Of a stretch of 64,000 bases of DNA, positions 1 to 64,000 are shown in pieces (the stretch's first letter is position 1; each line of letters starts with the position of its first letter). A model generated the notes under the pieces. That model ran no database searches. It saw only the letters and a program-made list of their open reading frames with translations, and was not told the DNA's origin. The position numbers and the translations under genes were made by a program. Origin of the DNA: an uncultured Gammaproteobacteria bacterium (GTDB lineage Bacteria > Patescibacteriota > Patescibacteriia > Veblenbacterales > UBA10138); NCBI GenBank assembly GCA_964348825.1, contig CAYGDX010000001.1:239463-303462 (forward strand), in the 5' to 3' direction.

Positions 1-1
1 G

Positions 2-985
2 CTTGATGGAACGAATGACAAGGTGCGCCTTGGTGGTAATGCGCTACTTGGAGTGTCGCTCGCGGCGGCGCGGGCTGGCGCTGAAGTGTACGGCCTGCCT
101 TTGTATCGTTATTTACGTCAGGCCTATAGTTTAACTAATGCGCCTTACAACTTACCACTGCCGATGATGAACGTTTTAAATGGTGGGCGTCACGCTGACA
201 ATAAATTAAATGTTCAAGAATTTTTAATTATTCCGCGTGTATTGGTTAATGGTCATCCTAAAGCTTCAGAATGTTTGCGTGTTGGAGCTGAAGTTTTTCA
301 TACTTTAGGTGAGTTGTTAAGTAAACAAGGTTTGGCAGTCGGAGTTGGAAGTGAAGGTGGTTACGCACCACATATTGATTCTACTGAAAAGGCTTTAGGG
401 TTATTAGTTAAAGGTATTGAAGCGGCCGGTTATACGCCTGGGCAAGAAGTGTCACTCGGGCTCGATGTAGCGGCCGATGAATTTTGTAGTGGGGATATTT
501 ATAAATTTGAAGGTGGCACACTGGCTGCGGCGCAAATGATTACTATGTATCGCGCTTGGGCTACGCGTTTCCCACTTGTTTCTTTAGAAGATGGTTTAGC
601 GCAAGATGATTTTCAAGGTTGGCGCTCATTAACTCAAAGTTTAGGTGATAAATTATTAATTATTGGTGATGATTTATTTGCCACCAATTCTAAGCGACTA
701 CAAACTGGCTTTACTGAGCAAGCGGCTAATTCTATTTTAATCAAACCCAATCAGGTTGGTACATTATCAGAAACAATGGCCACGGTAAAATTGGCACAAG
801 AACATAGCTATTCAGTGGTAGTTTCACATCGTTCTGGTGAAACACTCGATACTTTTATTGTGGATTTGGCGGTGGCAGTGGGTGCGCCTTACCTTAAGGC
901 TGGATCAGCTTGTCGGGGTGAACGAGTAGCTAAATATAATAGGTTGATGGAGATTGAGGAAGAGTTGGCAGTAGGGAATGATTAA
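2..985 (+). CDS. eno: Enolase (phosphopyruvate hydratase), 5'-truncated by the window edge
   Basis: The frame is open from position 2. The translation contains GANAILGVSLA and the C-terminal enolase signature VSHRSGETLDTFIVDLAVA...KYNRLMEIEEEL. The listed ORF start (GTG at 23) is internal. Confidence 0.9.
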   Translation, partial: LDGTNDKVRLGGNALLGVSLAAARAGAEVYGLPLYRYLRQAYSLTNAPYNLPLPMMNVLNGGRHADNKLNVQEFLIIPRVLVNGHPKASECLRVGAEVFHTLGELLSKQGLAVGVGSEGGYAPHIDSTEKALGLLVKGIEAAGYTPGQEVSLGLDVAADEFCSGDIYKFEGGTLAAAQMITMYRAWATRFPLVSLEDGLAQDDFQGWRSLTQSLGDKLLIIGDDLFATNSKRLQTGFTEQAANSILIKPNQVGTLSETMATVKLAQEHSYSVVVSHRSGETLDTFIVDLAVAVGAPYLKAGSACRGERVAKYNRLMEIEEELAVGND

Positions 986-997
986 TAATAACAAATT

Positions 998-1244
998 GTC
1001 ATTGCGAGCGAAGCCCAAAATGGCGAAGCGAAGCAATCATTCACAAAATGACTAATTTCTAATTTCTAAAAAATCCCAAATCCCCAATTTCTAAATTTAG
1101 TTATTAGACATTAGTCATTTTTAGAAATTAGTGATTAGTGATTAGAAATTTAAATAATTTGGATTTATTTAGGATTTCGCCTGCCTGCCGGTAGGCAGGG
1201 ATTTAGTGCTTAGGATTTAAACAAATTACTTATTCTATTAAATT
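998..1244. repeat. Composite intergenic repeat: GTCATTGCGAGCGAAGC..GCGAAGCGAAGCAATC hairpin, AATGACTAATTTCTAATTTCTAAAAAATCC module, CGCCTGCCTGCCGGTAGGCAGGG palindrome, and GATTTATTTAGGATTT..TTAGGATTTAAACAAAT module ending at the gpmI start codon
   Basis: Sub-modules recur at 41887..42127 (near-identical order) and partly at 5091..5178, 10578..10778, 34080..34110, 51968..52147. Confidence 0.7.
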
Positions 1245-2813
1245 ATGTTACCGAAAAAAAATCAGTTACCCCACACCCCCCTCATTCTCGCCATTCTCGA
1301 CGGTTGGGGTATTGCGCCAACTCCGCGCCGTGATGACCCTACGCAAACAGCTCGCTTACCATTTTTCAAATCGCTACTTAAAAATTATCCGAGCGCTACT
1401 TTAAAAGCGAGTGGTGCTGAAGTTGGGTTACCTAAAGGTCAAGACGGTAATTCTGAAGCTGGTCACCTTAATTTAGGCGCCGGAAGAATTGTAGAACAAG
1501 ATGCGGTATATATTTCACGTAGCATTAAAGATGGAACTTTTTTAAAAAATTCTGCTTTAATGCAAGCCATAAATCATGTGAAAAAAAATAAAAGCGATTT
1601 ACATTTGATGGGGCTACTTTCAAACTATAATAGTGGTCATAGTGCACCTGATCATTTGCAAGCACTTTTAAAATTAGCCGCCCAAAATAAAGTTAGTAAG
1701 GTTTTTCTTCATTTGTTTACTGATGGACGTGATTCACCAAAATACGACGCTGTAAAACTAATTGGCGAAGTTAAAAAGAGATTTAAAAATGGTGAAAAAA
1801 TTGCCAGCCTAGTTGGTAGGTTGTATGGTATGGATCGGAAAAAAGAATGGTCTCGTACGGAATTAACTTATAAATTACTTACACAGGGTGAAGGGATTGC
1901 CGAAACTGAGGCAGAATCCGCACTTCGCCACGCTTATAATAGAGGAGAAAGCGATGAATTTGTTAGTCCAATAGTTATCACCGATGAACATCATAAACCT
2001 TTAGGATTAATAAAAGATAATGATGCAGTGATATTTTTCAATTTACGGTCTGATCGAGCTCGGCAACTAGCTAAGCCATTTGTGCAAGATAAGTTTGAAA
2101 AATTAAATACTGGCGCGTTTACACGTCAGCCAAAATTAAAAAATTTATGTTTTGTGGCTTTAACTGATTTTGGTCCGGACCTTGGGAATATATATACCGC
2201 TTTTCCGAGTCGTGACGTTACCGATACTTTTACAGCTACGCTTAAAAATTCACGTCAACTTTATATTGCAGAAAGTGAAAAATTCGCGCACGTAACTTAT
2301 TTCTTTAATGGTGGGTATGATCAACCAATAGCGGGTGAGAAAAGAATTATGGTGCCATCGCATAACGTATCATCTTATGATCTTGTGCCGGGTATGCAAT
2401 CAATTAAAATTACGAATTTGGCAATTAAATCACTAAATAAATTTGATGTTGTTGTGATTAATTTAGCAAGTGCTGATATGGTTGGTCACACTGGAAATTT
2501 TAAGGCCTGCGTATTCGCGCTCGAAGTAATTGATGAATGTTTGTCTAAATTGGCTGGAGCAGTAAAGAAAAAAAATGGCACATTAGCAATAGTAGCTGAC
2601 CATGGTAATGTGGAAGAAACTGTAAATCTAAAAACCGGTGAAATAGATACCGAACATTCTACCAATCCAGTACCATTTATATTATTTAATAATAGTTTGC
2701 ATGGCAAAAAGTTTGTTAAAAAGTCGGGTGTACTAGGTGATGTAGCGCCAACTCTTTTGGATTGGTTAGGAGTTGATAAACCAAAATTAATGACGAGGAA
2801 GAGTTTGTTGTAA
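1245..2813 (+). CDS. gpmI: 2,3-bisphosphoglycerate-independent phosphoglycerate mutase, copy 1
   Basis: Contains ILDGWG, GNSEAGHLNLGAG (catalytic Ser), HVTYFFNGG, ADMVGHTG and ADHGN motifs. Length 522 aa. Confidence 0.9.
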   Translation: MLPKKNQLPHTPLILAILDGWGIAPTPRRDDPTQTARLPFFKSLLKNYPSATLKASGAEVGLPKGQDGNSEAGHLNLGAGRIVEQDAVYISRSIKDGTFLKNSALMQAINHVKKNKSDLHLMGLLSNYNSGHSAPDHLQALLKLAAQNKVSKVFLHLFTDGRDSPKYDAVKLIGEVKKRFKNGEKIASLVGRLYGMDRKKEWSRTELTYKLLTQGEGIAETEAESALRHAYNRGESDEFVSPIVITDEHHKPLGLIKDNDAVIFFNLRSDRARQLAKPFVQDKFEKLNTGAFTRQPKLKNLCFVALTDFGPDLGNIYTAFPSRDVTDTFTATLKNSRQLYIAESEKFAHVTYFFNGGYDQPIAGEKRIMVPSHNVSSYDLVPGMQSIKITNLAIKSLNKFDVVVINLASADMVGHTGNFKACVFALEVIDECLSKLAGAVKKKNGTLAIVADHGNVEETVNLKTGEIDTEHSTNPVPFILFNNSLHGKKFVKKSGVLGDVAPTLLDWLGVDKPKLMTRKSLL

Positions 2814-3004
2814 GTCAATAGCAAATGGCAAATAAAAATGTCATACCGGCTATTGAGCTTGAATCTAGAAAGTAATTGTTTAGAATCACGAATTAAGAAT
2901 CAAGAATCACGAATTTTAGTAGTACTTATCTTGATTCGTTATTCCTGATTCGTGATTCGGGACAATTTGAATTTATAAAAAACTTTTAGTATTACTAAAT
3001 AATT

Positions 3005-4585
3005 ATGTCTGCGAATCCTTTGATTAAACCAGTTGTTCTAATAATCTTAGATGGTTGGGGTGTGGCGCCTCCATCGCGTGGTAATGCGATTACGCAAAGT
3101 GCTACACCAGTATATAAAAAATTAATTACTACTTACCCAACTGTTACTGTACAAGCGGCTGGCGAATCAGTGGGATTACCGTGGGGTGAAATGGGTAATA
3201 GTGAAGTTGGCCACCTCGCGATTGGTTCGGGAAAAATTTTATATCAAGATTTGCCGCGAATTACACGGGCGATTTTGAATAAATCATTTTTTACTAACCA
3301 GGCCTTAGTAGATATTTGTACTAAAGTGAAAGCCGCAGGAAGCGCGCTTCATATTTTAGGTTTGGTTTCAAATGGTGGTGTGCATAGTTCAGTTGAACAT
3401 TTATATGCCACCTTAGAATTAGCTAAAGCACAGGGAGTGAATAACGTTTTTGTACACGCAATTTTAGATGGTCGTGATGTAGTTTTTAATTCGGGTCAGA
3501 ATTTTATTCATGAACTTGAAGCAAATTTACAAAAAATTGGTGTGGGCAAGATTGCAAGTGTATGCGGTCGTTTTTATGCGATGGATCGTGATAACCACTG
3601 GGATAGAATTCAGGCCGCTTATCAAGCCATGGCAAATGGAGTGGGTAAATCAGCTGAGTCCGCGAATGCAGCGATTACCGCTTCATACGAAGCTCGTGTT
3701 TACGATGAAGAATTAGTGCCAACTGTAATCACCTTGGGCGGCAGTCCAATTGGTAAAATACAAAATGGTGATGGTATAATATTTTTTAATTTTAGATCAG
3801 ATCGCGCTCGTCAGTTAACATATGCGTTTACTAAGTCAGAATTTGATAAATGGCCAAGGCCTAAATTAGAACTGGCTGGTTTTGTTACTATGACTGAATA
3901 TGAAAAAGGGTTGGAAGTAGCAGTGGCTTTTCCACCCGAAGTGGTTGATTGGCCACTCGCGCGAGTTTTATCAGAAGCTGGACTCAAACAATTACATTTA
4001 GCTGAGACCGAAAAATACGCGCATGTTACCTATTTCTTTAATGGTGGTCGCGAGCAAGTTTATCCAGGTGAGGATCATATTTTAGTTCCTTCACCAGTGG
4101 TGTCATCTTATGACCAAAAACCATTAATGTCAGCGCGCGGCATAACTGATAAATTATTACACGAGCTGTCACTTAATTCCTATGATTTTTATGTGTTAAA
4201 TTATGCTAATGCCGATATGGTGGGGCACACAGGTAATTTACCGGCTACTGTAAAAGCTGTGGAATTTTTGGATCAATGTTTGGGTGAAGTAGTAGCGGCG
4301 ACATTAGAGGTTGGTGGCGCAGTTTTTATTACCGCTGATCACGGCAATGCTGAAGGAATGATAAATAATCAAACCGGTGAAATTGATAAAGAGCATTCAA
4401 ATACGCCAGTACCGTTTATTATGATAGCGCGAGAGCTTGAAGGTAAAACTATAAGCAGTAGTCACACTTCTGAAGATTTAAGTCGGCTTACACCATCGGG
4501 TGTATTATCCGACGTTGCCCCCACGATTTTGAAAGTGATGGGATTGCCTAAACCTGCTGAAATGACAGGGCAGAGTCTTTTGTAA
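3005..4585 (+). CDS. gpmI: 2,3-bisphosphoglycerate-independent phosphoglycerate mutase, copy 2 (tandem paralogue)
   Basis: Contains ILDGWG, GNSEVGHLAIGSG, HVTYFFNGG, ADMVGHTG and ADHGN motifs. Length 526 aa. Clearly diverged from copy 1. Confidence 0.9.
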   Translation: MSANPLIKPVVLIILDGWGVAPPSRGNAITQSATPVYKKLITTYPTVTVQAAGESVGLPWGEMGNSEVGHLAIGSGKILYQDLPRITRAILNKSFFTNQALVDICTKVKAAGSALHILGLVSNGGVHSSVEHLYATLELAKAQGVNNVFVHAILDGRDVVFNSGQNFIHELEANLQKIGVGKIASVCGRFYAMDRDNHWDRIQAAYQAMANGVGKSAESANAAITASYEARVYDEELVPTVITLGGSPIGKIQNGDGIIFFNFRSDRARQLTYAFTKSEFDKWPRPKLELAGFVTMTEYEKGLEVAVAFPPEVVDWPLARVLSEAGLKQLHLAETEKYAHVTYFFNGGREQVYPGEDHILVPSPVVSSYDQKPLMSARGITDKLLHELSLNSYDFYVLNYANADMVGHTGNLPATVKAVEFLDQCLGEVVAATLEVGGAVFITADHGNAEGMINNQTGEIDKEHSNTPVPFIMIARELEGKTISSSHTSEDLSRLTPSGVLSDVAPTILKVMGLPKPAEMTGQSLL

Positions 4586-4613
4586 TTCAAAATGCAAAAA
4601 TCAAAATGAAAAA

Positions 4614-5036
4614 TTGAGGAATTATAAAATAAATTTTATTTTTTTAAATAATATGAAACTCCATCATGTCGCAATAACAGTTAAGGATTTACCAACCTCC
4701 GTTTCTTTTTATGATGGTATTTTTGGTTTTAAAGAAATAAATCGTTTTCGTCGTGATGACATGTGTGCAACTGCACTTTGGTTACAAGGTGAAAATATAA
4801 TTATTGAACTTTGGCAATTTGACTCGTTAAATGAAGGAACAAGAGAAGATTTGTCGTTTACGGGTTTAAAACATATAGCTTTTACCGATTCTGATCCTGA
4901 ATTGCTTCGTAAAATATTTATTGATAAGGGTGTAAGTTGTAGTCCACTTAACAAAGGATCAAGTGGCGGATTGTATTTCTTTTTGTCTGACCCCGACGGA
5001 AATCAAATAGAAATTTATAAACCACCTAAAATATAA
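4614..5036 (+). CDS. VOC/glyoxalase-fold protein (lactoylglutathione lyase-like); the true start may be the internal Met near 4653 (MKLHHVAI)
   Basis: HHVAITVKDL...FY N-terminal VOC beta-alpha-beta motif. About 125-140 aa. Confidence 0.6.
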   Translation: MRNYKINFIFLNNMKLHHVAITVKDLPTSVSFYDGIFGFKEINRFRRDDMCATALWLQGENIIIELWQFDSLNEGTREDLSFTGLKHIAFTDSDPELLRKIFIDKGVSCSPLNKGSSGGLYFFLSDPDGNQIEIYKPPKI

Positions 5037-5090
5037 TAATTTTAGATTATTATCATTCTCTAATTCGCGCGAATAGGCGAATAGTGAAAT

Positions 5091-5178
5091 AGATTTGGAA
5101 TTTAGATATTTTTGATTTATTTAGGATTTTGATATTCGCCTGCCTGCCGGTAGGCAGGGATTTAGGATTTAAGAATTT
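5091..5178. repeat. Upstream repeat module: GATTTATTTAGGATTT + CGCCTGCCTGCCGGTAGGCAGGG palindrome + TTAGGATTTAA, abutting the mutM start codon
   Basis: The same module is seen at 1150..1244 and 41991..42127. Confidence 0.7.
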
Positions 5179-6039
5179 ATGCCTGAATTGCCTGAAGTAG
5201 AAACAATCAAACGCGATTTATCTGAGCATTTAATCAATAAGAAAATTATTGATTTTGTTTGTACACAGAAAAGTTTATTACGTTCGCCTTTAACTTTGTT
5301 TAAGCGCGTTTTAGTTGGCGCAACAGTAAAATTAGTTAATCGTCGTGCCAAACTTTTGTATTTTGAATTGTCTGGTAGTTATTATTTGTTAATTCATTTA
5401 AAAATGACAGGACAATTAGTGTATAGTACGTCGCGCGGTAAACTAGAGGTTGGTGGTCATCCAATCGATAATATAAAAGATATTCCCAATCGCTTTACGT
5501 ACATAACTTTAGTTTTTAAAGATGGCGGCAAATTATTTTTTAATGATGTGCGGAAGTTTGGCTACTTCCAGATGGCAAGTAAAAATGAATTATTAAAAAT
5601 TTTAAGTAAGTATGGGCCAGAACCATTATCAAATAATTTTAATTTAAATATTTTTAAGCAAAATTTAAAACGTCGTGCGCGCACTACGATTAAGGCGGCT
5701 CTACTTGATCAGTCAATTGTGGCGGGCTTAGGAAATATTTATGTAGACGAGAGTTTGTTTGTGTCTGCGGTAAGACCTAATCGACGTACTAATAGTTTGA
5801 GTAATATTGAAAAAATTAAATTATATAAGGCGATTAAATTAGTTTTAAATAAGGCAGTAAAGAGGCGTGGCACATCTTTTAATTCTTATCGTGATGGCTT
5901 GGGGCGTAAGGGAACTTATTGGGAAGCTAGATTAGTTTACGGGCGCAATGGCGAGAAGTGTTTAAAATGTGATACAGTAATTAAGAAGATGGTGGTAGCA
6001 GGGAGGGGAACGCATTATTGTCCGAAATGTCAGAAGTAA
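5179..6039 (+). CDS. mutM: Formamidopyrimidine-DNA glycosylase
   Basis: N-terminal MPELPEVETI (catalytic Pro2/Glu3). C-terminal zinc finger CLKCDTVIKKMVVAGRGTHYCPKC. Confidence 0.92.
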   Translation: MPELPEVETIKRDLSEHLINKKIIDFVCTQKSLLRSPLTLFKRVLVGATVKLVNRRAKLLYFELSGSYYLLIHLKMTGQLVYSTSRGKLEVGGHPIDNIKDIPNRFTYITLVFKDGGKLFFNDVRKFGYFQMASKNELLKILSKYGPEPLSNNFNLNIFKQNLKRRARTTIKAALLDQSIVAGLGNIYVDESLFVSAVRPNRRTNSLSNIEKIKLYKAIKLVLNKAVKRRGTSFNSYRDGLGRKGTYWEARLVYGRNGEKCLKCDTVIKKMVVAGRGTHYCPKCQK

Positions 6040-6135
6040 ATTTAAAAATTAAAAATCAAAAATAAAAATGACAAATTAAAATTTAAAATTTTTACATTGT
6101 CATTTTGATATTTACATTTTACATTTTGATTTATT

Positions 6136-6657
6136 ATGTCCGATGCTTCGTTAGTACAAATTTTATATAATTTTTCTTCATCTAATGATTATATTAGGTG
6201 GCTAGTAGTGTTTTGCGCTACTTACTTAATCTGGTTCTTAGTCGCTTGGTTTGGTATATTTTTTATTTGGCATAAAAAGTCGGGCGTAAAAGAATTTTGT
6301 TTGTTGGTACTGGGAGGAACTTTTGGATACTTAATAAATAATTTAATCGCGCGAATTTGGTTTCGTCCGCGGCCATTTGTTACTTTGGAATTAACTCCAA
6401 TCGTAAATGCTTTGGCCAGTAAATCGTTTCCGTCGGATCACGCGATGCTAGCATTTTTTGTGGCTACGCTTTTATATAAACATAAATCAAATTGGTGGTG
6501 GGCTTACTTGCTTGCTATGACTATCGCAATTGGTAGGGTAGCGGCAGGTGTTCATTATCCGACCGATATATTGGCGGGTGCTTTTGTTGGGGTATTTTTT
6601 GGTATAATAATAACTAAGATTGAAAAGTTAATAAAGTTAAAATGGAATAATCAATAA
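6136..6657 (+). CDS. PAP2-family phosphatase (undecaprenyl-diphosphatase/BcrC-like membrane protein)
   Basis: PAP2 motifs FRPRPF, SFPSDHA and GVHYPTDILAG. Multiple TM helices. Confidence 0.8.
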   Translation: MSDASLVQILYNFSSSNDYIRWLVVFCATYLIWFLVAWFGIFFIWHKKSGVKEFCLLVLGGTFGYLINNLIARIWFRPRPFVTLELTPIVNALASKSFPSDHAMLAFFVATLLYKHKSNWWWAYLLAMTIAIGRVAAGVHYPTDILAGAFVGVFFGIIITKIEKLIKLKWNNQ

Positions 6658-6828
6658 GTTATTTTTTAAGTTTCATTGCTCTAATATTAGCCACTTTTTC
6701 CACAGGTGAGCTAATTTTTTATTTGTTGACTTATAATCTTATTTATAGTAAGGTTGGGTTGGTTTTAAACAAAAAAAGAACCTTAAAAATTAAAAAAATA
6801 CTTATCTAATAACGAATAGAGGTCTAAC

Positions 6829-9327
6829 ATGAAGATCAGAAAAATTATCTTGTTATTGTTTTTATTGTTGATTATAACCACATTTTCTTCGTACAGGTTT
6901 ATCTCAATTGAGCAAGGACAGGGTGAAGAATTCACAGAATCAAAATCATTTGTTCTTTTTCAACCTTTTGTTGATTCAAAATATTCCCCAATGGAGGTTA
7001 ATTTATTATTAGCTGTTTTGGGAATAGCCGTTTCAGCTCTACTTTATGCTTTTTTTCTATCTAGGAAGGTCAAAGCGTGTGATAAGGGAACAAAAAAAAT
7101 GCAAGACATAGCTCTGGCAATTCGTGAAGGATCTAATTCTTATTTACGAGTACAATTTAAACGGATTTGGCCACTCATAATAATTATCACTTTGGTTTTG
7201 TTCTTTACTTACACAGGAGATACAAATGCTTTTCGGTGGGGTCGATCTCTTGCGTTTCTTGTTGGAGCATCCTTTAGTTTTTTGGTTGGCTTTGTTGGCA
7301 TGCGTTTGGCTACTGAAGGTAATTTACGTGTAGCAGCCGCGGCCATGAAAGGTTACGGAAAAGCTATGACAATTGGCTATCGTACCGGCACAGTTACTGG
7401 AATGTTAACCGATGGGCTTGGTCTACTTGGTGGAACTTTAATTTTTCTACTGTATGGTGAACAGGCCTACGAAGCTTTACTGGGTTTTGGTTTTGGAGGA
7501 ACTTTAATCGCACTCTTTATGAGAGTCGGTGGGGGAATTTATACTAAGGCCGCTGATGTTGGAGCTGATTTGGTTGGTAAGATAGAAAAAGATATACCAG
7601 AAGACGATCCAAGGAATGCTGCTACAATTGCTGATAATGTAGGAGATAATGTTGGCGATTGTGCTGGTATGTCGGCTGATATTTTTGAGAGCTATGAAGT
7701 TACTATGGTTGCAGCTATGATTTTAGGATTAGCAACTTTTGGTCACAAGGGGGTGATTTTTCCTTTGTTGGTTCGCGGTATCGGTGTGGTAGGATCAATG
7801 ATTAGTACTTATACAGTAAGAGCTGGTGTCAATGATTCTTCTGACAAAGCTTTAAGAAGCGTGCATCGTGGTTTTTGGATTGGGTCGTTTATAAGTATTG
7901 TTGGATTTTTTACCTTAGGATATTTCTATCTTCATTTTGATACTGCTTATTTATTAGCCAATCCAATGTCGGTCGCAGGTTTTCCAGCGGGTAACCCCGA
8001 TACCTTACCAATATTTTTTAATTTAGGTATTTCTGGACTTGATTTACGCCCAGCTTTTACTTGTCTTATTGGTGTATTTATGGCCATTGGTTTGAACAAA
8101 GTAACCAGTTACTACACTCATACTGGACATAAGCCAGTGAAATCGCTCGTTGAGTCGTGTAACACTGGACATGCTACCAATATTATTCAAGGATTTGCAG
8201 TTGGTTATGAAAGTACGGTAGCGTCTTTGGTAGTTATTGCTGTGGCAATTATTATTTCAGTTGTAATTTATGCTGGCACACCACCTTTATTTGTGGCTTA
8301 TGGAATTGCTATGACTGGTATTGGTATGTTGACCCTTACAGGTAATACGATTTCCATGGACGTGTTTGGGCCAGTGGCAGATAACGCTAATGGTATTGGA
8401 GAAATGGGATATAATCAGAAAGAAATGGATGAAACGAATCACGGTAGTTATAAGCGTGCCCGCCAAATCCTAGCTGATCTTGATGCGGTTGGTAATACAA
8501 CTAAAGCAGAAACAAAAGGTATTGCTATCGGCTCGGCTGTAATTGCGGCAGTATCTTTGTTTGCTAGTTTTATAGCTGTGATTGCCGTTGGAAGTGAAGA
8601 TAAAATTTCACTGATGACGGTAATACAATATACCGTTGAAGCTGGTAAGCTTACCTTTGCAGATCCAATTGTATTTGTTGGATTTCTTATTGGTGGGGCC
8701 GTGCCATTTTTATTTAGTAGTATGTTGATTAGGGCAGTTGGTAGAGCAGCGTCTTATATTGTTAAAGAATGTCGGATGCAGTTTCGTGATCCAGATATTT
8801 GGGAAGGAAAGAAAAAGCCTGATTATGGTCGTGTTGTAAATATTTGTACTAATGCGGCTCAGAAAGAATTAATTGGTCCGGGGTTGTTGGCAATTTCAGC
8901 GCCACTGCTAGTTGGTTTTTTGCTTGGACCGTATGCCCTCGGTGGATTTTTAGCCGGTATGATTTTAGTTGGTCAACTCTTGGCTGTATTTATGTGTAAT
9001 TCAGGAGGGGCTTGGGATAATGCGAAGAAAATGATTGAAGACGAGCCAATAACTGAAAACACTGGTAAAGGTAGTGATAAACACAAAGCGTCAGTAACCG
9101 GTGATACAGTTGGAGATCCATTGAAAGATACAGCTGGTCCAGCTATTAATCCATTAATCAAAGTAATGAATATGGTGGCATTGTTAAGTCTTATTGGGGT
9201 GTTGAATTATAATTTATTTACACCACGCATTCCAGGGTCATACTCTATTGCTTTATTTGTTATTATTGCAGCTATTTCAGCTATAGGTTGGGCTGTCTGG
9301 CGAAGTAAAAAAGAAAATGGTAATTAA
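6829..9327 (+). CDS. hppA: Membrane-bound proton/sodium-translocating pyrophosphatase
   Basis: Contains GDNVGDCAGMSADIFESYEVT, NSGGAWDNAKK and GDTVGDPLKDTAGPAINP signatures. The 832 aa include about 50 extra N-terminal residues before the MEVNLLLAV segment. Confidence 0.92.
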   Translation: MKIRKIILLLFLLLIITTFSSYRFISIEQGQGEEFTESKSFVLFQPFVDSKYSPMEVNLLLAVLGIAVSALLYAFFLSRKVKACDKGTKKMQDIALAIREGSNSYLRVQFKRIWPLIIIITLVLFFTYTGDTNAFRWGRSLAFLVGASFSFLVGFVGMRLATEGNLRVAAAAMKGYGKAMTIGYRTGTVTGMLTDGLGLLGGTLIFLLYGEQAYEALLGFGFGGTLIALFMRVGGGIYTKAADVGADLVGKIEKDIPEDDPRNAATIADNVGDNVGDCAGMSADIFESYEVTMVAAMILGLATFGHKGVIFPLLVRGIGVVGSMISTYTVRAGVNDSSDKALRSVHRGFWIGSFISIVGFFTLGYFYLHFDTAYLLANPMSVAGFPAGNPDTLPIFFNLGISGLDLRPAFTCLIGVFMAIGLNKVTSYYTHTGHKPVKSLVESCNTGHATNIIQGFAVGYESTVASLVVIAVAIIISVVIYAGTPPLFVAYGIAMTGIGMLTLTGNTISMDVFGPVADNANGIGEMGYNQKEMDETNHGSYKRARQILADLDAVGNTTKAETKGIAIGSAVIAAVSLFASFIAVIAVGSEDKISLMTVIQYTVEAGKLTFADPIVFVGFLIGGAVPFLFSSMLIRAVGRAASYIVKECRMQFRDPDIWEGKKKPDYGRVVNICTNAAQKELIGPGLLAISAPLLVGFLLGPYALGGFLAGMILVGQLLAVFMCNSGGAWDNAKKMIEDEPITENTGKGSDKHKASVTGDTVGDPLKDTAGPAINPLIKVMNMVALLSLIGVLNYNLFTPRIPGSYSIALFVIIAAISAIGWAVWRSKKENGN

Positions 9328-9350
9328 AAATAATTAATAAAAAAGTAATT

Positions 9351-9391
9351 CTACCGAATCGGTCTTTATGACGGTTCGGTATTTTTTTTAT
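9351..9391 (+). terminator. Rho-independent terminator after hppA
   Basis: TACCGAATCGG...CGGTTCGGTA stem followed by a T8 tract. Confidence 0.7.
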
Positions 9392-9495
9392 TAAAAATAA
9401 CCATAAAGCGGAATTATTTTAATTGTTAAGTTTGAATAACGTAATTGTTCAACTAGTTGATTGTTTGTCTAATGGCGTTACGGTAAAATTAATGT

Positions 9496-10572
9496 ATGAA
9501 AATTGTTATTTTAGCTGGTGGTGGTGGTACAAGGCTTTGGCCTTTGTCGCGAGTGGGCAGCCCCAAACAAGCCCAACCATTTTTAGACAGTCAAACATTA
9601 TTAGAACACACTTGGGCTAGGTTGCGTAATGGTTTTTCGGCATCTGATATTTTTGTCGCCACCACAGCCGCACAAGTTAAAATTATTAAGAAACAGTTGC
9701 CAGAGTTATTAAATGGCAATTTAATTATTGAGCCGATGGCGCGCAACACCGGACCAGCGGTAGCTCTGGCCACTTTGGTGATTAACCAATCGTATCCTGG
9801 TGAGGCAGTGGTAACGGTTAATAGTGATCATTATATTAAAAATGAAGACCAGTTTATAAAAGTTTTGAAAAATGGTGAAAAAGTAATAAGAAAAATATCT
9901 AATGAGTTGATTTTATTTGGCATCAAGCCATCTTACCCCGAAATTGGTTATGGTTATATTAAATTAAGTAAGTTAATTACGAAGTTGTCTAATCAATCAA
10001 TATATCAAGTAGGTGAGTTTGTCGAAAAGCCAAGAATAAACAAAGCCAAGCGATTGCTGGTAGGAGGTAGGCATTTATGGAATTCCGGTATGTTTTTGTT
10101 TTATCCCGAAATTTTATTTAAGCTACTTGAGGTTAATTGTCCTTTATTTTATAAAAATTTAAAGAAAATCAAATTGATTAAACAAAAAAATGGGGCATTT
10201 ACGGTATCGCCTAGTTCTTATTTAAAATTAGATAGTAAATCATTTGATTATTTACTAGTGGAGAAGTTAAAAAATTTAGCGGTAATGCCGATGAATATAG
10301 AATGGGCTGACGTTGGTCACTTCCGTACTATTTATGATATTTTGTCAGTCGGCAAGAATAGTAATGTAGTTAAGGGTAAAACTATTAGTTACAATTCGCG
10401 TGGTAACCTAATTTATTCTTTGTCTAATAAGTTAATCGCCACTGTGGGCGTTAATGATTTAGTAATTGTAGATACAGGTGATGCAATGTTGGTTTGTCAT
10501 AAAGATAAGACGCAGGAAGTTAAGCAGGTAGTGGAAGAGATAAAACGGCAAGGGCTTGGTAGGTATTTATAG
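9496..10572 (+). CDS. Sugar-1-phosphate nucleotidyltransferase (mannose-1-phosphate guanylyltransferase-like, lacking a cupin domain)
   Basis: N-terminal MKIVILAGGGGTRLWPLSR G-x-G-T-R-L nucleotidyltransferase motif. Length 358 aa. Confidence 0.8.
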   Translation: MKIVILAGGGGTRLWPLSRVGSPKQAQPFLDSQTLLEHTWARLRNGFSASDIFVATTAAQVKIIKKQLPELLNGNLIIEPMARNTGPAVALATLVINQSYPGEAVVTVNSDHYIKNEDQFIKVLKNGEKVIRKISNELILFGIKPSYPEIGYGYIKLSKLITKLSNQSIYQVGEFVEKPRINKAKRLLVGGRHLWNSGMFLFYPEILFKLLEVNCPLFYKNLKKIKLIKQKNGAFTVSPSSYLKLDSKSFDYLLVEKLKNLAVMPMNIEWADVGHFRTIYDILSVGKNSNVVKGKTISYNSRGNLIYSLSNKLIATVGVNDLVIVDTGDAMLVCHKDKTQEVKQVVEEIKRQGLGRYL

Positions 10573-10577
10573 TAGAT

Positions 10578-10778
10578 TGTCATTCCCGTGAATCCGCCAT
10601 CCGCCAACTGGTCGGAGGCGGAGGGAATCTAGAAACAAATCGTTTAAATCCTAAATCCGAATATTTAAATCCTAAATAAATCCCAATGACCAAAATCCAA
10701 AAAAGTTTAAAACATTTGAATTTAGAATTTTTGATTTATTTTGGATTTCGGATTTAGTGCTTAGGATTTAAAACAATT
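10578..10778. repeat. Composite intergenic repeat: TGTCATTCCCG-(inserted CCGCCATCCGCC..GGCGGAGG hairpin)-GGAATCTAGAA, then an AT-rich TTTGATTTATTTTGGATTTCGGATTTAGTGCTTAGGATTTAAAACAAT module ending at the mltG start
   Basis: Same family as 1003..1244, 43422..43483 and 51968..52147. Confidence 0.7.
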
Positions 10779-11798
10779 ATGTCTCATAAAATTATTTACA
10801 TATTAAAACGCCTAGTAATTATTTTAATACCTTTAGTTGCTATATTTACTCTTTGGCAATTTTTTTCGCCGGTAAGTAATTCAAATCAAGTAATAAATAT
10901 TCCAAATGGTGCTAGCGCTAAGCAAGTGGGGCAGATGCTCAAAGATAAAAATTTAATTCGTAGTGAATTTTGGTTTGAAGTGTGGGTGCGATTATCTGGC
11001 AACCAAAAGAATTTTGTAATGGGTGAGTATCTGATAGAACCAAAACAAAGTTTAGTAAATTTAATTTCTTATTTAACTGGTAGTGCTCAAGCGAACAACG
11101 AAGTAGTGGTAAAAATAATTGAAGGGTGGAGTTTGCGTGAGGTGGGGGAATACTTAAAAGCTAATAAAATTTTATCAGATGACTTCACTAAATTTATAAA
11201 GAATGAAAAATTATTTAATAATTTAGCGCCCCAAGAATTAAAAGAGTTGTTGGGTAATAAATTGCCAGCAACTTTAGAAGGATATTTATTTCCTGATACT
11301 TACCGTCTTTATAAAAATTCAAGCAGTGCTGAATTAATAAAAAAAATGTTGAATAATTTTGTTACCAAGTTTGATAAAAATTGGAAGGTTGAATTACAAA
11401 AAAATAATCACACCGTAAACGAGGCGGTAATTTTAGCCAGCATAGTGGAAAGGGAAGTGCGAGGTGATTCAGATAGAAGTATGGTAGCCGATATTTTTTG
11501 GCGGCGTTTAAAAATTGGCATGGCTTTGCAAGCTGACTCAACGGTTAATTATGTCACTGGTAAAAATACGCCACGCGCCTTACTCTCAGATTTAGAAATT
11601 AATTCACCTTACAACACTTACAAATGGCGCGGCCTGCCACCTGCTCCAATTAGCAACCCAAGTTCAAGTTCTATCAAGGCAACTGTGTATCCAAGTGCAA
11701 ATGATTTTTGGTATTTTTTAACCACCCCTGAGGGTAGGGTAATTTACTCTAAAACTTTTACTGAGCACGTTAAAGCTAAGAGGAAATATTACCTATAG
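10779..11798 (+). CDS. mltG: Endolytic murein transglycosylase MltG/YceG
   Basis: N-terminal TM helix and the YceG signature LEGYLFPDTY. Length 339 aa. Confidence 0.85.
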   Translation: MSHKIIYILKRLVIILIPLVAIFTLWQFFSPVSNSNQVINIPNGASAKQVGQMLKDKNLIRSEFWFEVWVRLSGNQKNFVMGEYLIEPKQSLVNLISYLTGSAQANNEVVVKIIEGWSLREVGEYLKANKILSDDFTKFIKNEKLFNNLAPQELKELLGNKLPATLEGYLFPDTYRLYKNSSSAELIKKMLNNFVTKFDKNWKVELQKNNHTVNEAVILASIVEREVRGDSDRSMVADIFWRRLKIGMALQADSTVNYVTGKNTPRALLSDLEINSPYNTYKWRGLPPAPISNPSSSSIKATVYPSANDFWYFLTTPEGRVIYSKTFTEHVKAKRKYYL

Positions 11799-11926
11799 TT
11801 TAGTTTGTAACATGCCAGATGACGGAGCAATTAGTTAATATTATTTATCAATCCGATAGTTATCCGATGTGGAGCCCATAGATTTTCCAATGATATTTCT
11901 CTGACACATTATGGGGGTGAACATCC

Positions 11927-11979
11927 CGCACCAGAGCACCAATTAGTGCAATCATAAATCAAATGGTGCTCTTGGTGCG
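11927..11979. other. Inverted repeat (15-bp arms CGCACCAGAGCACC / GGTGCTCTTGGTGCG, 24-nt spacer) downstream of mltG, with no T-tract
   Basis: Read directly. Lacks the U-run of an intrinsic terminator. Confidence 0.5.
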
Positions 11980-12055
11980 TGGATGGTATTGTATAGATTG
12001 AAATTTTAATAGTAGTTTTTTGTAAACTAGTGTCTATCCGATACTAGTTTTTTAG

Positions 12056-12084
12056 TTGACAGAATCGAAAATCTGTGCTAATAT
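12056..12084 (+). promoter_or_regulatory. Near-consensus sigma70-type promoter of the giant ORF (TTGACA-17 bp-TAATAT)
   Basis: TTGACA at 12056..12061, a 17-nt spacer, then TAATAT at 12079..12084. This lies about 75 nt upstream of the ATG at 12158. Confidence 0.7.
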
Positions 12085-12157
12085 ATAGATAACGATACAG
12101 TATCGGATAATATATCGGATACAAAATCGCCTAAAATAAACAAAAAAACAAAAATAT

Positions 12158-15100
12158 ATGAATCCAGTTGAACCTGGGAGTGTTGTAAAATCAACTTCCC
12201 AAGACAACTTAATAAGTACGCCTTCTGACCAAGAATTAATTTCTTTGGCTGAGGCCGCAAAGCTTACCCCATATAGTCAGGAGTATATTTCACTCTTGGC
12301 TAGACGGGGTAAGCTTTTAGCTTGGAAAAAAGGACGCAACTGGTGTACGACTCGCGAGGCGGTACAAAGTTATCTTGATAAACAAACTAAAGATGCTGCC
12401 GAAAAATTAGAACGTCATCAAGTTGTATTAGAATCATCTAAACCAGAAATCAAAGAAGTTAAACCCGGGATTATTTTGTCTCCAGAACAATTACTCCCAG
12501 TTGCAGAAATAAAAGTAGCAACTCCAATTGTTTCAGAAATTAAAGTTAGTCCCGAAATAAAACCAGAAGTGCCTGTGGTTATCCCAGTTGAAAAAGTTGC
12601 TACAGCAGAAAGTTCAGCGGTGCTTGCGGCGCGAGAAATTGCGAATGTGCTCGGAGAAACTTTGGGTGCTAGGTTTGATAGTATCAAACAAGAATTAAAA
12701 CAAGTGAACGAACAAGTAAGTAGATCAGTGCCGGCTTATGCTACACCAGTTCCGTCAGCGGTAGTTGTTAAACAAAATAAAATAAAATCGCACTGGTTTT
12801 ATTTGGCATTATTTTTAATTGCGGTGCCAGTAATTATTTTTAGTTTAACGCAAGGGTTGGCCGAAGATGCGCCAGGCAAACTTTTGGCGTCACTAAAAAA
12901 TGCTTGGACACTTGATGGCCACCGTGCTGGCACCGAAGCCAATGAAGTTTTAATTTTAAATGAAGCTGGAAATATTTCTATCAAAGGTCATATTGAAACT
13001 CAAGGTCAACTTCGCTCGTACGCGCGCGACGGCATCGCGCCAATCGTAGTTGACTCAACAACTAAAATTGAAAAATTAAATGCCGATGCAATTGATGGCT
13101 ATTCTAGTGAGCAATTTAATTTAGCCTTCATCACTAAGCAAGGTAATGTAACGAGTGATGATGTTTACTTAAAAGGTAAGGTAGAAGTTGGACAAATTTT
13201 AGAAGTGAAAGGAGCTACCAAACTTTTGGATGAGTTATTAGTTGGCGGAGGTTTAGGTGTGTGGGGTAAATCTTTTTTTCATAACGATGTGGCAGTGGAT
13301 GGTAAAGTTGATGTTAGTAAATCGCTGGCTGTAAAAAAAGATATTACCGCGGGTGGCAATGTAGTCGCTCAAAATAAAGTAGTGGCAGAAAAAGGTTTGG
13401 AAACTGGTGGTGATATAGTGACCAACAACAATGATATATTTTTGGGTAGCGGTACAATTATTAAAGAAGGTAAAGAATTAATTAAAAATTTAAATGCGGA
13501 GTATTGGAATGGGCAAGCCGCTTCAGATTTTAATTTGGATATGATTACCGACAACGGTGCGGTAACTGATAACCAAATTACTGTGGGTGGAATTAATTCT
13601 ACTGGTACATCTCGCTTCACTGGTCGCACTGAATTACTTGGTGAGACAGTAATTGGTAATTTAGAATCATTAACAGTAAACGGTAAAACTAATTTAAGAA
13701 ATACAGATGTTTCAGGAACTTTGGCGGTGGCTGGTCATGGTTTGTTTTCCAGTTTAGGTGTAGCGGGTAGTGCCGGCGTAATAAATTTATCTTCTAAAGA
13801 ATTTTCTACCACCAACGCTTCAATTGGTGGTAGCTCTAGTAATACTTTGGCGGTAGCGGCTTCATCAACTTTTTCTGGACCAATTAGTGCATCAAATAGT
13901 GTGAGTTTAACTTCAGCTACACCAGCTATTTCAACTAGCGCTGGTGATTTGGTTTTACAATCAAAAGGCGCAACGACTACCGCGAATGTACAAATTGGTG
14001 TGGGTGGCGATGGTTCAACTACGCCTGATCTTTTAGTGCTTGATGTAAAATCTGACGCTACTGATCCAACCGGTACCGATGGCGCAATGTACTACAATAC
14101 TTCAACTGATAAATTCCGTTGTTATGAAAATGCCGCTTGGACTGATTGTGTAGGTGCGGGTGGTGGCGGAGGCTCGACTTTGCAAGCCGCTTACGTTTCC
14201 GGTAATACAATAAGCACCACCACCGATGATGGTGATTTAGCTGTTACTTTGGCCGACACTACTACTGATCGAAATTTTACTGTGACAATTGCCGATGGTG
14301 CGACTGGCACGGTTTCTATTTCTCGAGCCGATGGTGCGGGCACAAGTGACCCATCTCAACTTTTGTTACTTGATAATTTAGATACTAATCGTTCTATAGC
14401 TGATGGTCTTAAAATTCAATCGGCCGCTGGTTTAATAGTTGACGGTATTGATGTATCAGATGCGGAACTTACCAATGCTCTTAATGTTGGTGATAATATT
14501 ATCGCCGGCACCACGGCTGAAATTAATTTTAGTAATTTTGATTTGGCAACTTCCGGTAATATTCAAGTGGCGGCGGGAGTGGGGCTTGATACTAATGGCG
14601 CCGGCAGTTTAACGCTCGGTGTTTCAAACGCCACCACGATTGATATCGCTGGTGGATCTTCTTCCACTGGCTGTACTATTACGAATGCGACTGGTAGTTT
14701 AGTATGTTCCGGAATAAATAGCACTCCAGTTGGGGCAACGTCACCAAGCACTGGTGCTTTTACAACTTTATCGTCAACTGGCGCTACTACTTTAGGAAAT
14801 AATTCTTCAACTGTTGCGGTTGATACTACATCTTGGGATATTTCTTCAGCCGGTGCAATTTCTGGTTTAACAGGATTAACTGTTGCTTCAGGTACGGTTT
14901 CATTGCCTAATGGACAAATCGATAATTCTGAATTAGCTAATTCAACTATTACTTTTGCTGGCGACACTGGTTCTTCAACTACCGCCTTAGGCGCAACTCG
15001 TACGATTGCTGGTGGTGGTGGTTTGACTTCAGCTGATAATAGTTCAGGAACTTTAACTTTAGCAGTTGGAGCTGGCACCGGTATTACTGTTAATGCTGAT

Positions 15101-18100
15101 GATTTAGCTGTTAATCAATCAACTGCTTTTGCTTGGACTGGTCAACAATCTTGGACTGCTACAGTTACAGCCACTGGCGCTTTAGGAGATTTTAATCCGA
15201 CTTTGGGCAATGATACAGATGTTGATACAGTAGCCGGCATTCAAATTGATGCTACTTCAGCTGCCACTGGCGACGCTGATAATTTTTATGGTTTAAATAT
15301 TACTTTGGCTTCAGCCGATGCGACAGTCAATGAGCGAGCAATTGAAATTGGTTCAGGTTGGGATTCAGCTTTATCTGTTGGCGGCTCTTCAATTATTAAT
15401 GGTTCAGGTGTTTTACAATCCGCTGGACTTTCTGGTACTTATTCAAATGCCTTAACTTTATCATCAGCTACTAATTCTATTACCGCTGGCACTTTAATTG
15501 TGGGAGCGGATACTGTAACTGATTTAACTGGTACAGGACTTCAAGTAGTGGCCAATGCTTTGCAAGCTACTTTGGGTACAGATATTACTTCATCTGAAAT
15601 TGCTGATGATAGTATTATGAATGTAGATATTAATTCAGCGGCCGCAATTGCTTTTTCCAAATTAGCCGCGCTGACCTCCGGCAACATTTTAGTGGGCAAC
15701 GGTTCTAATGTAGCAACTAGTGTAGCGATGAGCGGTGATGTGTTAATTTCCAATGCGGGTTTAACAACTATCCAACCTGATGCAGTGGTTTTGGCGACTG
15801 ATACTTCAGGCAGTTATATTGCTACCATTGCCGGAAGCACTCAAGTTGGCGTATCTGGTTCAGGTTTAGAAAATGCGGCAGTATCACTCTCTATTAATAA
15901 TGATTCAATTGGCGATACTCAATTAGCTTTTGATACAGGTCAAACTTTAACTACTACCGCTACGCCACAGTTTGCGCGACTTGGTGTGGGGGTAGCGGCC
16001 GACGCAACTAATATTTTAACTGCCACTTCTACTTCAACTACTGATTTAAGTAAGGTCTTAAATATTTCTCACACTGGCGCCATTACTGGCACTGGTTATG
16101 CTAGTTATTTTTCTAAAACTGGGGCATCCACCACTAATGTTGGTTTATATTCAACTGCTTCGGGTGCTAGTAATAATTACGCCGCGGTTTTTGAGGCGGG
16201 CAATGTTGGTATTGGTGATACAACTCCCAGTTCAAAATTAGAAATTGGCGATGGCACAGATTCATTACAAATTTCAACAGTTGGTGATTTAACTTTTGTG
16301 GATGCTGACGGCGCGGCTTCAATTACTGGTCCAGCCGGCGGCGCTTTAACTATCGCTAGTGGCGCTTCGCAGGCTTTAACTTTAACTGGTAACGCCGCTT
16401 CTATTTGGGATATTGGTGCTAATGTTTTATCTTTGCAAACTACTAACAATGGTGCGATTACTACTGGCACTGGACTTTTAACTTCGGGTGGTAATATAAC
16501 TTTTTCTGGAACTTCTGCGCGCACAATCACTGGACCAAATACTGGCGCCGCCGCGGCCTTAACTTTAACTACCACTGGCAATGGTTCAGGATTAAAATTA
16601 ACTAGCGCGGCTGGGGCCTCTGGCAATTCAGGCGCCATTACTTTGCAAAGTGGTGATACTGCTACTTCCGGAACTTCAGGTGCTATCACAATTGATTCTG
16701 GTGCTGGTGTAACTGCGAATGGTGTGATTACTATTGGTACGACCAACGCACCAACTACTACAATTGGTGGTTGTACTTTTGATCGTGTGGCTGGCAGTAT
16801 GAGTTGTTCGGGAGCAGTTGGTGGTGGTACTGGTACACAAGGTTATTGGAATCGTAGTGGTACAACTTTAAGTCCAGCTACTGCTGGTGATTCTGTTTCA
16901 ACTTCCGGTGCAATTTCTACCACTGGTACTGGCGCTGTTACTTCAGCTGGTACTTTAACTGCTTCAGCCGATTTCACTGCCAATGGTAATGTTCAATTGG
17001 GTGACAACACGGCTGATACTTTAACGATTTATCCAACCGCTTGGACTGCCACGCCAACTATTTCCGGACTTATCACAGCTACTTCTGGAATAACGTCTAA
17101 TGGTACGGCGACTTTTAATACTAACACTAATTTTACTCTAGCTGGTGCTGAAAATGTTTCTCTCACTAACACTACCGCTTCGGCTGATCAATTATCACTC
17201 GCTGTTTCCGGTGTGACCACTGATGCAGTGGATGGTTTAGCTATTGCCTTTACCCAAGCTGACGATGCTGATGCCGCTGATACTAATGCCGCACTTAATA
17301 TTAGTTTAACTTCTTCTTCCACTGACGCTGATACTTTGTATGGTATCAACTTGTCTAACATCACAGCTGGTACAGCAAATGAATACGCCATCAATATTGG
17401 TACAGGTTATGATCGAGGTATTAACTTAGGCGCTAACTCAATTGTTGGTTCAACTGGTATTATTGATTACACTAATTTTGATGTTGATGCTTCTGGCAAT
17501 GTTACTGTTGCCGGCGACTTGGCTGTTAATGGTGGCAATGTTAACTTTGGTGCTACCACTACAATTGGTGATGGTGGCGATGCTTTAACTATTGATTCTA
17601 ATGGAACTTTAACTATTAGTGACGCTACTGTTACTGGTTCCGGCGCTTTAACAGTTACACCAGCTGCGGCGTCCGCTTTGACTTTAGGTACCACTGGTGT
17701 GGGCAACACTACTTCTATTACTTTAGCCACTGACTCAACTGGTGATGCTGAAGTGGTTTTGCCAACTGGTTCGGTTTCTGGTACAGAAATTTTAGATGAC
17801 ACAGTTGTCCTCACTACTGACACAGCTGGTGATTATGTGGCTTCAATTACCGCTGGCGGTGGTTTAACCGGTACAACTTCAGGTGAAGGTTCAACTCCAA
17901 CTCTGGCGGTTGGTGCTGGCACTGGTATTACAGTTAATGCTGATGACGTGGCAATCAATCAAGACACTTCTTTTACTTGGACTAATTCTCACGCCTTTAC
18001 TCTAGCTGGTGCTGAAAATGTTTCTCTCACTAACACTACCGCTTCGGCTGATCAATTATCACTCGCTGTTTCCGGTGTGACCACTGATGCAGTGGATGGT

Positions 18101-21100
18101 TTAGCTATTGCCTTTACCCAAGCTGACGATGCTGATGCCGCTGATACTAATGCCGCACTTAATATTAGTTTAACTTCTTCTTCCACTGACGCTGATACTT
18201 TGTATGGTATCAACTTGTCTAACATCACAGCTGGTACAGCAAATGAATACGCCATCAATATTGGTACAGGTTATGATCGAGGTATTAACTTAGGCGCTAA
18301 CTCAATTGTTGGTTCAACTGGTATTATTGATTACACTAATTTTGATGTTGATGCTTCTGGCAATGTTGATGCCTTAGGTACTCTTACCGCAGGTTCCGCA
18401 AATGAAGTACTTACTTTATCAACTGGCAAAATTGATGCTGACGCTATTACTTTAGCTGCCTCTGGTACTACTGGTTCTACTTCAAGTCGTTCTGGACTTC
18501 AAACTAGTTCTGACGGTTTAACGCTTTTAATGGGTTGTGCTGATGGCCAACTTTTGGAGTGGACTGATGCTAGTGGTTGGGCTTGTGCGGCAGACGATAC
18601 TGGTAGTAGTGGAGCTAGCGTGGAAGAAGGTGACAGTGCGGCTGTGGCGGCTTTATCTGTTCTTGATTTCTTAGCCGCAGATTTTGTAGTATCAGAAAGT
18701 CCAGCCAATGAAGCTAATGTGAGTATTGATTATCCAAATTCTGGCATTACCCGCAAAGCTCAAGCTGAAACAATTTCTGGTGGTTGGACATTTAATACTG
18801 CCGCCACTACTTTCACCACCGCCATAAATGCTAATGGTGGTATTACCACTACCACCGCTGATCAAAATTTAGCTTTTTCAGCTAATGGCGGCGGCGATTT
18901 TGTTTTCAATGTTGATAGCGGTACTTTTGTTTCTATTACTGGAACAGCTGACGGTGAAAGCGCCTTAACCATTGCGGCTGGCAACCTTACTCTAACCGAT
19001 GGCGACCTAGCTGTTTCCGCTGGCGATTTCAACGTCAATCTCGACGACGGCGACACAGTTAATATCGATGGCGATGCCACACCAACCGCTGATTTATTAA
19101 AACTTGGCAATGGTGATACCTCCGCGACTGATGATGTTGATGCTTTGCAAATTACTTTTGCTACGAGTGGTGCCTCAGGTAATTTAATTGATCTTAGTCC
19201 AACTTTTGCGGATTCTGATGCTGGAAACTCAGCCGAAACTTGGAATGCTGTTAATGTTAATGCTTTTACCGTCACCCAAAATGATTCAGGTGGTGCCATC
19301 ACTGGTGTAGTCAATGGTTTTAATTTAGGCAACCTCACAGAATCTCCAACTGGTGATGATGCTATTACTTCTACGGCAATTAAACTTGGAACAGGTTGGG
19401 ATTATATTTTTGATACAGCTGGGTTTGATGTGTTAGGCGCTACTGGTGCTACCACTATTACTGGTAGTGGTGATGGTACTGACGCTTTAACTTTAACTGC
19501 TGGTGATATTTTAGTTACTAATGGTGACCTTGATTTATCAGGTGGCGATTTTAATGTTATTTTGGATGCGGGTGATGGCGTGAACATTACTAAAGGTGCC
19601 GCGCCAACTGTTGATGTATTTTCAATCAATGGCTCAACTTCAACTACTGATGGTGTGGACGGTTTGCAATTAACATTTGGTGTTTCCGCCGCTTCCGGCA
19701 ATGTGATTGATATTACGCCAAGTTATACTGATGCCACAGCTGGTGCTACTTCAGAGACATACAACATTATTGACGTCGATGCTTTTACCGCCACCCAAAA
19801 TGCCACTGGTGACACTGGTTTAATAAATGGTTTAGCGATTGGTGCCTTAACTCAAACTGAAACCGCTGGCGCTTTAACGGCTTATGCTTTAAATATTGGT
19901 TCTGGTTGGGATAGTGTTTTGCGGGTGAATGGTACGGAAGTTGTTGACGCTTCTGGTAACGTGCCGGTAGCTAGAATTAATGGCACCCTCTTTACAGTTC
20001 AAGGTGACAATGCCGCTGGTCGCGCTATAACTCAAGGCAATACTTTAACTATTGCTGGTGGTACTAATTTAACTAGTGTAGATGCCGATACAGATACTGT
20101 TACTATCAACCTTGATGATTCAATTACTCTAGCTGGTGACCTAACAGTGCAAGGTCAGAATGTTAATTTTGATAATGCCACTGATATTGATATTGATGAT
20201 AACACTGCTTCGTCATTTACCATTTCTGAGGGCGCTAATAATTATTTCTTAATTACCACTACTAATGATAGTGAAGTAGTAACTTTAAATTTACCAGCTG
20301 GCGGCGCTACTTCTTTAACTGGCAATCTTTTTACTTCTGACATTGTAAAAACTATTAATATTGGTACTGGCACGGCGGCTGACACTATTAATTTAGGTAC
20401 TGGTACTACTAATCCTGATGCTATAAATATTGGCACTACTGATACTGTTGCTCATGTGATAAGAATTGGTGATAATACTGGTGCCTCTTCTTCTGACATA
20501 GCTATTGCTGACGCACAATGGAGTATAACTACCGCCGGTCTCATCACCACGGCCGATAATTTAGCGGTGAATGGTGGAGATATAACAACAACTGCCACTG
20601 ATCCAAATATTTTTAATACTGGTACAATATCTACTATAGATATTGGCGCTACCGTAACTGGCAACATTACTTTTTCTAATGGCTCTGGTTCTAGTGGTTG
20701 TACTATTGATGGTTCTGGTAACTTAGCTTGTGCAGGTACTATCACTGGTTCAACTTCTGGCGCGCAAGGTTATTGGACTCGTACTAGCACAACATTATCT
20801 CCTACCAACGCCGGCGATAGTATTGATATGCCTTCCGGTACTGGTGTATTTACCCAAACTTACGCTCCAGCCGGCACTACCGTGGCCGCTACTGGTGCGA
20901 CTTTTATTCCAACGTTTGGTGTGCACGCGGATAATCAGACTTTGGTTGGTGTAGCAATTAATCCAGTTACGAATTCCAATGATGACACTGGTGATATTTT
21001 AAATGCTTTAAGTATTGGCACTATCAATGCCACCTTGGCAAGTGAGCGCGCCATTTATATTGGCACGAGTTATGATACTGATTTAGTGTTTGGCGATACT

Positions 21101-24100
21101 ACACCAGTCGTAACTTTTGGTGATGGCGGCAACTTAACTTTCACCGATGGCACTAATACTTTACTCACTTTAACTGACGGTGGAACAGTTGGGAATTTAA
21201 GTGTCAGTGGCGACGTTACTACTACTGGCGATGTGGCGATAAATGGTGGCAATCTAAATTTTGGTGCGGCGACTACGATTGGTGATGGCGGCGATACAAT
21301 TGCTTTTAGTTTGAAAGATAATTCAGCTGATGCTTTAGATGTTCAACAAAGTACTAACAATTACATAAACATCAACACTTCTGATGGTAATGAAAATATT
21401 GCTCTTTCTACTTTACGTCAAACTGGTGGTGATGCTATTTCATTACTTGGTGATTCAATTACGACCGGTACAGCAGTTGGTGTTTCAGCTGATGTTATAA
21501 CCACTGGTGTGGCTTTAGATATTTCTTCAATTTCAACTGTGGCTAGTTCAGCCGATTTAATTCAAGTTGATCACACTGCGACTTATGTTACAACAGTTGC
21601 TAATTCCGGTAATTTACTTGATTTATCACGCGCTTTAACTACTAACACTGGTGGCGCTTTAACTAATAGTGGCGCAGTTGCTACTATCACTTCCAATTGT
21701 ACTCAAACCGCCGGTACTTGTACTGATACCGCAAACATTTTATCACTTACTCAAAGTTATGCTTCAGCTTCGGGAGCAGTTATTAAAACTTCCAATGCTG
21801 GTACGGGTGTTGATATTGAATTAGATAATGCCGAAACAATTGATAACTCTGTCAACGGTACAATCAATCTTGGCACCACAACTTTTAAACTTACTGGCGG
21901 TACCACCATTGTGTCTGATCAAGCTACAGTGGCTTTACTTGATTCTACCACCACCACTATTAATTTTGGTTCAGCCGCCACGGCTGTTAACTTAGCTGAT
22001 GCTGCTATCACTGGCACAATTGATATTGGCGGTGTGACAGCTGATGGCGCTTCAACTATTAATATTGCGACCAACTCTACTTCATCTGATACTTTAGTCA
22101 TTGGCAACTCTAACGCTTCTACTTTAGTTACTTTAACAGGTGGTGATGATTGGTCCATTTCTAATACTGGTGTACTTACATTAGATGGTACAACTTTAGA
22201 CATCAACTCACTTGATTTTGTTGGCGCTGGTACTTTTACTTCAGGTGCGGCAACTAATTTAACTTTAACTCCCGGTACCACTGGTGACTTAGTATTTTCG
22301 ACTGACGCTGATACCACTGCTACATTTTCTGGTTCAGCTGATGGCACAGCTAATGTTATTTTAACAGCTGGTGATTTAACTCTCACTGATGGCGATCTGG
22401 CTGTATCAGCTGGTGATTTCAATGTGACTTTAGATGCTGGTGATGGTGTGACGATTACTAAGAATGCAGTGCCAACGGTTGATATATTTACCATTTCCAA
22501 TACTGGGCAAGGTATCACTACCACTGATGGTGTAGATTCACTGGCTTTAACTTACGTACAAGCTACTAATGCCGCGGCAGTAGCTGGCTCTGCTTTAGAT
22601 ATTTCTGTTACTCAATCCGGTGATGCTTCGGATACGATTCGTGGTATTAATATCAATAATATTACTGGCGGTTCTTCTACCGAAACTGCTTTATCAATTG
22701 GTTCAGGTTGGGACACTGACTTAGCTTTTGTTGATACTTCACCAACTGTAACTATTGGTGGTGGTGGCACTATCACTTTCACTGATGGTACCAACACATT
22801 GTTTAGTATTGCTGATGCCGGTACAACTGGAAATGCTACAACGACTGGCAACTTAGCAGTTAGTGGTGGCGATATTACCACTGGCGCCGCAACGTTTAAT
22901 TTCGTGGCTGGAACAACCACTCTTAATTTAGCCGGCGGTTCTGGTTCCACTGGTTGTACGGTTGATGGTTCAGGCAACCTTACTTGTACTGGTGCAATTA
23001 CGGGTTCAGCTTCTGGTGCGCAAGGTTATTGGACTAGAACTGACAATATTTTAACTGCCACCAATGCCAATGATATTTTATCATTACCTTCTAATGACGC
23101 TGATTCACCAGTACTTAATTTGGCTTCTTCCGCTATCACTGCCAATGGCACAGCTTCTTTAAATCAAGCGGTGACAGTTAGTTCATCCGCCGCCGGTGTA
23201 ACAGCTTATGGTTATAAATTAGCTCTAACTAATAATCCATCTACCAATGCCAATACTTTATATGGTGAATATATTTCTTTTACTGATGCTGGATCGCTAG
23301 CTAATACTGTAACTGGACTTTATGTTGATGCCACCACTGCTAATGCTTCGGATACTACTTATTCAGGGGTTTTTACCGGTGGTAATTTTGGTATTGGTGA
23401 TACAAGTCCAGCTGCTTTATTAACAGTTGGTAGTGGTGATTTATTTCAAGTAGATTCTTCTGGTAATGTTACGGCTGTTGATTTAGCCGTGAATGGTGGA
23501 GATATTACTGGTGCTACCACTATGAACGTCTTTAACACTTCAACCACTATTAATTTAGCCGATGCCGCTATTACTGGCACGATTGATATTGGTGGTGTAT
23601 CAACTAATGGTACAACTACAGTTAATATTGCAACTGAAGGCACCTCAGCTGATGTTATTACAATTGGCAATTCTAATGCTTCCTCAACTGTTGCGATTAC
23701 TGGCGGCAATGACTGGTCAATTGCTGCTAATGGTAATTTTGTTACCTTAGGAACTTTAACTGCTGGCTCAGGTGCGGAAGTTATTACTTTGTCAACCGGT
23801 AAAATTGATGCCGATGCTATTAGTTTAATGACTGCTACGAATGGTGTTGGCACTACTTCAACTGCCTCGGGTTTGGAAGTAGTGAGTGACAAATTATCAT
23901 TATTGCAAGGTTGTACTGATGCTTATATTTTAAAGTGGGAAGAAGATACAGATACTTGGGATTGTGCGGCAGATGCCACTGGCGGTGGAGCAGGTAGTTT
24001 GCAAGGCGCTTATGATGGTACAAATACTATTACGACTTCAGATAATCGTGACATTGCTTTTACTTTGGCCGATACCAACTTAACCAACACCACGCCAGAT

Positions 24101-27100
24101 GCTAATGATTCTGATTTTACTGTGACTACTGCTTCAGGTAGTACCAGTGAAACAAAAATTATTTTAGCTGATGGTGTTGGTACAGTATCGCCAACAGAAT
24201 TGTTATTAATTAATAACGCGGATACTTCAGGCAATACTTTGGCTAATGGTATTACCGTTAGTTCCGCTGGTTCAGCCATCACCACAGGTATTAATTTAAC
24301 TGATGCGGATTTAGTAAATGCAATTAGTGTAGATGCCAATACTATTTTAGGCACCACTGGTGATATAAATTTTACAAATTTTGATGTTACAGGTTCAAGT
24401 GGTGATGTTGTAACCGGAGGTGATGTGGCAGTGAATGGTGGAGACATTACTGGCGCCACCACTATGAATGTTTTTAATACTTCAACCCTCATTAATTTAG
24501 CCGATTCCGCAATTACTGGCACGATTGATATTGGTGGGGTAACGGCCGATGGTGCAACTACCATTAATGTGGCCACTCATTCAACTTCAGCCGATGTAAT
24601 AACAATAGGTAATTCCAATGCTTCAACTACAGTGGCGATTACTGGTGGTGATGATTGGGCAATGGCCGCCACTGGTGTACTCACTATGTCAGCTTCCGCC
24701 GCCGCTACCACTGCGATAGTTATTACTGATACTGATTATACTAACGCTTTATCTATTGGTGATAATATTATTACCGGTACAACCTATAGTTTAGTTGGCA
24801 CATCGGCAACTATTGATTTTTCCGAATTTGATGTAGCCGCCGCTACCGGCGCTATTACTATCAACGATGATGGGGATGCTGGAAATATTTCTATTGAAGG
24901 CACGGTGCTGGATATTAACTCACTTGATTTTGTCGGCGCGGGCACTTTAACTTCCGCAGCGACTACGAATTTAACTTTTACTCCTGGTACCACTGGTGAT
25001 TTAGTATTTTCCACCGATGCTGACACCACCGCCACCTTTAGTGGTTCAGCTGAAGGTACAGCTAATGTTATTTTAACGGCTGGTGATTTAACTTTGACCG
25101 ATGGTGATTTAACATTATCAGGTGGTGAAATAGCTGCGACTTCAGATGATGCCACTGGTACAAATTTTAATTTTACTACTGGCGCATTAACTTCTGGTAC
25201 AGGTTTGGCAGTGGCCACCACTGGTGCTGTGGCTACGGCTTACACTGGCGATGTGATTAATGGTAGTTTTACACAGACCGTAACATCGGGTACGCCATTT
25301 AACAATACTGGCAATGTACTTGACATTTCTCGTGCTTTAACTATTAATCAAGCAGCCGGTGATACAGTCACACAAAGTGGTGCCCTAGTTAGTTTTACTT
25401 CAACTCTAGCGGCCGGTGGTGCGGGAGGTACTTTAGCTGATTCGTCAAATATTTTAGCTTTAGCTCAAAGTTGTGGCGGCGGTTTCTCTTGTACCGGCGC
25501 AGTATTAGGTATTACCAATGCTGGTACAGGTAGCGCTATTGCAATAGGTGCTATGTCAGCAAGTAGCGCCACTACCTCAGTCGCTAGTATTGATATTGGT
25601 GCTATTACTACAACCAACATAACTACTTCTACTGGTTTGAAAATTGGAGCTTTATCTGGTACGGGTACTACTGGTTATGGAATTGATATAGCTGGTATTA
25701 CAAAAACTGGTACTACAGCTACTGCTATTAACATTGGCGCTATGTCAGGCGCTGCCACTACTAACACTGGTATAGCAATTGGCAATCTATCAGCCGGTAC
25801 CACTTCTAATGGTATTACTATCGGAACTAATTCTTCAGCAACTTCAAAAGGTATCACTATCGGAGCAATGACTGGCGCCACTACTAACACTGGTATTGAT
25901 ATTGGCAACATTAGTACTGGTACCACTTCCAAAGGTATTAACATTGGGACTTTAGCTGGCATCAATGGCGGTACTGTCACTGGCATAGCTATCAGCACTA
26001 TGTCTGGTGCCGCTACCACCACTTCGGCTACTAGTATTGATATTGGTGCTATTACTACAACCAACATAACTACTTCTACTGGTTTGAAAATTGGAGCTTT
26101 ATCTGGTACGGGTACTACTGGTTATGGAATTGATATAGCTGGTATTACAAAAACTGGTACTACAGCTACTGCTATTAACATTGGCGCTATGTCAGGCGCT
26201 GCGACAACAAATACTGGGATCGCTATTGGAAATTTATCAGCTGGTACAACTTCCAAAGGTATTACTATTGGTACTAATTCTTCAGTTACCGCCACCGGTC
26301 TAGATATTGGTGCTTTATCTGGCACCACAGCTAATATTGGGGTGAAGGTGGGAGCTATTTCAGGAGCTAGTGGCACAGGAACAGGTCTTGATATTGGAGC
26401 TTTTACTAATACTGGCGCTACTCAATATGGAGTCAATATTGGAGCTTTTTCAGGAACACATGCGGCAGGAGGAGGAACCACTGCTGGAATTAATATTGGG
26501 AATATTTCTTCAGCAGGAACTACTTCATCAAATTATGGAATTCAATTAGGAACAATGACTGGTGGTACCACTGCAAATTATCAAATTAGTACTGGTATCT
26601 TAACTTCAGCTACCACCACAACTAATGCTCAAATTAATTTAGGTGGGGTGGTCACAACCGGTGGTACTACTAATTATGGTATCAATGTGGGGGCACTCTC
26701 TGGCACTGGTACCACTAACTATGGAATAAATGTTGCTGCATTGACATCTGTTGGAACTACAAATTATGGGTTAAATGTTGGTGGCGCGACTGGAGCGGCT
26801 ACTACTAATTATGGCGTGTTTGTTGGTGCAGTAACTGGAGCTTCCACCAATATTAGTTTGGCCTTTGCCAAAGAAAATGCACATACTATTAAAGTTTTAG
26901 ATAGTACAACTGCTGATACTGTAGGCGGTGCCTTAAGTATTACTGCTGGCGCCGCGGCAAATAGTACATCTACCGCTCGAGCTGGTGGGGCTATTACCCT
27001 AACAGCTGGAGCTGGTGCGGCAAATAGTAGCGCTACTACTGGTCAAACAGCCGGTGCGGGTGGAGCACTTAATATTAATACTGGAAATGGTGGTAATGAA

Positions 27101-29863
27101 ACTGGTAATGCAGCCGTTGTTTTAAATGGTGGTGCAGGTGGCGCAATAACAATTGATTTAGGTGACGGAGGATCACCATCTGGTTTAAGTACAGCTGGCT
27201 CAACTGGTAATGGTGGTGTTGGTGGGGCATGGTCATTAACTTCTGGTGCTGGTGGGGCTGTAACTAATGTTAGCAATCTTGTTCCAACTAGAAATGGCGG
27301 TGATAGCGGATCTATAAGTTTAATTACTGCTACTGGTGGTGAAACTAGTTGTTCTGCCTGTTCACCTAACTCAGCACAAACATTTATTGGTGGAGCCGCT
27401 GGGAATATTAATCTTACTGGTGGTACGGGTGGTGCGGCATTTATGTCTTCTGACGCCGGTGGAACACAATCATATACTGGTGGAGATGGCGCTACTATTA
27501 ATATAACAGCAGGAACTGGTGGAGCCGCATCTACTACTTCTGCAGATACAAATGTTGGTGGTGCAGGTGGAGCTCTTTCTTTTTCTGCTGGTGCTGGCGG
27601 AGCCGCTACAAATGGTACTGATACTGGTGGGGCGGGTGGCGACGTCACAATAAATGCCGGTGATGCAGGCAATGGTGATGGGAATGTTGACGGCGGAGAT
27701 GTCACTATTTATGGTGGCAATGCAGATGGCAGTGGTGTTGATGGAGATGTTATCCTTGCCTATACTGGTGCGGCTGTACAAGGAAATGTTGGTATTGGTA
27801 CTAGTACAACAACAATTCAAGCTACTGCAGGTTATGCAGGTCTCCATGTTAATGGATTAGTGAGAATTATAAATCCACAAGGTACAACTACCGCACCTAC
27901 TCTCGCTAACGAAGGTGAACACGCTTTTGCCACTGTTAGTGCTGTTGAACGTATGTATGTTTGGATTAATGGAGCTCGTAGATATTTTAACCGTACCGGT
28001 TCAGCTGACTTTTCAGAATTTGTTATAAAACAAGATGTTGTATCGTCTATTGTACCAGGTGATGTGGTTACTTATTTAGATTCTTCTACACCACGAGCTG
28101 GTATAATATTAGCAACTAACAATAATGGTGGGCGTGTGATGGGTGTGGTTTCAGCTGGTGGTACCCGTTATAATGATGATGAAGGTGAGGGTTTGCGTGG
28201 TGATGATCCAAATTACGCCAACGTTGGTATGCTTGGTCACGTGCCAGTGAAAGTCAATTTAGGAAATGGCCCGATTGTGCCAGGTGATTATTTGGTGCCA
28301 TCATCAACTGCTGGTGTGGCAATGAAATCGCCTAACGAAGCTGGGGTAATGATTGGTTTTGCTATGGAGAGTTACGATGGTAGCGATGCTGATGGTCAAA
28401 TTATGATGTTTGTAAGCCCTGGTTTCTATGATCCAAATGCTAATACATATTTCTCTAAATCTGGTGGTGAAGTATTAGGTAGTATGAAAGTTGTATCTTC
28501 TGGTACGCCGATGGAAATTAATTTAACTGGCTCCACCGATATAAATGCAGTGCGGAATATTTTTGAGGCGAAGTTAAATGGTGAAATGAAATTTCAGATT
28601 TTGGAGACGGGTGATGCAACATTATCTGGTAAGTTGAATGCGGGTTCACTCAAAACAATTGCGCAAGCCGAAATTGGTGGTGATTTGGAATTGTCTGGCG
28701 ATTTCAAAGTTGGTGGTTTAGTACGCTTGGATAGAAATGGTAATTTGAAAAATATTACATCTGTTCAGGTTGTCTCAAGCGTGAATGCGGATGGTAGTAT
28801 CACGCTTGGAACTATTCCATCGACATCAGTTGGTTCGTCTGTATCTATCGCGCAAACTTCCGCTGATCCTATTTCCGCTACACGCGCGGCGTTGGCTTTA
28901 TCTTCGGCTGGTACATCGGCATCTGATTATCTTATTTATTCAGAGCCATTCCAAGTTACTTATGATGGCCGGGTGAAGAGTAAGAGTTTGGAGGTTAAAG
29001 AAAGTGTGTTAGTTGGTGGTGATAATGTTACTTCAGGTAATTTGATTTCGGGTAAAGTAGGGGATAGTTTTAGTGGATTGCTCGTGAAGTTTACAAACAG
29101 TTCAGGTAAATCATTATTCTCAATTGATGGCAGTGGGTTACTGGTGGTGGATGCAGTTAAAACTCGCGCGATTGTGATTGATAATACTGACCAGCCGCGC
29201 GCCACAATTGGTAGTGCGGTGGTACCAGCACAAAGTTTGGTGATCACAGTGACTGCGCCTGAAGTGCGACCTGGTATGAAAATTTTCATCACACCTAAAA
29301 TTGCTATTTCACAATCACTGGCTGTAACAAATATTGAGCAGGGGAGTTTCACAGTTTCCTTGGCTCATCGTTCGGCTTCGGATGTGCCATTTGATTGGTG
29401 GTTGGTTGACGTGACTAATCCATCATTTACAGCTTCATCACAAGTAGTTGATTCTGGTAATGGTGGAAATAGTAATGAGCAGGGGAATGGAGGCAATAGT
29501 GTGTTGCCAACAGATAACACCCAACCGACAACCAACAACACTGTTGAGCCAGTAGCAAGTAATGAGCCAGTAGTTGATTCAACTCAACCAGTGGCGAGTG
29601 GTACGCCAGTTGCGCCAACTACAGTTCAGCCAACTGCTAGTGTTGAGCCAACCTCAACTGAATCACAGCCCGTTGCTTCTACTACCACCGAACCAGCGCC
29701 AACCACTGCTCCCATCACCGTTACCGATTCAACCCCAGTCGCTTCGGTCAGCACACCAAGCGCACCAGAACCAACCCCAAATTCAACTTCAACCACTACT
29801 ACCACCACCGAACCAATTGTAAACAACACTCCCACTGTCCAAGCCAGCATAGTAGCGGAATAA
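12158..29863 (+). CDS. Giant (5,901 aa) repetitive surface protein, built from an N-terminal cytoplasmic excisionase-type HTH (about aa 20-75), a K/E/P/V-rich linker, one TM helix (about aa 212-232), about 5,500 aa of Thr/Gly/Ala/Ser/Asn-rich tail-fibre-like repeats, and a C-terminal Pro/Thr/Ser-rich low-complexity tail
   Basis: A single 17,706-nt open frame. The HTH segment LISLAEAAKLTPYSQEYISLLARRGKLLAWKKGRNWCTTREAVQSYL matches the HTH_17 pattern. The TM segment is HWFYLALFLIAVPVIIFSLT. Recurring unit-ending motifs are AI-x-IGSGWD/AINIGTGYD, LTLTDGDLAVSAGDFNV and LNADAIDG..SEQF. About 16-aa IG/SG solenoid-like repeats occur at aa 4450-4800, Gly-rich GGAGG repeats at aa 4960-5200, and GNVGIGTSTT..LHVNG near the C-terminus. 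Confidence 0.85.
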   Translation: MNPVEPGSVVKSTSQDNLISTPSDQELISLAEAAKLTPYSQEYISLLARRGKLLAWKKGRNWCTTREAVQSYLDKQTKDAAEKLERHQVVLESSKPEIKEVKPGIILSPEQLLPVAEIKVATPIVSEIKVSPEIKPEVPVVIPVEKVATAESSAVLAAREIANVLGETLGARFDSIKQELKQVNEQVSRSVPAYATPVPSAVVVKQNKIKSHWFYLALFLIAVPVIIFSLTQGLAEDAPGKLLASLKNAWTLDGHRAGTEANEVLILNEAGNISIKGHIETQGQLRSYARDGIAPIVVDSTTKIEKLNADAIDGYSSEQFNLAFITKQGNVTSDDVYLKGKVEVGQILEVKGATKLLDELLVGGGLGVWGKSFFHNDVAVDGKVDVSKSLAVKKDITAGGNVVAQNKVVAEKGLETGGDIVTNNNDIFLGSGTIIKEGKELIKNLNAEYWNGQAASDFNLDMITDNGAVTDNQITVGGINSTGTSRFTGRTELLGETVIGNLESLTVNGKTNLRNTDVSGTLAVAGHGLFSSLGVAGSAGVINLSSKEFSTTNASIGGSSSNTLAVAASSTFSGPISASNSVSLTSATPAISTSAGDLVLQSKGATTTANVQIGVGGDGSTTPDLLVLDVKSDATDPTGTDGAMYYNTSTDKFRCYENAAWTDCVGAGGGGGSTLQAAYVSGNTISTTTDDGDLAVTLADTTTDRNFTVTIADGATGTVSISRADGAGTSDPSQLLLLDNLDTNRSIADGLKIQSAAGLIVDGIDVSDAELTNALNVGDNIIAGTTAEINFSNFDLATSGNIQVAAGVGLDTNGAGSLTLGVSNATTIDIAGGSSSTGCTITNATGSLVCSGINSTPVGATSPSTGAFTTLSSTGATTLGNNSSTVAVDTTSWDISSAGAISGLTGLTVASGTVSLPNGQIDNSELANSTITFAGDTGSSTTALGATRTIAGGGGLTSADNSSGTLTLAVGAGTGITVNADDLAVNQSTAFAWTGQQSWTATVTATGALGDFNPTLGNDTDVDTVAGIQIDATSAATGDADNFYGLNITLASADATVNERAIEIGSGWDSALSVGGSSIINGSGVLQSAGLSGTYSNALTLSSATNSITAGTLIVGADTVTDLTGTGLQVVANALQATLGTDITSSEIADDSIMNVDINSAAAIAFSKLAALTSGNILVGNGSNVATSVAMSGDVLISNAGLTTIQPDAVVLATDTSGSYIATIAGSTQVGVSGSGLENAAVSLSINNDSIGDTQLAFDTGQTLTTTATPQFARLGVGVAADATNILTATSTSTTDLSKVLNISHTGAITGTGYASYFSKTGASTTNVGLYSTASGASNNYAAVFEAGNVGIGDTTPSSKLEIGDGTDSLQISTVGDLTFVDADGAASITGPAGGALTIASGASQALTLTGNAASIWDIGANVLSLQTTNNGAITTGTGLLTSGGNITFSGTSARTITGPNTGAAAALTLTTTGNGSGLKLTSAAGASGNSGAITLQSGDTATSGTSGAITIDSGAGVTANGVITIGTTNAPTTTIGGCTFDRVAGSMSCSGAVGGGTGTQGYWNRSGTTLSPATAGDSVSTSGAISTTGTGAVTSAGTLTASADFTANGNVQLGDNTADTLTIYPTAWTATPTISGLITATSGITSNGTATFNTNTNFTLAGAENVSLTNTTASADQLSLAVSGVTTDAVDGLAIAFTQADDADAADTNAALNISLTSSSTDADTLYGINLSNITAGTANEYAINIGTGYDRGINLGANSIVGSTGIIDYTNFDVDASGNVTVAGDLAVNGGNVNFGATTTIGDGGDALTIDSNGTLTISDATVTGSGALTVTPAAASALTLGTTGVGNTTSITLATDSTGDAEVVLPTGSVSGTEILDDTVVLTTDTAGDYVASITAGGGLTGTTSGEGSTPTLAVGAGTGITVNADDVAINQDTSFTWTNSHAFTLAGAENVSLTNTTASADQLSLAVSGVTTDAVDGLAIAFTQADDADAADTNAALNISLTSSSTDADTLYGINLSNITAGTANEYAINIGTGYDRGINLGANSIVGSTGIIDYTNFDVDASGNVDALGTLTAGSANEVLTLSTGKIDADAITLAASGTTGSTSSRSGLQTSSDGLTLLMGCADGQLLEWTDASGWACAADDTGSSGASVEEGDSAAVAALSVLDFLAADFVVSESPANEANVSIDYPNSGITRKAQAETISGGWTFNTAATTFTTAINANGGITTTTADQNLAFSANGGGDFVFNVDSGTFVSITGTADGESALTIAAGNLTLTDGDLAVSAGDFNVNLDDGDTVNIDGDATPTADLLKLGNGDTSATDDVDALQITFATSGASGNLIDLSPTFADSDAGNSAETWNAVNVNAFTVTQNDSGGAITGVVNGFNLGNLTESPTGDDAITSTAIKLGTGWDYIFDTAGFDVLGATGATTITGSGDGTDALTLTAGDILVTNGDLDLSGGDFNVILDAGDGVNITKGAAPTVDVFSINGSTSTTDGVDGLQLTFGVSAASGNVIDITPSYTDATAGATSETYNIIDVDAFTATQNATGDTGLINGLAIGALTQTETAGALTAYALNIGSGWDSVLRVNGTEVVDASGNVPVARINGTLFTVQGDNAAGRAITQGNTLTIAGGTNLTSVDADTDTVTINLDDSITLAGDLTVQGQNVNFDNATDIDIDDNTASSFTISEGANNYFLITTTNDSEVVTLNLPAGGATSLTGNLFTSDIVKTINIGTGTAADTINLGTGTTNPDAINIGTTDTVAHVIRIGDNTGASSSDIAIADAQWSITTAGLITTADNLAVNGGDITTTATDPNIFNTGTISTIDIGATVTGNITFSNGSGSSGCTIDGSGNLACAGTITGSTSGAQGYWTRTSTTLSPTNAGDSIDMPSGTGVFTQTYAPAGTTVAATGATFIPTFGVHADNQTLVGVAINPVTNSNDDTGDILNALSIGTINATLASERAIYIGTSYDTDLVFGDTTPVVTFGDGGNLTFTDGTNTLLTLTDGGTVGNLSVSGDVTTTGDVAINGGNLNFGAATTIGDGGDTIAFSLKDNSADALDVQQSTNNYININTSDGNENIALSTLRQTGGDAISLLGDSITTGTAVGVSADVITTGVALDISSISTVASSADLIQVDHTATYVTTVANSGNLLDLSRALTTNTGGALTNSGAVATITSNCTQTAGTCTDTANILSLTQSYASASGAVIKTSNAGTGVDIELDNAETIDNSVNGTINLGTTTFKLTGGTTIVSDQATVALLDSTTTTINFGSAATAVNLADAAITGTIDIGGVTADGASTINIATNSTSSDTLVIGNSNASTLVTLTGGDDWSISNTGVLTLDGTTLDINSLDFVGAGTFTSGAATNLTLTPGTTGDLVFSTDADTTATFSGSADGTANVILTAGDLTLTDGDLAVSAGDFNVTLDAGDGVTITKNAVPTVDIFTISNTGQGITTTDGVDSLALTYVQATNAAAVAGSALDISVTQSGDASDTIRGININNITGGSSTETALSIGSGWDTDLAFVDTSPTVTIGGGGTITFTDGTNTLFSIADAGTTGNATTTGNLAVSGGDITTGAATFNFVAGTTTLNLAGGSGSTGCTVDGSGNLTCTGAITGSASGAQGYWTRTDNILTATNANDILSLPSNDADSPVLNLASSAITANGTASLNQAVTVSSSAAGVTAYGYKLALTNNPSTNANTLYGEYISFTDAGSLANTVTGLYVDATTANASDTTYSGVFTGGNFGIGDTSPAALLTVGSGDLFQVDSSGNVTAVDLAVNGGDITGATTMNVFNTSTTINLADAAITGTIDIGGVSTNGTTTVNIATEGTSADVITIGNSNASSTVAITGGNDWSIAANGNFVTLGTLTAGSGAEVITLSTGKIDADAISLMTATNGVGTTSTASGLEVVSDKLSLLQGCTDAYILKWEEDTDTWDCAADATGGGAGSLQGAYDGTNTITTSDNRDIAFTLADTNLTNTTPDANDSDFTVTTASGSTSETKIILADGVGTVSPTELLLINNADTSGNTLANGITVSSAGSAITTGINLTDADLVNAISVDANTILGTTGDINFTNFDVTGSSGDVVTGGDVAVNGGDITGATTMNVFNTSTLINLADSAITGTIDIGGVTADGATTINVATHSTSADVITIGNSNASTTVAITGGDDWAMAATGVLTMSASAAATTAIVITDTDYTNALSIGDNIITGTTYSLVGTSATIDFSEFDVAAATGAITINDDGDAGNISIEGTVLDINSLDFVGAGTLTSAATTNLTFTPGTTGDLVFSTDADTTATFSGSAEGTANVILTAGDLTLTDGDLTLSGGEIAATSDDATGTNFNFTTGALTSGTGLAVATTGAVATAYTGDVINGSFTQTVTSGTPFNNTGNVLDISRALTINQAAGDTVTQSGALVSFTSTLAAGGAGGTLADSSNILALAQSCGGGFSCTGAVLGITNAGTGSAIAIGAMSASSATTSVASIDIGAITTTNITTSTGLKIGALSGTGTTGYGIDIAGITKTGTTATAINIGAMSGAATTNTGIAIGNLSAGTTSNGITIGTNSSATSKGITIGAMTGATTNTGIDIGNISTGTTSKGINIGTLAGINGGTVTGIAISTMSGAATTTSATSIDIGAITTTNITTSTGLKIGALSGTGTTGYGIDIAGITKTGTTATAINIGAMSGAATTNTGIAIGNLSAGTTSKGITIGTNSSVTATGLDIGALSGTTANIGVKVGAISGASGTGTGLDIGAFTNTGATQYGVNIGAFSGTHAAGGGTTAGINIGNISSAGTTSSNYGIQLGTMTGGTTANYQISTGILTSATTTTNAQINLGGVVTTGGTTNYGINVGALSGTGTTNYGINVAALTSVGTTNYGLNVGGATGAATTNYGVFVGAVTGASTNISLAFAKENAHTIKVLDSTTADTVGGALSITAGAAANSTSTARAGGAITLTAGAGAANSSATTGQTAGAGGALNINTGNGGNETGNAAVVLNGGAGGAITIDLGDGGSPSGLSTAGSTGNGGVGGAWSLTSGAGGAVTNVSNLVPTRNGGDSGSISLITATGGETSCSACSPNSAQTFIGGAAGNINLTGGTGGAAFMSSDAGGTQSYTGGDGATINITAGTGGAASTTSADTNVGGAGGALSFSAGAGGAATNGTDTGGAGGDVTINAGDAGNGDGNVDGGDVTIYGGNADGSGVDGDVILAYTGAAVQGNVGIGTSTTTIQATAGYAGLHVNGLVRIINPQGTTTAPTLANEGEHAFATVSAVERMYVWINGARRYFNRTGSADFSEFVIKQDVVSSIVPGDVVTYLDSSTPRAGIILATNNNGGRVMGVVSAGGTRYNDDEGEGLRGDDPNYANVGMLGHVPVKVNLGNGPIVPGDYLVPSSTAGVAMKSPNEAGVMIGFAMESYDGSDADGQIMMFVSPGFYDPNANTYFSKSGGEVLGSMKVVSSGTPMEINLTGSTDINAVRNIFEAKLNGEMKFQILETGDATLSGKLNAGSLKTIAQAEIGGDLELSGDFKVGGLVRLDRNGNLKNITSVQVVSSVNADGSITLGTIPSTSVGSSVSIAQTSADPISATRAALALSSAGTSASDYLIYSEPFQVTYDGRVKSKSLEVKESVLVGGDNVTSGNLISGKVGDSFSGLLVKFTNSSGKSLFSIDGSGLLVVDAVKTRAIVIDNTDQPRATIGSAVVPAQSLVITVTAPEVRPGMKIFITPKIAISQSLAVTNIEQGSFTVSLAHRSASDVPFDWWLVDVTNPSFTASSQVVDSGNGGNSNEQGNGGNSVLPTDNTQPTTNNTVEPVASNEPVVDSTQPVASGTPVAPTTVQPTASVEPTSTESQPVASTTTEPAPTTAPITVTDSTPVASVSTPSAPEPTPNSTSTTTTTTEPIVNNTPTVQASIVAE
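17132..17503 (+). repeat. Intragenic direct repeat copy A (372 bp, apparently nucleotide-identical to 17996..18367; 864-bp period)
   Basis: The protein segment FTLAGAENVSLTNT...FDVDASGNV is duplicated exactly. The antisense ORFs 17188..17394 and 18052..18258 translate identically. Confidence 0.85.
17996..18367 (+). repeat. Intragenic direct repeat copy B
   Basis: See copy A. Confidence 0.85.
25586..25757 (+). repeat. Intragenic direct repeat (about 172 bp identical, then diverging; 447-bp period), copy A
   Basis: AGTATTGATATTGGTGCTATTACTACAACCAACATAACTACT...GCTATGTCAGGCGCTGC recurs at 26033. Confidence 0.8.
26033..26204 (+). repeat. Intragenic direct repeat, copy B
   Basis: See copy A. Confidence 0.8.
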
Positions 29864-29902
29864 ATTTTTGTTACAATTTTTATATTTATATACAATTTTA
29901 AT

Positions 29903-29944
29903 TCCGTCGTCACAAATGTCCGGCCGGACATTTGTGACGACGGA
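29903..29944. promoter_or_regulatory. Perfect 42-bp palindrome TCCGTCGTCACAAATGTCCGG|CCGGACATTTGTGACGACGGA between the giant ORF stop and the PaaX-like gene start
   Basis: Read directly. There is no loop and no T-tract. It may be an operator or a bidirectional terminator. Confidence 0.6.
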
Positions 29945-29966
29945 GTAATTAGATTATAATATAACT

Positions 29967-30509
29967 ATGATTAAAAAGAATGAATCAGTAACTCACTTCG
30001 TGTTAAAGTCGTTGGCTGTGGTTGGCAGTATCACAGTAGATTTTTATACTTGGACGAATGATTTACGACGTTGGCAGTACCATTATGAAAGTAATCGTGA
30101 GTGGAAAAATTATTTAAAATATATTAAGGATAAAAATAGATCACGTAAATTATTACATAATTTAAAAAGAAGAAATTATATTAAGATTAATAAAATAGGT
30201 AACAGGGTTATAATTAGTTTAACTGATAAAGGTAAAATGGCAGCACTTAAAAATAGTTTATTACAAACTAAAAAGATGTCAGATAAATATACTGTAGTAA
30301 TTTTTGATATTCCCGAAACAGCACGCTTAGCCAGAGTATTATTTAGAAAATTATTAAAAGAAGCTAGCTTTAAAAAATTACAACAAAGCGTGTGGATATC
30401 AAATTGTGATGCCCATGATATCATGATTAAATTTATTAAAGAGCAAAAAATAGATAAATGGGTTAACGTATTTTATGCTACCGATTTGTTCAAGAAGTTG
30501 AATTTGTAA
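29967..30509 (+). CDS. PaaX-family-like small regulator (N-terminal wHTH-like region plus a C-terminal Cas2-fold/PaaX_C-like segment)
   Basis: The C-terminal YTVVIFDIPETARLARVLFRKLLKEASFKKLQQSVWIS fits the Cas2/PaaX_C pattern (YDIPE...R..L.K.L...GF..LQ.SVW). Length 180 aa, Lys-rich. Confidence 0.5.
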   Translation: MIKKNESVTHFVLKSLAVVGSITVDFYTWTNDLRRWQYHYESNREWKNYLKYIKDKNRSRKLLHNLKRRNYIKINKIGNRVIISLTDKGKMAALKNSLLQTKKMSDKYTVVIFDIPETARLARVLFRKLLKEASFKKLQQSVWISNCDAHDIMIKFIKEQKIDKWVNVFYATDLFKKLNL

Positions 30510-30520
30510 TCGTTATCTAA

Positions 30521-30547
30521 TTATATCCGGCCGGACATTTATAGAGA
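30521..30547. repeat. Partial copy of the right half of the 29903..29944 palindrome (ATCCGGCCGGACATTTATAGAGACGGA) just after the PaaX-like stop
   Basis: About 22 of 27 positions match. With the full palindrome it flanks the 543-bp gene. Confidence 0.55.
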
Positions 30548-30596
30548 CGGAGATGATAATTGTTTTTTTAATTAAAATGTTGTGGATAGGTGGGTG

Positions 30597-30624
30597 TTGA
30601 CAGGTTTTTATAGTTTGGTATACT
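30597..30624 (+). promoter_or_regulatory. Sigma70-type promoter of the rplJ-rplL operon (TTGACA-16-TATACT)
   Basis: TTGACA at 30597..30602 and TATACT at 30619..30624. Confidence 0.65.
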
Positions 30625-30833
30625 AGTTTTACAACTTAAATCGCCACAGACAGTAGGTGTCCCATGTTCATCGGACTTAAGCTCAAAAAGGCCTGCCGAG
30701 GTAAGTAGTCAAGAGTCATAATTTTTGACTGATAGCTTATTATCTGTGGGTTAACCACAGTTTTTTTATTTAGAATTCGGTTGCTTTAGCAACCACCCAC
30801 CAAATCGGCGGGTAAAAGCGGGACTTTTATTTT
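30625..30833 (+). promoter_or_regulatory. rplJ 5' leader (candidate L10(L12)4 autoregulatory leader) with an internal hairpin plus U-run
   Basis: About 200-nt structured UTR. CTGTGGGTTAACCACAG is followed by TTTTTTTATTT. A GGTTGCTTTAGCAACC hairpin lies just before the RBS region. Confidence 0.45.
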
Positions 30834-31358
30834 ATGGCTAAATCAAAACAAGCAAAAGGTGAATTATTGAATAGTTTAACTAGTTTACTTAAAAAAGCTA
30901 AATCGTTGGTATTTGCTGATTATACAGGTTTGACAATGAAAGATATGCAGGAGTTGCGTCGAGCAATGAGAGCTCGGGGCGTAGAATATGAAGTAACTAA
31001 AAAAACTTTACTTCGCAAATCACTTGAATCAGCTAATATAACTTCGGTCGATGTGGATAGTTTACAAGGCATGGTCAGTGTGGCCGTAAGCGATAGTGAT
31101 GAAATAGAGCCAGCCAAGCAAGTGGTAGAATTTGCTAAAACTCATGACAAATTTAAATTACTTGGCGGTTTCATTGCCGGAGATTTTTATGGGGCTAGTC
31201 AAGTATCAGAATTAGCTAAATTACCAAGTAAAGATGTATTGCTGGCTAGAGCAGTTGGCGCAATTAAATCACCATTATCTGGATTTGTATCGGTGCTTAA
31301 AGGTAATTTGCGTGGGTTGGTACAGGTACTTTCAGCAATTAGTTCTGAAAAAAAATAA
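30834..31358 (+). CDS. rplJ: 50S ribosomal protein L10
   Basis: 174 aa with typical L10 N-terminal region, followed by rplL. Confidence 0.9.
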   Translation: MAKSKQAKGELLNSLTSLLKKAKSLVFADYTGLTMKDMQELRRAMRARGVEYEVTKKTLLRKSLESANITSVDVDSLQGMVSVAVSDSDEIEPAKQVVEFAKTHDKFKLLGGFIAGDFYGASQVSELAKLPSKDVLLARAVGAIKSPLSGFVSVLKGNLRGLVQVLSAISSEKK

Positions 31359-31401
31359 TTTATTTTATATCTAAATTTTATTAATAATTATCTATAATTA
31401 T

Positions 31402-31809
31402 ATGTCTGACGAAAAGAAAGATGTAGTAGTGCCAGAGAAGTTCAAATCGCTAGTTAGCGAAATTGAAAAACTCTCGGTGCTTGACCTCGCTGAGCTCGTA
31501 AAAGTGCTCGAAGAAAAATTTGGTGTTTCAGCCGCTGCGCCTATGATGATGGCTGCCGGCCCAGCCGCCGCTGCTCCAGCCGCCGCTGCGGAAGAGAAAA
31601 CCAGTTTCAATGTGGAATTAACCGAAGCTGGTGCCAACAAAATTGGTGTAATTAAGGCCTTACGCGAAGTTACTGCTTTGGGTCTTAAAGAAGCCAAAGA
31701 TTTAGTTGACGGTGCGCCAAAAATGGTAAAAGAGGGTGCCACCAAAGAAGAAGCCGAGACTATGAAAAAGAAAATTGAAGAAGCTGGCGGCAAAGTTACC
31801 TTAAAGTAA
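31402..31809 (+). CDS. rplL: 50S ribosomal protein L7/L12
   Basis: Ala-rich hinge [13 protein letters not shown] and the C-terminal domain [38 protein letters not shown]. Confidence 0.95.
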
Positions 31810-31828
31810 ATTCGAATATAAAAATAAA

Positions 31829-31868
31829 AATCACCTCCGATATTACTCGGAGGTGATTTTTTGTTTTT
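31829..31868. terminator. Bidirectional intrinsic terminator between rplL (+) and the convergent gene 31876..34002 (-)
   Basis: Stem ATCACCTCCG/CGGAGGTGAT with an 8-nt loop. It is flanked by an A-run upstream and TTTTTTGTTTTT downstream. Confidence 0.8.
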
Positions 31869-31875
31869 AATTTAT

Positions 31876-34002
31876 TTAACGTGTAAATTCGGGTAAGTAT
31901 AATTGATAAATATTTAGACCGTCTAAAAGATAAAGATTTTTTTCAGTGTCGATACTTATGTCGTAAATTATTGGTAAATATGGAAAAGTTATTTGAGCCA
32001 CTAATCGTGCATTTTTGTCTAGTATCACCAAACGTTTAGTTTTTTGATTAATTAAATAAAGATAATCTGATTCAGAGAATGTTTTAATAAAGTCAATTTT
32101 GGATAGCGGTGGGTTAATAGTTGGTAAATTAAAATTTTTTTTATTACCCAAAACGTATTTTTGTATGGCACTACTAGTTGCGGTATAAATTGTGCCGTCG
32201 ATTGTTAGGCTCGTAGCTTCGTTTAAAGTAGGATCATTATTTTTTAACCAGCGGGTGGGGGTAGTTACCCCAGTTATTTTATCAGTGCTAACACGGAAAA
32301 TAAAGCGTGGATTTTCGGCTAAGAAATAAAATTTATTATCGAAGGATCCGCCGCCTACAATCTTAGGTAAATTTTTTAACACTTGATAGGTTTGAGTGAG
32401 TGGGTCAAACAAATAGTTAGTGGAATCAGTTTTAATAATAATTTTATCGTTTAAGTTGTAAATAGATTTAAGTGGCTCGTGAAGTTCTAATTTTTTTTGT
32501 TTAATAACTGCTCGATTTAAATTTAATTCAGCAGTTTCTCCAGCACGACTGAATATTAAATTATTATTTTTGTTGAATACAAAATTTGTCCATATGTCAC
32601 CATTATTAAGTTGGGGCAGGGTAAGCCATGTGATGGGTTGATTAATTTCAAATAAACGATCAATTCTTTGGGCGAGAATTTTAAAACTATTTTGCCAAGC
32701 TTTGATTGATTCAATTTTATAGTGCGTGGCAGAAATTTCGGCTAGTAAATTATTACTTTGATTGAGTAGATCGCGCGCTTTTTGATCATTGTGATAAATT
32801 AAAGCAGCCTCGATTTCCGTTTGTGTAGAAGTTAATTTAGTTATAATATTATTTAATTTTTCATTTTCTTTGATTGTAGTTTGACGTTTGCCGATGCTAA
32901 CTATACTTTGCGAAAAAACTATTATTAAAATGGCTGCTAAAATTAGCAACACCTTTTTACCAGTGGGAAGTTTTTGAAAGTGACCCAATTTATTTTCTAA
33001 ATAAAAACTAGCAAAAGTTTTAGCCGATTCAGGGCTTTTAAGCCAAGCTAATTGATTTTTTTTATTACGCCAAAAGCGGCCAGTTTTTGTCCAAATTGTA
33101 ACCGGAGTTTTAATTTTAATGCTGGTTTTTTCTGGCGCAGAAGTGGCTGGGGGTGGAGTTTTGGTTAATACACCTTCTACTTTTGTGAAATTTTTAGTTG
33201 GCGTTATAACGTCGGTTTTGCCTTGTTTAGAGTTTGATTGGTTAAAAATATTTTGAAATTTTGGCCAAAATTTCGGCTTGAGTAAAAGTGAAGTTTTGTT
33301 TTGGGTTGATAACAATTTTTCGACTGAAGCGGCGGTGCCAATAATATTTTGCTCAGCGGTAGATTGTACTGCAATTATGCCAAGTGGCGGATGGTGTATA
33401 ATTTGTGAGGTAGTGCGTTCAATTTCACGAAGTGATAATCCTGGTACTTGATTATTAAAGATTTTCTTTAGTTTGTCGGGAGGATAAAAATCAAATAAAT
33501 TACTACTCAGGAGTAGAAAATTATCACCTTCTTCAAGTTGTCCTGAGCTTAATTCTTGGAAAGATATTTTAGTTGTAGTTTTGGGGCGAGTTTGATTTAA
33601 AAAATTTATATTACTGCCGCTTACTACCAAAGCACTGAGTCGGCCAACAATAGAAAGAACTAGGGAATGATTTTTAACTAGCGCTAAACCTAGTGAACAA
33701 CGTGGTGCCAGTGGATTACCGAGTAGTAGGCCAGCTTGCTCGAGAACTTCATTCATTTCTAAAAGAATAGATTCAAGTTTGGTTTCTAATGTTTGATTTG
33801 GTTTTATTTCATTTCGACTCGCCTCTATTATTTTATTAATATCAGCTAAAAATTTTACTCTGGTTTGTGGACTAAGATTAAGTTCAGCTAAAAATAATAA
33901 TGTATCTCCAGCTCCAGGTATCACTTGAGTAATCACTTGAGTATCACGAGTGGGTAGAGCGAGGGAAGCGATTTTGGTTGATTTTGGTGTAGTGTCTGAC
34001 AT
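31876..34002 (-). CDS. Hypothetical single-pass membrane protein. It has an N-terminal cytoplasmic domain (about 210 aa), a Pro/Thr-rich linker, a TM helix near aa 355-375, and a C-terminal extracellular domain (about 330 aa, possibly beta-propeller-like).
   Basis: 708-aa ORF. The TM segment is VLLILAAILIIVFSQSIVSI. No confident family assignment could be made. Confidence 0.5.
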   Translation of the reverse strand: MSDTTPKSTKIASLALPTRDTQVITQVIPGAGDTLLFLAELNLSPQTRVKFLADINKIIEASRNEIKPNQTLETKLESILLEMNEVLEQAGLLLGNPLAPRCSLGLALVKNHSLVLSIVGRLSALVVSGSNINFLNQTRPKTTTKISFQELSSGQLEEGDNFLLLSSNLFDFYPPDKLKKIFNNQVPGLSLREIERTTSQIIHHPPLGIIAVQSTAEQNIIGTAASVEKLLSTQNKTSLLLKPKFWPKFQNIFNQSNSKQGKTDVITPTKNFTKVEGVLTKTPPPATSAPEKTSIKIKTPVTIWTKTGRFWRNKKNQLAWLKSPESAKTFASFYLENKLGHFQKLPTGKKVLLILAAILIIVFSQSIVSIGKRQTTIKENEKLNNIITKLTSTQTEIEAALIYHNDQKARDLLNQSNNLLAEISATHYKIESIKAWQNSFKILAQRIDRLFEINQPITWLTLPQLNNGDIWTNFVFNKNNNLIFSRAGETAELNLNRAVIKQKKLELHEPLKSIYNLNDKIIIKTDSTNYLFDPLTQTYQVLKNLPKIVGGGSFDNKFYFLAENPRFIFRVSTDKITGVTTPTRWLKNNDPTLNEATSLTIDGTIYTATSSAIQKYVLGNKKNFNLPTINPPLSKIDFIKTFSESDYLYLINQKTKRLVILDKNARLVAQITFPYLPIIYDISIDTEKNLYLLDGLNIYQLYLPEFTR

Positions 34003-34268
34003 TTGATACGGAGTGTAAAATTTAGATAATTTAAAATTAAAAAATTAAAATGCAAAATGATAAATTGAAATTTAAAATTTTGGATTTATTTAGGATTTAG
34101 AAATTAGTATTTCTGATTTAATAATTATAGTTTATTGCTTAACGAATGTGTTAATAATTTACACTTACCCTAAGTTATTTGGTTGAGCTCGTTATTTTCC
34201 ACATTTGCTTATTCAGCACTATTCTATTATACTATAAAGCGTCACTTAAAGTAATATCATATTGATTT

Positions 34269-34832
34269 ATGCTTGAGCAATTATTTGGTTCACGAACGCG
34301 AGTTAAATTACTGCGTTTATTTTTAACTAATCCAACCACTTCTTACTTTGTACGTGAGTTAACTCGTAAGATTGATGAACAGCTTAATTCTGTGCGTCGA
34401 GAGTTAGCTAATTTAGCAGGGCTTGGAGTGCTAACAACCAACGATCAGTCAGATAAAAAGTATTATCAACTGAACAACAAATTTGTACTAGCTGAAGAAC
34501 TGAAAAATTTATTAGTTAAATCTCAGTTACTAGTGGAAGAAGATCTAATTAAACGCCTTAAGGCCGCGGGTAAAATAAAATTACTAGTGCTTACTGGATT
34601 ATTTACTGGTGCTAAGCAATCGGCCACCGATATTTTAGTGGCTGGCAAAGTAGATCATGGTTTGGTGGTGCGGGCTGTGGAACGTTATCAACGTGAAGTA
34701 GGGCGGGAATTAAATTTTACAATTCTTTCGGTGCGCGAATATAAAGAGCGTCATAATTTAGGAGATAAATTTTTGTTAACAATTATGAATGGTCCTAAAT
34801 TGGTAGTGCTAGATGAAACGGCAAACGATTAA
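34269..34832 (+). CDS. Winged-helix transcriptional regulator-like protein
   Basis: N-terminal RTRVKLLRLFLTNP...VRELTRKIDEQLNSVRRELANLAGLGVL wHTH pattern. Length 187 aa. Confidence 0.5.
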   Translation: MLEQLFGSRTRVKLLRLFLTNPTTSYFVRELTRKIDEQLNSVRRELANLAGLGVLTTNDQSDKKYYQLNNKFVLAEELKNLLVKSQLLVEEDLIKRLKAAGKIKLLVLTGLFTGAKQSATDILVAGKVDHGLVVRAVERYQREVGRELNFTILSVREYKERHNLGDKFLLTIMNGPKLVVLDETAND

Positions 34833-34835
34833 TGT

Positions 34836-35726
34836 ATGGAAAATTTTAATTCTTTGTTTATAGCGCTGGCGGCTTTACTTTGGAGCAGTGATTCACTGTT
34901 CCGTTTTTCTTTACTTAAAGATTTGTCGCCGTGGGCGATAGTGTTAGGCGAGCATGTCCTCGCCTTAGTTTTTGTGGGGCCGATTTTATGGCGCGAGCGA
35001 ATGGCACTTTTAATATTAAATAAAAAACAGTGGGGATCTTTAATATTTATTGGTGTGGGTGCCTCGGCGCTCGCCACACTTGCTTTTACCACTTCGTTTT
35101 CCTATATTGGCCCCTCAGTTGCTATTTTACTTCAAAAAACACAACCATTTTTCACTTTTATTTTAGCTTGGTGGTGGTTGAAGGAAACGTTGCCTAAAAA
35201 ATTTGGTTGGTGGGCAGGGCTGGCCATCGTCGGTGCTTATTTAGTTTCGTTTCCAGAAATTATTCCGCAGTTTAGCTTATATCAAAATGGTGGATGGGGG
35301 ATTATTTTGGCTTTAGTAGCTGCGGCATTGTGGGGTAGCGCTACAGTATTTGGTCGTACCTTGGTTAATACTTTGCCTTATCCACTAGTAACCGCTTTAA
35401 GATTTATAATTGCCTTACCAGTGCTTGTGGTTTTGCTTTTTGTGTATGGTGGGGGAATTTCAGCTTATTCAGGTTTATCAATTCAAGATTTATTGTATTT
35501 GATAATAATAATGCTCGGGCCCGGTTGGGGTGCAATGTATTTGTATTACAAAGGATTAAAATTTACACGCGCTTCCGTTTCGGCAATTTTAGAGCTTACT
35601 TGGCCAGTAGCGGCGGTAATTTTGAACTGGATTTTCTTAGATGAAAAATTAATGTGGCTGCAAATTGTGGGCGGACTTGCCCTAATTTTGGCGGCTAGTA
35701 AATTAACCGTATGGAAAAAAGATTAG
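34836..35726 (+). CDS. DMT-superfamily (EamA-like) transporter
   Basis: About 10 predicted TM helices arranged as two EamA-like halves. Length 296 aa. Confidence 0.7.
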   Translation: MENFNSLFIALAALLWSSDSLFRFSLLKDLSPWAIVLGEHVLALVFVGPILWRERMALLILNKKQWGSLIFIGVGASALATLAFTTSFSYIGPSVAILLQKTQPFFTFILAWWWLKETLPKKFGWWAGLAIVGAYLVSFPEIIPQFSLYQNGGWGIILALVAAALWGSATVFGRTLVNTLPYPLVTALRFIIALPVLVVLLFVYGGGISAYSGLSIQDLLYLIIIMLGPGWGAMYLYYKGLKFTRASVSAILELTWPVAAVILNWIFLDEKLMWLQIVGGLALILAASKLTVWKKD

Positions 35727-36199
35727 ATACATATAAGACGTCATCCTCGCGAAAGCGGGGATCCAGTAAAAATAATCAAGTTATATCGGTTCTGGATTCC
35801 CGCCTCCGCGGGAATGACAGTTGGTTTTTATTTTTGTCAGTGGATCGTGAACGGACTTTATTTTTGGCCGCAGTTGATAGCCAAGGTAATTTCGTCAAAA
35901 CTAAAATAATTAAGCATGGCGGTAATACAGAAAAACTTTTACCACAAATTATTAAATTTATTAATCAGGTATGGGGGAATGGTCTTCCAACCGGTTTGAT
36001 AGTGTCATTACCCAAAGATTTAAGTTTTACCCAAGCGCGGCTTATTTGCGCGGTTGGCAATGTTCTTTCTTATGGTTGGCAAATAAAAGTTTGCCGCCTG
36101 TCAATATTTGATTGGGGTGTTAAAACCATTTCTCTAAAGCGTTTAAAGTGGCAAAGTATGATTAAGGTAGAGTATTATGGTCCGGGAGTGGGTGGTTGA
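35711..36199 (+). CDS. TsaB/YeaZ-like (inactive Kae1 paralogue) N-terminal-domain protein. The real start is probably downstream of the repeat element, around 35835-35870.
   Basis: LFLAAVDSQGNFVKT...SLPKDLSFTQARLICAVGNVLSYGW resembles the TsaB pattern (laiDTS..., GPGSFTGlRig). The first 40 codons of the listed ORF lie inside a repeat. Confidence 0.4.
   Translation: MEKRLDTYKTSSSRKRGSSKNNQVISVLDSRLRGNDSWFLFLSVDRERTLFLAAVDSQGNFVKTKIIKHGGNTEKLLPQIIKFINQVWGNGLPTGLIVSLPKDLSFTQARLICAVGNVLSYGWQIKVCRLSIFDWGVKTISLKRLKWQSMIKVEYYGPGVGG
35740..35818. repeat. Inverted pair of GTCATCCTCGCGAAAGCGGGGATCCAG / CTGGATTCCCGCCTCCGCGGGAATGAC hairpin elements (MITE-like)
   Basis: Two hairpin-repeat copies in opposite orientation about 25 bp apart. 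They overlap the annotated 5' end of the next ORF. Confidence 0.7.
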
Positions 36200-36246
36200 C
36201 AATTTTAGTAGTTTTACAGTAAGATGTAGAAAATAAAATAATAAGT
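36196..36246 (+). promoter_or_regulatory. Candidate promoter (TTGACA-18-TAAGAT) containing the shared motif TAAGATGTAGAAAATAAAATAA
   Basis: The motif recurs at 37129..37151 upstream of the next gene. Confidence 0.45.
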
Positions 36247-36285
36247 TAAATAATGATTTTCTTTAACAATGTAGGAATATAAACA

Positions 36286-37110
36286 ATGAATTGTCCAAAA
36301 TGTAATGAGGGAATTATTATGGTGACAGCTGGGGTCTGTACTTGCGGGCATCATATGTTAGTTTGCAACAAATGCTTTTCGATTTTTGGTGTTGAATGTG
36401 GACCGCCATTTGGCCCTGAAAAACTTCCACCAGACTTTCCTATAGTATTTAATGAACAAATGACTAGGATAGCAAAAGAAGATGTAGAAGAATCGGGGGT
36501 AATTTTACCAGATGCATTTGGTATTTTGTTTACGGTAGAAGATTTTAAAGCTAAGGGTTGTCAATGGCCAAAAACAGAAACCAAAAAGAAAATCAAGTTG
36601 GCAGTTTTTATTGCCACTTGGTTTTATTCAGGATTAATTCCGCCATTCAGTTTAAAAGGGATGGCCGGTACTTATGGTAGTTTTTTTAGCATTCCGTTAG
36701 TGTTTGGCGCTTTATGGATGGCAAATAATATTTGGTCAGGAATATACCTTGCTATATTTATGACTATTTATTTTTTGGGGCTTAAATTTGTTCCTAAGGC
36801 AGAGATCGAGTTGGGTCCCAGAGCTGATTGGCATGGTAAAATTAAGAGTCGTGATCAAAATCAAATAGTTATTGATGAAACTTGGGGGATGTTAACAACT
36901 TTTTACCCTTTTGTACCTCATCACCAACCAATTTGGTTAGTATTATTGGTAGGATTTATTCTATTCCGCATTTTTGATATTATTAAAATACCGCCGACTG
37001 GATATTTTGATAGGAAAAAATCTGCCGCAGGAGTAATGATGGATGATTTTGTCGCTGGTATTTACGCCTTGATTTGTATGCAAATACTGATAATATTCTT
37101 CAATCTTTAA
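36286..37110 (+). CDS. Zinc-ribbon domain fused to a phosphatidylglycerophosphatase A (PgpA)-like membrane domain
   Basis: The N-terminal Cys cluster is CPKCNEGIIMVTAGVCTCGHHMLVCNKC. The C-terminal segment IVIDETWGM...AAGVMMDDFVAGIYA matches the PgpA pattern. Confidence 0.6.
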   Translation: MNCPKCNEGIIMVTAGVCTCGHHMLVCNKCFSIFGVECGPPFGPEKLPPDFPIVFNEQMTRIAKEDVEESGVILPDAFGILFTVEDFKAKGCQWPKTETKKKIKLAVFIATWFYSGLIPPFSLKGMAGTYGSFFSIPLVFGALWMANNIWSGIYLAIFMTIYFLGLKFVPKAEIELGPRADWHGKIKSRDQNQIVIDETWGMLTTFYPFVPHHQPIWLVLLVGFILFRIFDIIKIPPTGYFDRKKSAAGVMMDDFVAGIYALICMQILIIFFNL

Positions 37111-37128
37111 ACACCTGTCCGTTTAATA

Positions 37129-37151
37129 TAAGATGTAGGAAATAAAATAAC
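37129..37151 (+). promoter_or_regulatory. Second copy of the TAAGATGTAGGAAATAAAATAA motif, about 60 nt upstream of the 37199 gene
   Basis: 21 of 22 positions identical to 36220..36241. Confidence 0.45.
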
Positions 37152-37198
37152 AAATAAATCACAATTTATAAAAATAATTCTTTAATAAAGAGGTTAAA

Positions 37199-37714
37199 AT
37201 GTCAGATAACAAATTTGATGTCAGAGTGTTTATGCGTTCAATCACTTTGAATGTAGTGATTCCTGAGCTACATGTTTGGGAGTTTATGGGTCAATTTGGT
37301 GAAAATTTTGCCACAACAAATTTTGAAGGTGGTGGCAAGCAGGTTAAAGCAGTTGATAATTATTACAATCATCCTAATGGTTGGCACGTAATCGTGACTG
37401 TATCTGAGCATGAGGAATTTAAGTTTTATCAATTTTTAAGTGCTTTTTGTCATAGTAAAAAAATTATTTTCCGTGGGGCTGAACAACCGGAGTTCGACGT
37501 AAACTATTTAGCTTATAATAATCTTCGTTCAGATCAAAATTGGCTTAGTGAACATCAAGGTATGTGGGTGGTTTTTGCTGATGGAGAATTAATTACTAGG
37601 GCAAACGAACACGAAGAGGCATTAAAACAATCGCATGCACTCCATCCGGAAGGCGGTAGGTTCTGTACAAAAGTTCAGACCATTGAAGAGGATGAAGTAA
37701 TCCCAATGCCGTAG
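37199..37714 (+). CDS. Hypothetical protein (C-terminal segment weakly DUF5678-like)
   Basis: 171-aa ORF. GMWVVFADGELITRANEHEEALKQ resembles the DUF5678 core. Confidence 0.4.
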   Translation: MSDNKFDVRVFMRSITLNVVIPELHVWEFMGQFGENFATTNFEGGGKQVKAVDNYYNHPNGWHVIVTVSEHEEFKFYQFLSAFCHSKKIIFRGAEQPEFDVNYLAYNNLRSDQNWLSEHQGMWVVFADGELITRANEHEEALKQSHALHPEGGRFCTKVQTIEEDEVIPMP

Positions 37715-37829
37715 TTAAAAGATTAGTGTAAAAAGAAAAAATATTAGTTTCTCAAACCAAATCCTAAGTTTCACACGGGTTTGGTTTTTTATTTCTTTAA
37801 AATTTGTCATTTTGGAGGAAATATATTGT

Positions 37830-37945
37830 AATAAGTGGATAACTAGGGTTTGACAGTGGTAATTGGGTGGTGTAAAATGGTATTACAGTGGTATAAAGTG
37901 GATAAAAGTGGGGATAAGTTAGAATTAGGTGGATAAGTGAGTGAT
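37830..37945 (+). promoter_or_regulatory. Helically phased array of seven or more (A)AGTGG(A/G)TAA repeats upstream of mraZ. Either a candidate MraZ operator or DnaA-box-like sites. It overlaps a TTGACA-17-TAAAAT promoter (37850..37878).
   Basis: GTGG starts at 37835, 37856, 37867, 37888, 37898, 37908 and 37929. The spacings are 21, 11, 21, 10, 10 and 21 bp, all in one orientation. Confidence 0.55.
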
Positions 37946-38136
37946 AAATAATAATTGATTGTCATGAGTTTGGTGGGAAAGGACTGATAATCTGTGTAAA
38001 ATCACTAATAACTAATGTCTAATTCCTAAAAAATCCTCTCGCTACGCGAGATCTGGCGTAGCCACGACAAATTCCCAAATTTAGTTATTTTTAGAAATTA
38101 GTCCGCCAGCTGGCGGATTAGAGATTAGAAATTTAC

Positions 38137-38574
38137 GTGCCTATGTTCATTGGTGAATATCATCATGCTTTAGATGACAAGGGGCGATTAGCTTTTCCCG
38201 CTCGTTTTCGGGCTGATTTTAAAGGTGGGGCAGTGGTTACCCGTGGGCTTGATAATTGTTTATTTGTTTATACGAAAAAAGCTTGGGAAGAACTGGCGAC
38301 CAAATTATCCAAATTACCACTCGCTCGCGCCAATACTCGCGCCTTTGCTCGTTTGATGCTGGCAGGTGCAATGGAAATTGAAATAGATAATCAAGGTCGG
38401 GTACTGGTACCAGATTATTTACGAGAGTTTGCTAAAATTAAACGTCAAGTAGTAGTGGCGGGCGTGTATGACCGTTTAGAAATTTGGGATGAAAAGGCCT
38501 GGGATGGTTATCGCAAAAATTCTGAAAAATCAAGCACTGATATTGCGGAGGCATTAGGAGAGCTGGGAGTTTAG
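38137..38574 (+). CDS. mraZ: Transcriptional regulator MraZ
   Basis: MFIGEYHHALDDKGRLAFPARFR, with a second DxxxR-type repeat. Length 145 aa. The start may be the second Met. Confidence 0.9.
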   Translation: MPMFIGEYHHALDDKGRLAFPARFRADFKGGAVVTRGLDNCLFVYTKKAWEELATKLSKLPLARANTRAFARLMLAGAMEIEIDNQGRVLVPDYLREFAKIKRQVVVAGVYDRLEIWDEKAWDGYRKNSEKSSTDIAEALGELGV

Positions 38575-38600
38575 TTTTTAGTTCTTTTCCAAATAGGTTT

Positions 38601-39518
38601 ATGGAACATATTTCAGTATTACTCGCTGAAGCAATAAATTTTTTATCGCCCCGCGCTAATCAGAATTTTATAGATGCCACTTTAGGAGGTGGCGGCCACG
38701 CTTACGAAATATTAAAACGTACCGGGCCGCACGGACATTTACTTGGTTTTGATAAAGATGAATCGGCTATATTGCGTGCTAAGGAAAAATTAAAAGAATT
38801 TGGTGCGCGTTTTCAGGTTGTAAATAGTTCATATTCAGAGTTAGCTAAGGTGGCTGATAAAATAAAGCCGGTTGCTGGCATAATTTTTGATTTAGGATTT
38901 AATTCTTGGCAATTGCAAGATGGCGAACGTGGATTTTCTTGGCAGCAACCAGGAGCGCTTGATTTAAGATATGATACAAAAATTGGCCAACCAGCTTATG
39001 AATTGTTAAATACATTGTCGGTTGATGAACTCACTCAAATTTTTAAAGATTATGGTGAAGAGCCACAAGCTAAAAAAATTGCGAAAGCAATTGTGGAGCA
39101 GAGAATTTTACAAAAATTTTACACCACCGCTGATTTATTAACAATTATTAGTCGAGTGAAAAGTAGTGGTAAGCGTTCACTACCACCGGCTACACTGGTT
39201 TGGCAAGCTCTGCGTATAGTAGTGAATCATGAGTTAGAAGAGTTAACAGAAACCTTGCCAAAGGCACTTTCGTTACTTGCGACGGGCGGCCGTATGGTTG
39301 TTATAAGTTTTCATTCGGGTGAAGATAGAATTGTTAAAGATTTTTTTAAAACTGAATCACGTGATTGTTTGTGCCCACCCCAGTTTCCCAAATGTATTTG
39401 TGGGCATAAGGCCAGTTTAAAAATTATTACCCCTAAACCTATTACACCTGAATCAGATGAATTAATAAATAACCCAAGGTCAAGAAGTGCGAAGATGCGT
39501 GTTGCAGAAAAGATATAG
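38601..39518 (+). CDS. rsmH: 16S rRNA (cytosine1402-N4)-methyltransferase RsmH
   Basis: HISVLLAEA...DATLGGGGHA and the C-terminal NPRSRSAKMRVAEK motif. Confidence 0.92.
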   Translation: MEHISVLLAEAINFLSPRANQNFIDATLGGGGHAYEILKRTGPHGHLLGFDKDESAILRAKEKLKEFGARFQVVNSSYSELAKVADKIKPVAGIIFDLGFNSWQLQDGERGFSWQQPGALDLRYDTKIGQPAYELLNTLSVDELTQIFKDYGEEPQAKKIAKAIVEQRILQKFYTTADLLTIISRVKSSGKRSLPPATLVWQALRIVVNHELEELTETLPKALSLLATGGRMVVISFHSGEDRIVKDFFKTESRDCLCPPQFPKCICGHKASLKIITPKPITPESDELINNPRSRSAKMRVAEKI

Positions 39519-39666
39519 TGTGTCTAGAAATTTAATAATTAAAACTAATTTTATTAATTTTAACATTATGTTTCGAATCTAGAATCTCGAATTTAGAATT
39601 TAGATAAGTATAACTAAAATTCTAGATTCTATATTCTAGCTTCTAACTTCTAAAACAAACATACAT

Positions 39667-40005
39667 ATGGTTTTCTCACCTGCCAAATGGGCTGCGCCCA
39701 CTAATAATAATTATTCACCACGTAGTCGCTTTCGTGGCCTGTTAACATTTGGTGCTTTGGGTTTAAGTGTTGTTATATATTTAGTGTTAGTTGGGTCAAT
39801 TAGCACAACTGGTTATGAAATTAGAAGTTTAGAAAAAACAGCGGCGAGTCTCCGTACCGAAGCTGAACGTTTGCAAGTAGAATCAGTAAAATTGCAAGCA
39901 CTTAATCAATATGAAAATAAAGCCCAAGTGGTTGGTTTTGTAGCAGTTGATAAAATTGAATATTTGAGTTCTACCGCCACTGTTTCTGATGTAGCAGTGA
40001 GGTAG
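39667..40005 (+). CDS. ftsL: FtsL-like cell-division protein (small bitopic coiled-coil protein)
   Basis: 112 aa with a single TM helix and a coiled-coil, located between rsmH and ftsI. Confidence 0.6.
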   Translation: MVFSPAKWAAPTNNNYSPRSRFRGLLTFGALGLSVVIYLVLVGSISTTGYEIRSLEKTAASLRTEAERLQVESVKLQALNQYENKAQVVGFVAVDKIEYLSSTATVSDVAVR

Positions 40006-40114
40006 TTTGGCCACTAGTTTTTAGTCAATAGTTCCTAGATTTATCTAGTGGCTAGGAACTAGGAATGAGTGGCTGAAACTTGGTTTTTCATCAATACTTA
40101 ATAAACTGCCAGTT

Positions 40115-41857
40115 ATGCCGCAAATACCAGAGAAAATTTTTCAATCCAGACTAGCTTTAGTGCGTCTGGCTTTTTTTATTGGTTTTGCTGTTATAATTTT
40201 ACGTTTATTTGAAGTGCAGGTGATTGATCAATCACTTTACGCGGCACTTGCTTCTAATCAACACGATATTCTGGCGGAACTTTTTCCGGAGCGGGGTAAT
40301 ATTTTAACTCGTGATACTTTAAGTGATAGTGGTGTTTACCCAGTGGCGGTGAATCGAAAATTATGGCAAGTTTATGCTGTACCACGTGATGTTACTGATG
40401 CTTTGGACGCGGCTACTAAATTATCACCGATTTTGGGATTACCCAGTGAAGAAATTCTAGTTCGTTTAACTTTTGACCCAACTGATCCTTATGAACCGCT
40501 AGCCCGCGAACTAAGTGATGAAGCGGCCGAGCAAATTAAAAATCTAGCTTTGTCTGGTATAAAAACCGCGCCGGAAACTGTGCGGTTTTATCCTGAAGCT
40601 GAACTTTATTCACAAATTTTAGGGTTTATTGGATTTGCCGATGATAAGAAAGTTGGGCGTTATGGTGTAGAACAATATTTAGAAGAAATTTTGGCTGGGG
40701 CGCCTGGCAAATTAATTTCGGAAAAAGATCCGGGTGGACGATTAATTATGTCGGCCTCACGTTCAATTGTGCCAGCTGTTGCGGGGGCTGACGTTGTTTT
40801 AACAATTGATAAAAATATTCAATTTCAAAGTTGCAGGGCGCTAGCTATGGCGGTAAAAAAGCATGAAGCACTTGGCGGCAGTGTGCTAATTATAAATCCC
40901 AAAGATGGCGCCATACTAGCACTTTGCTCAATACCTTCGTTTGATCCCAATAATTATCGGGGGGTTTCAGACATTGGTCGTTTTTTAAATCCGATAAGTT
41001 CAACTGCTTATGAAATTGGTTCGGTATTTAAACCAATTACTATGGCGCTCGCACTTGATGCGAGTAAAGTAACCGCTGACACAATTTATGAAGATACTGG
41101 CAGTGTGGTATTTGGTCCTGATGTTATAAAAAATTCTGATAGCAAGGCAAATGGCACGCAGACAATGACTCAGGTGTTGGAAAAATCACTTAATACTGGC
41201 GCAATTTTTGCAATGAGATCTGTGGGTAAAAAAGTATTTAGCGAGGGCGTAAAAAATTTTGGATTTGGTGATGTTACAGGCATTGAATTACCACACGAAT
41301 CAGCGGGTAATATAAAATCTTTAAATGAAAAGCAAGAAATTTATTTCGCTACTGCTTCATTTGGTCAAGGTATTACTGCTACGCCACTGCAAATGGTACA
41401 GGCCTTTGGCGCGATTGCAAACAAGGGTAAATTAATTCGACCACATTTAATTTCAGAGATTCGTTATGAAGGTGGTAAGACGGTTATAACAGAACCAACT
41501 TTGGTACGCCAAGTTATTAAACCAGAAACAGCTACTACGCTAGGCGCCATGCTAGTTTCAGTGGTCGAAAATGGTCATGGTAAACGTGCGGGTGTGCCGG
41601 GGTATTATGTAGCTGGCAAAACTGGTACGGCTGAAATTTCTTTATCTGGTGGTGGTGGTTATGAAAAGCATAAAAATATTGGCACTTTTATTGGTTTTGC
41701 GCCTTTAAATGATCCTAAATTTGTGATGATTACAAAAATTGTTGAACCACAGGGGTTAGTTTTCGCCGAAAGTTCAGCCGCACCGCTATTTGGCGAATTA
41801 GCGAAATATCTGCTACAGTATTACCAAGTTCCGCCAGAACGGAAAGTAGGGAAGTAG
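40115..41857 (+). CDS. ftsI: Class B penicillin-binding protein (FtsI/PBP2-type transpeptidase)
   Basis: Contains an SxxK motif (GSVFKP), SxN (KSLNTG) and KTG (AGKTGTAE). It has an N-terminal TM helix. Confidence 0.88.
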   Translation: MPQIPEKIFQSRLALVRLAFFIGFAVIILRLFEVQVIDQSLYAALASNQHDILAELFPERGNILTRDTLSDSGVYPVAVNRKLWQVYAVPRDVTDALDAATKLSPILGLPSEEILVRLTFDPTDPYEPLARELSDEAAEQIKNLALSGIKTAPETVRFYPEAELYSQILGFIGFADDKKVGRYGVEQYLEEILAGAPGKLISEKDPGGRLIMSASRSIVPAVAGADVVLTIDKNIQFQSCRALAMAVKKHEALGGSVLIINPKDGAILALCSIPSFDPNNYRGVSDIGRFLNPISSTAYEIGSVFKPITMALALDASKVTADTIYEDTGSVVFGPDVIKNSDSKANGTQTMTQVLEKSLNTGAIFAMRSVGKKVFSEGVKNFGFGDVTGIELPHESAGNIKSLNEKQEIYFATASFGQGITATPLQMVQAFGAIANKGKLIRPHLISEIRYEGGKTVITEPTLVRQVIKPETATTLGAMLVSVVENGHGKRAGVPGYYVAGKTGTAEISLSGGGGYEKHKNIGTFIGFAPLNDPKFVMITKIVEPQGLVFAESSAAPLFGELAKYLLQYYQVPPERKVGK

Positions 41858-41886
41858 TAAATAGCAGGAAAGCTTGGTAGCACGTA

Positions 41887-42127
41887 GTCATTGCGAGCGA
41901 AGCCCCAAAAGGCGAAGCGAAGCAATCTCTCAAAAAAAACTAATGACTAATTTCTAATTTCTAAAAAATCCTAAATCCTAATATCTAATTCCCTGCCTAC
42001 CGGTAGGCAGGCCAAATAAATCTTAAAATCCTAATACTTAAAAAATAAACTTTTTTGATTTATGATTTGGGATTTATTTAGGATTTCGGATTTAGAAATT
42101 AGGATTTAAACAAATATTAGATATTTT
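41887..42127. repeat. Composite intergenic repeat, near-duplicate in architecture of 998..1244 (GTCATTGCGAGCGAAGC hairpin, AATGACTAATTTCTAATTTCTAAAAAATCC, CCCTGCCTACCGGTAGGCAGG, GATTTATTTAGGATTTCGGATTTAGAAATTAGGATTTAAACAAAT)
   Basis: Read directly. Ends at the murF start. Confidence 0.75.
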
Positions 42128-43414
42128 ATGCTTCGTTTTATTATCAAACACGTCTTACGTTTACTGGCGCGGTGGACTATAAAAAAGTACCATCCCCGTA
42201 TCGTTGGTATTACTGGTTCAGTGGGAAAAACTGGTACCAAAGAAGCAGTGGCGCAAGTTCTCTCCACCAAATTTAAAGTTGGGCAAACTCCAAAAAATTT
42301 AAATAATGAAATTGGTTTACCGCTTGCAATTTTGCGCGAACACGATTCGGGTTACAGTAATTTATTTTTATGGTTGGGAATTATTAGTCGCGCTATTAAA
42401 AATTTAATTATTACGCGTGAAAGTTTCCCTGAGGTATTGGTGCTCGAATACGGCGTAGATCACAAAGGAGATATTGATTATTTAGTTAAAATAGCGCGGC
42501 CGGAAATTGCGATAGTTACTGCGGTTTCTCCGACTCATTTGGAATTTTTAGGTACAGTGGAAGATGTAGCGCGAGAAAAAGGTAAATTGGTTAAAGCACT
42601 GCCTCCAAGCGGTGTGGCTATTTTATCAGCCGATGACGCGCGGGTTTTAAATATGGAAAATTTAACTCGTGCTCGTGTGATTACTTATGGTTTAAGTGAT
42701 AAGGCAGATATAAATGGTGCAAATATAACTTTAAATTGGGCCAACGATACTTGGCCACGTGGTATTATCTTCAAGCTTAATATTCAAGGCAAAAGTTTGC
42801 CGATTTTTATTCCCAGTGTGGTTGGCAATCCACCAGTGACAGTTACTTTGGCGGCGGTGGCTTGTGCTATCGCTATGGATATTTCAATTTTAAATATTAA
42901 TGATGTATTGCAAAAAATGCCATTACCGCCCGGGCGACTGCGGCTTATTTCCGGCATTAAAAATAGTTTATTGATTGATGATACTTATAATTCATCCCCG
43001 CGCTCCGCTGGCGAAGCGCTCCAAGCTTTATCGTTAATAGAGCCAAAAAATTTTGGTAAGCGTTTTGCGGTTTTAGGTGATATGCTTGAGCTTGGCAAAC
43101 AAAGTGAAAAATTACATCGCGAAATTGGAAGTCAGGTAGCTAATTTGCCAATTGATTATTTGGTAGCGGTGGGTGCTCAGGCGAGGCATTTTATTCACGG
43201 CGCGGTGGAGGGCGGTTTCAGTCAAGACCATACTTTTCATTTTGATAAAAGTGAGCAAGCAGGAAAATTTATACAAGATAAAATGGGGGAGGGTGATGTG
43301 ATTTTAATTAAGGGTTCGCAAGGCGTAAGATGCGAAAAAATTACTAAAGAATTAATGGCCGAGCCAGCACGGGCGAAGGAATTGCTCGTTCGACAATATA
43401 GTCCTTGGATTTAA
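42128..43414 (+). CDS. murF: UDP-N-acetylmuramoyl-tripeptide--D-alanyl-D-alanine ligase (short form)
   Basis: Mur-ligase P-loop GITGSVGKTGTKE and the MurF C-terminal signature IDDTYNSSPRSAGEAL. Confidence 0.8.
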   Translation: MLRFIIKHVLRLLARWTIKKYHPRIVGITGSVGKTGTKEAVAQVLSTKFKVGQTPKNLNNEIGLPLAILREHDSGYSNLFLWLGIISRAIKNLIITRESFPEVLVLEYGVDHKGDIDYLVKIARPEIAIVTAVSPTHLEFLGTVEDVAREKGKLVKALPPSGVAILSADDARVLNMENLTRARVITYGLSDKADINGANITLNWANDTWPRGIIFKLNIQGKSLPIFIPSVVGNPPVTVTLAAVACAIAMDISILNINDVLQKMPLPPGRLRLISGIKNSLLIDDTYNSSPRSAGEALQALSLIEPKNFGKRFAVLGDMLELGKQSEKLHREIGSQVANLPIDYLVAVGAQARHFIHGAVEGGFSQDHTFHFDKSEQAGKFIQDKMGEGDVILIKGSQGVRCEKITKELMAEPARAKELLVRQYSPWI

Positions 43415-43421
43415 CCTTTAT

Positions 43422-43483
43422 TGTCATTCCCGTGGCGTGTCCTGCCGTAGCTTTACGCGAAGGAGGAAGGCGGGAATCCAGAA
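43422..43483. repeat. GTCATTCCCG...CGGGAATCCAGAA hairpin repeat with an expanded loop
   Basis: Family member. See 51968..51997 for the minimal copy. Confidence 0.7.
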
Positions 43484-43504
43484 ATTAAAATTAAGTATTT
43501 TTTA

Positions 43505-43680
43505 TTTTGTTACTTTTTATAAAGTAACACAAAATCGCCGCCTCGGTCTTCGGGTTTGAACAGTGCTCGTCAAACGAGCTAGTTCGGCCTATGCACAGCG
43601 ACCACAACACGGCCTCACCGGACGCTCGTTTGCCTTGCGCTCTGTACAAACCCTACGACAGGGCGGCACAACGCCAAAAT
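43505..43680 (+). ncRNA. Candidate structured ncRNA (GC-rich island in AT-rich DNA), identity unknown, possibly 6S-like. Strand uncertain.
   Basis: About 140 nt at about 60% GC. There is long-range 5'/3' complementarity (GGTTTGAACAG with CTGTACAAACC; CGCCGCC with GGCGGC) and an internal GCTCGTCAAACGAGC hairpin. A perfect GTTACTTTTTATAAAGTAAC hairpin lies at 43505. Confidence 0.35.
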
Positions 43681-43857
43681 TTAATTTATAATTATTTGAA
43701 CTTTATTGGGATTTGGGGCTTGGAACTTGGGGATTTAAAACCCATTGACTTTTATTGATTTTTAACTTATTTTTACAAAGCCATTTGCTAATAGCTATAG
43801 GCTATCTCGTAAAGAGACACGTGGGTCTCCACGAGACCTTTACGGGTTTACCAACAT

Positions 43858-43932
43858 GCCGCCTTCGTCTAGTGGCTAGGACACGTGGTTCTCATCCACG
43901 CAACAGGAGTTCGATTCTCCTAGGCGGTACCA
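43858..43932 (+). tRNA. tRNA-Glu (anticodon CUC) with encoded CCA
   Basis: Manual cloverleaf: acceptor GCCGCCT/AGGCGGT, D stem GTCT/GGAC, anticodon stem CGTGG/CCACG with loop TTCTCAT, T arm AGGAG-TTCGATT-CTCCT, discriminator A, CCA. Confidence 0.8.
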
Positions 43933-43975
43933 CAAATGGGTAATTCAAATGTGGATTGCCCATTTGTGGTATTAT
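43931..43975 (+). terminator. Hairpin (10-bp stem CACAAATGGG/CCCATTTGTG) overlapping the tRNA-Glu 3' end. Either a terminator or an attachment-site-like structure.
   Basis: Read directly. Followed by AT-rich sequence. Confidence 0.4.
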
Positions 43976-44048
43976 AAATAGAGAATCGAAGGGCACAATA
44001 AAAATGTAAACTGCTTTCATTTTTATTAACACCAGTTCGTATTATTAA

Positions 44049-44645
44049 ATGGATTATATGTCTTTGGAGTCAAAAATAAGATTAATTACTAATAGTGACG
44101 ACCATAAATTTTATACCTACTATTTTAAGAATAATAGTGCTAAATGGAACCAATTTTGTGCTGCTTTGGATGTAATAGGAGATTCAGAGCTTGCTATTAA
44201 TGAATTTATTTTAAATGGTACGGGATCTGGAAGACTAGGAAAGAAATATCTTAATTTATACGGAATTTTTCAGGCTACGTATATTCAACAAGATGCTATT
44301 GAGACTTTGTATAAAATAGTGAAGCATTCATTCAAAAATAATAAACTGAAAGTTTTTGAAAAGTATAAAGGAAAAAATTGGGATGAATTAAGGAATTATA
44401 GAAATCTGACCGTGGGACATCCTACAAAATGTGAGACTTTTGAAAAAGGAAAAACAAAAAATACTTTTATTGTTCGATCAACTTTGGGTTCCGGAGGTAG
44501 TTTTCAAATTTTAATTTGCGATGATAAGCAAAAAGTTTTTAAATATGTGGATATAAAAAATTTAATTGCTTGCTATCTTTTGGATGTTGAGTATATTATT
44601 GCTGATATTGAGATATCTCTCAATTTTATCAAAGAAAGTTTATAA
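44049..44645 (+). CDS. Hypothetical HEPN-like protein (candidate MAE_28990-type HEPN nuclease)
   Basis: 198 aa. Carries an Rx4-6H-type motif, ELRNYRNLTVGHP. AT-rich relative to neighbouring genes. Confidence 0.4.
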   Translation: MDYMSLESKIRLITNSDDHKFYTYYFKNNSAKWNQFCAALDVIGDSELAINEFILNGTGSGRLGKKYLNLYGIFQATYIQQDAIETLYKIVKHSFKNNKLKVFEKYKGKNWDELRNYRNLTVGHPTKCETFEKGKTKNTFIVRSTLGSGGSFQILICDDKQKVFKYVDIKNLIACYLLDVEYIIADIEISLNFIKESL

Positions 44646-44650
44646 GTTAT

Positions 44651-46609
44651 ATGAAAAAAATATTTTTAGTTATAATTTTTGGCATTTTAACATTTTCGGG
44701 ATTTATATTTTTACCGAAATTTGTTTATGCTGCAGATTCAACCCCGATCATAAGTTCTATAACACCTGTGACGCTTCATTATTATGATGAGGCAGAAATC
44801 ATAGGAACTGGATTCGGTAATGATAGAACAAGAGGTGGTGTTGATTGGGCGGGTACAGGTGCTGGAAGTTACAGTTTGGCGGTTGACTCATGGACTGACA
44901 CAAAAATTAGTATAAGGATTAATCAGGAATTTCCAGGTAATCCGTATGGATCACATGGCATTATAGTTCGCACAGATAATGCTAATGGTGGGAATAATTA
45001 CAGCAATTCGTTTATCGTTAATGTAGAGAAGTCTTTGTGTGATCCGAAAAACTGGTCTTGTGGCACTTGGAGTGCTTGCACTGCCGCTGGTCAACAAACA
45101 CGCTCCTGTAATAAGGCACTTATTTGTGAAGGATCTATTACATCACCGCTGACGATTCAAAATTGCACCTATACACCACCCGCATGTACTTTTAGTGATT
45201 GGCAATGTGATGCTTGGAATGAGTGTTCTGTTAATGGTTTGCAAACTAGAAAATGTGATTTAAAGTATGGTGATAAAAATTCATCATCACCTGTATGTCA
45301 AGGTGGTGTAGCATCACCACCAACCACTCAATCATGTACATATATTCCCCCTGCTCCAACTTGCAATGCCGATACATGGACTTGTGGTGGTTGGAACGCT
45401 TGTTCGATTTATGGTTTGCAAACTAGAAATTGTAGTAAGGTTTTTGATTGTTCAACAGTTAACACGCAGTCCCCACTAACATCACAAAGTTGTACACCAC
45501 CATCTGTTTATCAACTACCACCACCAAGTTGTAATTCAGATACATGGACTTGTGGCGATTGGAATACTTGCTCACTTTCAGGAATACAAAATAGAAGTTG
45601 TAGAAAAACTTTTGATTGCTCAAGCGTAGAAACAGCGCCACCAACAACTGATCAGTATTGTGAGGTGCCTAATAGACCAACACAACAAGTACCTCAAAAT
45701 AGTGTTGATGAAATTTCAAATCAAGATATAATAATTAAATCTACTGTTAAACTTTTATGTCCTGTTGATACACAAAGAGCTAGCCAAGGATCAGGTACTG
45801 TTATTGATTCTAATGGAACTATTTTGACCAACAAGCATGTTATTGCCGGGACGTTGGGTTGTTTAGTTGGATTTATTAATGACTTTAATGATGAGCCATA
45901 TTTTGGAGAAAGACATATAGCAGATATTGTAAAAATATCGCCTAACCAAGATATCGCTATTTTAAAGATTAGAAATCCCCAAAATCGAAAACTCACTTAT
46001 GTTGATATAAATAGGGGTTATGGAAATTTGCGATTAGGAACCCAAATTATGACTTATGGTTATCCAGCAAGATTTGGTGATAATTTAACCTACACTAGTG
46101 GTGATTTTAGTGGTAAAGAGGGTGTTTATTTAAAAACAACGGCCATACTTGAATATGGAAATTCTGGTGGTGGCGCTTATCTTAAAGATGGAACATATAT
46201 AGGCATACCTTCCGCTGTAAAAGATGGAAAATTAAATTCACTAGGTTTAATACTTTCCTTGAATACAATTAAGGCGTGGATGGGTAATTATAGTGTTGCC
46301 ACCGGACCAACGAATAATAATTATTCAAGGGTTGCTGCTTTGGAAGATATAGATTTAAAAAAGCTTGGCTCATTAAAATTATTTATTCCTAATGCAAACA
46401 CTAAGAGTGTAGTTATTCCGCCTACAACAAATAAAAATACACAAAAAATTAAAGAACAACCAAAAATTAAACCAACGCAAAAAGAATCAACTATTATAGA
46501 ACCTATTAATACAGATCAAAAAATAAATCCCGAACTAAATAATTCAAAACCATTAGAGCCAGTAAAAAAAGTAAAATGGTATAAAAAGGTGTTTAATTGG
46601 TTTAAATAA
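44651..46609 (+). CDS. Secreted multidomain trypsin-like serine protease. It has a signal peptide, an N-terminal beta domain, four or five Cys/Trp-rich TSP1-like repeats, an S1 protease domain and a Lys-rich C-terminal tail.
   Basis: Signal peptide MKKIFLVIIFGILTFSGFIFLPKFVYA. Repeat pattern C..xW.C.xW..C...G.QTR.C. Catalytic triad context: His in TNKHVIAG, Asp in DIAILKI, Ser in GNSGGGAY. Confidence 0.75.
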   Translation: MKKIFLVIIFGILTFSGFIFLPKFVYAADSTPIISSITPVTLHYYDEAEIIGTGFGNDRTRGGVDWAGTGAGSYSLAVDSWTDTKISIRINQEFPGNPYGSHGIIVRTDNANGGNNYSNSFIVNVEKSLCDPKNWSCGTWSACTAAGQQTRSCNKALICEGSITSPLTIQNCTYTPPACTFSDWQCDAWNECSVNGLQTRKCDLKYGDKNSSSPVCQGGVASPPTTQSCTYIPPAPTCNADTWTCGGWNACSIYGLQTRNCSKVFDCSTVNTQSPLTSQSCTPPSVYQLPPPSCNSDTWTCGDWNTCSLSGIQNRSCRKTFDCSSVETAPPTTDQYCEVPNRPTQQVPQNSVDEISNQDIIIKSTVKLLCPVDTQRASQGSGTVIDSNGTILTNKHVIAGTLGCLVGFINDFNDEPYFGERHIADIVKISPNQDIAILKIRNPQNRKLTYVDINRGYGNLRLGTQIMTYGYPARFGDNLTYTSGDFSGKEGVYLKTTAILEYGNSGGGAYLKDGTYIGIPSAVKDGKLNSLGLILSLNTIKAWMGNYSVATGPTNNNYSRVAALEDIDLKKLGSLKLFIPNANTKSVVIPPTTNKNTQKIKEQPKIKPTQKESTIIEPINTDQKINPELNNSKPLEPVKKVKWYKKVFNWFK

Positions 46610-46611
46610 TT

Positions 46612-47229
46612 ATGTCTTCATTTTTAAATAATTTAAATTGGCGGTTTGCGACCAAGAGATTTTTGGCTGATAAAAAAATTAGCCAAGATGGTTTTAATAA
46701 AATTTTAGAAGCGGTTCGTTTGGCGCCGACTTCTTTAGGTTTACAACCATTTCATGTTTTGGTGGTTAATAGCCAAGCGGTTAAGGCCAAATTATATCCA
46801 GTATCAAATGAACAACCACAAGTATTAGAGGCCGAATACTTGTTGGTTTTTTGTGCTCGGCTGGATATACTAGAGCAAATAGAAAAATATGTGGCCGAAG
46901 GTAAGAAAGTAAACCCAGCTGATACGGAACGTTTAGAAAAATTTAAAATTGCACGACAGGAATTTTTTAAAAATAAAACAGTAGATGAAATTTTAAATTG
47001 GAGTGCACGGCAGGCCTATTTAGCGCTCGGGTTTGCCTTGGCGGCTTGTGCGGAGCTTAAAATAGATTCCTGCCCAATGGAAGGATTTGAAAAGGAAAAA
47101 GTAGATGAGGTTTTGGAATTACCATCGTATTTGAAATCGCTGGCATATTTAGCGATTGGTTATCGGGCTGAGGAGCCAGCCCGCGATAAAGTTCGTTTAC
47201 CTGAAAATAATTTATTTACCCAATTATAA
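46612..47229 (+). CDS. Nitroreductase-family protein
   Basis: WRFATKRFL...AVRLAPTSLGLQPFHVLVV nitroreductase N-terminal pattern. Length 205 aa. Confidence 0.7.
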   Translation: MSSFLNNLNWRFATKRFLADKKISQDGFNKILEAVRLAPTSLGLQPFHVLVVNSQAVKAKLYPVSNEQPQVLEAEYLLVFCARLDILEQIEKYVAEGKKVNPADTERLEKFKIARQEFFKNKTVDEILNWSARQAYLALGFALAACAELKIDSCPMEGFEKEKVDEVLELPSYLKSLAYLAIGYRAEEPARDKVRLPENNLFTQL

Positions 47230-47324
47230 CAACATTCTCACATTCTCAAGAATGTTGGAATGTTATCCAAACGGCTAAGAGTGTCGTTTTTTTGTTTTTA
47301 GTTTAATATGATAGAATAAACATT

Positions 47325-48509
47325 ATGAATACTTATTCAGCTCTTAAAAATAATATCTGGAAATTATATATAGTTATTGGTTTGCGGTGGTTTATGATAA
47401 TAATGCCGATTATTGTTTTGTTTTACAATAGTATCGGGCTTGCTTTGCGTGAAGTATTTTTAATTCAAGCGGTTTTTTCAGCTACGATTGTAATACTTGA
47501 AATTCCCTCTGGTTATTGGGCAGATGTTTTTGGTCGACGTAAATCAATTATTATTGGTATGTGTTTGGCGGTTTTAGGAATGGCGATTTATTCAGTGTCA
47601 TATGATTTTTATAGCGTACTAATTGCCGAAATTATTTTAGGTGTGGGTGCGAGCTTTGTTTCTGGTGCGGATTCGGCCATGCTTTATGATAGTTTAGTAG
47701 AAATTAATAAAATAGAAAATTATAAAAAAGTGCAAGGTCGGCTTCATGCGGTAGAAAATTTTTCGGAAGGTTTGGCGGCGGTACTAGCTGGTTTTTTGGC
47801 AGTAATTGGTTTACGACTGCCACTTTATATAGAAACAATTGCTTTTATAGTAGCTCTACCATTTGCCTTTAGTTTAGTAGAGCCAGCGCGTCAAGCAATA
47901 AATAAAACATCATCATACGCCCGCGAGATGATGAAGATAATAAAATTTGCCTTGCACGAACACAAAGAATTAAAATGGCTGATTATTTATTCAGCTGTAA
48001 CCGGCGCTACTACTTTTACTTTTGTTTGGTTTGTTCAGCCCTACTGGTCGCAAATAGGATTGCCTTTACCGTGGTTTGGAATTTTGTGGGCGGTACTTCA
48101 ATTTAGCGTGGGGTTATTTTCTTGGGTAGCTGGTTGGTATGAAAATAAAATGGGTCGAAAATTTGTATTAGTTAGTTTTATTTTTATAGCGGCGGCGGCG
48201 TATTTGGGTATGGGGCTTATCCAAAGTTTGTGGGGGATGATTTTTATGTTACTACCGTATTTTGTACGCGGGATAAATAAACCTTTAATTAGTGATTATG
48301 TGAATAAAATAATTTCTTCGGAGTCGCGCGCGACAGTTTTATCAATTAAAAATTTAGGTAGTCGGATTATTTTTGTAATTGTTGGTCCACTGGCGGGCTG
48401 GGTGAGTGATGTGTATTCTTTATCAACCGCCTTGCTTTTATGTGGCACTTTATTTTTGATTTTAGGATTGGGCTCGCTTTTCTTTTTACATAAACATAAT
48501 GGGTTGTAG
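47325..48509 (+). CDS. MFS-type transporter
   Basis: 394 aa with about 12 TM helices, arranged as two six-helix halves. Confidence 0.65.
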   Translation: MNTYSALKNNIWKLYIVIGLRWFMIIMPIIVLFYNSIGLALREVFLIQAVFSATIVILEIPSGYWADVFGRRKSIIIGMCLAVLGMAIYSVSYDFYSVLIAEIILGVGASFVSGADSAMLYDSLVEINKIENYKKVQGRLHAVENFSEGLAAVLAGFLAVIGLRLPLYIETIAFIVALPFAFSLVEPARQAINKTSSYAREMMKIIKFALHEHKELKWLIIYSAVTGATTFTFVWFVQPYWSQIGLPLPWFGILWAVLQFSVGLFSWVAGWYENKMGRKFVLVSFIFIAAAAYLGMGLIQSLWGMIFMLLPYFVRGINKPLISDYVNKIISSESRATVLSIKNLGSRIIFVIVGPLAGWVSDVYSLSTALLLCGTLFLILGLGSLFFLHKHNGL

Positions 48510-48525
48510 CTTTGAGAATAAAAAA

Positions 48526-48597
48526 TATCATTCCCTTGAAAAAGGGAATCCAGAAGAGTTTAATGAGTTGTGGATTCCCGCCTTCGCGGGAATGACA
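48526..48597. repeat. Inverted pair of hairpin repeats (TCATTCCCTTGAAAAAGGGAATCCAG and TGGATTCCCGCCTTCGCGGGAATGACA)
   Basis: Same family as 35740..35818. Confidence 0.7.
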
Positions 48598-48602
48598 AGG
48601 TA

Positions 48603-50015
48603 TTATATAATTTTTTTCACTGCTTCAATTAAGCTCGGTGAGTTATAATATTGCAGTAATTGCTCCGCCCAGTTTTTATCATCTAACTTGATATCTGGCT
48701 CTATACCGCGGCCTTCAATTGGTTGGCCATCGTCGCGTAAGGTTACCGCGCGTACAATCAAAGCCGAGAAAGTTTCATCTTCTGAAATTTTGGTGCGGAG
48801 TGGAAAAAAGTTTTCCACTGTACCTTGCCCACGTGTACTAGTACCAAGTACTACACCTAAATTAAAGCGTTTTAAAGCGGTGGCAAAAATTTCAGCCGAC
48901 GAGGCAGTATTTTTATCAACTAAGGCCACAATTTTCGTAAATTTATCAAGCCCAATTAATTTGTCGGTTTTAGTGCGATAGCTTTCTGGTTCGCCTTGTT
49001 TAAAATAATCATAAGCATATTGATTCTGTCCTAACCAAAAACCTAAAAGGTAAGGTAAGGTTTCTACTGCGCCACCAATATTACCGCGTAAATCAATTAT
49101 CATTGAGCTATTATTGGGCATAGTGGCGGTACCAGAAATATTTTCTTTAAATTCATCAAGGAAAGTAGGGGAGATTTGTTTGAATTTAAAATAGATAATA
49201 TCACTGGCTAATTCTTTTTTATCAATACTTGGCTCAGCGCCAGTTTTATCATAACGAGCTTTTTTGTCGACTTCGCTAAGTGTAGCGAAAGCGCGACTTA
49301 AATCTTTTTTAGTCGCCTCAGCCTCAGGACCAGTTTTATTTAGTAATTCCTGATTTTTAGCTTCGTAAGCTTTTTTAATCTCAGTTTCTGATGCTTGGCT
49401 TGATACACCCAGCACTTTATATAAATCAGCTGATTTATCAATGCCCGCCACTTTGTTACGCAAATCTTTCTCGGCTTTTTGGCTATATAAACGACTGCGT
49501 CCAGCAGGTGTTAAATTGGCTAGCACTAAATCACTGATAGTAACCACGAAATCCCTTTTTTTGTCAGCATCAATTTTATCAATTTCGCGCGTTAAGAGTT
49601 CTGTTAAAGTAGCGCGTGATGGTTTATTTAATGTTTGCGGTTGACCCGAGGCCTTTTCTAAAGCCAGTTTGTAAAGATTAATTAATTTATCGTCATCCAC
49701 CTTTTCCCAATAATTAGCTTGAATTTGCTCATACAGTTCCATTAGGAAAGCGGTGTGCGGTGCTGTAATTTTATTAGCCGACTGGGTGGCTGATTTTTTA
49801 GGTGCTAGAGCAAAACCAAGGCCTGTACCAGCAACAAACATTGCTAGTAAAATAAGAAGGGCCGCATAAATTTTTCGGCGATTAAAATCTTTGTCGTAAT
49901 TTTCCCGCGCACCAGACCCGATATTTTTCGGGACGGTACGGGGCTCCGTGTTGGGTTGTATCATAAAATAATTATAGCATAGTAATTTGGGATTTGCTTG
50001 TGGATAGGTTGACAA
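48603..50015 (-). CDS. S41-family C-terminal processing peptidase-like protein with an N-terminal TM helix and a J-domain-like segment lacking HPD
   Basis: Peptidase motif IIDLRGNIGGAVE and a TASSAEIFA Ser region. The central region DLYKVLGVSSQASETEIKKAYEAKNQELLNKTG is J-like but has no His-Pro-Asp. Confidence 0.65.
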   Translation of the reverse strand: MSTYPQANPKLLCYNYFMIQPNTEPRTVPKNIGSGARENYDKDFNRRKIYAALLILLAMFVAGTGLGFALAPKKSATQSANKITAPHTAFLMELYEQIQANYWEKVDDDKLINLYKLALEKASGQPQTLNKPSRATLTELLTREIDKIDADKKRDFVVTISDLVLANLTPAGRSRLYSQKAEKDLRNKVAGIDKSADLYKVLGVSSQASETEIKKAYEAKNQELLNKTGPEAEATKKDLSRAFATLSEVDKKARYDKTGAEPSIDKKELASDIIYFKFKQISPTFLDEFKENISGTATMPNNSSMIIDLRGNIGGAVETLPYLLGFWLGQNQYAYDYFKQGEPESYRTKTDKLIGLDKFTKIVALVDKNTASSAEIFATALKRFNLGVVLGTSTRGQGTVENFFPLRTKISEDETFSALIVRAVTLRDDGQPIEGRGIEPDIKLDDKNWAEQLLQYYNSPSLIEAVKKII

Positions 50016-50037
50016 AGTATATAAGTAGTGCTATACT
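50009..50037 (+). promoter_or_regulatory. Consensus-like promoter (TTGACA-17-TATACT) not followed by an ORF
   Basis: TTGACA at 50009..50014 and TATACT at 50032..50037. Confidence 0.55.
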
Positions 50038-50043
50038 TTAATT

Positions 50044-50198
50044 GTTAAAAGCTGACTGTGAATGGGGGTCTACAGAGAATGTTCAGGGTACTGTAAGGCT
50101 CGTGCTAATTGGCGCGGTTCATACACTCTCTTTGCTTGAATACCACTATTTTGGTCCCTTCAAGCCTTCTCGCCTCCATCCAGAGTCGGCTTTTTTGT
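50044..50198 (+). ncRNA. Candidate small RNA (about 155 nt) running from the promoter to a weak hairpin plus T6 terminator. 5' and 3' ends are complementary.
   Basis: The 5' GACTGTGAATGGGGG pairs with the 3' CCTCCATCCAGAGTC at about 12 of 15 positions. The transcript ends in AAGCC..GGCTTTTTTG. No coding potential. Confidence 0.35.
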
Positions 50199-50365
50199 TT
50201 AGATAAATAATGTTATAATGTAAGGAGTAAAAGTTAATATATAAATAAAAAATTTATTAAATTGCATAATTCCCAAATCCCAAGATCCAATCCCCAAGTA
50301 GTGCAAAATATAGTTTACTAAATTTTGGGAATTGGGATTTGGGTCTTGGGGATTTATAGTTTCTT

Positions 50366-51955
50366 ATGTCTACTCAAGATGATACAAAATCCATAATTGC
50401 CGGTGCGATTACTAAGAGCACCATAGTAGTTGGTGTTTTTTCAGTGTTGTCGCGCCTGTTAGGTTTGGTGCGTGATCGCTTGCTCGCCTCAAATTTTGGC
50501 GCAGGGCAAGTGCTCGATGCTTATTACGCGGCTTTTAAAATTCCCGATTTCTTTTTTAATTTATTAGTACTTGGAGCGATATCGGCCGCTTTTATTCCAG
50601 TTTATATTAAAATTAAACAAAAAGATGTTACGCAGGCACTTAATTTAAGTTCGGCCTTGATAAATGCCTTGAGTTTGTTGCTACTGATTATTGGAGTAGT
50701 GTGTTTTATTGCCGCGCCACAATTAGTAAGTATACTCACACCAGGGTTTAACAATGAAACAATGGCGCTAACAATTACTTTCACCAGAATAATGTTACTC
50801 GCGATGGTGATTTTTGGTGTTTCCAATGTTCTCGGTAGTTTATTGCAAGCCGAACGTAAATTTGTTAGTTTTGCGGCCGCGGCTCTTGGCTATAATTTAG
50901 GTATAATTTTAGGAATAATTTTGATTGTACCGCTCTATGGTCCAATTGGATTGCCAATTGGGGTGGTGTTTGGAAGTTTACTTCATTTGTTAATTCAAAT
51001 ACCTGAAGTGCGTAAAATTGGCTTTAAATTTAAAATAATACTTTGGCAATCTTGGCTAGATTTAAAAAATGTTAGTCGTTTGATTATGGGGCGTACGGTG
51101 GGGTTGGCCGCTTCTTCTTTAGAACAAGTGATTACGGCTGGTTTTATTTCCACCATGAGTGTGGGAAGTTTGGCGGCTTATAATTTAGCACTTAACTTAC
51201 AAAGTTTTCCGATTAATGTATTTGGTGTGTCGCTCGCCGTCGCCATTTTTCCAGTAATTTCCGAAGCGGCCGCTTTAAATAATCATGAGGAATGCGCCAC
51301 GCATTTTAAACAAGGTATTCGCCGCATTTTATTTTTTGTACTACCACTTGCGATTTTATTTTTAGTTTTGCGCGCCCAAATCGTGCGGGTGGTTTTGGGG
51401 GCTGGTATGTTTGATTGGGATGATACCATTCGCACCGCCAACATTTTAGGATTTTTAGCGTTAGCTATGATATCAGATAGTTTGCTACCACTTACCGCTC
51501 GCACTTTTTACGCCTTTCACGATACTAAAACTCCAGCCGCAACTGCAGTTATTTCAGTAATAGTTAATGTCATACTTTTAATTTCTTTACGCTCGTTTGG
51601 TTTAACTGGTGTGGGTATAGCTTATTTAATTTCACGTTTGGTTAATATTGGGTTACTTTTTTCTTATTTAGGTAAAAGATTGAATTCGCTTGGGCTTGAT
51701 TATATAATGGCAGGAGTAAAAGTTTTTGTGCCGATTGCTTTGGTTTCAGGGGCCGCTACTTATGGTATGCTTCACGTACTCGCGCCGCTGGTGGATATGA
51801 AAACATTTTGGGGTATTTTTGTGCAAGGCGGAGTTGCTGGTTTAGTCGGCGTGGCAAGTTATTTAATTTTAACTACTTGGGCCAAGCTACCAGAGGTGGA
51901 TTTTATGAAGAAGTGGGTGGGGGTGGTGGTTAAGAAGAGTAAGAGTGTGGAGTGA
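50366..51955 (+). CDS. murJ: Lipid II flippase MurJ
   Basis: SRLLGLVRDRLLASNFGAG...DAYYAAFKIPDFFFNLL MurJ N-terminal signature. About 14 TM helices. Length 529 aa. Confidence 0.88.
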   Translation: MSTQDDTKSIIAGAITKSTIVVGVFSVLSRLLGLVRDRLLASNFGAGQVLDAYYAAFKIPDFFFNLLVLGAISAAFIPVYIKIKQKDVTQALNLSSALINALSLLLLIIGVVCFIAAPQLVSILTPGFNNETMALTITFTRIMLLAMVIFGVSNVLGSLLQAERKFVSFAAAALGYNLGIILGIILIVPLYGPIGLPIGVVFGSLLHLLIQIPEVRKIGFKFKIILWQSWLDLKNVSRLIMGRTVGLAASSLEQVITAGFISTMSVGSLAAYNLALNLQSFPINVFGVSLAVAIFPVISEAAALNNHEECATHFKQGIRRILFFVLPLAILFLVLRAQIVRVVLGAGMFDWDDTIRTANILGFLALAMISDSLLPLTARTFYAFHDTKTPAATAVISVIVNVILLISLRSFGLTGVGIAYLISRLVNIGLLFSYLGKRLNSLGLDYIMAGVKVFVPIALVSGAATYGMLHVLAPLVDMKTFWGIFVQGGVAGLVGVASYLILTTWAKLPEVDFMKKWVGVVVKKSKSVE

Positions 51956-51967
51956 GAGTTTTAATAG

Positions 51968-52147
51968 TTGTCATTCCCGCGGAGGCGGGAATCCAGAATG
52001 TCTAATGACTAATTTCTAATATCTAAAAATCACCAAGATTCAAATCCCAATTCCTAAAATTTTTAATTCTAGCTTCTAACTTCTAGATTCAAAACATTTT
52101 TTATTTGAAATTAAAAAAGTTATCTAAATTAAGTTATTAATTATTTC
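51968..52147. repeat. Composite intergenic repeat (minimal hairpin TGTCATTCCCGCGGAGGCGGGAATCCAGAA + AATGTCTAATGACTAATTTCTAATATCTAAAAATC + TCTAGCTTCTAACTTCTAGATTC-type module)
   Basis: Read directly. Family members at 1003, 10578, 43422 and 41887. Confidence 0.7.
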
Positions 52148-53947
52148 ATGTCTGATTTAAACATCCGTAACTTCTGCATTATCGCTCACATTGATCACGG
52201 GAAATCAACTCTCGCGGATCGGTTTTTGGAAATTACTGGCACAGTAGCAAAGCGCGAAATGCGCGAGCAACTGCTTGACCAAATGGATTTAGAACGAGAG
52301 CGGGGCATTACCATTAAACTTCAACCAGTAGAAATGCATTGGCGAGGGCATCAATTAAATTTAATTGATACGCCAGGCCACGTGGATTTTACTTATGAAG
52401 TATCGCGTAGCTTAGCTTGTGTGGAAGGCGCTATTTTATTGGTTGATGCCACCCAAGGTATTCAAGCTCAAACACTAGCTAATCTAGAACTCGCTCGTGC
52501 GCAAAATTTAGTTATTATTCCAGTGATAAATAAACTTGATTTACCGGCCGCGCGGCCCGATGAAGTAGCCGAAGAAGTTGGTGATTTGTTAGGTATAGAT
52601 CCACAAGAGGTTTGGCGCGTATCGGCTAAATCGGGTGCGGGTGTAGCTGAAGTGCTTGATGCAATAATAAAATTAGTACCGCCACCGTCTTTGGTTAATA
52701 ATAAAATTGCGGCGCGAGCTTTGATTTTTGATTCGCGTTATGATGATTACCGCGGTGTAGTAGCGGCGATTAGGGTATTTGAAGGAGCGCTTGCGACCGG
52801 ACAAAAATATCGTCTCTTAGGTAGTGGTGCGACTGGTGAAATATTAGAAGTGGGAAAATTTGTACCACAAGCTAAAATTGTGCCCTCACTTTCGGCTGGC
52901 GAAATTGGTTATGTGGTTACGGGTCTCAAAGATATTCGATTGGCGCGGGTGGGTGATACTTTAGCGATCGGTGAAGGGCAGGAATTACTTGCTAGTTATA
53001 AAGAAGTAGTGCCAATGGTTTACGCTGGGCTATATCCATCAAGTGGTGATGACGCCGAAGAACTACGCGAGGCCTTGCAGAAATTAAAATTAAATGATGC
53101 TAGTTTGCAATTTGAAGGCGAGCATTCACCAGCGCTTGGTTTTGGTTTTCGTTCTGGATTTTTAGGATTACTTCATTTGGATATTACGCGTGAGCGATTA
53201 CTGCGTGAATATAAGTTGGAGGTTATTGTAACTACACCCTCAGTCGCTTATGAAGTTGATTTAACTAGTGGTGAGTCAATTGTAGTTCATAGTGCTTTAG
53301 AACTTCCTTCGCCTGATCGCGTTAAGGAAATTCGCGAACCAGTTGTAAAAGTGGATATTGTAACACCGTCTGAATATTTGGGCAGTATTATGAAAGTTGC
53401 TCAGGATTTCAGAGGTATTTATTTAAATACTTCTTACTTGGGCGCAGAAAACAAAAATCGGCGGGCGATTTTACATTATCATTTGCCACTTAATTCTATT
53501 TTGGTTAATTTTTATGATCAAATAAAAAGTAATAGTTCGGGCTATGCTTCGCTCGGGTATGAATTTTTGGAATATCAGCCGTGCGCGGTGCGAGTGCTTG
53601 ATATTTTAGTGGCTGATGAAATTGTTTCACCACTGGCCACAATTGTTTATATTGATGAGGCGTACCGACGCGCGCGAGTGATTGTTTCTAAACTAAAAGA
53701 TTTGTTGCCACGGCAAATGTTTGAAGTAAAAATTCAAGCGGCTTTGGGTGGAAAAATTGTGGCCTCAGAAAAAATATCAGCTATGCGAAAAGATGTATTA
53801 AAACGGGCTTCATCGGGTGGTGATGTTACTCGTAAGCGAAAATTATTAGAAAAACAAAAAGCCGGCAAAAAACGAATGCGGCTTCAAGGTAAGGTAGATA
53901 TTCCACCCGAGGCATATTTGGCTTTGGTGAGTCGCGAAGACGATTAA
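52148..53947 (+). CDS. lepA: Elongation factor 4 (LepA)
   Basis: NIRNFCIIAHIDHGKSTLADR G1 motif, DTPGHVDF, and the LepA-specific C-terminal domain. Length 599 aa. Confidence 0.93.
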   Translation: MSDLNIRNFCIIAHIDHGKSTLADRFLEITGTVAKREMREQLLDQMDLERERGITIKLQPVEMHWRGHQLNLIDTPGHVDFTYEVSRSLACVEGAILLVDATQGIQAQTLANLELARAQNLVIIPVINKLDLPAARPDEVAEEVGDLLGIDPQEVWRVSAKSGAGVAEVLDAIIKLVPPPSLVNNKIAARALIFDSRYDDYRGVVAAIRVFEGALATGQKYRLLGSGATGEILEVGKFVPQAKIVPSLSAGEIGYVVTGLKDIRLARVGDTLAIGEGQELLASYKEVVPMVYAGLYPSSGDDAEELREALQKLKLNDASLQFEGEHSPALGFGFRSGFLGLLHLDITRERLLREYKLEVIVTTPSVAYEVDLTSGESIVVHSALELPSPDRVKEIREPVVKVDIVTPSEYLGSIMKVAQDFRGIYLNTSYLGAENKNRRAILHYHLPLNSILVNFYDQIKSNSSGYASLGYEFLEYQPCAVRVLDILVADEIVSPLATIVYIDEAYRRARVIVSKLKDLLPRQMFEVKIQAALGGKIVASEKISAMRKDVLKRASSGGDVTRKRKLLEKQKAGKKRMRLQGKVDIPPEAYLALVSREDD

Positions 53948-54267
53948 GTTAAAAATTCAATGATGGGGCGATGGTTAAAATTACCATAGCGAGGGCTACG
54001 ATAATGCTGATTATAACCCAGGTTTTTTCCTGCCAAGAACGTTTGGACATAGTGATGTGATATAATAATGGTAGAGTTTTAACTAATTTATAGTATAACC
54101 TTTTTGATAAAGTTTTGATAGTGTGCAATAAGAATATAGAATTTAGAAGTTAGAATCTCGGATATTTTTGTAATTTCTAGATTCTATATTCTAGCTTCTA
54201 GATTCGCAACAATAATAGTCGCATTAACACTAAGTAATTATTTTAGTAGATTATTTATTCAGAAAAA

Positions 54268-54651
54268 ATGCCTAATAACGAATCCAATTTCTGGTCAATT
54301 GTTACTTCACGGATTTTTTTTACGGTTGCTTTAATCGCAACCGTGGCTTTGGTTTTTGGTATTGTCAAAAGCGCCATTCGTAAGGCCGAAGTATCTAAGC
54401 AAATTCAAGGCCTGCGCTCTGATATTCGAAGTTTGGAAAGTCGGAATGAGCAGTTGGCGCGCTTGATTGATTATTTTAAAACCGACGAATTTAAAGAACG
54501 AGAAGCGCGCTTGCGTTTAGGTTTACAAAAGCCAGGGGAGCAGGTAACAATTATTCCTGGGGTAGAAGATAATAAAAACGAACCCGCGCCGGTTAATACT
54601 CAGGAGAATAGACCCAACTGGCGGAAGTGGTTTGATTATTTTTTTAATTAA
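54268..54651 (+). CDS. ftsB: Septum-formation initiator FtsB/DivIC-like protein
   Basis: 127 aa with an N-terminal TM helix, a coiled-coil, and the motif EAR.RLGLQKPGEQV. Confidence 0.6.
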   Translation: MPNNESNFWSIVTSRIFFTVALIATVALVFGIVKSAIRKAEVSKQIQGLRSDIRSLESRNEQLARLIDYFKTDEFKEREARLRLGLQKPGEQVTIIPGVEDNKNEPAPVNTQENRPNWRKWFDYFFN

Positions 54652-54676
54652 TGTAAAATGCGGGCATGGTAGTTGT

Positions 54677-54750
54677 GCGGGTATCGTATAGTGGTAGTAC
54701 GCGACCTTCCCAAGGTTGTGGCACGGGTTCGATTCCCGTTACCCGCTCCA
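54677..54750 (+). tRNA. tRNA-Gly (anticodon CCC)
   Basis: Acceptor GCGGGTA/TACCCGC, anticodon loop TTCCCAA, T arm ACGGG-TTCGATT-CCCGT, CCA encoded. Confidence 0.8.
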
Positions 54751-54753
54751 TAG

Positions 54754-54829
54754 GCCGAAGTAGCTCAGTTGGTAGAGCAGCGCATTCGTAACGCGCAGGT
54801 CGCGAGTTCGATCCTCGCCTTCGGCTCCA
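54754..54829 (+). tRNA. tRNA-Thr (anticodon CGU)
   Basis: Acceptor GCCGAAG/CTTCGGC, D arm GCTC-AGTTGGTA-GAGC, anticodon loop TTCGTAA, T arm GCGAG-TTCGATC-CTCGC, CCA encoded. Confidence 0.8.
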
Positions 54830-54832
54830 TGT

Positions 54833-54872
54833 AAAAATCACTTTCATAGTAATGAAGGTGATTTTTACTTTT
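54833..54872 (+). terminator. Intrinsic terminator after the tRNA-Gly/tRNA-Thr pair
   Basis: AAAATCACTTTCAT...ATGAAGGTGATTTT stem followed by TTTTACTTTTT. Confidence 0.65.
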
Positions 54873-54906
54873 TCCACAATCATTTTTATGGTATAATAAT
54901 TTAGCT

Positions 54907-55593
54907 ATGTCTTTAATTGAATTTCGCAATGTGGCTAAGTACTATCCGGGTAGTGTAGTGGCGCTTAAGGATATTAATTTAAATATTGATGCTGGAGAAT
55001 TTGTTTCTATTGTCGGCCAAAGTGGTACTGGTAAAACCACTTTGGTTAAATTGTTAATTGCTGAAGAATTATCATCGGAAGGGCGAATTATAGTGGGTGG
55101 TTGGGATGTTACTCGTTTAAAATCACGCGAAGTACCAATTTTGCGCAAGCAAGTGGGCGTGGTCTTCCAAGATTTCAAACTATTACCGCGTAAAACTGTG
55201 TATGAAAATGTAGCTTTTGCGGTGGAAGTTTCAGGTGAATCAGATGAGCAAGTACAAAGCGTAGTACCTCATGTTTTAAAAATAGTGGGCTTAGAGCACA
55301 AGGCCGATCGCTTTCCACACGAACTTTCGGGTGGTGAGCAACAACGAGTGGTAATCGCACGTGCGCTGGTGCATCGACCTAAAATTTTAGTGGCCGATGA
55401 GCCAACTGGTAATTTGGATTCTATTAATACCGCGGAAGTAATAGATATTTTAAAAAAAATTAATGAGCTTGATACCACGGTTATTTTGGTTACGCATAAT
55501 AAAGAAGTAGTGAATGCTTTAAAGCGTCGGGTGGTGGTGATGGAAAAAGGCAGTATAGTTTCCGATCAAAAGAAGGGAAGATATCTTTTGTAA
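54907..55593 (+). CDS. ftsE: Cell-division ATP-binding protein FtsE
   Basis: Walker A GQSGTGKTTL, ABC signature LSGGEQQRV, Walker B ILVADEPTGNLD. Adjacent to ftsX. Confidence 0.88.
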   Translation: MSLIEFRNVAKYYPGSVVALKDINLNIDAGEFVSIVGQSGTGKTTLVKLLIAEELSSEGRIIVGGWDVTRLKSREVPILRKQVGVVFQDFKLLPRKTVYENVAFAVEVSGESDEQVQSVVPHVLKIVGLEHKADRFPHELSGGEQQRVVIARALVHRPKILVADEPTGNLDSINTAEVIDILKKINELDTTVILVTHNKEVVNALKRRVVVMEKGSIVSDQKKGRYLL

Positions 55594-55657
55594 AATTCGA
55601 ATATCGAAATTCGAAATCTGAAATTTTTTTGTTCTAGTGTTCTAATGATCTAATGTT

Positions 55658-56575
55658 ATGATTCTAGTTTCCATCAAACGTATATTCATTTTTGCCCTCC
55701 AAAATTTTTGGCGGAATATTTGGTTATCGGTTGTTACCGTTACCATTATGATTTTGTGTTTGTGGTCAATAGTTTTGCTTGGAGTTTTAAATGCAGTTTC
55801 GCAAGAAGCCCTTGCCAAACTCGCTGAAAAAATTGATATTGCGGTATATTTAAAACCAGATTTAAAATCTGAGCAAGTGGAAAATATGAGAGTGGATTTA
55901 GCTAAACTACCCACTGTTAAAAAATTAGAAGTTATAACTGCCGATGAAGCGATTAAACGTTTTCAAGACAAACACGAAGGCAATGCCGCTATTAAACAAT
56001 CGCTACTAGATTTAAAAAATAATCCGTTTGGTGCCACCATCATTATTAAAGCTGGCAATGAAGAAGGTTATAATAAAATTTTAACAGCGCTGGAGGGTAG
56101 TCGCTTTAAACCATTTATCCAATCAGCTAAGTTTGATGATTATCGGCGGGTGATAAAAGAAGTCGGCACGTGGGTGACAAAATTAAAAAATATCGCTGGT
56201 GGATTCAGCTTGTTTTTCTTATTGATTACACTGCTCGTGGTATTTAATACTATTCGTATGAATATTTATACGCACCGTGAAGAAATTGCTATTATGCGGC
56301 TGGTAGGAGCAAGTAGTTGGTTTATTCGCGCACCGTTTTTAGTGGAGGGTGTTATTTATGCCGCGCTTGCCACGTTACTTACGGCGGCTATATTTTTTCC
56401 ATTACTTTCTGCGGCTCAGCCGTATGTAGATGCTTTTTTGGGTGGACTAACAGTTGATTTGGTAAGTTATTTTAAAGCGCAATCAGTATTCTTTTTTGGT
56501 TGGCAGTTCGTTGGTGCTTCAGTTTTGAGTATTTTAGCAAGTACAGTGGCGATGAGAAGGTATCTTAAGGTTTAA
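55658..56575 (+). CDS. ftsX: Cell-division permease FtsX
   Basis: 305 aa with four TM helices and a large periplasmic loop. Located directly downstream of ftsE. Confidence 0.85.
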   Translation: MILVSIKRIFIFALQNFWRNIWLSVVTVTIMILCLWSIVLLGVLNAVSQEALAKLAEKIDIAVYLKPDLKSEQVENMRVDLAKLPTVKKLEVITADEAIKRFQDKHEGNAAIKQSLLDLKNNPFGATIIIKAGNEEGYNKILTALEGSRFKPFIQSAKFDDYRRVIKEVGTWVTKLKNIAGGFSLFFLLITLLVVFNTIRMNIYTHREEIAIMRLVGASSWFIRAPFLVEGVIYAALATLLTAAIFFPLLSAAQPYVDAFLGGLTVDLVSYFKAQSVFFFGWQFVGASVLSILASTVAMRRYLKV

Positions 56576-56658
56576 TTTGTATCACTAGAACATCAGATCA
56601 TTAGAACATAAAAACAAAAAATTAAAATGCCCTAGTGTTTTAATGTTAAAGTGTTATT

Positions 56659-57021
56659 ATGATTAATTTTACTACCAAACATTGTGTTCCTTGCGAAGGT
56701 GGAGTTGAGCCACTTGCGCCCGCTAAAGTGCAGGAATATTTATCCGCTGTTACAGGTTGGGAAGTTTTAGCGGACAATAAAAAAATCTGGCGGGAAATTA
56801 TTTTTAAAGATTTTGTGACGGCGATTAGCTTTATTAATAAGGTAGCGACTTTAGCGGAAAGTGAAGGCCATCATCCCGATTTACATTTAACTAGTTGGAA
56901 TCATCTTAAAGTAGAATTATGGACACACGCGATTGGTGGGCTCTCAGATAACGACTTTATTCTCGCAGCGAAAATAAACTCCCTAAACCAAACCCTTGAC
57001 GATGGAGGTAAGAAAGTATAA
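56659..57021 (+). CDS. Pterin-4a-carbinolamine dehydratase
   Basis: EGHHPDL motif. Length 120 aa. Confidence 0.8.
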   Translation: MINFTTKHCVPCEGGVEPLAPAKVQEYLSAVTGWEVLADNKKIWREIIFKDFVTAISFINKVATLAESEGHHPDLHLTSWNHLKVELWTHAIGGLSDNDFILAAKINSLNQTLDDGGKKV

Positions 57022-57105
57022 AATCTAGTAGTTAAAAATGTGACTCAAATCCAATTTTATATTACTTAATGTTCTAATGATTTAGTGTTTAAGTGATAAT
57101 TTTAT

Positions 57106-57179
57106 TGGGGGATCGTCTAACGGTAGGACATCGCCCTTTGAAGGCGAGTATCATGGTTCGAATCCATGTCCCCCAGCCA
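57106..57179 (+). tRNA. tRNA-Gln (anticodon UUG)
   Basis: Acceptor TGGGGGA/TCCCCCA (U1:A72), D arm GTCT-AACGGTA-GGAC, anticodon stem TCGCC/GGCGA with loop CTTTGAA, T arm CATGG-TTCGAAT-CCATG, CCA encoded. Confidence 0.8.
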
Positions 57180-57210
57180 GCTCGTGTTATTACGAGATGC
57201 ATAAAAAATT

Positions 57211-58008
57211 ATGGAAATAAGATTTGATAAATTTGAAGAACAAGTTTTTCTAAATACTGTATTAATTGAAAATTTGACTGATGGTGAATTTGGCACGGGT
57301 TTTTTAGTTCTTAAACCGTCTGTAGAAGGAAAGCAAAAAATTCTATTATTTTCTAATAAACATGTTTTTTGGGGTAAAAAAGATAAAGATAATCCTGAAG
57401 CCAAAAAGTCACTTAGAATTACTTTACATAAAAGAAATGAAGATGATACGTACACACTAGGTAATATTCAAACTTTTCCTGGTGAGCTTGGGCGCAAAAT
57501 GCCTGGTTATTACGAACACCCAAATACAGCAGTAGATATTGCTTGTATTAATATTTCTGATCTTGCAAATAAGGGAGTCAAACTTAATATAAATGGTTTA
57601 GATATAGAACAATTTACTGCTTTTAAAAGAGAAAAGCTGTATGCTGGTATGAATGTAGTTTTTGTAGGATATCCTTCTGGTTTTTATGATAAGAAAAATT
57701 TTTTGCCAGTAATGCGTTCTGGAACAATAGCAAGTATTCCTATGGTAGATTTTAATGGAGAACCAAAAGTTTTACTAGACGCACAAATTTTTCCAGGATC
57801 AAGCGGAAGTCCGGTCTTTGCTTCAATAGAAGGTAAATATAATCTTTTGGGAATAGTCAGTGATGGTATTCATAAAAATCTTGATTTTGTTGAGATAGAA
57901 AAAGCGACTGAGCCTATTAAAGAGAAAGTTAATATTCCTCGTGAATGGATAGGGTTAGGTATGTTGTTTACAAGTGAGATGATTAAAGAAGTATACGACA
58001 TGGCATAA
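57211..58008 (+). CDS. Trypsin-like (S1/Trypsin_2-type) serine protease with no signal peptide
   Basis: His in LLFSNKHVFWG, Asp in AVDIACINI, Ser in FPGSSGSPVFA. Length 265 aa. Confidence 0.7.
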   Translation: MEIRFDKFEEQVFLNTVLIENLTDGEFGTGFLVLKPSVEGKQKILLFSNKHVFWGKKDKDNPEAKKSLRITLHKRNEDDTYTLGNIQTFPGELGRKMPGYYEHPNTAVDIACINISDLANKGVKLNINGLDIEQFTAFKREKLYAGMNVVFVGYPSGFYDKKNFLPVMRSGTIASIPMVDFNGEPKVLLDAQIFPGSSGSPVFASIEGKYNLLGIVSDGIHKNLDFVEIEKATEPIKEKVNIPREWIGLGMLFTSEMIKEVYDMA

Positions 58009-58048
58009 GCTATTATTATAAGACTAAAATCCTACAAAAAAAACAACC

Positions 58049-58519
58049 ATGAAAACAAAAGATACTAAAGAATTTTTTGAAACACTTGGAGAAATTTGGC
58101 GCGATATAACCTTAATTGAGTTTTTAATGCGTGGCGCTTTAACCCAAAAAGAAGGTGATGTAAATAAATGGCCCAAACCTCCGTATAATAAAGGGAAAAT
58201 TTATAATGAGTACCCAAAATCATTTTCATATACTTATTTTAGTGACGTTGCCCAAGAGTTCAATAAAAAATTTCCAAAACTTACCATTCCTCAGGAATTA
58301 ATTGATCTAAGAAATGCTATGGCACATGGATTCATTTCAGAAATTAACTACAGTGGAATAGATGAAGTTGTTAAATTTAGAAAACAAAAAGATGGTACAC
58401 TTTTAGTAGAGTTTTCTATGACACTTGAACAAAAAAGAATAAGACAAATTCGACAATCTCTCAAAGAATTGCGACAACATATAATGTTAGTAGCAGCAGA
58501 TAAGCTCAAAGTTAAATAA
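58049..58519 (+). CDS. HEPN-domain protein (Abi_2/AbiD-like Rx4H motif)
   Basis: ELIDLRNAMAHGF has R-x4-H in an RNxxAH context. Predicted all-alpha. Length 156 aa. Confidence 0.5.
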   Translation: MKTKDTKEFFETLGEIWRDITLIEFLMRGALTQKEGDVNKWPKPPYNKGKIYNEYPKSFSYTYFSDVAQEFNKKFPKLTIPQELIDLRNAMAHGFISEINYSGIDEVVKFRKQKDGTLLVEFSMTLEQKRIRQIRQSLKELRQHIMLVAADKLKVK

Positions 58520-58600
58520 TTAAGTGCTCGAGACGCGCCCTTTTGATATAATAAAAGTCTTAAAAATGACCTTATTAAACATCATTTTAGTATTTAAATT

Positions 58601-59272
58601 ATGCAACCTAAACACATCATTATATTCTCTCACGGGTTTGGGGTGCGGTATGATGATAGGGGACTTTTAGATGATTTAGCTTCGGCGTTTCCTGAGGCAG
58701 AATCAATTTTGTTTGATTATTTTATTGTAGATGAAGTGAATCACACTCTAACCATTACACCACTTAGTGAGCAAGTAAAAATGTTGAATAATGTGATAAA
58801 TAAAGCACGGGAGAATAATCCAGAAGCGGTAATAGATTTAATTGGCCATTCACAAGGTACAGTAATTGCGGCGCTCGCTAAACCAACCGGAATTAGAAAA
58901 TCAATTATGACAGCTCCGGTATTTGATATGAGAATAGAACGAACGATTGAGCGTCATACCAAAAATCCGGGTTCAGAAATAAATTTAAATGGCCTTTCAA
59001 AGCTTAGACCACTGGATGGTTATACTAGAATTGTGCCAGCCGAATATTGGAATGAGCGTAAAAATTTGCCACCTACTTTTAGTTTATATAATGAATTTGC
59101 TAAGCACACTGAATTGATAATGATAAACGCTAAACAAGATGATGTTATAGGTAGTGCAGATTTGACAGGATTAAGTTCAGATATTAAAGTTATAGCTCTA
59201 GATGGCGACCACGGTTTTCACGATGTCGCTCGCGCCGGCCTTAAACTAAAAGTTATAGAGTTACTTAAATAA
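58601..59272 (+). CDS. Alpha/beta-hydrolase-fold protein
   Basis: IIIFSHGFG oxyanion region and GHSQGT nucleophile elbow. Length 223 aa. Confidence 0.65.
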   Translation: MQPKHIIIFSHGFGVRYDDRGLLDDLASAFPEAESILFDYFIVDEVNHTLTITPLSEQVKMLNNVINKARENNPEAVIDLIGHSQGTVIAALAKPTGIRKSIMTAPVFDMRIERTIERHTKNPGSEINLNGLSKLRPLDGYTRIVPAEYWNERKNLPPTFSLYNEFAKHTELIMINAKQDDVIGSADLTGLSSDIKVIALDGDHGFHDVARAGLKLKVIELLK

Positions 59273-59332
59273 TATTTAAATAAATCAAAAAAATAAACAA
59301 TTAATCAAAAATCAAAACAATAGGAGTCAACA

Positions 59333-59632
59333 ATGTACTTTGAAACAATTGCCCCGATATTTTTTATTATTGAAATTTTTTTAGTGATGATGATTTTTGC
59401 TTCCGCAATGAAAAATACAGTAGTTGCTAAGCACAAAACACGAAAAAATTTCTTTATTTTGAGCTGTGTAATAGCAATTAATCTTTTGGTAGCACTAATA
59501 CTGGGGAAGCCGGCACAATTATCTCCCGCTTTGTTTTGGGGATTTTTTGTTTTCGCCGCGGCGATATGCGCAGTATGTTTTTTACTAAGTAAATCGTATA
59601 AGGCAGAAATTCGCATACCGGAATTGAGTTAA
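59333..59632 (+). CDS. Small hypothetical membrane protein (overlaps the antisense ORF 59305..59616; strand choice uncertain)
   Basis: 99 aa with three hydrophobic helices. Confidence 0.3.
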   Translation: MYFETIAPIFFIIEIFLVMMIFASAMKNTVVAKHKTRKNFFILSCVIAINLLVALILGKPAQLSPALFWGFFVFAAAICAVCFLLSKSYKAEIRIPELS

Positions 59633-59710
59633 TAATTAAAAAATTATAACACAAAAAACACTTACTTTTGTATTTAGTAAGTGTTTTATTTTTAAGAGTC
59701 ACTTTTTAGT

Positions 59711-60244
59711 TTATTTGGCGTTGGCACGTTCAAATAGTAATCCTGAACTCGCAAATAGTACCGCAAAAATGGAATTGACAACAAACACGCCGATAACTCC
59801 TGCATTGCCCCAGCTAATTTCTGATGAGATAATTAGCGCAACCACGGGAACAAGGAATTGGATAAGTGCCACCGCAAACAATGTAAGTGCCATTCCGCGT
59901 GGCTTGAAACGCGAGAGTAACGAACCAATGACCCCAATAGCCGGTACTACCCAATACATCAAATTTACAGGGTTGTTTTCACTTCCAATAATACCAACCG
60001 CGCCACTGACCCAACCTAAAAATAGCATTCCTACAAGCCCGAGCACAAAAGCGAAACGGTACGCACTGTCATGCTTTTTTAGCCATTGCCACAATTCATA
60101 GGTGCCACCAATGGCTAGTAGTATTATGCTGTAAGCAACAGCTTCGTTCCATTGTACTTCATTTGTGAATTGCAGCGCCACCGGTAGCATTAATATAAGT
60201 GCTAAAGTGATAATCCATACAATTCGTCTCATAGTGTTTTGCAT
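59711..60244 (-). CDS. Hypothetical polytopic membrane protein
   Basis: 177 aa with five or six TM helices. Preferred over the overlapping plus-strand ORF 59715..60101. Confidence 0.45.
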   Translation of the reverse strand: MQNTMRRIVWIITLALILMLPVALQFTNEVQWNEAVAYSIILLAIGGTYELWQWLKKHDSAYRFAFVLGLVGMLFLGWVSGAVGIIGSENNPVNLMYWVVPAIGVIGSLLSRFKPRGMALTLFAVALIQFLVPVVALIISSEISWGNAGVIGVFVVNSIFAVLFASSGLLFERANAK

Positions 60245-60297
60245 AGTGATAATTTTATATAATATATCCGAATATGATGAGTTTTGCCAATGTATGC

Positions 60298-60726
60298 TTA
60301 TTCTTCTATTGCCTCAATACCTTGTTCTTTAAGTTTGGCTAAATTATCTTTCATTTCTTTGACTTGTTCTGGTGAGTGTCCTTGCCAAATAGTAATTTCG
60401 CCAACAACCTTAAATGGATATTTTGAACGATATGACTTTGTTGGATTACCGGGAAATTTTTTGTCGGTTAAATTGGGGTCATTTTCAATTGGGCCTGTTG
60501 GTTCTACTAAATATATTCTTTCACGCCCTTCACCCAAAGCTAGTTCAGCTCCCCAAATCGCGGCATCTAAAGTGGCAGTGAGATAGATATATTTTGCTTT
60601 TTTATTTTGTCCATAGTTCGAGTTAAGACCAACTTCAATAAAGTGGCCGATCTTTAAGTTAACCTTTGTGCCGTGGAAGTATGTTTGAGCAAATGGACTT
60701 TGAGCAGGTTCATTTGATTTATTCAT
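60298..60726 (-). CDS. arr: Rifampin ADP-ribosyltransferase (Arr)-family protein
   Basis: YFHGTKVNLKIG, YIYLTATLDAAIWGAELA, LVEPTGPIENDPNLTDKKFPGNPTKSYRS and IWQGHS segments match the Arr pattern. Length 142 aa. Confidence 0.7.
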   Translation of the reverse strand: MNKSNEPAQSPFAQTYFHGTKVNLKIGHFIEVGLNSNYGQNKKAKYIYLTATLDAAIWGAELALGEGRERIYLVEPTGPIENDPNLTDKKFPGNPTKSYRSKYPFKVVGEITIWQGHSPEQVKEMKDNLAKLKEQGIEAIEE

Positions 60727-60907
60727 ATTGTTGAATTATAAAATCTCTTAGGATAAAAATTTATTTTGCATAGCTTTTTGGTATTATCTGGAGTTGGGAT
60801 TGAAATTTGAGTGAAACTGAATATGTTGTGTCAGGTGATGTTTATCCTAACGTGCTATAGATATTTTCTCTTTGTAAAAATTCGTAACTGGCGGCTGTTT
60901 TTGATTT

Positions 60908-61267
60908 TTAATTAGTCGTCATTGACTTAGGATTAGGACCATATTTATTATCTAATGGATCACTGTTGGTAAGTGTCAAAACTAAAAGCCAAATGGAACC
61001 GATTAGGGGAATTAAAGATATTAATAACATCCAGCCACTTTTTCCAACATCATGCAATCTTCTTACTGAAACTGCTAAGCTGGGAATAAATATTCCCAAA
61101 CTGTAAAGAACAATAATAATATTTTTATCATCACCAATTACGGCGCTGATAATACCAAGCACAATACTCACAATAAGATTAAACAAAACAAAATACCAAT
61201 ATTCTGCTCTGCGAGCGCGCCCCTCAAATACTGCATAGTTTTTTAAAACTGCTAGATAGTAGTTCAT
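60908..61267 (-). CDS. DUF805-family inner-membrane protein
   Basis: FEGRARRAEYW...VSVRRLHDVGKSGW signature. Confidence 0.75.
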   Translation of the reverse strand: MNYYLAVLKNYAVFEGRARRAEYWYFVLFNLIVSIVLGIISAVIGDDKNIIIVLYSLGIFIPSLAVSVRRLHDVGKSGWMLLISLIPLIGSIWLLVLTLTNSDPLDNKYGPNPKSMTTN

Positions 61268-61367
61268 ATTTATTTGAGTTATATAATTAAAATTAAAAGT
61301 CAGTTTAAGGGTATCATAAATAGCGTCAATTCACTAGTGTTTAGGGTTTTTGTGCTATAATTAAATC

Positions 61368-62774
61368 ATGAAGCTTACATTTTATGGCGCGGCGGGGGAG
61401 GTGACTGGATCTAAGCATTTGCTAGAGGTTGGGGATAGTAAAATACTACTTGATTGTGGTATGTTCCAAGGTCGTCGCGCGTTGACACGGGAAAAAAATA
61501 AAGAGTTGCCATTTGCCGCTACTAATATATCCGCTGTAGTTTTGTCGCACGGACATTTTGATCATTGTGGATTACTTCCACTCTTAGTTAAAGAAGGATT
61601 CAAGGGGCGGATTTTTGCCTCGCCTGCCACAATCGATGTGGCTTATTGGATTATGCGCGATGCGGCATATTTACAAATGCAAGATGCGTTCTATATGAAT
61701 CGCCATAAAATTGAGGGAGCAGAATTAGCTGAACCACTCTATACTATTGATGATGTAGAAAAAACTATGAAATTATTTACGCCAGTTAATTACGCGCGCG
61801 TTTCTCCAGTTTGGACAAAAATTGCGCCAAATGTGAATATTAAATTTTACGATGCCGGACATATTTTAGGATCGGCTATTACAGTTTTAAATTTAAAAGA
61901 AGGTGAACGTACCATAAATTTAGTGTTTAGTGGCGATGTGGGGCAAACCAATACACCACTTTTACCTGATCCAGAAATACCAACTGAAGCGGCTGAGGTT
62001 TTAATTTTAGAAAGTACTTATGGTGGTCGTAATCACGGTACCATTACTGAAGCAAAGAATGTTTTAATTGCTATTATAAAACAAGCAATTAATAAACGTA
62101 GCAAAATAATTGTGCCGGCTTTTGCACTTGGTCGCACGCAGGAATTAATTTACATACTACATGAAATTTTTAGAGATAACAGAGAGTTATGTTTGCCGGT
62201 TTATTTAGATTCACCGCTAGCGGCTGAGCTAACTGAAGTTTTTATAAAACACGATGATTGTTTTGATGCTACCGCGCGTCAAGAATTTTTAAACAAAGGT
62301 GTCAATCCATTATTATTTAATAATTTACGTACCGTAGCATCGGTTGAGGAATCAAAATTATTAAATACAATGGCTGGGCCATTGATAGTAATATCATCTT
62401 CTGGTATGTGTGAAGGTGGTCGAATTTTACATCATTTGAAAAACGGTTTAAGTAATCCCAATAATTTTGTTTTGATTACTGGCTTCCAAGCTGAACATAC
62501 TTTAGGTCGACGACTGGTGGAAGGAGTAAAAGAAGTAAAAATTTTTAATGAAATTTTTGAGGTACGGGCGAAAATTGAGGTGTTAAATGAACTCTCAGCT
62601 CACGCTGATCAAAATCAATTATTAAATTTTGCTGGGAGTATTAAAGATCTACAAAAAATTTATTTAGTGCACGGTGAATCCAAGCAAGCTGAAGAATTAA
62701 AAATAATTTTAAAAAATAGTTTAAATAATACGGAAGTTGTGGTGGCGCAGAGTGGCCAATGTGTGGTATTATAA
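61368..62774 (+). CDS. MBL-fold beta-CASP ribonuclease (CPSF/RNase J-like)
   Basis: HGHFDHCG (HxHxDH) motif, Asp/His motifs, and the C-terminal HADQNQLLNF beta-CASP His motif. Length 468 aa. Confidence 0.75.
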   Translation: MKLTFYGAAGEVTGSKHLLEVGDSKILLDCGMFQGRRALTREKNKELPFAATNISAVVLSHGHFDHCGLLPLLVKEGFKGRIFASPATIDVAYWIMRDAAYLQMQDAFYMNRHKIEGAELAEPLYTIDDVEKTMKLFTPVNYARVSPVWTKIAPNVNIKFYDAGHILGSAITVLNLKEGERTINLVFSGDVGQTNTPLLPDPEIPTEAAEVLILESTYGGRNHGTITEAKNVLIAIIKQAINKRSKIIVPAFALGRTQELIYILHEIFRDNRELCLPVYLDSPLAAELTEVFIKHDDCFDATARQEFLNKGVNPLLFNNLRTVASVEESKLLNTMAGPLIVISSSGMCEGGRILHHLKNGLSNPNNFVLITGFQAEHTLGRRLVEGVKEVKIFNEIFEVRAKIEVLNELSAHADQNQLLNFAGSIKDLQKIYLVHGESKQAEELKIILKNSLNNTEVVVAQSGQCVVL

Positions 62775-62783
62775 ATATATAAA

Positions 62784-64000
62784 TATGAACACAAAAATCA
62801 TCTTTGTTAGTGTGTGTTTTTTAATGTTGAGCCAAACTGTGGCTGCGCAAACTGTTGATAATTCCACACCAATTACATCACCCAATCCTGTTTTAAACGA
62901 TACTCCGGTGTTAGCGCCTAAGCCATCGCTTCTTTTAGCTTTTAAAAAAGGGCGCGATTTGTTGTACGAGCAAATGGAAGCGGAATCAGCTAAAAAGTTT
63001 GTGCCGAAAATTGTTACAAATAAAGATGTTTCACTTGAGGCCACTCTAGCTATTTGGGATGAACTGACAGATAACATTACCTTAGTTCGAGTTTTGAAAA
63101 ATAAAAAAACAGTTGATGTGTTATCAGCCACTGATTATAAAATAAAATTAAAACGTAATAATGGCGTGAATAGTGAATTTGATATAATCTCCGCGCCTAC
63201 GGCCCACGTGGTGGCTATAAGGCATCCAATTTTTGTTAGTGTTGGTACAACCAAACGTCCGCGGTACAAGCTGGAAGATGTAGTATATGTGCCTTATAGC
63301 GATGATTTAGCTACACCCGAAGTCGTGGCAGAGGGGATGAAATATTTAGATAAAAATATTAAAGCGGTTTATGGTGAATTAAATAATAATAAAATAAAAT
63401 CACGCGCTTTCCCGAATAAATTGTTAGCCGAAGTAATTGATCCGACAGTAGTTAAATCAATTATTGCTATTGAGCATGTTAGTGCTGATACACTAATCAG
63501 AGGCGAGGCTGATGTTTATTTACGAGAACTATTTGTAATTTTAGCGGCCAATCAAAATCAGGCCTATGCTTTTTCTAGGTCTTCGGCGCGGGCTTTTGGT
63601 TTAGTGCAATTTATTCCCAACACATATCAACAGTTGCGTAGGATTCGTCCAGATTTATTACTGCCAGCTGATTTTGAACAAGGTATGAGTGACCCGTATA
63701 TGGCTATAAAAGCCGAAGTAGCACTTTTGGATCATAATTTAGAATTACTACCAAAAAGTATTCGGCTTACTTACGTTTCCGATCCTAAAAGTTTAGGCAG
63801 TTATTTGGCGGCGATTTATAATGGTGGGCCATCACGAGTGCGTAAAGCGATTTCAGTGTGGGGTGAAGATTGGGCCGATGATCATGTGGCGGCCGTAAAC
63901 AGGCTTAAGCAAGAAGAAAAAGAAATAAAAGCTGAAATTATTAAAATTAATAAAAAATTAAAGCAAAAAAATTTAGATGCTAAAACTATACGCGGTTTAA
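62784..64000 (+). CDS. Secreted protein truncated at the 3' window edge (missing from the ORF track, which has no stop). It has a signal peptide and a possible transglycosylase-like segment.
   Basis: ATG at 62784. The frame is open to position 64000 by manual codon reading. MNTKIIFVSVCFLMLSQTVAAQ is a signal peptide. ARAFGLVQFIPNTYQ loosely resembles the SLT GLMQ.P.T motif. Confidence 0.45.

Follow-up and report, generated by a model that had tools for sequence, protein, structure and literature searches.

Four cysteine-rich repeats in a secreted HtrA-like serine protease probably represent a divergent variant of the thrombospondin type-1 repeat (TSR) superfamily, one that departs from the known members in its cysteine arrangement. 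The result is a reassignment at the level of the domain and does not introduce a new mechanism.

Organization of the gene and its four repeats

The gene, taken from the ORF list, lies at 44651..46609 on the plus strand (as do all features below) of the window, the whole stretch of 64,000 nucleotides analysed, and encodes a secreted multidomain serine protease of 652 aa that is 100% identical to P0001 in public assemblies. Along its length follow a signal peptide, an IPT/TIG domain, four TSR-like repeats, an HtrA-like protease domain, a disordered tail and a terminal amphipathic helix; the mean pLDDT of the full-length AF2 model is 75.5. The N-terminal 27 residues (44651..44731) were read from the sequence as a signal peptide or membrane helix, MKKIFLVIIFGILTFSGFIFLPKFVYA|AD, in which the cleavage site after VYA was placed by eye and aa 2-19 are modelled as a helix. 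Next comes an IPT/TIG beta-sandwich (aa ~31-126, 44741..45028), which passes the gathering score of PF01833 when aa 28-128 are scanned alone (E 6.6e-5, 23.3 bits with a cutoff of 20.9) and is not reported by Pfam in a scan of the whole 652-aa protein; AF2 renders this region all-beta with a pLDDT of about 85-95. At the other end, the Lys/Pro/Gln/Thr-rich tail (aa 583-642, 46397..46576) is assigned as disordered from AF2 pLDDT values below 50 and its low-complexity composition, and it leads into a conserved basic/aromatic amphipathic segment, …VKKVKWYKKVFNWFK (46577..46606), in which AF2 places a helix at aa 644-650. Homologues end in equivalents of this segment, e.g. WFKRLFHWLVNLF and GFSLFGWIFRLFAK, and a role as a putative anchor is suggested for it.

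Four repeats with six Cys each occupy aa 130-340, between the IPT/TIG and Trypsin_2 domains. The pattern W.C..W..C...G.Q.R.C is found exactly four times, at aa 135, 184, 243 and 299; the aligned units share 15 invariant columns, each of the others is 39-49% identical to the first, and their start-to-start lengths are 49, 59 and 56 aa, with about 47 aa for the last. Repeat 1 (aa 128-178, 45032..45184; Cys 130, 137, 143, 153, 159 and 172), repeat 2 (aa 179-237, 45185..45361; Cys 179, 186, 192, 202, 216 and 229) and repeat 3 (aa 238-293, 45362..45529; Cys 238, 245, 251, 261, 267 and 281) were all identified by the pattern, the alignment and a repeat HMM, and AF2 gives the three-strand pattern for the first; repeat 2 has an 8-residue insertion between C4 and C5. 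Repeat 4 (R4; aa 294-340, 45530..45670; Cys 294, 301, 307, 317, 323 and 337) is the protease-proximal, orthologous unit. A preliminary description made from the DNA alone had placed four to five such repeats at 45038-45671, or aa 130-341, a span that opens with the first Cys of repeat 1 and closes immediately after the last Cys of repeat 4. The repeats there are real, the Trp/Cys spacing said to unite them is present in all four units, and they do lie between an N-terminal beta domain and an S1 protease (PF01833 before, PF13365 Trypsin_2 after); only the fifth repeat fell away, the repeat HMM run over all six frames of the window having found four copies in the ORF and nothing significant elsewhere. 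The pattern is far beyond chance, and 120 homologous proteins of other genomes contain the unit in 508 copies. Similarity between the units at the DNA level is only 65-82% over 51 nt, indicating that the duplications are old.

The consensus of the variant is C-x4-W-x-C-x2-W-x2-C-S-x2-G-x-Q-T-R-x-C-x5-C-x12-C. An even number of Cys, six or four, is found in 495 of the 508 copies. C2 and C4 are both present in 368 copies and both absent in about 135, the copies without them (about 134) having Tyr with a non-Cys partner, mostly Ile, Val or Thr; C1 and C5 are jointly lost in one small group of 6 copies. This pattern of joint loss implies the likely disulfides C2-C4, C1-C5 and C3-C6. In diverse repeat copies, position W8 is Trp in 77% and otherwise Phe or Tyr, W13 is conserved in 97% and R24 in 99%, and these three residues align with the Trp and Arg positions of TSRs. 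Each repeat would be a small, elongated three-stranded module with three disulfides and a reduced Trp/Arg core.

Relationship of the repeats to known TSRs

Scans of the whole protein with Pfam and NCBIfam returned the protease domain only, TSP1 giving no match at E<=10. Repeat 2 on its own aligns with positions 1-51 of the 55 in the TSP1_ADAMTS profile, reaching 18.2 bits (E 0.003) where the cutoff is 23.8; this is the best single-repeat score against Pfam TSP1, and all repeats stay under the gathering threshold. The weak Pfam and PDB sequence matches are to TSR families only (TSP1_ADAMTS, TSP_1, PTN_MK_C and THSD7A): Pfam TSR matches, all of them weak, occur in 10 of 101 diverse repeats, and the repeat alignment, run as a profile against PDB sequences, matched just THSD7A, without significance (E 3.1). 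The search for an unrelated, common bacterial Cys-rich domain, proposed along with the preliminary description, came out in favour of its reading, as no profile library assigns the repeats to such a family.

Stronger evidence comes from profile A2, built from the 101 diverse repeats and searched against 1.84e9 proteins. Among these it matches P0210 at E 6.5e-45 and P0226 at E 1.9e-41; Pfam finds 44 TSP1_ADAMTS stretches (E=0) in the former and 10 (E 7e-75) in the latter, together with pAdhesive_15, which we take to be a bacterial domain. A2 matches P0210 in register, with about 44 consecutive units each aligned to profile positions 3-50, and the per-unit scores are low (0-20 bits, with a large bias term). 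When A2 was aligned with 45 TSR units of P0210 by hhalign, the probability was 95.1% (E 3e-8, 40 columns), and the score of 36.4 lies about 12 SD above the 9.6±2.2 (maximum 17.4) obtained for 100 column shuffles that preserve composition. In the reverse direction, an HMM of the P0210 units detected 74 of 250 family proteins at E<=1e-3, and the 652-aa protein itself only at E 0.028. An hhalign comparison with TSR2-3 of human TSP1 as a single sequence was weak (probability 7%, E 0.005); the profile of 45 real P0210 TSR units replaced it.

Like the ADAMTS-type TSR (PF19030 TSP1_ADAMTS; also PF00090 TSP_1), whose consensus is W-x4-W-S-x-C-S-x-x-C-G-x-G-x-Q-x-R-x-V-x-C, the variant is about 50 aa long, contains six Cys and is predicted to adopt a three-stranded elongated fold. 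Common to both are W-x4-W-[SN]-x-C-S, G-x-Q-T-R, three Cys in the C-terminal half and a conserved Pro before the last Cys, and each occurs joined to a secreted protease, a metalloprotease in ADAMTS and, here, a serine (S1) protease with the repeats N-terminal to it. In the variant, however, three residues are deleted, the 'xCG' of CSxxCGxG, and one Cys is lost with them; the Cys after the Arg is at R+2 instead of R+4. The variant has gained a Cys between the two Trp, whose partner is probably the Cys two residues past the Arg, so that the predicted pairing C1-C5, C2-C4, C3-C6 sets it apart from TSP1_ADAMTS. It has one conserved Arg and no O-fucosylation motif; the canonical CSxTCG, WxxW ladder and RxR motif are thus reduced to two Trp and one Arg.

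The repeats of P0226, a secreted, adhesin-like and apparently bacterial protein that also carries tandem arrays, share with the window's repeats both the CS-x2-G-x-Q-T-R spacing without the TCG Cys and the P-A-T-S-Q-S-C-T-P-P C-terminal motif. They differ in having four Cys and the canonical R-x-V-x-C, in lacking the N-terminal and inter-Trp Cys, and in passing the Pfam threshold that the window's repeats fail. The common CSxxGxQTR spacing makes them an intermediate form. The C-terminal domain of PTN/midkine (PF01091) is generally held to have a TSR-like fold, and PTN_MK_C matches in 6 of 73 non-protease family members (best E 5.7e-12) are another sign that the family belongs in TSR fold space; these matches span only the N-terminal third of the profile, and the window's own repeats give none.

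Modelling, also proposed with the preliminary description, agrees with this assignment. The AF2 model of repeat 3, made with the 101-sequence alignment, has a pLDDT of 92.6 and strands at residues 7-10, 21-30 and 43-45, and all six Foldseek matches in the PDB are TSR proteins (MIC2, Unc5A/D, a C5b8 chain and Sema5A TSR3-4), the best being the MIC2 TSR (8j64_B; TM 0.58/0.60, rmsd 2.0 Å). The Foldseek E-values of 0.9-8 for this 51-residue domain are individually not significant, and AlphaFold could be biased toward a TSR fold learned in training; in the prediction, the repeat has the elongated three-stranded TSR fold, with weak Foldseek E-values.

The repeats might instead be an independent bacterial Cys-rich module that converged on TSR-like W, C and G-x-Q-x-R without common ancestry with eukaryotic TSRs, the protein itself remaining a secreted protease. 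The few solutions open to small disulfide-rich beta modules, the Pfam TSP1 thresholds that no repeat reaches, the different Cys pattern with its missing TCG Cys and new C2-C4 pair, the low and biased per-unit scores against P0210 and the weak Foldseek E-values all fit such an origin. We nevertheless consider it very unlikely, because the alignment keeps its register in about 44 units, across about 48 of the 51 profile positions, the hhalign score far exceeds that of shuffles with the same composition, the intermediate P0226 scores significantly with Pfam TSP1_ADAMTS as well as with the repeat profile, and an independent fold prediction matches TSR proteins only. What had been described as TSP1-like repeats are therefore best regarded as kin within the TSR superfamily, as supported by profiles, hhalign and Foldseek, and not as canonical TSP_1 domains, given their scores below Pfam gathering and the absence of the CSxTCGxG Cys.

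Distribution of the variant in Patescibacteria

In the literature, TSRs count as extracellular adhesion modules of eukaryotes, a hallmark 'animal/apicomplexan' domain. One review explains their presence in apicomplexans by lateral acquisition of animal domains (PMC3417536). No paper connecting thrombospondin type-1 repeats to Patescibacteria/CPR came up in full-text literature searches; a CPR-related preprint containing the word 'thrombospondin' was discarded as irrelevant since it means type-3 repeats, and a Patescibacteria genetics paper does not mention trypsin-like or HtrA proteases (PMC10633639).

The supposition that such repeats are rare in bacteria proved wrong for the variant. The A2 search of 1.84e9 proteins identified 3,637 representatives of 50%-identity clusters that carry it, in many architectures and mostly in Patescibacteria; a homologue search with the 221-aa repeat region gave only 8 matches. 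Partner domains elsewhere include cytochrome c, Big_13, PG_binding_1, SH3_3, cohesin and an S8 protease. The taxonomic check of the protease homologues likewise placed almost all of them in Patescibacteria, which makes a putative host-interaction or matrix-binding role in a symbiont plausible. Matches on short contigs in bins assigned to Gammaproteobacteria, Bacteroidota or Anaerolineales look like misbinning.

A distinct Cys variant in at least 3,637 protein clusters, mostly of ultrasmall symbiotic bacteria, goes unseen by Pfam and NCBIfam; its recognition makes it possible to annotate a large set of CPR surface proteins now labelled 'hypothetical' and bears on the origin of the TSR fold. It is a speculative and rather doubtful extension that Patescibacteria harbour a very large uncatalogued TSR-fold radiation, reflecting either a deep bacterial history or a major inter-domain transfer, and that CPR episymbionts recognise and process host surfaces by means of TSR-like arms, in this case attached to a protease.

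The protease domain, repeat 4 and a possible mode of action

The HtrA/DegS-like S1 protease domain (Trypsin_2, PF13365, E 1e-15; aa ~365-545, 45743..46285) contains the catalytic residues His396 (45836..45838), Asp434 (45950..45952) and Ser505 in GNSGG (46163..46165), each invariant in 120/120 homologues. It matches HtrA, DegP and HhoA among PDB sequences at about 1e-8, and Foldseek retrieves DegP, DegS and HTRA1 (E about 1e-10, target TM up to 0.78). With HtrA/DegP/DegS (MEROPS S1C) it shares the protease fold and triad at 22-28% identity. Members of the HtrA/DegP family have one or two C-terminal PDZ domains, whereas Pfam finds no PDZ domain in the whole protein, whose C terminus is disordered in the AF2 model; it has instead an N-terminal TIG domain and TSR-like array, the disordered tail and the amphipathic helix. 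Cys370 and Cys404 of the protease domain are invariant (alignment A4), consistent with an oxidising, extracytoplasmic location.

R4 has a mean identity of 74% to the last repeats of 119 homologues, compared with 32% for the other repeats, and contains 12 invariant columns in alignment A4. The last Cys of the final repeat precedes the catalytic His by 56-61 residues in 120/120 proteins. Within the protease family the last repeat is orthologous from protein to protein and keeps a constant spacing to the catalytic His, in an array whose copy number ranges from 1 to 8 among orthologous proteases.

We propose a working model of stalk, exosite and anchor, to which we would give slightly less than even weight. 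The protein of this Patescibacteria (CPR) bacterium has an intact H/D/S triad and is probably exported through Sec. In the model, the C-terminal helix and tail would tether it to the cell envelope, and the protease would be located outside the cell. R4 and the catalytic domain would form a fixed unit, in which R4 probably provides a docking or substrate-recognition exosite replacing the missing PDZ. Together with the N-terminal head (TIG in this protein; LamG, PG-binding, SH3 or SLH domains in homologues), the variable outer repeats would make up a rigid stalk or adhesive arm, resistant to proteases, whose attachment to a surface polymer of the bacterium's own wall or of the host cell would target proteolysis to that surface. 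A conserved surface protease with a fixed TSR-like putative exosite would be a candidate factor in the CPR cell-surface lifestyle.

Another possibility is that the repeats are truly TSR-like and bind no ligand, serving as a stiff, protease-resistant, length-adjustable spacer for the catalytic domain or the N-terminal head. The variable copy number among orthologous proteases, the joining of the module to many unrelated domains, the Pro-rich linkers between repeats and the lack of the strongly basic RxR face typical of canonical TSRs would all suit a spacer. The conservation of R4, however, is far above what a passive spacer needs, its distance to the active site is fixed, and the surface positions Q22, K28 and Q43, conserved at over 60-90% in repeat copies, exceed the requirements of the fold itself; we regard the spacer as unlikely, though a serious contender.

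About as unlikely in our judgement is that the protein is an HtrA/DegP-like housekeeping protease for envelope quality control, with misfolded exported proteins of the cell itself or its cell-wall machinery as substrates, and neither host-directed nor nutrient-scavenging. Its closest structures and families are HtrA, DegP and DegS, the family is widespread across Patescibacteria in the manner of a core gene, and the gene lies among cell-envelope genes, with PBP2 and MurF upstream and MurJ and an S41 peptidase downstream. Against this stand the absence of PDZ, the NCBIfam HtrA score (TIGR02037, 49 bits with a cutoff of 416) and the variable adhesin-like N-terminal modules, which are atypical of HtrA chaperone-proteases; moreover, a tRNA and an ORF of no known identity separate the flanking genes from the protease gene, and co-function is not obvious. 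An operon-based clue to function was considered and dropped, the surrounding housekeeping or envelope genes being unrelated; a nitroreductase gene and an MFS transporter gene also lie in the neighbourhood.

The repeat-bearing protease and its cysteines

The repeats are encoded by a 652-aa ORF on the forward strand (window 44651-46609 in the ORF list), which begins with a hydrophobic signal or anchor (aa 1-27) and contains an IPT/TIG domain (PF01833, passing threshold when scanned by itself) and a Trypsin_2 protease domain (PF13365, E 1e-15). The protease domain is nearest to HtrA, DegP and DegS by sequence and predicted fold, and no PDZ domain is found in the protein; its catalytic residues H396, D434 and S505 are invariant in 120/120 homologues. 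AlphaFold2 (AF2) predicts a disordered Lys/Pro-rich tail followed by a short amphipathic helix at the C-terminus. A basic/aromatic amphipathic motif at this end (aa 643-652, window 46577-46606) is conserved in the protease family (homologues P0002-P0045; for example WYKKVFNWFK, WFKRLFHWLVNLF and GFSLFGWIFRLFAK); it is covered by no Pfam model and is possibly an envelope-anchoring helix.

The repeat region (window 45038-45671) corresponds to aa 130-341, where the strict pattern W.C..W..C...G.Q.R.C is found at four positions (aa 135, 184, 243 and 299), with six Cys per unit. The four units, R1-R4, share 15 invariant columns and are 39-49% identical to the first; DNA identity between units is just 65-82% over 51 nt, so the duplications are old. 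The preliminary description counted four to five thrombospondin type-1-like repeats; searching all six frames of the window with a repeat HMM yields four copies, all in this ORF and none outside it, so that four stand and the fifth does not.

Among the 120 homologues listed, every protein has 1-8 repeats (508 copies in total), with the consensus P-x-C-T-A-D-[ST]-W-[ST]-C-[GS]-[DN]-W-[SGN]-x-C-S-x-[SN]-G-x-Q-T-R-[ST]-C-x-K-T-x-[DN]-C-(x12)-Q-S-C-T-Y-x-P-P, and the number of Cys is 6 or 4 in 495 of the 508. Cys2 and Cys4 are both present in 368 copies; in about 134 others Tyr stands for Cys2, and Cys4 is replaced by another residue, mostly Ile, Val or Thr, with essentially no copy among the 508 keeping one and losing the other. 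Cys1 and Cys5 are jointly lost in 6 closely related copies. From this pattern of co-loss we infer the disulfides C2-C4, for which the evidence is strong, and C1-C5, for which it is weak; together they would imply C3-C6 by elimination.

Relation to the thrombospondin type-1 repeat

Curated libraries do not identify the repeats as thrombospondin type-1 repeats (TSRs). Nothing but the protease domain is recognised when the whole protein is compared with Pfam and NCBIfam; R2 alone matches TSP1_ADAMTS across nearly the whole model, at 18.2 bits and thus below the cutoff of 23.8. Ten of 101 diverse repeats match TSP1_ADAMTS or TSP_1 weakly, and no other family is matched by as many. The sole match of the repeat profile to PDB sequences is a THSD7A TSR (E 3.1). 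An assignment to canonical Pfam TSP_1 was rejected on the subthreshold scores and the absence of the TCG Cys.

A search of 1.84 billion representatives with A2, the profile built from the 101 repeats, found 3,637 proteins at the threshold of E<=1e-3 (1,121 representatives at E<=1e-10), and the 150 best matches include two informative proteins. In P0210 (E 6.5e-45) Pfam recognises 44 TSP1_ADAMTS stretches; about 44 consecutive units align in register over profile positions 3-50, with a single constant insertion of three residues where the canonical 'xCG' stands. P0226 (E 1.9e-41) has pAdhesive_15 and 10 TSP1_ADAMTS stretches (E 7e-75). Its repeat, W-x2-G-x-W-x2-C-S-x2-G-x-Q-T-R-x-V-x-C … P-A-T-S-Q-S-C-T-P-P, has the same spacing as the window variant and likewise lacks the TCG Cys, but retains the canonical RxVxC; it is an intermediate form. 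Aligned by hhalign to 45 real P0210 TSR units, A2 gives a probability of 95.1% (E 3e-8, 40 columns) and a score of 36.4, against 9.6±2.2 (maximum 17.4) for 100 column shuffles. A reverse HMM from canonical TSR units reaches the window protease at only E 0.028, although it matches 74 of 250 family members.

With A2 as alignment, AF2 models R3 in a three-stranded layout (pLDDT 92.6), a prediction possibly biased towards known folds. All six Foldseek matches of this model in the PDB contain TSRs, including the MIC2 TSR (TM 0.58/0.60, rmsd 2.0 Å), Unc5A, Unc5D, a C5b8 chain and Semaphorin-5A TSR3-4; their E-values, 0.9-8, are weak, which often happens with a domain of 51 residues. We conclude from the profile comparisons and the model that the repeats are probably members of the TSR superfamily with a cysteine pattern of their own, homology being supported; the proposed TSP1 likeness thus holds at the superfamily level and fails for canonical TSP_1.

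One review (PMC3417536) describes TSP1 as an animal domain that apicomplexans acquired by lateral transfer. P0226 appears to be a bacterial protein, and since its TSP1_ADAMTS repeats are Pfam-positive, bacterial TSRs are not without precedent. Full-text literature searches found no paper tying thrombospondin type-1 repeats to Patescibacteria/CPR; what is new is a large CPR-centred cysteine variant of the TSR and the fixed way in which it accompanies an HtrA-like protease without PDZ.

Distribution and the R4-protease unit

The preliminary description called the eukaryotic TSP1 repeat rare in bacteria; for this variant that is incorrect, as the number of A2 matches shows. The protease is present in only 26 of the 130 top matches that were new, and the partners include Big_13, cytochrome c, PG_binding_1, SH3_3, bacterial TSP3, cohesin, LamG, fn3, beta-helix, S8 protease and the purple-acid-phosphatase N domain. 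Being common and joined to many domains, mostly without the protease, the variant is a promiscuous extracellular module. Three proteins of higher-GC bacteria (P0139, P0148 and P0246, one of them the named cytochrome c WP_242343506.1 of Anaeromyxobacter terrae) fuse TSR-like repeats to c-type cytochrome domains and have N-termini resembling lipoprotein signals. An adhesion-type module would not be expected in proteins of extracellular electron transfer.

The full-length protease search gave 250 proteins, whose source-given names are nearly all Patescibacteria/CPR lineages. In GTDB species genomes a scan located 506 loci matching the protease, with full-length matches in Gribaldo-, Staskawicz-, Falkow-, Nomura-, Kuenen-, Moran-, Magasanik- and Buchananbacteria and other Parcubacteria. 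Close homologues also occur at loci L003, L005, L007, L022, L025, L027 and L031, on very short contigs (2-5 kb) from MAGs labelled Gammaproteobacteria, Anaerolineales, Bacteroidota or Proteobacteria; these are probably misbinned Patescibacteria contigs.

Within the family the protease-adjacent repeat is a conserved orthologous unit: it is 74% identical on average to window R4, against 32% for other repeats, and its last Cys lies 56-61 residues ahead of the catalytic His in 120/120 proteins. Most invariant alignment columns fall in R4, the linker and the protease domain, including Cys370 and Cys404 of the latter. The number of upstream repeats varies, as does the N-terminal head (TIG, LamG, PG_binding_1, SH3 or SLH). 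We propose that the serine protease is Sec-exported and tethered to the envelope by its C-terminus; R4 would act as a fixed accessory or exosite domain substituting for the absent PDZ, and the head and outer repeats may build a stiff stalk or adhesion arm, stapled by disulfides, whose target would be either the envelope of the cell itself or the surface of a host.

Gene neighbourhood

The neighbouring genes (PBP2, MurF, tRNA-Glu, a 198-aa ORF, nitroreductase, an MFS transporter, S41 peptidase and MurJ) do not decide between these two targets. The 198-aa ORF (window 44049-44645, forward strand) ends 5 nt before the protease start and has no Pfam match; the pair also occurs on two other public contigs. 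Elsewhere in the window, a giant 5,901-aa ORF (12158-29863, forward) lies in a stretch of raised GC (0.42-0.445 vs 0.34-0.40 elsewhere), and each half lacks a Pfam match at E<=1e-3; its product may be a large surface protein made up of unknown families. At 30626-30777 (forward) lies a ribosomal protein L10 leader, and there are four tRNA genes, Glu-CTC, Gly-CCC, Thr-CGT and Gln-TTG, at 43858-43932, 54677-54750, 54754-54829 and 57106-57179, the first between murF and the 198-aa ORF. A 470-aa ORF on the reverse strand (48603-50015), with an N-terminal membrane segment, joins a DnaJ (J) domain (aa 197-256) to Peptidase_S41, an unusual fusion.
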